NCBI GenBank assembly: GCA_965233585.1 | Contig: CBDDTI010000075.1 | Location: 1-39,591 of the forward strand | Reading direction: 5' to 3' | DNA from: a bacterium | GTDB lineage: Bacteria > SAR324 > NAC60-12 | DNA: 39,591 nt | Part shown: piece after piece, positions 1 through 39,591 of the stretch | Numbering within the stretch: position 1 is the stretch's first letter | Layout: each line of letters starts with the position of its first letter | The notes under the pieces: generated by a model | Told to the model about the DNA's origin: nothing | What the model saw: only the letters and a program-made list of their open reading frames with translations | Databases searched by the model: none | Translations under genes and position numbers: made by a program

Positions 1-255
1 GCTGCCCATGGCAGCCACGGGCTGCTCGGAGGTCTTCGTGCTTCAAGGCTACAGGCAGGAGTGAGTTTTTTTTTTTTGCAGCCCCTCCCAGCCCCCCAGG
101 CCGTGGCAGCCGGGGGGGCAGCCACGCGCAACTCGGAGGCCTTCGTCTTTGAAGGCTGCAGGGCAGGACTGAGGTGGTTCCCCTTCTTGTGTTGGGGAAC
201 GAGGGGTGGGTGTGGGGGGGGATTAGCAGGTTTGGCCCGTACCGTAACGGACATC
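1..255 (+). repeat. GC-rich degenerate tandem duplication ending in a G-tract; possible end of an interspersed repeat
   Basis: ggcagccacg..ctcggaggtcttcgtgcttcaaggctacaggcagga (10-60) recurs as ggcagccacg..ctcggaggccttcgtctttgaaggctgcagggcagga (117-168). G-tract at 203-221. Confidence 0.55.
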
Positions 256-408
256 TCTATATGATATGATGATTCAGATGATTCATATTGGTTCGTAACG
301 TAAATGTTTTTTTTTTGCGCTTTTGGCTTAGGCTTTGATCATTGCATCATTCCTGCTTGATTGAAAAACCAACTGTGAGCTCATCGAACTTCGAACATCA
401 GTCATCAG

Positions 409-2906
409 GAATTAAACTGGTTGCAGTAGGTGGTCATAGCCCGGAACCCTTTACACTGCCCGGTCATCCTATCGTTGCGGCCCCGGCGGCATTGCAGGGC
501 CGGCCTATCCGAGATCCTTTGCCCAACGATGTGGAGGCGAGGTCATGGGGTAGGTAGGTGGCCAGCAAGTCCAGGTGAATCTGCATTGATAATTCAGACT
601 CTACTCTAGTCTCTACACTCTACACTTACACTCTACATTGCACTGTAGATTCACAATGTAGACTTGTAATTGTAGGCTGTAGTAGACTCTGTAGACTCTA
701 GGCCCTCTAGAGTCTAGGACCCTAGACTCAGTGAAACTTGAAAATTTGAAACTTTGATTTGTTTCCCCAAATTTGTTTAGAAATTTTCAATTGAGCAATG
801 CGAACCGTGTTAGTTTCAATCATTCATTTGCATCCTTTGACCAAACTGACCCTCCAGAGTTCGCATGGTGAATGATTCTTGGGCGCCAGGCTGATCATCG
901 TGCGTCGGCTGCTGCTCCGTCCAACGCCAATTTTGCGGCAGATCGGGTCCAACCCATGGCCCAGGAATTTAGTTTAGTTTTGTTGAGTCTTGTTTTGTTA
1001 AGACAAAATTGCAAAAACTAAGTAGTTAAACACTGCTTAAACGACTTAACGGACTTAACGGGACTTAACGGACTTAACCGAACGGTTAGTTTAAATTTAA
1101 TTTTATTTTAAATTTTAAATTTTAAACTTTTTTAAAACTTTAAACTTTAAAAACTTTAAACTTTTAAATACTTTAAACTTTAAACTTTAAATTTTAAACT
1201 TTAAATTAAACTTTAAACTTTAAACCGTTTAAAGTTTAAACCTTTAACTTTAAACTTTAAACTTTAAACTTGAACTTTAAACTTTACTTTAAACTTTAAA
1301 CTTTAACTTTAAACTTTATAAACTTTAAATTTTAAACTTTTAAAATTTTAAATTATTAAACTTTAAACCATTATAGCTTTAAAATTAAAATTCAAAGTTT
1401 AAAAACTTTAAACTTAGACTAGACTTTAACTTTACCTTTAACTTGAAACTTTAAACTACTTTAAACTTTAAGGTTAATCGAAACTGCAAACTGTGATCTG
1501 TAAACTGTAAACACTGTAAACCGTAAAAACTAAAAACGTTAGATGTTAAACTTAAACAATCAAACCGTCTAATTTTTAAACAAACTTTAAATTTTAACTT
1601 TAAATTTAAATTATATTTGAAAACTTATCCCAACTTGTCATTAAAAATTTTTAAATCTACTACACAAATCAAAGAATTTAAAACTAAAATTTAGAAAATT
1701 TAAAACTTCAAAGTAAAACTTACCTATTACTAGATTACTGAAAATTAAAGTTCAAACCTGTTAGGCCTGTTAGGTTAAACTTTAAATTTTAAACTAACTT
1801 TAAACTTTAAATTTTAAACTTTAAAATTTAAACCGTTACTTTAAACTTGTAAAATCTTTAAAATTTAAAATTTAGAATTTAACAATTAAAACCGGTCAAA
1901 CCGGAAACTTTAAACAACTCTAGAAAATCAAAACTTAAATTTAAACTTAGACAAAAACTGTCAATTTGATTGATTCATGGTGAAGGTTCAGATTTATCAA
2001 TTGTTTATTTGTTCATGTTTTTGCCAAGTCATCCGTCCGCCTGCTTGGAGGATGGAAAAGGAGTCGGAGCAGGAAAAGGATATGGCAAGGCAGGGCCATG
2101 TCATGTTGAAAGAGTGTTTCTGACAGTTTCTGCAAACTTCTGGCAAGGTGTCATGTCAACAGTTAGACTGGCCATTTTTTTAACTTGAAGTTCCAACTGT
2201 TGAGAATTGATATGGTTTCTACAAGTTTCTACTTCACAGCAACATGTATATTACATTATGAATTATAATTATAATATATTATTATTACTACTTACTCTTA
2301 TATTATTATAATATGTACATATTTTTCCCATCTCTCCGTTTTGATTTTGAAAAGGCATGCCGCCTTATGATTGAGTATGGAGATTTCCAAATGGAGGCAG
2401 CGGCAGCTAGCTTCACATTTGTTCATGTCATGCACATTTAAACATAATCAGAACCAATTACATGACATGATGTTATCAAGTTGTTTGAAATTACATGAGT
2501 TACATGTTCTCTATTCAAGATTCAAAGCTGTCAACTTTGTCAACTTTGAAACGTGCACCGTGCATCAATGTTCTTTTCTAGTTTTCTCAAACTTTCCTCT
2601 CTGTTGTGCAGCTGATCGTTTCTGTTAGTTTTGATGTTTGATGTCTCGGATGTTTGGCAGATCCAATCTGACAGAGCTCTCATCCGCCATGCCATTCGTT
2701 CCCCTGCGCGAGCCTCACTTCGGCGTTGTTAACAGCTAGCAGTGTTTTCAGTTGCATTATGTTGCATTTGATTCATTTGATTATGGTTGTGCAGCATGGG
2801 TCGTCAAGATGCGATGTGGTGACAGTTTAGCCGGTCAGTCAGTCGTTCAAGGAAAGCAACGAAGATGCATACTTGTGAGGCAGCTGCTGGGCAGAGGGAA
2901 TCTTAA
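409..2906 (+). CDS. Probable 3' part of a spliced gene; Ala/Pro/Gly-rich protein of unknown function (5' end probably outside the window)
   Basis: In-frame exons 409-536 (GIKLVAVGGHSPEPFTLPGHPIVAAPAALQGRPIRDPLPNDVE), 890-964 (ADHRASAAAPSNANFAADRVQPMAQ), 2051-2089 (DGKGVGAGKGYGK) and 2880-2906 (AAAGQRES*). All have AG|G acceptors; donors are GC, GA, GC. The exons are GC-richer islands in AT-rich sequence. The terminal exon is uncertain. Confidence 0.5.
1040..1950 (+). repeat. Degenerate (CTTTAAA)n heptamer satellite, intronic
   Basis: Long runs such as actttaaactttaaactttaaa, with a CTGTAAA patch at ~1485-1525. Confidence 0.9.
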
Positions 2907-3446
2907 GAGCCTTGAGAGCTTGCATTCGGCTTTGATTAGATATGCAACATGTGACTGGAGTGATCTAAAAATACAGCAGTCAACCAGTAAACCAGTTAAA
3001 AACGGTAAGCTTTCAGTAACCGCCCAACTTCACTAAACAGTCAAACTTCGGAACCATTGGAATGGTCTTGTTTTGTTTGTAGTAGTTTTAAGTTCTGATT
3101 TGAAGTTTGCATTCTTTTCAGCTCTCGGTTCAGCGGTGGCGGCTTTTGGGCCAGCAGTGCCAAATTCCATGTCTCAGCCATTAGTCGTGGACTCTTGGTG
3201 TTGATGGCAGCTGATGCCAAACTGACTGTGTCAAACGCAAGCTGACACATTTTGATCACCTGTGCCAGCTTAAATGGTGTGACCCACTGCCACCGACCAT
3301 GTTTTCTGCTAGCAAACTAGTTGTAGTTTCAGTTCGGTTTAGTTTAGTTAGTTTAAGTTTTTAGTCTTTGTTCTTGATGAAACGGTTTTGGGCCATTTGG
3401 GGTTACTTGCACAAGCACAGCTAGCGATGACAACATTGATGCGGCG

Positions 3447-6400
3447 ATGTGCCGTGGTTGCAATGCAAAAAAGGTTCCTGATGAAGAGTGGATGATGAGA
3501 TATCGGATTGCTGTGGAGGAAAACTGTCATCGGATATCGTATACCCAAAACTTCCTAAACGGTTGATAATTTTTTGATAACTGAAAACTGAACGCAATGA
3601 ACTTGAATCCATGACCAATCAATGTACCATGATGATATGAAGCACAAGAGTCAAGAGGTTTTCTACTTCACTGAACTTACAACAGTGGGAATGTTGGTAC
3701 TGTATTTTAAATTGACCTCTTGAAGCTTGGGATGCTAACTTCGGTATCGTCATCCGGCTCGCTCCCGGCAGGACCCGCAGGTCTTCTGCTTCCGTTAAAG
3801 ATGTGGAGGCAGCGTCTCTTATGTTGACGCAAGTGAAGCGGCTGGCCGGAAACTTGTGTGAATTCACCACCACCGCCAGCGCCAAGAAGAAGCCGGTGAA
3901 TAGTAGGACCACAAGTTTGGTTCTGGCGAGGGCAGGCAGGGCGTTTAATTGCTGCTATTGCTATTGCATTAAAACTTCCTGAAATATTGAACTAGTTATA
4001 AGTTATAAGTTATAAATCAAGTTATAACTTACTTATGACTTAGACTTATACTACTTATTATACACTCACAATATATTGTAACGTAACTGTAATGTAACCC
4101 TGTGACTCTGACTCCGGCTATAGATACTCTAGACTCTAGACACTCTACTCCAGACGCTAGACTCTAGACACTCTAGACTAGACTAAACTAGCTGACAGAT
4201 AGACTACTGCAGAATATTGGGCGCGCAAGTGACCCGAGCCGCTTTGCCTGGGAATTTGAGGCAATGTCATTTCAAATTCAATGATACTGTTGTCGTCAGT
4301 CGTGCTACTGATTATCAATGAGTGGGGTGGGACTGGAGGCAAAGGCCGTCGCCAACTCCTACGGCGTGTGGACACAAGGCTCCAGACTGTAAGGCGGGTG
4401 AGTTGCAGATGTGTCCAACAAATTTAGCTTCCAACTTTTGAGCCAGCTAAACTTTAAGATTCCATTATTTTTTACTGACTTGCGTGTTATTGTTATTGTT
4501 TCAGCTTTGAATTAGAATTTGATGGTTTGTTTTGAGCCATTGGTGCCACACTGATATCACCGACGCAATGATATGAAATCAGTGACCTCAGCTGATATCA
4601 TGGATACCCAATTCGTTGATGTTCTCAGATGCAAAAGGTTCCAGAGTTACCATCAGTCATGTCATGCAATGAATTCTTTGCTGTTGAGTTCGGCCCAGGC
4701 AGAAGGTGAGGCTATACAACAAGAATCATGCGGTTCGGAGGAGTGATCTCATCAACGAAGATACCGAGAACTGGGGGGAGAAAAAACATGACAAAGTACG
4801 AGGTAAAGGTGGGAGCGGAAGTTGCCGATGGTTGGAAAAACACGGTTGGAGATGTTCAACTCCAAGTGGTTCCAAAGATGGAAGTTGAGCATTCTATTTA
4901 TTTTGTTTCGTTTCGTTATTCTGAATTCTGAGTGGTTACCGGGAATGTTTTTTTTAATCTTTTGAAAATTGAGTTCGATGCCCATGTGAGAGATTTCTGG
5001 TTGGCCATTGGCCTGCATCAAAACGGCAGGGAAGCACCGTGAGTGGACCTCAGCAGCAATCCTTCGAGTTGCGTTCCTCAGACTTGAATTTGAAGTTTGA
5101 AGTCTGGATATCGGCAATATTTAATTAAATTGGCTTGATCAGGAGGGTTTAATCCAGATTGGTTGCTGTACGTTTTCATTCTGATTGGCTGCTGCGCCCT
5201 AAAGATATGATATCCGTATCCCAGAAAAAGGCATCTGGAATCTTCATTGATATGAATTTGATTCTGATTTTAAATTGGTGTGCGCAAAGCACTGTGGGGG
5301 GGTCCTAAGCTGTGCAAAAAATTTTCAAGCAAGCACCTTGTTATTTGTGAATTGAAAAATATCCATCGCAACTCAGATGAGAAAGCCATGCCTCAGGCTT
5401 GGACGCGCCACGGACCAGGTGCTTCGATGGTCCAAGGGGCAACCAAGGCTGGCGAAATTGGCATCGAAGTCGCCATGCATGCCGCTCAACCAACAGCAGT
5501 TCATTTGAATGGTTCCAATTTCACTGTTCGATCTGTTCCAACAGTTCAAGCAGTTCAGCCGACGGTTAGAGTCATGAGTCATGAGTCATAAGGCTTAGTC
5601 TTAGTTATAGTTACTTAATTAATTAGTTAGTTAGTTAGTTAGCTAGTTAGTTAGCTAGTTGGTTAGTTAGTTAGTTAGTTAGGTGTATAGAGTGACAGTT
5701 ACTAAAATGCTAAAGTAGGCTATAGGTTTGTGTTGATTAAATTACTATTATTGACTATTGACTATGGACTATTGACTATTGACTATTGTGGACTATTAGT
5801 GACTATTGACTAGTAAGTATTATTATTATTATAGATTAGATTCGATTGATTAGATTAAATTAGATTCGATTAGATTATTAATGATTACTAATTGATAAAT
5901 AATATGGCTTGATTATGATTCATAATTAATAAAACAATAATTATATTTAAATTTGAATTCAAATTGAAATTTTAAATAACTATGCTATGACTATGACTAT
6001 GACTAAGACTATGACTAATGACTAGACTCGACTATAACATAACTACTAAATACAATGACAAGACAAGACAATACATATGTCGTGTTCCTATTGCAACCTA
6101 GGTTTTCGGCGAATGCTTTGGCGTTCTTCCTACGAAGTGGGACTTCGACCATTGCCCAAGCCTGATCCCCAGTATTGAGCGCCGAAAGCCTGTGGGAAGA
6201 ATCTAGAATCCAGCCATACCACAATATTGTAAGACTGCAAGACTGTACGACTCGTGACTGTACAATATTCAGTATTCACTATTCGGGAAAAACAAATTCG
6301 TTTCAATTTCAATCATTACATGAACCATGAATCAATCACCGCAATCACCCATTGTTCTTGAGCACAAAGCGCTGTTCACTGTGTTGCGCTGTTCGCTAAG

Positions 6401-9400
6401 CTGAAATCAGAAATTTGACTAATTTCTGCTCACTGCTCACCGTTCTCTAGTTGCGACTGTTTGGTGCGGTCAGATCTGTTGCTGCTTGAGGCCCAAAGTG
6501 CTTTGTGCAGTTTGTACCTGGAAAAACAGCAATCTGCCTTCGTTGCCATGGCCCAGGGCACAGATGTTCGTGCCCTGGCCCTCCACATTGAATACGACGA
6601 GACCGGACAAAAACTCCGACTCAAAAGGAGTTGGACACGTGACCACCAAACAACGCTTTCAGTCTTGGTTTCTTTATTGCAACAGCCCAGCAACGGTCTA
6701 GGCCAGTTCCGGCAAGTTTCCTTCCTGTTACTGTTAATGACTTAATGATCACTAAACCGTTTGACTGACTGACTTATTTGCTTGCTACTCATTTGATACT
6801 TTGATCATCACCCAATGACTGACGACTCATTGCTGAGAGCACTGATTACCCACTCATTGATGACTAGATTTCTGTAGCCACAGGCCACAGTCGCTGTAGT
6901 CACTGCAGTCAGTCTCTGCTGTCAAGGTTTCAAGAACCACGGCGTTCGTTGCTGGAAGCAACGGTATCATGTCACGAGCTGTCAGGGCCTCAGTCTTTTT
7001 TCGCTGGATAAACCACAGCAGCAATAACGTAACATCATGAATCACAGCTATAACTCATAAGAGACTTGACCAAACATAATCAAAGGTTCATGATATTGCG
7101 TGATGAGACTGTAAGAGGAACTAGCAGAAGGCGATTGTATGTTGGGAAGATGGTGTGCTTAGCTGAGATCATCAATGCACCTGCCGTGCTGTGGCGGCAG
7201 ACGGCCCTTGCGCTTTGGCGCGGCCTAGTTGCCAAACAGATGGTTCACCCTTTCAGACCTGGCCTCAGGCCCCAATGGTGTGATGTCAGTCCTTGTCTTT
7301 CGAACTCACATCATTCACAGTTGTTTCGTTTGAAAAATGAAAAATGTGTTCTTTTTCTAAACAAACATGATGAGGCCTCTCTGGAGCGGCCCCTTTGGTA
7401 CTTTTGCAGTTCATCTGTGACAATGCTGCGGCCAACGGCCTTATGTTCCGGCGGGTGGTGCAAACCTGCCCCAAAAACGTGCTGTCAGCTTTTCAAAAGT
7501 GCCTCATGTCCGATCCTCAGTTCATTTGATTCACTGATTCAGATTCATATGATTTGTTAGTAAATAGTAAATAAGTAAATGGAATAGGGAAGTTTTTTTT
7601 GCAGACCCCGAACTCCCTTACCAATGCCCTAAATTTTGCCCGGCCCTAAATAGTGGGTTTGACGGTTTGACCAACCCTTGGGGCCATTTGAGCTGATTTT
7701 GATTGATGAGCAAAGGCATCAGGCAAATCTCTGCAGCGAAATTGGTTGGAAAACCTTGGGTTGCCTACCAGACATGCCGCGGCCTGATATTGACTTGTGC
7801 TGTGGTGCAGAGTCCAGAGTTTTGAGATGTTCAATGTTGAATATTGACTTTGTTTTGCCGTTTTTTTTTGAAAATTCAAAACGCTAAAACACTGTACTAG
7901 TTACTAGATGTTGACATTGTTTTACCTCACTTTTATTTATTACTTAATTACTCTTATATTATTGTTGACTTAGCTTACTGAACTTAAACTTAGTTTTTAA
8001 AGTTAAGTTTAAAAAGTTTTAAGTTTTAAGTCTTAATTTTAAGTTTTAAGTTTTGAGTCATTTAAGTCATTTAAGTTTAAAAATTAAATTAAAAGGATTT
8101 TTTTTTTAAAAAAATAAAGTATTTGAATCTTAAATTTCATTTATTTAAAATCTTAAAACTACTTACTTTCAGATGATTCATTTAAAACTTAAAAGTTTGA
8201 AACTTTTAAGTTTAAAGTTTAAAGAAGTTTAAAATTTAAAGTTTAAAACTTTAAAGTTTAAAGTTTAAGTTTAAAGTTTAAAGTTTAAATTTAAAGTTTA
8301 AAGATTTTAATTTTTTTAAAGTTTAAAATTTTTAACGTTTAGTTTAATTTAAAAGTTGTTTAAAGTTTAAAGTTTTTAAAGTCTTATTTTTTTAAAGTTT
8401 AAAGTAGGTGTTTAAAGAGTTTAAGATTTTATTTCAAATTTTTAAAGTTTAATTTTACAAAGTTAACGTTTTTAAAGTTTAAAGTTTAAGTCGTTTTCAA
8501 TGTTTCCTTAAAGTTTAAAGTTTATAAAGTTTAAATTTTAAAGTTTAAAATTTAAAGGTTAAAGTTAAAGTTTAAAGTTTAAAGTTTAAGCTGAAAGTTC
8601 GAATTTAAAGTTATTTAACACATTTAAAGTGTTAAACTTTAAAGTTAAAGTCTTTAAAATTTAAGTTTACAATTTAAACTTTTAAATGTTAAACAGTTTA
8701 AACTTTTAAACAGGTTTAAAGTTTAAAATTTTAAGTTTGTTTAACGTTTTGCAGTTAAAAAAAAGGACATTTAATAAAGTTTAAAGTTTTAATTTTAAAG
8801 TTTAAATTTTAAAGTTTAAGTTTAAAATTTAAAAGTTTAAAGTCTAGAGTCTAGAGTCTAAAATTCAACATTAAAATTAAAAGTTACAGTTCAAGTTCAA
8901 ATTTAACAGTTAAAGTTAAAGTTAAAGTTCAAAATTAAAAAAATGTGAGTTTAAGTTTAAGTTTAAAGTTGTTTGAAAATAATCTAACTGAATTGTAAAC
9001 TTTGAGTGTTACTGTTAAATAACACTGTTAAAGTTAAGTTAGGTGTGCTAAACAATCAGAGGTTTCAATTCGTTGAAAGCTTTGTAAGGTTGAAGCCAGT
9101 TTTGCAATTTTAAACTTCAAAATTCTAAAGGCGTTCAAAATAAAAAGTTTAAAGTTTAAAGTTTAAAATGTAGTAAGTTTAAAGTTAAAGTTTAAAAAAT
9201 TAAAGTTGTTTAACATTTTTAAAAGAGTAAGCTTGCAGTTTAGTTCGAAGTTTAAAGTTTAACGTTTAAAACTTTAAGTAAGTTCATGTTTTTTTTATTG
9301 TTTCACGTTTAGCGTTTAAGTAAGTTAAAATTCAAAACAGTGTTTAAAATCAAAAGTAAGTTGTGTTTTAAAGCTAAACGGCTAAATATTTAAAGTTTTT

Positions 9401-12400
9401 AAAATTTAAAAGTTTAAAGTTTAAAGTTTTTAAAGTGTAGAGAGTTTTGAAAATGGAGTTTTGAAATTTGAGTAGTTTAGAAAGTTTAGAGTCTTGAGTC
9501 TAGAGTATCATCCTTTGAACCAGTTTTAAAAAAATAAAGTTCGATTCATTTTCTTTGAAAGTTTAAAATGTTTGAAGCACGCTTGCAAATTTAACATGAA
9601 TTTTAAACTAAACACTTTAACTGACTTTAACTTTAACTTTAACCTTTAAACTTTAACAGCTTTAACAAATATCATTCAACTTTAAATTTTAAAGGTGTTT
9701 TGCACACACTAGGTTATGACTATGATGTATTTGATATCAATTATTTATATTATTAAGATTAAATATTAATAATGTAATCAACATCAAAATCACAATATTG
9801 TTTTTTAAAATTATATCATATTTCGTCTTTACTTAAAAAATAATGATACATTTTTTTTAAGGTTGGATTGATTACGTTTCATTTTATGTTCGCATTGTCA
9901 TCCCGTAGGCATGGCTGCTTTGCACCTGGTTTAGTCAAGCATTCGCTGAGGTTCAACTGCAGCTCGCTTCTTTCACAGGGGTCTATGTTCTTTGAATTGA
10001 TTCAGAAGATCCGGGCGATCCTGACTAACACGCTCATTGTGAAATACGACCCGCCAGCAGCTCAGTTCCCATTGGCCAGTGGCTTTTGTTAGTATTGTTA
10101 GACTCTCCCAAGGCCAGAGCAAGCCAATTTGGATTTTGCCCGAAGCCTGCTGGAGGAGGCCCACCGTAGAAGCACGGCACCAAGAATTCAGGACCACTGC
10201 ATATTATAATGCAAATTGGAAGACTGCGCAAGGTTCTCTAGACTTTGAAAGATTGTAGACTAGTTTCTGGCTCTAGCCCCTACCTCTAGGCTCGAGACGC
10301 CCTAGACTCTAGACTCTAGACACTACCCTGGGAGAGTTTCAATCGTGAAGAACTTGATGAGCCATTCATGAGTCATGAATGGCTTACTTAGGTCCGCATC
10401 CCATCTGACGAGATTGAAGAGCAGCACACAGATGTCCACAATGACCGAACGCACGCAGCTGAAATGCTTCTTCTCATGGCGAACGGAGATCCTCACCACT
10501 GCCTTTGTTTTCACTTTTGGGTTGGTGGTGCGCGTGCTGGGGTTTGCTTGTCACTGTCACTGTTGTGGCTACTGGTACTGATACTGCTGTTGCTGTTTAC
10601 TTAGTTTGTTAACCATGTTCTGTCATCTGTCAACATATGATTTAAATTTTAATAATTTAAATTTAAATTTAAATAGTGTTTCTGCGGATGAGGATTGGAC
10701 CAGCAAGACCCCTGTACACCATTGCAAGCTGGGATGCTGTCTGAATCGGACAGAAAGCGGCACTGGCCTCAGCGCATTGGATGATGAATGCTTTTCTTTT
10801 CTTCAACGGCTTTGCGGCAATCCTGATTTTCTTGGATTAAGTCAAGTCTGATTAAGTCAGTAATGATTAAGGACTAAGACTAAGACTCGAACTTAAATTT
10901 CAATTTTAAGCCAATTTGAATTAAATTAACCTCTTCAGGACTTTAGAGAGTCTAGACTCTAGACTCAAGACTCAGACTGGCGACATCTGGGGACTATTCA
11001 TGTTACAATGTTACAACTCAGTCCCCAGCTCCAAGTGTAGAGTCAGTACAGGCAGTATAGTAGGTTTGATTTTGAGTCAGGATTCACTTCAAAATTCATA
11101 TTACAACAGATCCATGCAGATGAAATGTTTGAAGCTGAAGCTGGAACTTGAACTTGAACTTGATTTGACAAAACCACAAATCAACATACCAGCAGGAGTT
11201 TGAAACTAGTTTTAGTCTAAGTCTAAAGTTTTAGTTTCAGGATTTGCTTGAAGTTGAGGCCACAAGTTTTTTGCCGCTTTTTTGGACTACGCGCAGTGGG
11301 CTGAGACGATTCTGTTTTTGGTTTGATTTGACAAACTGTCACAAATATAATATATGATCCATTCGGATTAATTCCAGTGCTGATGCTGCAGCCTACGTAC
11401 AAGTTACCAGGATGCTTGAGACTTGAAATTTGAAAGAGGTTTGAAGTTTGAAGCATCATTATTGACAATTTACTGTCCTTCATTCACTAACGGCCACACT
11501 AATAACTAACAACAATGGTAATTGACTTATTTTGCATTAGGATTTGAAGAGACACCCATCAAGCCTCTGTGACAGCCAGAGTGATCCTGTTGTTGCCAAG
11601 GCTTGCAAAGAGGCCATGCATCCCCAACATTTCAAGGTGGCTGTCCTGCGGTGAGAACGCACGCTTTTTCATGTCTGGACCTGAGCACTCTTTGATTTTT
11701 CTTGTCCAGGCTTACATTGGAATCGTTGACCGTGAAAACGAATACCTCCAATGGTCCAATACAGTAACAGTAACAGTAACAGTGTAACAGTACACATGTT
11801 GTACAAGTTTTGCTATTACATTACATTGTTTAGTGTTCATGGTTGAAAGAAAGTTAAGGGACGATGCCATTTTGTCACTTGAGGCTGGGTTTTGCTCTGC
11901 ACAACGTTCTTGGGCAAGCTTGGTTCGAAGCTCATGGCTGGACGTGCTTATCATTGGACTGGATTGAATCCATTGAACATTGGCTGTGGTGACTGTGGTG
12001 TATGTAGGCAGCTGTAAGCACTGTGTACACTTGGAACGTGTAACACTGACACTGTAACGCTGTAAGACTTGTATACTTGTTACTTGATTATAATACTTGT
12101 ATTGTATTGTATTGTATTGAGTATTGACATTGTATTGATTGTATTGATTTTTACTTTAGTTTAGTTTAGGTTTAGTCAGTCAGTGATATTATTATATTAT
12201 AATTTATTAATATTATATAATAATTTAATAATATAATATAATTATAATGATTAATTAATTATATGAATTATAATTAAATTATATGAATTATATGTATACT
12301 GTATACTATATACGTATACTGTATAATGTATACATTATCATTACATAATATAAGTTAAGGCAGAGTTAAGATAAGATTCTCATATTATAATATGATATAT

Positions 12401-15400
12401 TTAATTTTATATATATATATATTATTATTATAGACAGTAAGTTAGTATAGTATAATATAGATAGTATAGTAACTATTAAAAATATTAAAATATAATTATA
12501 ATTTATTGTTATTATTATATAGTAGTCTTAGCAGTATATAGAGTCTATAGGGCATATATTTTATTTATTATATAGCAATATATAGTATAGGGCCTAGGGT
12601 AATATAGTATAGTATAATAGTATATAGTATATAGTAATAGTATATAGTATATAGCATATAGTATAGTATATACTATACTATACTATAGTAATAGTATAAT
12701 ATAATCAAGTAATATAGAATAGTATAGTACAGTAAGTATATATTTATATATTGATAGTATATATAGTATACGTATAAATAATATATTAATTATATATAGT
12801 ATATGTAATATTTAGAGTCTAGAGTCTAGATTATATATTTACTATACTATACTATACTACTATACTATATAAAAATATATATATAATATATAGTGTATAT
12901 ATAGTCTATATATAGTGTATAGTGTATGTTAAGTATACAATATATATAGTATAGTATATAGTATACAGTGTACAGTATACAGTATACAGTAGTCACTAGT
13001 CAGTAGTTTGGTAAATCGAAAAGACACAGTAAGCAAGCATATATTTCCTTTTGTATAGTTTCAATGTATCATCAATAGCAAATAGTATATGAGTAATATA
13101 ATATATTAATATTATATAGTATATAGTATATAGTATACAGTATACAGTATATAGTATATAGTATATAGTATATAATATAATATATAGTATATAGTATATA
13201 TAGTATATAGTAATATAGTATATAGTTATATATTATATAGTTAAACAATAGTATATTAGTATATAGTAGTATATAGTAGTATTACTTAGTATAGTATATA
13301 GTCTAGTAGTCTAGTATATAATAATAATATAGTAACAGTAAAGTATATTACACAAATATTGAACATTGAATATTGTTGTTTGTAAGTTATATTTTTGTAA
13401 ATATCAGTAGCACATGGCATATAGTATGTACATAGTAGGACATAGTTCTGGGCTGTACCTGTATACTGCATTATTTGCTTGCTGAGTTTCCAACTTATCA
13501 CTAAGCAGTATTGTATTGTGACATAGTATTGTGAAGATGGACCTTCAGGGTCCGGCTAACATTGCTCTCAGCTTTTGAGGCAGCTTTTGTTCAAGCAGGC
13601 GCTTTCTCATTTGCTTCAGTGCATCTGATCACTGCCTGACAACCTGCAATTTTGCGAACAATTTGATTCACTTCAGTGAATATTGACACGGAAACTCAAA
13701 TCACAAGTCCGAATGTCTTAAAGTCTTAAATCTTAAGTCTTAAATCACCACTGACCAGAGTTTCCTTTGCAGGGGCCACAGTGGCATTCTGAAGGTGCAA
13801 GTGGCCTAGCAGAGCAACAATTGGTTCCACTGCAATCATTGCTCTTTGATGATCACTTTGGTGATGCATTCCAGAGAGTGCAATGGGTGCGAGCAAAGAA
13901 AGTCACTGCCTGGATGGAAAAGCCCGAGTGTTTGCCTGTGCTGATTTCTTCTTCCCTGGTGTTCTCCCCGCTCGAGCGCTTGATGCCGGGTCCTTGGCAG
14001 CCTCTGCACCTGTGCAGTGCAGTCAACCCTTTGTTTGGCATCCCACATTATTTTGCTGTTTTTTATCAATGATGCTGACACCGACGCTGGTCATTGATGG
14101 CTTTGTAGGCAGGTTTATATAATAGGCATCACAGGCTAGTCACTGTCAATATGGATTACCACCGAGTGTCACGACTGTATCCGGCTGACAGGTTTCAGCT
14201 CCTGCGAGAGATGAAGAGACGAGAATGGATGGATGGAACTCAGCCATACGACTGCTTGCCTGCTGTGAGAATGACTTCGCCCCACAAGTTCCTAATTTTG
14301 AATTTGCTGGTTTTGGAATTGTGGCGTGCTAGCTCTTGTGCTCCCAGTGACTCAGGGTTGCTATTTTCACGTGTGAACCGTGAACGGCAGTGTGGCGGGC
14401 CATTTGTGATTTAGTCAGTCCTGTGTTTACTTGTAGCATTGAGGTCACTTGCAGCCATTGCCTTGAAGGAATATCTTGCGATGGCCAGCGGAGACACTCC
14501 TTTGTGCCTGAGAGGAGGGGGATGCTCCGCTCTTCTTTGTGACTTAAATTGACGTCAAAGAACTTTAATATAAAGTTAAAGTAACTACTCATTACTTAGT
14601 TATACTTAGCCTGCCATGAAGGATTCGACGATGTGTCGATGCATTTGGCCAACTTTGTGCTCTTCTCCTGCATTTGCCAAGTTTGGCAAAGGCTCTACAG
14701 AGAGTTTCAGGCCTGCCACATGTCACATACACATGATGCCATTCAGTCGTATTCCCAAGCACAAATCAATCAATGTTCACCTGGTGATGCGGATTGTCTC
14801 AGGTGTGGCCATACAGGTTGGGGAAGCTCCTGGACCCAGACGTGTCTTTTGAGCTGAAGGTTATTCTGGCCAGAGAGTTCATGGCTGCCCGAGACTGTTG
14901 TTGCGACAGGGGATTCTCAATTCCTTTGCAAAAATTCATGAAGGACTGAGGCTGAGGTTTGCAGTGTTTGTGGCTGCGGCTGCGGCTATATTAATTACTA
15001 GTACTGCTAATGCTCGCAGCACAGGACAACTCGATGATACATTGAATTCTTTGAACTTTGAATCATTCATTCATTGAATCTTTCTTCAAACTTCAGCCTT
15101 TAGTCAAACTTTAGTCACTTTAGTCTTAAGTTGTAATGATCATTGTCGTTGCTCAGGAGCACAACTACGGACCTGAAGCTTTGCTTCCTGGGGGGCCGCT
15201 TTGCCATATGGCCATGATCTTGGGCCCTGTGTTCTTTTAGCTTGTGGTGCTTGTGAGCATGTGTATCTTTCCTACTTCAATATCCCGTCCGGAAAGCCCT
15301 TATAGCCCTTAAGGTTGCACTGCTGATGATGAGGAAGTTGGTGAATGCGCAGATCGAATGCAATTTTTCACGGGCCGCTACACAGCGCTCGCCCAGTGCC

Positions 15401-18400
15401 CAGTTCGAATTCACGAAGTAGCTCCAAAATGTAGCCATTGCAAATTTCAATGGACTGACATCGCCACATCGCGACACCAAGGGTAACACAAGGTCGAGGA
15501 CATGGCATCACCACTATGGTCCTAGCCTGACACCTTTGCCTTGCCTGTGTTGTTTCATAGGGAAAGTGAAAGCAAAGCATGAGAGATGCGCGTCGCAACT
15601 CTAACATAAACTCTTGAATCAATTGAAGTCGAATCAATCATTTTTCGGGCGCTGCTTTTTGATATGAATGAGGCTGCGAAATTCCTGCTCAGCGAACTTC
15701 AGAAAGAGCATCATCGGGCCCAGCTGGCAGCAGAAGCTGCGAAGGCTGAACAGGACTGCCAACTTGGCAACAGTGAGAATGCTGCTGCCAAGTCATACAA
15801 TGGCTTCACGTTGTTTCTGAAAGATCGGCTCCAAACAATGGCGCCTGGATCGCATTATTTATTGATTGCTCTCACTCTTGGCTTGGTTGTGATACAGAGA
15901 CCTGTGCAGGAGTTATAAATTATAAGTTTAGGAGCTAGTATAACTTACTAAGTATAACTTACTAAGAATATAAATAAAATATAAATATACTATTTTAATT
16001 TTAGTTATAATATAATTTATAACGATATAATAAGAACATAATATAATGTCTATAAGCAATGAATTATAACAATATATAATAACTATTTATAATTATAATT
16101 ATACATTATTCATTATACTATATTCTACTATATACTATATATTACATTCATTATACAATAATAATTGTTGAATAATTTAAATATAAATAGTTTTATAATA
16201 TTATATTTTACTAATATATTATAATATTATATCAAATATAAATAATATATTATAATTATAAAATATAAATAAATAATAACTATTTTTTGATTACATACAT
16301 ATATTATATCAATAATTAATGATGAATAGTCAATATATTATATATATAATATAAATTATAAATATATAAATAATATATAATTTATACAATATTAATATTA
16401 TTAATATATAACATATTATATAATATTATATATTCATATAATCATATATAGTATATTATAGTATATGTATACTGTATAATGATTTATAATATATAAGTTA
16501 AATTTATATATTTATATTATATAATTATAATTTATAATAATATATTTCGATATACTATTTTTATATATGATGCTATTTATACAAATATATTTATTAACCT
16601 GTAATCTATCAGACTATGAGATAAATGTTTAACTCACAGATCATAATCATTGACTCATTGGGGTTGCGGCAGACACAGTGCACATAGGCCCTCGAAATGC
16701 TCCTGACTTTGATTCAGGTATCATACCCTGGAGAGAACCGGCAGGACACCATTTCCAGGACATGGTCTGAGGCATCACAGCAGTGGTCCGCAAGCAGCCA
16801 TGAATTCAAACAGGAGAGAACATCAATGTAATTCGAGCATGTTGTTCCTCGGGAAAACTTATGAGAATGTGGCATGCTGTAGTAACTTTAAATGCGTCTT
16901 GACTTTTCAGGTGTTCCACTGCATGTTCCCACTCTGAAGGTGAGGAAACATGGGCCAGCAAACCCAAGATACCAAATGTTACTGTTATTGTCGGGGATGT
17001 ATGTCAAGAAAACATATGTGTTTCATATGTAATATTTTTATATTTATGATGTATAGTTTTTAGTTTTTAGGGTCTTGAGTCAGAAAAGTATCAGTATCAT
17101 ATCGTCAGCGTCATCGAATCATAACCTTTAGGCAACTTAGACTTAGAACCCCAAGACTAATTGTAAACAACGCTTTTACAACTTTTGCAGTATACAAGTT
17201 TACAAGTTTACAGTGTATACAGTGTATACAGTGTTTACTGTTTACAGTGTACACTTGTACAGTTTACAGTTTGCAGTGCTACAGTGTACAGTGTTTACAG
17301 TTACAGTTAAAGTTAAAGTTTAAAGTTTCAAGTTTACAGAGTTTACAGTTTACAGTTTATAGTTTACAGTTAAAGTTTACAGTGTACAGTGTACAGTTTA
17401 AAGTTAAAGTTTAAAAGTTAAAAGTTTAAAGTTTACCAGTTTATAGTTTACAGTGAATACATGACATGTTTCCTGTTTCCATGGCTTTCGGTCAGCAGGA
17501 GCAGTCCCGCGCAGCCAAACAGCACAACTCACTGGTCAAGCGAAAGTCCTCCGAGGATTTGGCCGCCGTCGAGAAACATGACAATCCTGATTCCAGCTTG
17601 GTGCCTCATTTGGGCAAATCAGTCTTTGTTGACTTCTCTGGAATTGGAGACAAGCACTACGCAATCGCTGAGTCGATTTTGGAAGCTGAACGTGCAAAAC
17701 ACCCTCATTGGATGCAGCAAAAACATGCACAGTTTGAAAAGGAACACGGCCAACTGCAGCAAGAGGATGACGATTCCGGGGCAGAGGATCAGTCAGATGA
17801 TGAAATGCTCGGCCAATGTCCCATTGATTTGTGCGCCAGGGATGCTGAGAGGCTCGATGATTTTGAGACCTGGTTTGAACAGATCAAGAGTGTTTTGAGG
17901 ATTTTCAGAAACTCTCGAAAGACAAAAGGGTTTGCCCCTGATCATCCCATGATCACTATCAGTGCAACCAGCGATGTGAATGAACTCCAGGGTGGAGACC
18001 TTGTCTACCTTTTTGGAAAAGTGGGATTTTCACCCTTCGATGCAACTATGGTGAAACTCAAGTTGGAGAGGTTGGGCACAGTTGCTCCACGTGCTTTGGT
18101 GGCGAAAATGCATGCTACAGATGAAGGCTTGCCGGATATCATCTCCCTGGACCTTTTTCTCAAGTACTGCTGTGAGACATTCGATTGTGAAGAGCAGCAG
18201 GTTCAGATCCTTCAGTACTGTGGGGGCAGGTTTGGCGAATTGGACATTTTGTCCATGGAAAGTGTTGAGCAGGCTTCTCAGAGAACTGCCTCTGAACCTG
18301 CGACTGTAGATGAAGATGTGCGAGAAGATGACCGAGCTGTGAAAAACCGATCAGACTTGCTCAAGAAAGTCCTTGATGCGGGGAAGGACAAGCAGAAGCA

Positions 18401-20290
18401 GGCCAAGAAACCAAAAGGTGCTCCGAAACCAAAGACGAAAGGAGTCAAGAAAAAAACCAAGGACGAATCACGGAAGTCCAAACAGTCGCATTGCGCAGGG
18501 CAGGATCCTGGTCCCGCCGACACTCCAGATGTTGGCGATGTCAGAGCAGAAGATCCTGATGAACCTGGTGTGGCAGGAGCCATTCGCGATACAATCGAAA
18601 AGGAGTGGGCCAGTGCTTTTGATTCAGACTTGCCACAGGCCCCGGCCCCGTCACAAGCAGCGAGTTCCAGCTCAAGCTCCGCAACGTCCAATCACCCCTC
18701 TGCCGGCCCGTCTCCATCACCTTCACCTGCCCAGCCTGGGCAGCCTGGCCCTGACAATGTGCTGCCATGGAAGAACCCTCAAGGGTATTGCTTTCTCCCC
18801 AAGGATGGGAAGCAGATGGGTGTCTCTTTGGGTGCAGGGCTCAGATATTAATTAAGTCACAATGAGAATCAAATTCAAGTGACGTTATTCCTTTGCTGCC
18901 GTTACACCCTCATAATCTGACAACATTTCTGAAATTTGACTTGAAATTACATCAGTCTAGTTCAGGTCATTCCAGAAAACGTGTGATCTAAAATTCAAAA
19001 GGCAAAGGTGAATGACAAAACAGTTTTCTGTGAACTAGTGCAGATGCACTGCAGGCCGGATTACTGAAATCCGAATTGGATGTCCAGATCACGCGATCTC
19101 CATCCGGTGTGGTCACTGGTGCGAAAATCTGGCCGGGTCAGCCCAACTATAATAAATATGATAATTATCAAGACATATCAAGACACTTTCATTACCATTA
19201 GAAACTTTCACTTTAGACTTTGTTTATACTTTATTTTATTATACACAGTCACTTTACTTTACTTTACTCAACGCAGAATTTTACAGAGTGGAAGTGTAAA
19301 CTTGACACTAGTCACTAGTAAACTTTGCATTTCATTTCATTTAATTTAATCATAATTGATCAGTTCACTTTAACTCAATTCTTAACTTTAACTGAAACTG
19401 TACAGTTACAGTTACAGTCACAGTGCAGTTTGGTTTTCTTTTCCAATTTCCAGTTTCCAGTATACTTAGAATCCTGGTCACCATCACCCCATGCATAGCT
19501 GTGCCTTACATTCAAACTGATAGGATCTTTTCAATTTTCAAAGTTTTTTTCTGGCTAGCACATTGTTTGATTATAGTAGTATTCAGCGTTGTAACTTGTA
19601 TCTGTAAGGCTTGCTAGAATTCTTAGACTTCACCTCACTGGGCTGTGGCGCTGACATCTCTTGATTTTGAAATCAAGTTGAATGAGTCGAATCGAGTACC
19701 TATAGTGGCTTTATAGAGTATAATTGTTCTGATTTCCATGGAACAAAACAATGCATGATTGGACCATGGACTCGGGACAAATCATGGCCCCATCATCCAA
19801 GGCGTGCATCGCGATTGCAAGTGTTTGGTCGCAGTGAAGCGACTCGGTGTCAATGCGGAACCCCGCATGTTACAGTGGCTTGCGGCCGGAGTACGCTGCC
19901 CTGGTGGCCGAGATGGCGGTCCTGCTCACAAAGAGACGCCTCATTGGCTGCAACTTATTCCGTTCCATTTCATACCATGTCTTTTCTAATCTGCAATATT
20001 CCCAAACTGGAAGTGAAATTGGATTGCAAGCCATAGCCGCATAGCTGCATTGCCAAAGCAATGAGCAGTGCTGTATGTATGCATGCCTGTATGCAGGGTT
20101 ATCATTTCCTCCCGGCTTACTTTGCTTTGAAACCATCAGACTTTGTGCTTGTGCCGGTCTCATTACAGTTTTGGCAATCACAAACTAAACATGGCAGTGC
20201 TTGTATTGTTTCTGTCAGCGATGGTCACTAGCAACACTAAATCAAATCAAATCTCTTTCAAGGTGGAAAGCATACTTGGGCTTGGCTTGA
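3447..20290 (+). CDS. Multi-exon hAT-like DDE transposase (RNase H fold) with HMG-box-like and Cys/His-rich accessory segments; >30 exons, ~1,400 aa by manual estimate
   Basis: Spliced translation gives motifs in hAT order: HIEYDET (D 6596-6598), FICDNAAAN (D 7419-7421), CLM|H (CxxH split by intron 7508-7715), PNISRW (RW 11635-11640) and AQIECNFSR (E 15356-15358). Most junctions join in phase with GT/GC/GA donors and AG|G acceptors. The 5' start and a few micro-exons are uncertain. Confidence 0.8.
5595..6030. repeat. Compound microsatellite: (TAGT)n, (ACTATTG)n, (TAGAT)n, (ACTATG)n
   Basis: Directly visible tandem runs inside a transposase intron. Confidence 0.85.
6491..7776 (+). CDS. Transposase exons carrying the first and second catalytic Asp and the CxxH motif
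   Basis: Exons start at 6491 (AQSALCSLYLEKQQSAFVAMAQGTDVRALALHIEYDETGQKLRLK), 6927 (VSRTTAFVAGSNGIMSRAV), ~7086 (FMILRDETV...EIINAPAVLWRQTALALWRGL), 7375 (LSGAAPLVLLQFICDNAAANGLMFRRVVQTCPKNVLSAFQKCL) and 7716 (MHQANLCSEIGWKTLGCLPD). Confidence 0.8.
7980..9690 (-). repeat. Degenerate (TTTAAAG)n satellite switching to (CTTTAA[A])n at its 3' end
   Basis: gtttaaagtttaaag runs from ~7990 to 9570, TCTAGAG patches at ~8841-8860 and ~9485-9505, and C-strand units from ~9600. Confidence 0.9.
9951..11937 (+). CDS. Transposase insertion-domain exons (NGDW-x6-HHC-x2-GCC cluster and RW motif)
   Basis: Exons read FNCSSLLSQGSMFFELIQKIRAILTNTLIVKYDP / PEQANLDFARSLLEE / VRIPSDEIEEQHTDVHNDRTHAAEMLLLMANG / DWTSKTPVHHCKLGCCLNRTES (from 10693) / HKFFAAFLDY / LAKRPCIPNISRWLSCGENARFF / LGFALHNVLGQAWFEAH. 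Confidence 0.72.
12170..13350. repeat. Very AT-rich (TATATAG)n/(TATAG)n/(TATACAG)n satellite
   Basis: Runs of tagtatatagtatatag and tatacagtatacag. Confidence 0.9.
13773..15518 (+). CDS. Transposase exons leading to the catalytic Glu
   Basis: Exons read ...DAFQRVQWVRAKKVTAWMEKPECLPVLISSSLVFSPLERLM / ...FDDVSMHLANFVLFSCICQVWQRLYREFQ / VWPYRLGKLLDPDVSFELKVILAREFMAARDCCCDRGFSIPLQKFMK (14803-14943) / EHNYGPEALLPGG / VALLMMRKLVNAQIECNFSRAATQR (from 15314). IECNFS matches the hAT ExxFS motif. Confidence 0.75.
15673..17545 (+). CDS. HMG-box-like segment of the transposase gene
   Basis: Exons 15673-15840, 16718-16813 and 17499 onward splice in phase 0 to KSYNGFTLFLKDRLQTM|VSYPGENRQDTISRTWSEASQQWSASSHEFKQ|EQSRAAKQHN. 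This has the HMG-box pattern (aromatic-x-L-F ... W ... K). Recognised by eye only. Confidence 0.55.
15920..16620. repeat. Near-pure A/T low-complexity tract (TA/TAA/TTA)
   Basis: Directly visible; fills intron 15841-16717. Confidence 0.9.
17190..17455 (-). repeat. (GTTTACA)n/(GTGTACA)n/(GTTTAAA)n heptamer satellite
   Basis: Runs of agtttacagtttacag and agtgtacagtgtacag. Confidence 0.85.
17499..18831 (+). CDS. Large exon of the transposase gene (acidic, Lys-rich and Pro/Ser-rich regions)
   Basis: Lies within the 461-aa ORF 17466-18851. Acceptor CAG|GAG at 17498/17499, GT donor at 18832. Contains a basic NLS-like run (KQKQAKKPKGAPKPKTKGVKKKTK). Confidence 0.85.
19055..20290 (+). CDS. C-terminal exons with a putative C-x2-H-x2-C...W...H zinc-binding motif
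   Basis: 19055-19111 (GRITEIRIGCPDHAISIRC) joins 19802 onward (GVHRDCKCLVAVKRLGVNAEPRMLQWLAAGVRCPGGRDGGPAHKE), then probable last exon 20263-20290 (WKAYLGLA*). Confidence 0.65.
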
Positions 20291-20844
20291 AGATGCTGCT
20301 GATGTCATTGTGCAGCCTTGCCTTGCAGCCTCCAGCTTTCTGCTACCAAGCAGCCAACAAATCAGTTTCATCTTCTTGTCTTGCTGAGAGATGAAAGCCT
20401 TTGCTGCATTTGCTCTTGATTTGTTCAAACATTTTGGTCGCTCAACCGTTCGGCATCAGATGGGTGACCCATGCCTTTGCACTTGAGATCAGTTGTGAGA
20501 TGAGATGAGTAGTGAATGATTGATTAACGATGAATCAATGATGAATGCTGACTGCTGAATGTGATTCAGTTTGCATCCTCCGTTTGCGGTTTGTGTGTCA
20601 CATGTCAATGTGATTTCTGCCATCATCAGGGAGCCGCTTTTGACTCGAAAGAGGGGGATCGGATTGCATTTGTCAGTTTCCATCACTTGACTTAGCAGCA
20701 ATTGCTAAAATTCGTGGCTTATGCAAACTGCTACCGGTTGTCAACTGTTTGAAAGTTTCAATTTCCCCCGCCCTGCTCTATCTGACTTCGCTTTGTACGC
20801 GCACCGCACCTAGCTATTTTGCCTGGGCCACCAGTGAGCTTGCC

Positions 20845-23800
20845 ATGCCACCTTCAGCTGCCGGGAAAAGCAGCCCCATGAATGCGCCGGAGCCTCCGTC
20901 CGGAGTCACACTGCCGGCAGATTACACTCCCAAACGATGCCGTCGCTGTGGGCTTCTTCGCAGCATGATGCTGTTAGTTAATTTATAGGTGATACTGATA
21001 CTGCAAGAATTGCTTTATCTGATAAGACGTCAAATTGTGCGTCCATTATGCACTATCAGATTATCATATCATATCATTATTGCAAGTTCATCATGTCTTC
21101 AATTTTCAAAAAATTTTGGGAACTCATAATTCACATCCTCTGTTAGCACCACCAGAGGTAAGTTGTGCGAACAGTGGGGGGCCAATAGCGTTGCAGATTG
21201 CAGGTGTAGGTGTAGCTACACATAAAAATTGGTCATGAGATCATAAGAGTAAGAGTATCCGAAGAATCCAACATTCATTCATTCATAAACTTGCACAACT
21301 TTGCAAATTTGCAGCAGATATTGGCAACTGATCCGCTTTGCATGGATGACTGCTGATGACTACTCTAGACTTCTTCCTCATAGGAGCACAAAAAACAAGC
21401 TGCAGGAGACATGAGACATATTTTTTTTTTTTATCTATGTTGTTTTTAAAGCTCACAGTTAACGGTCAACGGTTCCTGGCTACCGTTAATTTTAAACAAC
21501 ACTAGTTAAGTTAAAAGAAAGTTAAAAGTTTAACAAGTTTAAAGTAAAAGTTAAAAATGTTTAATAATATTTCAGTTACAGTTAAAGTCAAAGTTAAAAG
21601 TTAAACAATTACAGTTAAAATTAACCGTTTAAACAAACTAAACTTTTTAAATTTTATTAAGCGTTAAACCGTTAAACCGTCAAAATTTAAAAAGTTAAAA
21701 GTTTAAAATGTTAAAAAACTTAAACATGTTAATAATTAATACACATTTTAAGTTTAAGGCCGCTAATGTTTAAAAAAAAATAAAGTCACTTTTAAATTTT
21801 AAACATTTTAAATTTTAACTTTAAATTGTAAAATTTTAAACTTTAAACTTTAAATCGTTTAAAGTTAAAGTTTAAAGAACGTTTGAATCTTAAAGTTAAC
21901 AGTTCAGTTGATAGTTAACGAAATTTAAAGTTGTTTTAAACTTAAAAGTTAAACGTTTAATTAATTAAAAAAAAGGTTTCTTAAGTTCTATGATTCTGTT
22001 TAAGTCTAAATGTTGCAATTTTAAAATTCAAAGTTCAAAGCTTTAAACTTTAAACTTTAAATTTTAGTAATTTTTAAAGTTTCAACTTTAAACTTAGAGT
22101 TCAAACTAGTTCAGTTAAGTTTGCAGTTTTAGGTTTTACGTTCTAATTAAATTCCACAGTTTTATTTCAAGTAGTTTGTTTAAAGTTGTTTAAAAATTAA
22201 AGTTAAAGTTAAAGTATAAAGGTTTAAGAGTTTCAGGTTCGGCTTAAGTGTAAATTTTAAAGTTTGAAGTTTAAAGTGTTTTTTGTTGCACACTTACAGT
22301 AAGTTTGAAATCTAAGTTGAGATCTAGTTTACAGTTTACAGTTATCATTTACATTTAATCCTTTAAACAATCAATACAAACTAGTTTGAACCTGAAGCAA
22401 ATTGGTTGAAGGGTCTAAGCCCCAAATTTGAAATTTATCTTAAAAGATTGTACCGTCTGTAAGTCTTAAATTTTAGATAAAATTTAAAAAACTTGAGTTT
22501 AGTTTAGAGTTTAGAGTTTAGATTCTAGAGTGTTGAGATTGGAAGACTTAAGGCAATTCAATCCGTGTTAATCGTACAATGCAGATTGTGTTTTTTGTTG
22601 GTTTCGGTTTAAGGTTTCTGGTTGTAAGCGAGTTCTAAAGTTTATGAAAGCTGAATGTTTCAAACAATTAAACGTTAAACTAATAAAGTTCAAGAATTTA
22701 ATTTAAAGTTTAAAGTTTAAAGCTAACATAAACAGAAAAAGGGTGCAAATTTCAAGTATAACCGTTTTGAAGTTTCAAATGCAAGTTTCAGTTCAATATG
22801 GATGCCAGCTTTGGCCATATGAGCTTCAAATCATTAGAGTTTGATTTGCCAAGTACGAGCAAAATGCGAAAACACATATACATTACCTAATTCACCAGCT
22901 ACCTTAACTTGAGGAACTAGCATTTTCGTGTTGGGTTTGCAATCCGTTTTGGCGAGCTTTTGACAAAAATACATATGGAAGGGATACTGGGCTACGCACT
23001 TTGGGTGAAAGCTTCCCAGAGAACCATGTTGTTAGATTTTCAGGTCTGAGATCATCACTACTTTAAACTTTTAAATTTTAAAAACTTGGAACTTTAAACT
23101 TTAAGCCTTTAAGCTTTAAACTTTAAACTCTTTAAACTTTAAAATACTTTAAACTTTAAACTTAACTTTAACTTTAAATTTAAATTGCTTTAACTTTAAA
23201 CACACATACACTCGCATGAAGTGCGGTAATATTGCATGGACTTGAAATCATTTTATTTTTGTTACCCCGACTTACACAACTGTCATGACTTTAGCTCAGG
23301 CAACAGCTTGAGTCTCAAGCCCGACTCTTCAAACGTAAAAAGTAAACACCTAATCTTCTGTGTTTCTGTTTGTTTCATGGTTCCACTTAAAGATTTTAAA
23401 TTTTACTGCTACTGTCACTGTTAAATTCTAGGCTTGCAAACCGTTAACTTTAAACTTTAATACTTTAATATTACATATTACCTGCTTATATGCCAGCAAT
23501 AAACCAACACACATGAGTCTGATTACTAAACGTTGTGTGATCACAAATCCATCAAATTTCAAGTCAAAATTTATGAATCTACACAGACTCAAGGTCAAGT
23601 TTCACTGCAAGCAAAAAGGACACACCTGCAGTTCAATCCAGATCATAACACCGGCTCTAGGTTCTAGATTCTAACTCCTGCCAGCTTTTTTTGGTTCCCT
23701 TTGGTCCCAACATATGAAAGTGTTGAAAGTTTAAAATTTATATATTTTGTTTACTTAAAACTTAAAACTTTCAACTTTAACTTTAAACTTTAAACTATAA

Positions 23801-26800
23801 AAACTTTGAACTTGTTGAATTTACATGTTTATACTGTTTATATAAGTTAAACATGCAAAGCTATATAAACTTTCAACTTCTTGAATTTGGACTTTACCAT
23901 TTTACATTTCAAGTGTCGATCTAAAGCACCAAACTCAAGTAATAGCTGATGTTGATTCTGCTGTCGTGAATATTTGTTTTCAACTGGTCATTGATTTATG
24001 ACATCGCTCTCTTTACGAACTGCTATTTTGTCAGGATTTGGAGCACTAGCAGAGCGCGCTACGACCAATCCCATGCGCCGGAGAAGGGGTGGTCACTTTG
24101 CGCTGCATGGGCTTCTGGGTCCCTTGAAAAGCCTGTTGGCCACCATTGTTTGGTTTGCAGGGAAGTTTCTTGGCAAATCTAGCCTGCCACTGCCATGTGA
24201 GGTTTTCTTTGCACAGAGACAGAGACAGAACCAATCTGTGAAAGTTTCAAACAGAGAATTGACTTACATGTGTTGTTTTATTTCTATTTTCACCGATGTA
24301 GCGATCCATATAGCGACCGATATAGCGACCAATATAGCGACCGATATAGCGACCGATATGGTAACCAGCCCTGAGGATTAACAAAAACAACAATGGCGTT
24401 TTGATTTTATGATAATGGCTAGTCAGCTGTTGGATATAGTTTTCAATGTTTCAAGACTGCACGCATTTGTCACAACATGTGTACCCATGTAGCGTACCAG
24501 TGTACCAAATGTGATGTACCAATGTACCATGCCATGTACCAATGTGATGTACCAATCTTAGCAGCTAATCTTGATAGAATAGCAAGCAATTTGCTAAGAT
24601 TGGTACATCACATTGGTACATGGCATGGTACATTGGTACATCACATTTGGTACACTGGTACAGTACATGGGTACATTCGTACAGTGCATGGGTACACACC
24701 ATTGGTACAAGGAAGTACACAGGTACATCACATGGGTACATCACATGGGTACACATGGCTACATGGTACATTGACACATGTTGACACAATGCATCAATAC
24801 ACATAGTTGGTGCAATAAGGTACATTGGTACATGTCATTTGTACAACTGTGGGAAAATGTGTAGCCAAATTAATTACTTAAGACTTAAACTTTAAACTTA
24901 AACACTTAAACTTTAAACTTTAACACTTTAAACTTTAAACGTTAAACCGTTTAAACCTTTAAACTTTAAACTTTAAAACTCTCAAAAATACACCGAAACT
25001 TAAACTGACTAAACTCTTTACGACACACTGCAAGCTGCAAAATCTAAGGCTTTTGGAAGATGGTTAGCGCTCTGAGGTTGGCATTATGGCCCTAATGTAT
25101 CACCCTAAACTCAAAGGGCCTTGGGGGAACACATGCCGCATTCTGATGTTGGCTCTTTGGAATGGGTACACTGGAATCATGAAACTTCCAAAACCCCTAA
25201 TAGTGATACCGTACAGGCAGTTGAAGTAAAATAAAATCCCAACAAAATTCAACAATGTTTTGTGTTGGATTTTTTTGATTTTGCATGAAACAAAAATAAC
25301 ACCCTAAACTGGTACTATGAACATCTTATGGATTGGTGAGCCCTAGACTCCTTGAGTTGACGGCCTAAATCCTAAACCCTAAACCCTAAACTAAACTAAA
25401 CCATAAGGCCCTAGGCCCTAAACCCTAAACCCTAAACTGTATGGAAGTGTCAAAAACGGACAGCATTCCGTTAATGTTTTTTGTTTGATTGAATAGTTGA
25501 AGTTAAACAGTTAAACAGTAAAAAAAAGAGTTAAAATTAAACTGTTAAACTGTTAAACTAACTATTATTAAGTACACGAAATAGTTTTCAAAACCATCAC
25601 CATTCGAAATTCTAAACTTACTCTAAAATTACTCTACTCTCTAATCTCTAGACTCTAGACTCTAGACTAATCAAAAACAAGATTTTTATCGAACATAGTC
25701 TGAGGGATGTAAGGGGTCCTGGGCTGCCCGTGCACAGCTCAGGATCACTTTTTACACCGCGGAACCTTTTTCAACGTAAAAATTCTGAGCCCACAACCTT
25801 ATTCCCCGAGCCTTAAATTTAAAATCTAAATCTAAACCTTAAAACTTTAAACTTTAACTTAAACCTAAAATAAAACTGAAAACTTCAAACCACGCTCCAA
25901 CAGATCCAACCATTTGTTTTTTGCTTTGTTGCATGACTGTAAATGGGTATAAGCATGATTAGACATGACAATCCCACTAGACCTTTACGCCCTGAACCCT
26001 CAACCCTCAACCCTTAGTAGGCTTTATCAAATATCATTTCAACAACTATGCAACATTACCTATGAGTATCAGTATGAGTCAGTATGAGCATTGTTTCATG
26101 GACTACATATGCCCATCCGCAAAAAAATAACAACACTTAACTTTACTTCACGTTTTAACTTTAATTTTAACTTTAATGTGCCCGTAACTTGGGCCTCCTG
26201 ACTCTAGACTCTATGATTTTACCAAAAAAAAGTAAAAACACAACTCAGGATGAGTGAATGGAATATGCATGACTCCATGACCAGGGGCAGATCTGCAGGC
26301 TTAGCGCATTAGGCATTACACTTCATTATGCCCGATTTTTTTGGGTCTGTGTTGGGTCCTTCTTGTTTGAACTTATGAGTTGCTAGTGATTAGTATTAGT
26401 ATTGCTAGTATTGCTAGTGATTGTTGCAAATTTCAGTTTTAACTTTATCTTAACATGAACCGTCAAAATCATTCTTACTACTTTTTCGATGTAGAAGTCC
26501 TTACAACACAAGTGTGGCAATTGCGGTTATATAGCGTTCCAAAGGTTCGAGGTTCTGCTTGAAATTGTTTTTTGTCAGTTCCTTAGCCTTGTCAATTTTT
26601 CTGTTGACAGTTGACACTAGATTCTACTCCCCCGCTGTCCGCCGTGCTGTTATGTTCTGTCTTGCTGAGTCTGCAGATCATGGCGGATACATCGCGTCAC
26701 TCAGTCAAGATATAGGCACAATGACTTCGCGTGACTGCAGTGGGACCAAGCCATATCATGCCATTACTACAGCAATTTACAGTCTTGTTTCCACAGGAAA

Positions 26801-29800
26801 ATGTTTCGTCAAACTGCAGGCTGCAGGCTGCATTTTTTTTACTAGAAACTGACTGATCCTGTGGGTGTCAACTTGTTTGTTGCTCAAAATTGAAACATTT
26901 GTTGGACCTGTGGGGCAGTTGCATTGGTGAATGTGATACATAGTCTTAAATTATTTGTCATTTTATTATTGTTCGGAGCATGTTTGGGCATCAATTGAAT
27001 TGAGGCAATTTGGATCGATGGCTGCTGTTGACAAGGCCTTGGACCAGGATCCTGGTAAGAACCACGAGTTTTTGCAGACTTGTGAGAAGTTGGTAAAGTT
27101 GAAGGAGAACAATCCCCGCATTCGCCTTTCTGGCACGAACCCTCTCCGCGAGAACCTTCTCATGTCGGAGGAAGAGACGACCGGTCTTCGCGCTCCAAAG
27201 AAGAGTTTTCTCGAACTTTCTCAGTATGAGAAGTTGCATGGTCCAGCTCCTGTGGGGAAAATCAAGACCATTAAGTTCCGAGGGCAGTTGTTGCGCGGAG
27301 TGGATGTGATCAAGGAAGAAGATGTTTCTTGTCATGTTTTCATCCCCATCCTCTCAACTTCACTTAACTTAACCATGGTTTTCCGGGAGGGGGACCCCTA
27401 TATATGTAACTTAGAATTTCTGGGTGGGGTGGTGGTGGAATGATTCCAAACAAAAATGTAATATTACATTTTTGACACCTGAAATATAGAGGAAAGAAAA
27501 TGAAAGTTACATATAGGGGTCCCCCTCCCCTGCTGAAAGGGTGGGGATATGTTTTGCCGTGAGGTGGATTCTAAGTTGGTCAAACTGTTCATCAAATCTG
27601 ATTTCTTGAATTCTTGAATGATGTTTGGTAATGATTCATGTAATTTTGGTTTTTGAATTTTGCTGGTATTGCTACCGTCTACAGTGGACCTATAAAGATT
27701 TGTGGATTTGATTTGCGGATTATTGCACTTGGGTTAGGTTTCTTGTGGTTCAGCGGCCAGCGTCAAGTTTCAACTTTCAACTACAATTTCCAAACGACAT
27801 CACGTGTTACACTCAGGTTGGCAGGTACGATTACATCGACGAATCCACCAGGCAGGTCAGTCGCAACACGGAATTGAATGATGGTGACATTGACATCGGA
27901 GGCAATGACAATGTCTTCAATTCAGCACTTCGGCAACTCAGCGATGGAGCAGCCAGTTCCTGTTCCAATGCGGTGGTTCAATCAGGCAACCCTTTGTTGT
28001 CTACCCCATCAGCATCAAGCGCGGGTGCAAACCGTACAACACCTCAATCCGATGAAGCTATGGGGCCTGGGACTGGTGTGGAGGACTAACTGTGGCCGTG
28101 TAAGGTGTAACAATGTAACTAATGTAACATGTCCATCACTCCATCACTGTGTCCCGTCCATTGGTTTGAAGTTTGAACTGTCATCCTGGTTGGAGTTGTA
28201 ACTTGAGCTTTGACTTGACCAAGCTGGTTCTAACTGCCTTCAGTTTGGCTTTTCGTTCTGCTGTTGCTGCTTTACTGGATTGCTACATGGCCACTATGTA
28301 ACGTGTTTGCTTTCTTGGAAAGCTATTGCCTGCGCGGACCCAACCATGTGCTTTGTCACATGGAAATGCACTGTTGGCCTGGTGCTTGCGCTTGAGCTGA
28401 TTTCTTAACCAGCCTTTGGGGCCAACGGGCTCCTTTTGGGAAAGCGAGACATATGGGCTAAAGTGCTCGCTCGGGGCCAGGGCCGTGCAGCTCGCGGGCA
28501 AGCCGCGGTGAAAGCTGTGGGGCCTTGAGATCAGTTCTTTTGGGGAGGCCGCTGGTTCAAGTTGATTGGCTGTGTATGAAAACATGGTGTAATGATGAGT
28601 GTAATGATCTATGAACTTGTATATTTGTATAATGAATATGTATGTAACTTGTAAGGTGTGTATGTACGATATGTATGTATGTATTTTATTATTTTATTAT
28701 GGTAATGATGGTAATGGTAATTAAACTATTTTGGCTGTAGTTGAGATATATGTTGGCCTAGATTGGCCGTGACATGAACTGGCCATTCATTACACCTGCT
28801 TTTTGCAATGGCAAATGCATGCTGTGGGACTTTGGTTCAACATTCGATATTTTCACCGTGTCATTTCCACTTCACAGATTCGGCCCAATCAAGTTCAGTG
28901 GTAGAATCACCGAAAAAGTCCGGTCATGACTTGGAATTGCGATATTTGTTTTGACTTTGCCCTTTCTATTGGACTGTGGTTTCCCATTCACGGCCTGTGT
29001 CTCTAGCGGACCTTTGATGGCGTGGCCCGGTGCAACTTCGCACATTTGATGATTCATGACTCACGACCTTGAGGTTTTTTGGAAAATGTTTCAGAGTGGT
29101 ATGATATCTTTTGATTCAATAATACAGTACATTCATACAACAACGATACAGTGATACAGTAATTTAAAATTTAATAATATAGGTAGCGGTAGCATGAACC
29201 ATATCATTTCATAATTGTAAGTAAGTATGAATAACTGCTGTGCTACTGTCATGCAGTTGAATTAATAGCGTTGCACAATGTGCAATGACAATCATACTGC
29301 CTGACAGATCACAAGCTATTTTTAAGTTGCAAATTCCAACTCCTTTTGGCGATCCAAAAGATTTGAACTTGCGACGGGGTTGACTTTGGTTACGTTTGGG
29401 TTAGACTAGATCCGACATCAAATTCAAACCAGATTCGTTGTTTGCGCAGGATAGCGGCGAGGAGGACGAGGACATCCAGCCATTTGCCAAGCTGTTTGAA
29501 CGGCTGACAGGCGGCTTTGCAGAGAGCGACGGCGCTGATCAGACTCCCAGGCCTGGCCCAAAGGCAAAGGCTGGGCCCAACCACAAGCGACAGAACCAGA
29601 ACAGGCGAGGCAATGTCACCGACGCAAAGTCTGAGAAGGGCATGGATGATCGTGAGGCAAGCGATGATGAACCATTGATCCCGGTTCAGAAACGAGCCAA
29701 GGCTGCCAAGACTCCCGGTGGTACAAGTGCCAAGGTGAATTTGAAAAGAAACTTCGATGAGGCTGCAGATGAAGCAGTTGGAGCTGCAGCTGCAGGGTCA

Positions 29801-32800
29801 GCTCGAGAACAGACAAGCACCGATTGTGGTGATGAGATGTGTGCCGATGACAGAGAGGTCATGAACAGGTTCGAGCCATTGGTTGCAGAAATGAAAGAAA
29901 TGAAACCATCTTCGACGGATGAGACGACCTTCTGTCAATGGGCCAAGGACTCTTGGGCAGTCTTTTGATGTGATTATCACAATGATATCAATGATATGGG
30001 TCAAGATTCAAGATGATTCATGTGTGATCATTTGCCCATAGCTCCATCGTTCCACGGTGTTTATTTATACTACCAAACTAAAGTTAAGTTTAAAAAGTTT
30101 AAAATATTTAAAAGTTTAAAAATGTTTAAAGTTTGAAGTTTAAAGTTTAAAGAGTTTAAAGTTTTTAAAGTTGAATTAAAGTTTAAAGTTTAAAGTTTAA
30201 AGAAGTTTAAAGTTTAAAGTTTAAAGGTAGTTTAACAGTTTAGTTTAACGTTTAAAGTTTTTAAAGCTTAATTAAAGTTTAATTTAAAGTTTAATAAAGT
30301 TTAAATTTAAAGTTTTTAAATTCAAAATTACTTGACACTGTACACTTTACACACTGTACACTGTACACTGTTGTACACTGTAACTGTACGTTACACTTTA
30401 CACTTTACACTTTGCACTTTACAATCTTTACACCTTACGCCTTACACACATTAATTTTAAGAGTAACAGTAACACTGCTGTAACACTACACTTTACCAAA
30501 CTTTACCGCACACTTTACAATTACAATTTTGCTTTTGCACTTTACACTTTACACTCACTTTACACTGTAACACTTTCAACTCTTACACTTTACACTTTGC
30601 ACTTTACAAACTTTAAACTTTAAAACTTTAAACTTTAAACTTAAACTTTAAACTTAAACTTTACACGGCGTCACTTTTTTTGTAATGAGCACTTGACACT
30701 TACAGTTTACACACTGTCACTACAGTACAATTCTGTTACACTACACCACATTGTTCACTTTACACTTTAAACTTTTTAAACTTAAACTTTAAACTTTACA
30801 CTGTACTGTACACTGTACACTGACTGTACAAGTTACTTTCATTACCACTACCTTTCTACAATATACTCTCAACTCTCAACAATCACAAACTTTACAGGAC
30901 TTGATGTTTTTAATGTGCTCGTGAATTCCATCTACAGCAGTCTCTACAGCAGCACAACGGGACCCCAGTTGGTTTCAAAGCATGTGAAACACATGGGGCT
31001 TTTTTTTGTTGATTAACCTGTGGTGCTAAACCTACTCATTGTGACTTGTAGGACCGGATTTCCTCCCTCACAGATTTGCGCAACAACATCCAGACGAAGC
31101 AGAAGTCACTTAAACGCAGACGTGGCCAGACTGCAACGTCTACTACAACGACGGCCTTGAAGGATGGCTTGAACAGACTCGCAGAGGAACTTTCCTTGCT
31201 GATTGATTTGACAAAGCGGCTGATGAATTGCTCTACTTCCGAGGGGAGGAATTTGGTCGACGCAATCCAATCAACCCCTGGCTTGTGTGGGCCAGGAAAT
31301 TTGGAAGCGTGCCTTGAAGGCTTGGAGTTTTGAGGCTGGGCCAGAAACGCATTGTGTATTCCATCCACACACATTCAACTCAACCATACGGAGTGAACAG
31401 ACCACAGACTTTGTGGCGTCGACATTGCAACTGATATGGATATCTCGCCCTCCCTTCAATCTTATTTTATATGAATCTTATTAATTTCATATATCTCATG
31501 ATTTCATATCCACTGATCACTTGTTGTATCATTTTTTACTTTAGAAATAATATAGCACCCACCAGACTTATCACTTGACTTCACTTGTGGTTGTGAGTTC
31601 TAACTGTACTATACTATAGAATATTATATACTATATTACTATATGCTTATAACTTATAACTTATATGATTCACTACGAGTCGACTAAGAGACTCTGAGTG
31701 ACCATGAGACTTCAAAAATCATGGTGACCTGCAGCATGAATACTAATCATGCAAGGTAAACGCCGCTCATTTTGACAGCCGTTCTGATTTTGCCTTTCAA
31801 CTAATCCAACTTTCAACTTTTCAGCTAGTGAAACTTGAGATTTATAATACGTATTTGAATTTGAGATCTTTGTTCCACACGCTGGACGCTGGAGGTTCTC
31901 AAATTGGCCCACTGGGATGTGTTCTTCGGGGAAATTCTCAAGTTCTGCAAGGAGCAGGTCAGCGACTCGCCGGAATTTTTCGGGAGCCTGTCGAACTTGA
32001 TCTTGACCCGGCTTGTCAAGGCTGTGCCAGTGTCCAAGCCGATCTCGGCCGAAAGCACGGCTTTTCTCCGTACATTCCTCGACAGCTTAGCAAAGAATGC
32101 GGCCGCAACTGGGCAAGGCATTGATCACAAGGACACTTTGCAGTGCCTCGCGTCTGTCCTGAACTTCGGGGCCGCCCCAGGACTGTTGATGCATGATGCA
32201 TGATTCATATATATATATAATATAATATATATTATTATAAATTATAATTATTATAAATTATATGTTTAATTTGTTTAATTATGTGAGCATTCATTTTAAC
32301 TTACTACGACCAAACTGAACGAGCAACATGAGCTGCACAGGAGATGGTATAGGGTTTCCAGTTGCAGGCTGTCATGCTCGGATTCTCACAGCTGTCATCC
32401 AAAGCTGGGTCTTGTTTACCACGGTTACAATTTGAAATTTGAACTGCGACCAATCACTAGTCCAAAAAAAATGACAACTTTCTTTGTCAGGACGGGTGTT
32501 ATCCTTCTGCGCTGACATGGGCAAGTCAGGCCACTGGGCTTGCCAGGCTTTCGACAACCAGCAGGGCAAGAAGGTGCTGGATGTTCTGATGGACAACGCT
32601 CGCAAAAGAGAGAGCAACAACAAACTCCTTCAAACGATTGAGACGGCGATTTCGGAGCAGCTTGGTTCATCAGATAATGTGGCCGTTTTAGATTTAAATT
32701 TAAAGACTAAAGACTGACTAAAGAATGGGTTTGTTTTATTCGATTCCTCTTGCCTGACCACTACTCACTGCGGTCCAATCATGGATATGCAATTTGATGA

Positions 32801-35800
32801 TTTGACAACCGATTTGGCGGCGGATTTGTGTTGTTCTTGGCTCTTCGTATTCCTTCCAGCTTTACTGCCACCTTCACTCCGTAACTGTGATTGTCTTGGG
32901 CAGCCTTGGGTCTTGAAGATTGAATAGTGGCACTGTGTTGAAATAGCAGGACATTCCCACATTTTTATCATTTTTACTTTTTTACCACTCATCATTTTCC
33001 ATTTCCACCGAGGCTTGAGAAGACAGGCCTCTGTTGCAATGACACCCACGACTTCGACCTTTTGAGCAAGAAAGGGGACTTCAATGATGAGCATGGAAAA
33101 CTCGTCAATGGGCATTACTCCTTTCTTGCTACAGGTTCCTTCAGAGCCTTGAAAGGCCCGGAACGAGATAGCCTGGCGAAACTCCAGCAGCTCACGCGGA
33201 AAGCAGGGCTCATGATTGTGAATGCGTTCTTCGTCAACGATCTGATTCCCTACATGGGAGACTACGACAAAGCCCTCCAGAACAAGAAATCCATCATGTC
33301 GCCAGTGCTTTCTGAGGCATCATGCCTTTGCCAGCTTCAGAGTGGTATCTTGGGAAGCGGCAACGGGGAGATCATTGAGTCCATCAAGGAATTCAGTGTC
33401 TTTATGAAGGACTTGGCAGGTGCTGCAGCTGACATCTTTTCCTCTGATTCTGAGACTGAATCATCTATCGATGCAGTCAAGGCCCAGGCATGGCTCCGGA
33501 AGTGGCAGAACCACTCGGGCAAGCTTTTGAAAACCGTTCAGGGGTTTGAGAAGGTTGACGCTGGGAGCACTGAGCCTGACAGGCCGGAACCAATCCTGTT
33601 TGCCACTGTGATGCTTGGCGTGATCCAAACAGACCGTCAGTTGTTTTGCACAAATTGCTTCCAACCCTATTGTAAGATACCACAATAAAATTTTAAAACT
33701 AAGACTAGGACTAGTTTAAGTTTAAGTTGTTTAATCGAATCTTAAGGTTGTTCAATGAGATGATAATGTGTTTTTGTTTCTGTTCATTTAAAAATTCAAA
33801 AGTTTAAATTAAAATAATATCTAAATTTTAAAATTTTAAAGTAATACGTAGTTTTAAATAGTTTTAAAAGTTTAAAGGTTTAAAGTTTAAAAGTTTAAAA
33901 TAAATAAAGTTGTTTAAAGCTGTTGAAAATTTAAAGAAGTTTAAAGTTTAAAGTAAGTTTAAAGTTTAAAGTTTAAATAAAGTTTAAATATTTTAAGTTT
34001 ATAAAGTTTAAAGTTTAAAGTTTTAAAGTTTAAAGTTTAAAGTTTAAAATTTAAAGTTTTAAAATTTAAAAGTAGTATAAAATTTGACTTTAGATTCTTT
34101 AGACTTTAGACTCTAGACTCTAGACTTTAGACTTTAGACTCTAGACTTTAGACTTTGACTTTTTATTTGTTAAATATATTTTATATTTTGTTTGATCTTT
34201 CATTTTAGTTTGAAATTTGAATAGTAACTTTAAGAAACTTTACTTTACGAATTAGTATTCATAATATGTTTTTCATTCGAAAACTTAAGCGAACTGTATT
34301 TTAATATTTTTTATTTCTTTTGAAACGCCGTTAGCTAACTTAACACTTTTCTTCAACATAATCTTAAACTTAAACTGCTTAAACTCTTAAACCCGCTTTA
34401 GCTTTAACAAACTTAAACTGTACATTTAAATTTAAATTAAAAACTAAAACTAAACACTATCAGTATCACTAAAACTAAATTGATTTAACTAATTTAACTA
34501 TATTTTTAAAACCTTACACTGCTTTAAACTTGAAACATTAAAACTAGCTTTAAACTTTTAAGCTTTAGACTTTAGACTCTTTAGACTTTAGACTCTAGAC
34601 TCTAGACCTTAGACTTGACTTTAGAATCTAGACCCCTTTGGCCCTTTTGATTCTTAGACTTTAGACACTTTAGAGTCTTTAGGCTTTAGACATTTTGGAC
34701 TCTATACTCTGGACTTTATCAGACTGTAACAACTTTTTCAAACTCTAACTCTCACTGTAACTGAAACTTAACTTAATTGCAGTTTACAGCAAGTTTACGG
34801 TTTGCAGTGTTTGCAGTTTGCACTGCTTACACTACGGTCAAGTGTTGAACTTTTCAGATGAATTAGCAGGCGCTTAGATCTAGATTTTAAATCTCATTTT
34901 TAAATTTCTATTAAATAAATATGTTATTTTTTTAGACTTTTTAATGTCAGTTTTTTTAAAATTCAACCTTAGACTCCTTAGACTTAAACTTCAACTTTAA
35001 ACTTTACTACACCTTCAAAACTTTAAACTTTATAAACCTGAGTTAAAGTAAAGCGAACTTTGGGTTTATAAAACATCTTTGAGCTGTTCACCTTTCAACT
35101 CATTTTTCAACCTTTTGAATCTAGAACTTTGAATCAGACTCAAGCTTGAACTTAAACAGTTAAACGTGACTACTTTATCCATTCACTTTAATTAGCTTTA
35201 CTCAGCCATTCATTGTAACAACTTTGTAAAACTTTAAGCTTTCCTTTCACTTTCAATCATTCAATCTGTTAAAATTTAATCATTTTAAATTTCAACTTAA
35301 CCTTTTAGACTCTAGACTCTAGACTCTAGACTTTATATTCAAACTAAATTTTTAATTTAATTGACTTTTAGCTTGGGCCCACACTTTAAACACTTTAGAC
35401 AACTTTAAATTTTTAAACTTACTTAAATCTTGAATTTTAAAATTAGGTAAAACTTCAAACAAATGTAAATTTCTGTCAATTAAACTAATTAGACATAAAC
35501 CGTTAAATTTACTTTAAATTTTAACTTTAACTTTTAAAAATATATAGATACTTGAATTTGACTTTAGCTTTACACTTTAAACTTTAAACTTTTAAACTTT
35601 AAACACTTTAACAACTACAAAACTTCAAACACTTTAAAACTTTCAAAAATAGAAATTAAAACTTTACTTTACTTAGCTTTACTTTAAAATATAACGTAAA
35701 CATAGACTTAAACTAGTTTAAGCAACACTGCCAAACCGTGTTAACTGCGCTTGTCCATCTCAACGGCAATAAGGAAGGCTTTGGTCGACAACTTGGACAG

Positions 35801-37226
35801 TACTTTGCAGGAGATCTTTGGGGAAAAACTTCTTGCCAAAGCAGTTGAGTGCTCCAAGCCATGCTTAGAGCTGCTGGTTCAGTATCTTGCAGACAGGGCA
35901 TGCTTGACAAAGGATGCGCTGAAAAGTTTCAAGAAGTCCTTGGAGGAAGCATCCCTGGTCACAACTGCACTTCCGAACGGGGCATCGATTCGAGCTTGCC
36001 TGGATATTGTGAAGGAGTTTCTGATGATGGCTTCCTACACTGACGGTCCAGACAAGACTCTTGTTGAAAGCAAGTATCAGTTCATCAAAGAGGCCAATGC
36101 TACCAAGTCCAGGTCGGAGGAGGACATCACCTCAGCCATCCAACGCGTGGCTGCTCTGGCCAACATGGAGGTCGATGTCTCTGCACTGGTCTCTTTGTAC
36201 GGTGAGTTGGTTGCCAGGGCCGAAGAATCTTTTGATGAGACTCGGAAGAGCTTTCTGGAGAAGCTGGAGGAGGCCAAGGTGACCGATGTCAAGATACCGC
36301 CAGAAGTCGATTCGATTGCTTCCGTGACCGACATCACCCAGGATTTCCTTGCAAAGTTCTTTGACATGAAGGTATCTGTGGCTGTCTCTGAGAAAACAAT
36401 TGCCATGACGCAATTGCTTCGGGACATCAAGCTGGCATGCAGCTACATGGGGACCGATGTGGGCACTTTCATCGACACCACACAGTATGAGATCAACAAT
36501 CGCGAAGGTCTTGGCTTCTTGTACCCAGGCAAAATACGGTCTTTTTCTAGCTGATGCCAAGCGACGGGAAAGAACTCACTGTACTGTACTGAGCACTGAT
36601 CACTGTAACTGTAAAGTTGTAAAGTTGTAAAGTAAACCATGCACATCCAGGCTCTAAATTGACACTAAAGTCACTAAATAGTATCAATGTAAATACTGTA
36701 ACTAAGTAAGTGTAAACTGTACACCGTAACTGTAAACTGTAAACTGTAAACTGTAACACTGTAACACTGTAACAGTGTAACGTAAACTGTATATAAACTG
36801 ACTCTATGTGACATTGTGTTAACTGTTAACTGTAAACTGTAAACACTGTAAACATTGTAAATGCCGTAAATTATCAACTGCAAAAAATGAACTAACTAAC
36901 CAACCTACGAAATTAGTAAACTCAAACCCAACACTAAAGTTGTATCTGAATCTGTTTATCCCTGGGCAATTACTGACTGTTACTCAAAAGTCAATATAAG
37001 TGACTGAGTTGCCATTAATTGCAACCTCCCTGATATCCTGAGGTGTGTCGGGAACCTACTGCACTGTTTGGGAAGCAAAGCAGTTCAACGTGCAGTTCAG
37101 CGCGGCCAAAAGCCTTCAGACAATGCGTTGAATTCTCTGAGGGACTCATTGGCCGCAGCAATCCAGAACTCTATCGAGCTCCCGGCCTCAATTCAGGCTA
37201 TGTCAACCAGTTTCACGTCCAAGTGA
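20845..37226 (+). CDS. Multi-exon protein of unknown function (~1,200 aa): N-terminal C4 zinc finger, disordered acidic/basic middle, long predicted helical C-terminus
   Basis: Exons: 20845-20951 (MPPSAAGK...KRCRRC), 24035-24164 (...GHHCLVCRE), possible micro-exon ~26670-26695, 27005-27323, 27817-~28056, 29450-29947, 31052-~31270, ~31895-32180, ~32490-32664, 33013-~33582, 35774-~36520 and 37043-37226 (...AMSTSFTSK*). Most joins are in phase. Several exons coincide with long ORFs in the track (162, 114, 176, 208 and 267 aa). Confidence 0.75.
21490..23200. repeat. Degenerate TTTAAAG/CTTTAAA satellite interspersed with complex sequence
   Basis: Mostly G-strand units over 21500-22720 with C-strand patches; a clean (CTTTAAA)n block at 23060-23200. 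Confidence 0.8.
24291..24360 (+). repeat. 12-bp minisatellite (GCGACCGATATA) x ~5-6
   Basis: gcgatccatata gcgaccgatata gcgaccaatata gcgaccgatata gcgaccgatatg. Confidence 0.9.
24476..24845. mobile_element. Foldback-like element built of GTAC-containing subrepeats, with a perfect 70-bp inverted repeat
   Basis: 24494-24563 is the exact reverse complement of 24592-24661, with a 28-nt loop. GGTACA/TGTACC subrepeats extend to ~24845. Mobility is inferred only. Confidence 0.6.
25364..25437 (-). repeat. Interstitial telomeric repeat (CCCTAAA)n = TTTAGGG type
   Basis: Five perfect CCCTAAA units (25377-25390 and 25416-25436) plus variants. Further single or variant units at ~25102, ~25302 and 25990-26015. 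Confidence 0.85.
27385..27529. mobile_element. 145-bp MITE-like element with 26-28 bp terminal inverted repeats
   Basis: GGGAGGGGGACCCCTATAT(AT)GTAACTT at 27385-27412 pairs with AAGTTACATATAGGGGTCCCCCTCCC at 27504-27529. No clear target-site duplication. Confidence 0.6.
30080..30900. repeat. Bipartite satellite: (TTTAAAG)n followed by (CTGTACA/CTTTACA/CTTTAAA)n
   Basis: G-strand units 30080-30320 and C-strand units 30335-30900, within intron 29948-31051. Confidence 0.9.
33690..35720. repeat. Bipartite satellite: (TTTAAAG)n followed by (CTTTAGA/CTCTAGA/CTTTAAA)n
   Basis: G-strand units ~33790-34070; C-strand units from ~34085 (ctttagactctagactctagactttaga) to 35720. Confidence 0.9.
36575..36885 (+). 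repeat. (CTGTAAA)n/(CTGTAA)n satellite
   Basis: Runs of actgtaaactgtaaactgtaaac in the last intron of gene 3. Confidence 0.85.
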
Positions 37227-38356
37227 CTGAAGCTCAGGTCAGTCAGGATTGTCCCTGACACATGGTGGGGTGCGGCCCAAGGTCTTCGGATTTGGGCTTT
37301 GGCTGCAGCTGCAGCGAGTCTATATCGGGGTTTGCAAAGGCTACTGCCTTCCTATACAATACCAATTACCAATGGTTGGTACTCTGTAGTCTCACATTTC
37401 AACAGTTGCCATTGCTTGGCCTGTGACTGTGTTTGGCATCGTGCAATCTTTCTGTTTCTTTAACAGTAACATGAAAAATAGTTGCAATCAAAGCTTCAAG
37501 TCCTTGAATCCAACGTTGTGGACAGATGGAGAAATTTATCATTTGAATCCAGGCCATAGCAGTCGGCTTGTAGACTTGTGTCATGCACTGCGTGGCCCCG
37601 TGGCTGTATTTAGCAGAAGTCAGCGCTGCAGGCATTCCACAGGCGCGACCAGGATGTAAGGTGCACTGCATCATGGCGCATTTGCCCCATTGCTCTTATT
37701 TATTTCCGGTCCCGTTTCTCAGAGGGCTTGCACATTTACTGAGGGCTTGCCCAGAAAATTCACAAGTTGCTTAGGTGTTGAGCCAAACATTGTAATGTCA
37801 ATGCACCAGATCTCAGATCTGATTTTCCTGGCGCCTGTCAATAAGTTCAGCTTTCAATCGCGCTTGGCGGCGCTGGGACAACTTTTTCCTTCGCTGTGAA
37901 CTGTGGACCAGCTGGGGGAGCCGGTCCATTTTTGCATCGCGTTGGATTGAGCGACAGAAAACAACCCAGCTAGCATGTGATAAAAATCTTGCTGGTGCGA
38001 TGTTTGGTTCGGTTCATACAGTGGTTCATATCATTACATTGCATTGCCTGTCAGTCAGACAAGTCAGCACCTTCTTTTTCTTTCTATTCCAAACCACCCA
38101 GTCAGCCAGCTGATTGACACCTGCTCAAATGTTTTTGGACGACATGAGAGACACGACAGTGATAGTGATGATGTCGACTATTCAAGCCTCTATCAAGCCA
38201 CTAATCTAATCACTAATCACTAAGGTCGCTATGTCACATGCAGGAGATCCAACAGCCATGTGATCCAATTGCCATCAACCAACAAACAGTTCCACTTGCT
38301 GTGTAGGAAAACAGGGAACATGAAACAAATCTCATCCTTCCACGTTCCTAGTTGCG

Positions 38357-39591
38357 ATGGGACGAAGACCAAAGGCTGCTGCTGAACAGTCGATTGCAGC
38401 AGCCTTTGCGAAGACCTCCGCAGCTAAAAAGGCCGTGGCAAAGCCACGCGGGCCCGCCAAAGCGAAGGCTTCCAGTGTGACAGTTGCTTCACCGGAGTTG
38501 AAAGCTGACAACAGCAGTAGCAGCGCAGGCTACGAAAAACTCACCCCTGCCAAAAGAAAGGAGTACAAGGATGCATCCCAGGAGTGCTTTGGAGAAGCTT
38601 CGGGGGCTAAGAGTACCCAGGGGGGAGTCCAGGACGAATCAAAGCGGCAATGCTTGAATTCTGCCCTTGCAGACATGGAGCACAAAGTTTTTGTGGACGT
38701 GGTTCAGTCAACCATGGAAAAGGCAAATCAATGGCATCCTGGCATTGACATAGATTTACAAAGCACTTCAACGAATGATGCAGCAGCAGATGCCGTGGAT
38801 CCTGCTCAGGCAGCACCCGAACCTTGCACTCTCAAACAAGTTGAAGTTTTTGAGGATGTGAATCAGAAGAAAGAAAAAGGGACAGAGGACTACCCCGAAG
38901 CAAAGACAGTTGATGGTCATGCCGCCAACGTGGCCGAAGTTCACCCTGCCGATGCATCAGCAAGCAAGCAGTGTGAGATGCCGCCATCGGACGGAGATGA
39001 GTCGATGCTTTCAAACCATGACAAGTCAGCTGTGGCTCCTTCAGCGGCCGCAGCCGCAGCAGCAGTCATTGTGGCTTCTGCTGTGTCAACACCTTGTCAT
39101 GCTGAGGCGCATTTGTTGGAGTCAGGCTCTGAACTTGGGCAGGCCAGCAGCGAACCTGGAAACGCTGCTGACCCTGTTAAACCTGGCGAAGATGATGTCC
39201 CAATGGATGCGGCTGGCAAGCCATCTGAGCTTGATTGCCCTGAAGCAAAGACAATTGATGGTGATGCCGCCAACGTGGCCGAAGTTCACCCTGCTGATGC
39301 ATCAGCAAGCAACCAGTGTGAGATGCCGCCATCGGATGGAGATCAGTCGATGCTTCCAAACCATGAGGAGTCAGCTGTGGCTCCTTCAGCGGCCGCAGCC
39401 GCAGCAGCAGTCATTGTGGCTTCTGCTGTGTCAACACCTTGTCATGCTGAGGCGCATTTGTTGGAGTCAGGCTCTGAACTTGGGCAGGCCAGCAGCGAGC
39501 CTGGAAACACTGCTGGCCCTGTTAAACCTGGCGAAGATGATATTCCAATGGATGCGGCTGGCAAGCCATCTGAGCTTGATCCCCGGCCAAG
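38357..39591 (+). CDS. 5' part of a gene; Lys/Ala-rich N-terminus followed by a low-complexity acidic region with a 115-aa tandem duplication (runs off the window)
   Basis: ATG at 38357 (MGRRPKAAAEQSIAAAFAKTSAAKKAVAKPRGPAKAK...) stays open with no stop to the window end (~411 codons). It is probably absent from the ORF track because it lacks a stop. Confidence 0.8.
   Translation, partial: MGRRPKAAAEQSIAAAFAKTSAAKKAVAKPRGPAKAKASSVTVASPELKADNSSSSAGYEKLTPAKRKEYKDASQECFGEASGAKSTQGGVQDESKRQCLNSALADMEHKVFVDVVQSTMEKANQWHPGIDIDLQSTSTNDAAADAVDPAQAAPEPCTLKQVEVFEDVNQKKEKGTEDYPEAKTVDGHAANVAEVHPADASASKQCEMPPSDGDESMLSNHDKSAVAPSAAAAAAAVIVASAVSTPCHAEAHLLESGSELGQASSEPGNAADPVKPGEDDVPMDAAGKPSELDCPEAKTIDGDAANVAEVHPADASASNQCEMPPSDGDQSMLPNHEESAVAPSAAAAAAAVIVASAVSTPCHAEAHLLESGSELGQASSEPGNTAGPVKPGEDDIPMDAAGKPSELDPRP
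38891..39580 (+). repeat. Coding tandem duplication, 2 x 345 bp
   Basis: GAAGCAAAGACA at 38897 and 39242; GAGCTTGAT ends at 39235 and 39580. The offset of 345 bp (115 codons) is constant, with scattered substitutions only. Confidence 0.95.

What the first reader, a model, noticed from the sequence alone, without database searches (positions are those of the whole stretch)
3447..20290. A 17-kb, >30-exon hAT-like DDE transposase hidden from ORF finders
Seen: short exons splice in phase to give YDET ... ICDNAAAN ... CLMH ... SRW ... IECNFS in that order, with no stop in any confidently placed exon. The CxxH motif is itself split by an intron. Established: D, D, CxxH, RW and ExxFS in this order is the signature of hAT-superfamily transposases, whose genes usually have few introns and proteins of roughly 600-800 aa. 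Inference: this is a divergent, much larger (~1,400 aa), heavily intronised lineage. It is either an active element adapted to dinoflagellate splicing or a domesticated recombinase.
Basis: partly seen in the sequence, partly recalled or inferred. Interest (0 to 1): 0.85.

Follow-up and report, generated by a model that had tools for sequence, protein, structure and literature searches.

The report
Conserved many-exon hAT-like dinoflagellate gene
A real, heavily split gene of a coral-symbiont-type dinoflagellate, kept in the same place in a related species, carries the short sequence marks of a hAT "cut-and-paste" enzyme and looks like a transposase tamed into a host gene, though its fold could not be tested here.

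Summary
All motifs sit where stated on the + strand. The exons that carry them are conserved, in the same order, in a related metagenome locus, L003.

A gene model built only from cross-species conservation gives 26 exons (5397-19938) and 1,239 codons with no stop. It uses GT, GC and GA donors and AG|G acceptors. Over 751 aligned codons, identity is 71% and dN/dS is 0.12.

The 464-aa ORF is an internal exon of this gene. The window is a eukaryotic, Symbiodiniaceae-like contig mis-binned in a SAR324 MAG.

The hAT reading is only partly supported:
- D, D, H..NL, RW.S and E..FS occur in order, in 0 of 100,000 shuffles.
- No Pfam, PDB or atlas search recognises any exon.
- "CLMH" needs a donor that the comparison disfavours.
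- Conserved neighbours, no paralog and no terminal inverted repeats argue for a domesticated gene, not an active element.

The parts
5397..5480 (+). exon 1 of the comparative model (not the first exon of the gene: phase-2 acceptor AG|G)
   Evidence: block 5395-5493 matches L003 609-713, 63% aa identity, E 4e-7. Acceptor at the same place in both species. Coordinates.
6102..6159 (+). exon 2
   Evidence: block 6100-6162 matches L003 857-919, 90% identity. Junctions.
6491..6667 (+). exon 3, carries the first Asp (YDET, Asp codon 6596)
   Evidence: 68% identity to L003 1006-1200, E 2e-24. Also conserved in database ORFs P0027 (75%) and P0028 (68%). The Asp is invariant in alignment A3.
6927..6980 (+). 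exon 4
   Evidence: block 6924-6983, 70% identity. GT donors and AG|G acceptors in both species.
7168..7261 (+). exon 5
   Evidence: block 7162-7266, 77% identity, E 9e-15.
7375..7519 (+). exon 6, carries the second Asp (ICDNAAAN, Asp codon 7419) and the Cys of the putative C..H; alternative donor after 7507
   Evidence: 78% identity, E 5e-25. Only synonymous third-position differences in 7508-7519.
7716..7811 (+). exon 7, starts with His-x-x-Asn-Leu
   Evidence: block 7687-7797, 59% identity, E 9e-13. Acceptor AG|G directly before the His codon in both species.
9951..10064 (+). exon 8
   Evidence: block 9934-10089, 58% identity, E 1e-15. Follows a 2,139-base intron full of heptamer repeats.
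10113..10191 (+). exon 9 (the intron before it is only 48 bases: weakest junction)
   Evidence: block 10105-10191, 59% identity. Junction J7 scored lowest.
10413..10487 (+). exon 10
   Evidence: block 10401-10523, 51% identity. Boundaries uncertain.
10693..10759 (+). exon 11, conserved His-His-Cys...Cys-Cys cluster
   Evidence: block 10657-10794, 48% identity, E 2e-11.
11259..11304 (+). exon 12
   Evidence: block 11258-11314, 68% identity.
11601..11672 (+). exon 13, carries SRWLSCGENARFFM (the 'RW' motif, Trp codon 11638)
   Evidence: block 11596-11736, 64% identity, E 1e-16. This stretch is identical in L003. Donor found.
11884..11917 (+). exon 14
   Evidence: block 11882-11923, 93% identity.
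13773..13984 (+). exon 15
   Evidence: block 13767-13994, 68% identity, E 4e-31.
14192..14287 (+). exon 16
   Evidence: block 14190-14297, 75% identity.
14444..14514 (+). exon 17
   Evidence: block 14433-14519, 59% identity.
14622..14710 (+). exon 18
   Evidence: block 14609-14713, 69% identity.
14803..14943 (+). exon 19
   Evidence: block 14797-14946, 72% identity, E 3e-24.
15157..15210 (+). exon 20
   Evidence: block 15151-15216, 73% identity.
15314..15402 (+). exon 21, carries IECNFS (Glu codon 15356)
   Evidence: block 15311-15406, 75% identity, E 8e-13. L003 reads IECNFA.
15482..15518 (+). exon 22
   Evidence: block 15471-15518, 88% identity.
15673..15840 (+). exon 23
   Evidence: block 15658-15846. 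Conserved in 8 further short database ORFs: P0015 and P0017-P0023.
16718..16813 (+). exon 24
   Evidence: conserved in L003 (59%) and L002 (65%). AG|GA donor at the same place in all three loci.
17499..18831 (+). exon 25 = most of the 464-aa ORF; holds a confidently modelled alpha/beta domain (17814-18326) of unknown fold
   Evidence: 13 homologs. Pyrimidine tract plus CAG|GAG acceptor in the window, L003 and L002, and no in-frame ATG upstream in L003. AF2 pLDDT 78.3, pTM 0.75. No PDB match.
19802..19938 (+). exon 26 (3' limit open)
   Evidence: 57% identity to L003 12302-12439, E 5e-16. GT donor after 18831 and AG|G acceptor at matching places in both species.
3447..5396 (+).
   Evidence: Upstream exons must exist. 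No comparative sequence is held. No Pfam hit. No BED-like Cys/His pattern in stop-free + frames of 1500-5500.

Best explanation
The region holds one single-copy nuclear gene of a Symbiodiniaceae-like dinoflagellate. It has at least 26 short exons over at least 14.5 kb, is spliced with GT/GC/GA donors and AG|G acceptors, and encodes at least 1,239 residues.

Its first ~640 modelled residues carry, in hAT order, a first Asp after a hydrophobic strand, a second Asp 88 residues later (D-N-A-x-x-N), His-x-x-Asn-Leu 34 residues after that, R-W-L-S about 205 residues after the second Asp, and E-x-x-F-S about 463 residues after it.

Most likely this is a hAT-type DDE transposase captured as a host gene (domesticated). 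It kept its three acidic residues and gained a ~600-residue C-terminal extension with a domain of unknown fold.

Shown: the gene is real, its exon-intron structure is conserved, it is under purifying selection, its neighbours are conserved, and the motifs are present and conserved.

Inferred: descent from a hAT transposase, an RNase H fold, and a function in binding and possibly cutting DNA, as in Kat1-type domesticated hAT enzymes.
For: Gene reality and structure:
- 28 collinear conserved blocks with L003.
- All 25 junctions have same-phase, stop-free solutions in both species.
- 26 exons and 1,239 codons without a stop.
- 535 of 751 aligned residues are identical. Donors are GT 9, GC 9, GA 5 in the window, and G follows the acceptor in 21 of 23 cases.

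Selection: dN/dS 0.119, bootstrap 0.073-0.163. Differences by codon position are 179/118/369.

Host-gene status:
- Downstream blocks at 20833-20979 and 24030-24164 are also collinear in L003.
- No second copy in the 12-Mb bin. Zero non-self hits among 147 tblastn rows. With the spliced model, only 2 of 42 rows lie outside the contig, both with E above 1.
- The D1 exon search returned 3 proteins from 23 candidates, one per identity level.

Motifs:
- Each of four patterns occurs exactly once, in hAT order, in a model that was built without using them. All four in order occurred in 0 of 100,000 composition-preserving shuffles.
- Spacings resemble Kat1, a domesticated hAT enzyme: D310, D377, C402/H405, W576, E895 (PMC4763223, passages).
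- Pfam-verified hAT C-terminal fragments from other contigs of the bin show the same layout: a hydrophobic stretch, a loop of about 7 residues, then E-R-S-F-S.
Against: No profile or sequence search sees a transposase:
- Pfam on 133 + strand ORFs gave no family above its cut-off and none related to transposases at E up to 1.
- Six-frame searches of the bin with PF05699, PF14372 and PF14291 gave no hit on this contig at E up to 10. PF05699 and PF14291 did hit exon-sized pieces on C660, C294 and C689.
- PDB profile searches with the two Asp exons gave 0 and 2 unrelated hits.
- The protein atlas gave nothing usable.

Other points against:
- The motif patterns are my recollection of hAT consensus and were written after I had seen the sequence.
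- The Cys-His spacing is probably C-x6-H, not CxxH.
- L003 has E..FA, not E..FS.
- About 600 residues follow the Glu, unlike hAT enzymes.
- No BED-like finger was found.
- Exon limits were chosen by maximising similarity, which biases identity upward and dN/dS downward.
- dS of 1.75 is near saturation.
- One intron is only 48 bases.
- The L003 copy of exon 25 has one in-frame stop.
- There is no RNA evidence.
Confidence: 0.55

Rival explanations
1. A lineage-specific dinoflagellate gene with no transposase ancestry. The D, D, H..NL, RW.S and E..FS strings are chance resemblances picked out of a 1,239-residue protein.
For: - No Pfam, PDB or atlas hit for any exon.
- hAT families were searched six-frame without a hit on this contig, while real hAT fragments elsewhere in the bin were found.
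- CxxH is doubtful and the S of E..FS is not conserved.
- The architecture after the Glu is unlike hAT.
- No Pfam domain was found anywhere in the 39.6-kb window, as expected for orphan-rich dinoflagellate genomes.
Against: - Four patterns in the right order and spacing occurred in 0 of 100,000 shuffles. Their individual rates were 3.3%, 8.1%, 7.4% and 12.9%.
- They sit in a model derived without them.
- The extended context (D-N-A-x-x-N, R-W-L-S-x-G, and the hydrophobic stretch before E..FS as) goes beyond the bare residues.
Confidence: 0.22
2. A domesticated DDE enzyme derived from another superfamily of the C/DxxH group (Kolobok, P, MuDR or Dada), or another RNase H-like nuclease, rather than from hAT.
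For: - C/DxxH is shared by five superfamilies (PMC9587614, passages).
- Insertion domains between strand 5 and helix 4 occur in several of them (PMC8230255, passages).
- A conserved His-His-Cys...Cys-Cys cluster lies between the His and the Glu (exon 11). Nearly all Kolobok transposases have a zinc finger in that position (PMC9587614, passages).
- The hAT C-terminal domain is not detected.
Against: - R-W-x-S and E-x-x-F-S are, by my recollection, hAT marks and are present.
- The Pfam-wide scan also found none of the P or MULE families.
- No reference sequences of these superfamilies could be brought in for a direct test.
Confidence: 0.15
3. An active, autonomous hAT-like transposon whose gene has adapted to dinoflagellate splicing.
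For: All three acidic residues are intact and conserved.
Against: - The locus and its neighbours are the same in a species with only 71% protein identity.
- All 25 intron positions are shared.
- No paralogs were found.
- Inverted 13-mers flanking the gene are heptamer microsatellites, in the first 40 of 277 hits that I inspected.
- dN/dS is 0.12 between orthologs.
Confidence: 0.05

Closest known systems
Kat1 of Kluyveromyces lactis (domesticated hAT transposase that makes hairpin-capped breaks for mating-type switching; PMC4763223, passages read)
   Same: A host gene rather than a mobile element. The D, D, E triad is kept. A long insertion lies between the second Asp and the Glu: Kat1 has W at +199 and E at +518 from the second Asp, and this gene has W at +205 and E at +463 (positions). 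A Cys/His pair lies 25-34 residues after the second Asp.
   Different: Kat1 has a BED finger and a true CxxH, and it is recognisably hAT by alignment. Here no BED-like finger was found, the spacing is probably C-x6-H, no profile hit exists, there are at least 25 introns, and about 600 residues follow the Glu.
Hermes / Ac / Buster hAT transposases (Pfam PF05699 dimerisation domain, PF14291 DUF4371; PMC3942097 passages)
   Same: The order of D, D, H, W and E. The local strings D-N-A-x-x-N, H-x-x-N-L, R-W-L-S and E-x-x-F-S. The consensus is my recollection; E-R-S-F-S exemplars were seen.
   Different: Those proteins have about 600-800 aa and few introns, and their genes have terminal inverted repeats and many copies. 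Here PF05699 and PF14291 are not detected, the gene is single-copy with conserved neighbours, and it encodes at least 1,239 aa in at least 26 exons.
DAYSLEEPER/SLEEPER and ZBED genes (domesticated hAT genes of plants and vertebrates; PMC3499209 passages, PMC3606216 listing only)
   Same: Transposase-derived host genes under purifying selection. Ka/Ks is 0.28 for DAYSLEEPER and 0.12 here.
   Different: SLEEPERs keep the BED finger and the hAT dimerisation domain but lack the residues needed for transposition. This gene shows the reverse: the acidic triad is kept, and the finger and dimerisation domain are not detectable.

Membership tests
hAT transposase superfamily | Asp, Asp, Glu triad in this order, with a long insertion domain before the Glu | tested here: met
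   D84, D172 and E635 of the comparative model (codons 6596, 7419, 15356). All are conserved in L003, and D84 also in P0027 and P0028. This is sequence level only.
hAT transposase superfamily | RNase H-like fold that brings the three acidic residues into one site | not testable with these tools
hAT transposase superfamily | C/DxxH motif shortly after the second Asp (PMC4763223, PMC9587614) | tested here: inconclusive
   C-L-M|H arises only with the donor after 7507. The next 12 bases show 3 synonymous-only differences from L003, which favours the donor after 7519 and C-x6-H. RNA is needed to decide.
hAT transposase superfamily | conserved Trp in the insertion domain (Hermes W319, Kat1 W576) | tested here: met
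   S-R-W-L-S at 11632-11646 lies in a 14-residue stretch identical in L003. Equivalence to W319 is inferred from position only.
hAT transposase superfamily | C-terminal hAT dimerisation domain (Pfam PF05699) | tested here: not met
   No PF05699 hit for the ORF with IECNFS at E up to 1. No hit on contig C75 at E up to 10 in the six-frame search, which did find 38- to 39-position pieces on C660 (24.5 bits) and C294. Caveat: only single exons could be scanned.
hAT transposase superfamily | N-terminal BED zinc finger | tested here: inconclusive
   No C-x2-C...H-x3-5-[HC] pattern in stop-free + frames of 1500-5500 and no Pfam hit. The 5' exons are not defined, and a finger could be split by introns.
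hAT transposon (mobile element) | terminal inverted repeats, 8-bp target duplication, multiple copies | tested here: not met
   Only microsatellite-derived inverted 13-mers (40 of 277 inspected). No paralog in the bin. Orthologous position in L003. The bin holds only part of the eukaryote's genome.
domesticated transposase genes | single-copy ortholog at a conserved position, under purifying selection | tested here: met
   Collinear flanks. dN/dS 0.119. 25 shared intron positions.
HMG-box proteins (considered for exons 23-25) | match to Pfam PF00505 | tested here: not met
   No hit on C75 at E up to 10, while a split HMG box on C377 was found. No hit.
Kolobok / P / MuDR / Dada superfamilies | family-specific catalytic-core signatures | not tested
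   Only the Pfam-wide scan of single ORFs, which was negative.

The most novel reading that the evidence does not exclude
Symbiodiniaceae keep a catalytically competent hAT-like recombinase as a conserved host gene, fused to a C-terminal domain of a fold not seen in the PDB. It makes programmed DNA breaks or rearrangements in the dinoflagellate nucleus, as Kat1, RAG1 and PiggyMac do elsewhere. This would be a domesticated transposase in a lineage where none has been described.
Probability: 0.2. Interest if true: 0.85.

Novelty: new variant of a known kind. Interest (0 to 1): 0.62.

Why it matters
Domesticated DDE transposases that keep their active site drive programmed DNA rearrangements. Examples are V(D)J recombination, ciliate DNA elimination and yeast mating-type switching.

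Dinoflagellates have highly unusual chromosomes and gene arrays. My two literature searches found no domesticated hAT-type enzyme reported for them (listings only). A conserved, selected gene with an intact D-D-E string would be a concrete candidate for such a function in coral symbionts.

The finding also shows that a gene cut into ~33-codon exons with GC and GA donors escapes ORF finders and Pfam entirely. In addition, a 39.6-kb eukaryotic contig sits inside a species-representative 'bacterial' genome. This matters for anyone using that MAG.

Tried and rejected
RNA evidence
- The look-up of sequencing runs listed 6 RNA runs. The best, X15, holds 0.48 of the sampled words of 10300-20290.
- Exons make up only about 28% of 10300-20290 in my model (coordinates). 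The 0.48 share therefore says nothing about splicing.

Searches that found nothing
- Homologs of the 464-aa ORF among proteins of 813-2320 aa: none.
- Single-protein scans of metagenome contigs and genome contigs: none.
- The alignment-based scan of genome contigs: none.
- The genome search on the record behind L003: not held, so the 5' exons could not be compared.
- Dinoflagellate spliced-leader motif in the bin: 0 hits.

Ideas tested and dropped
- Codon-usage scoring did not separate exons or frames.
- Profile searches of the PDB with the two Asp exons gave nothing relevant. The protein atlas gave nothing usable.
- HMG-box idea for exons 23-25: not supported.
- P0016, a 2,644-aa hit of the representative search, is a bacterial repeat protein and a spurious match.
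- I first took the 464-aa ORF for a separate gene, because one eukprot model is a single exon of 430 aa. I dropped this after seeing shared donor and acceptor sites in three loci and no upstream ATG in L003.
- I first suspected coral host DNA because of the 38.6% G+C. I dropped this after and the splice-site pattern.

C-terminal domain
- Foldseek found 0 matches at E up to 0.001.
- This shows neither that the fold is new nor that it is known.

Literature
- Yuan and Wessler 2011 (PMC3093488) is not held. Its signature strings are cited only through PMC9587614 and PMC8230255.
- No supplements were opened. The Kat1 alignment (its Supplementary Fig. S7) could bear on the motif comparison.
Full report
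**1. Where the window comes from**

The window is the whole of contig C75 of a 12.0-Mb, 747-contig genome bin. Earlier notes of this scan describe the bin as a SAR324-clade bacterium.

The contig itself is not bacterial:
- Its G+C is 38.6%.
- Stop-free frames of 150 aa or more cover only 15% of it.
- AT-rich stretches are filled with heptamer microsatellites of the TTTAAAC type.
- 662 of the bin's 747 contigs also have low long-ORF cover, so much of the bin looks eukaryotic.

The only long frame in the finding is 17457-18848 (464 aa). It has 13 database homologs. Two carry eukprot gene-model names (Skav226245 and s158_g24.t1), which I recognise from memory as Symbiodiniaceae models.

DNA-type runs labelled with four coded organisms and one coral metagenome each hold 81-98% of the sampled words of 10300-20290. 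Six coral metatranscriptome runs hold 7-48%. The splice-site pattern found below fits published Symbiodiniaceae annotations, in which GC|GA-AG introns make up 25-74% (PMC7789003, Table 1 as quoted in the passages I read). No spliced-leader relic was found in the bin.

**2. The observation**

All five motif strings are on the + strand at the stated places.

Taken alone, such short strings in 17 kb and three frames mean little, and Pfam saw nothing. Of 133 + strand stop-to-stop frames of 35 aa or more between 2371 and 21502, none reached a family cut-off and none hit a transposase family at E up to 1. The same held for 82 further frames of the window.

**3. Independent evidence from relatives**

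- A search with the frame holding YDET returned three proteins from 23 candidates. They are the window's own type (97%), P0027 (75%) and P0028 (68%). Conservation is limited to a ~60-residue core around the Asp.
- A HMMER search of 1.84 billion representatives with frame 15610-15915 gave 12 proteins. Nine are short ORFs: the window's own (P0014) and eight from relatives (P0015, P0017-P0023). All share one exon-sized core. The other three are unrelated, and one is a bacterial repeat protein.
- An alignment of the 464-aa frame with 11 homologs (A1) was used to scan JGI metagenome contigs. It brought in L002 (3.0 kb) and L003 (16.1 kb of a 20.9-kb contig).

tblastn of all window + strand frames against L003 gave 28 blocks between window 5395 and 20979. 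They lie in strictly the same order in L003 (609 to 13564), and L003 is about half as long because its introns are shorter. The blocks include all four motif-bearing exons.

| Exon | Identity to L003 | E-value |
|---|---|---|
| D1 (YDET) | 68% | 2e-24 |
| D2 (ICDNAAAN) | 78% | 5e-25 |
| RW (14 residues around SRW identical) | 64% | 1e-16 |
| E (IECNFS) | 75% | 8e-13 |

**4. Comparative gene model**

For each pair of neighbouring blocks I listed every donor (GT, GC or GA) and acceptor (AG) that keeps the frame open. I then kept the pairs with the same intron phase in both species and the most similar junction peptides. One junction was set by hand on the same rule.

Every junction has such a solution. 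With wider limits it did.

The first 24 exons (5395-16825) give 754 codons without a stop in the window. In L003 they give 774 codons, whose only stop lies at the very end. Further figures:
- 535 of 751 aligned residues are identical.
- Window donors are GT 9, GC 9, GA 5. L003 donors are GT 10, GC 11, GA 2.
- The base after the acceptor is G in 21 of 23 window junctions and 22 of 23 L003 junctions.

Exon 24 ends with AG|GA at the same place in the window, L003 and L002. After that point the three frames run for 5, 1 and more than 12 codons before a stop. The 464-aa frame is preceded in all three loci by a pyrimidine tract and CAG|GAG exactly where conservation begins. L003 has no in-frame ATG in the 20 codons shown upstream of it. 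So the long ORF is exon 25, not a separate gene, although one eukprot model treats it as a 430-aa single-exon gene.

Exon 25 in turn has a GT donor after 18831, matched in L003. It joins in phase to a conserved exon at 19802-19938.

The full model has 26 exons (5397-19938) and 1,239 codons with no stop. Exon 1 begins with a phase-2 AG|G acceptor in both species, so the true 5' end lies upstream. L003 offers only AT-rich intron there.

**5. Selection and mobility**

Over 751 codons, Nei-Gojobori gives pN 0.183, pS 0.677 and dN/dS 0.119 (bootstrap 0.073-0.163). Differences by codon position are 179/118/369.

Two caveats apply. Blocks and limits were chosen for similarity, and dS (1.75) is near saturation.

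The evidence favours a host gene over an active element:
- Neighbours downstream are collinear too (20833-20979 and 24030-24164).
- No second copy exists in the bin.
- Inverted 13-mers on either side of the gene are microsatellite matches. I inspected the first 40 of 277.
- Against this, the L003 copy of exon 25 has one in-frame stop in its Lys-rich part. This could be an error, an extra intron or decay in that taxon.

**6. Is it a hAT enzyme?**

*For.* In a model built without reference to motifs, four patterns each occur exactly once: D[NRGS][AG]..N at 172, H..NL at 206, RW.S at 376 and E..FS at 635. They follow the hAT order, and the His lies 34 residues after the second Asp.
- In 100,000 composition-preserving shuffles the four occurred singly in 3.3%, 8.1%, 7.4% and 12.9%. 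All together in order never occurred.
- The spacings are close to Kat1: D310, D377, C402/H405, W576, E895 (PMC4763223, passages).
- Pfam-verified hAT fragments on other contigs of the bin show the same local layout before E-R-S-F-S.

*Against.*
- The patterns are my recollection of hAT consensus and were written after I had seen the sequence.
- PF05699, PF14372 and PF14291 find nothing on this contig, even at E up to 10. Two of them do find exon-sized pieces elsewhere in the bin.
- PDB and atlas searches with single exons are empty.
- L003 has E..FA.
- No BED-like pattern was found upstream.
- About 600 residues follow the Glu.

The CxxH motif is also doubtful in this gene. However, the next 12 bases differ from L003 at exactly three positions, all third-codon and synonymous, and similarity stops right after them. 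This favours the GT/GC donor after 7519 and a C-x6-H spacing. Both donors are in phase, so alternative use is possible.

**7. The rest of the protein**

An HMG-box reading of exons 23-25 is not supported.

Residues 120-290 of the long exon (17814-18326) fold with confidence: pLDDT 78.3 and pTM 0.75, although only two of five models agree. The domain has one long helix and a mixed sheet, and no convincing PDB match:
- Foldseek: 0 matches at E up to 0.001.

**8. Verdict**

The gene, its extreme intron load and the ordered motif string are real and conserved. The best reading is a domesticated hAT-like DDE enzyme (0.55).

The main rivals are a lineage-specific protein with chance motifs (0.22) and descent from another DDE superfamily (0.15). 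An active element is unlikely (0.05).

Two literature searches returned no report of a domesticated hAT-type gene in dinoflagellates (listings only). I file it as a new variant of a known kind, not as a proven hAT member, because the hAT dimerisation domain was tested and not detected.

Noticed in passing
window 1-39591 (contig C75 of the bin): A eukaryotic, dinoflagellate-like contig sits inside a species-representative 'SAR324' bacterial genome. 662 of the bin's 747 contigs (7.3 Mb) have low long-ORF cover, so much of the bin may be eukaryotic despite its stated 2% contamination.
   Followed up: partly
window 1107-1471, 8192-8970, 12608-13302, 17233-17454, 23060-23201, 30086-30315, 33867-34070 and others: Introns and spacers are filled with degenerate heptamer microsatellites (TTTAAAC, AAAGTTT, TATAGTA, GTTTACA) in both orientations. 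They also produce all the inverted-repeat matches seen around the gene.
   Followed up: partly
window 17814-18326: A conserved alpha/beta domain inside the long exon gives a confident AF2 model (pTM 0.75) with no convincing match in the PDB by Foldseek or VIA-align.
   Followed up: yes
window 19048-19125; L003 11837-11914; L002 2663-2731: A ~80-base stretch in the intron after the long exon is conserved in all three reading frames in both related loci, with a stop in L003. It looks like a conserved non-coding element rather than an exon.
   Followed up: no
window 20833-20979 and 24030-24164: Further blocks are conserved and collinear with L003. The first has a Met at the same place in both species and may start the next gene of a same-strand array.
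   Followed up: no
window 38893-39580: A 345-base unit is repeated twice at 95% identity inside an open frame (38324-39589) that runs off the contig end.
   Followed up: no
L003 10001-11332: The ortholog of the long exon carries one in-frame stop in its Lys-rich, low-complexity part.
   Followed up: no
G000 contigs C660:6945-7064, C294:8076-8198, C689:8233-8442, C377:4494-5293: Other contigs of the bin hold Pfam-detectable pieces of ordinary hAT transposases (PF05699, PF14291) and a split HMG box. The eukaryotic fraction therefore also carries conventional hAT remnants.
   Followed up: partly
window 10065-10112: The best comparative solution gives an intron of only 48 bases here, against 137 in L003. 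Either this is an unusually short intron or the junction is wrong.
   Followed up: no
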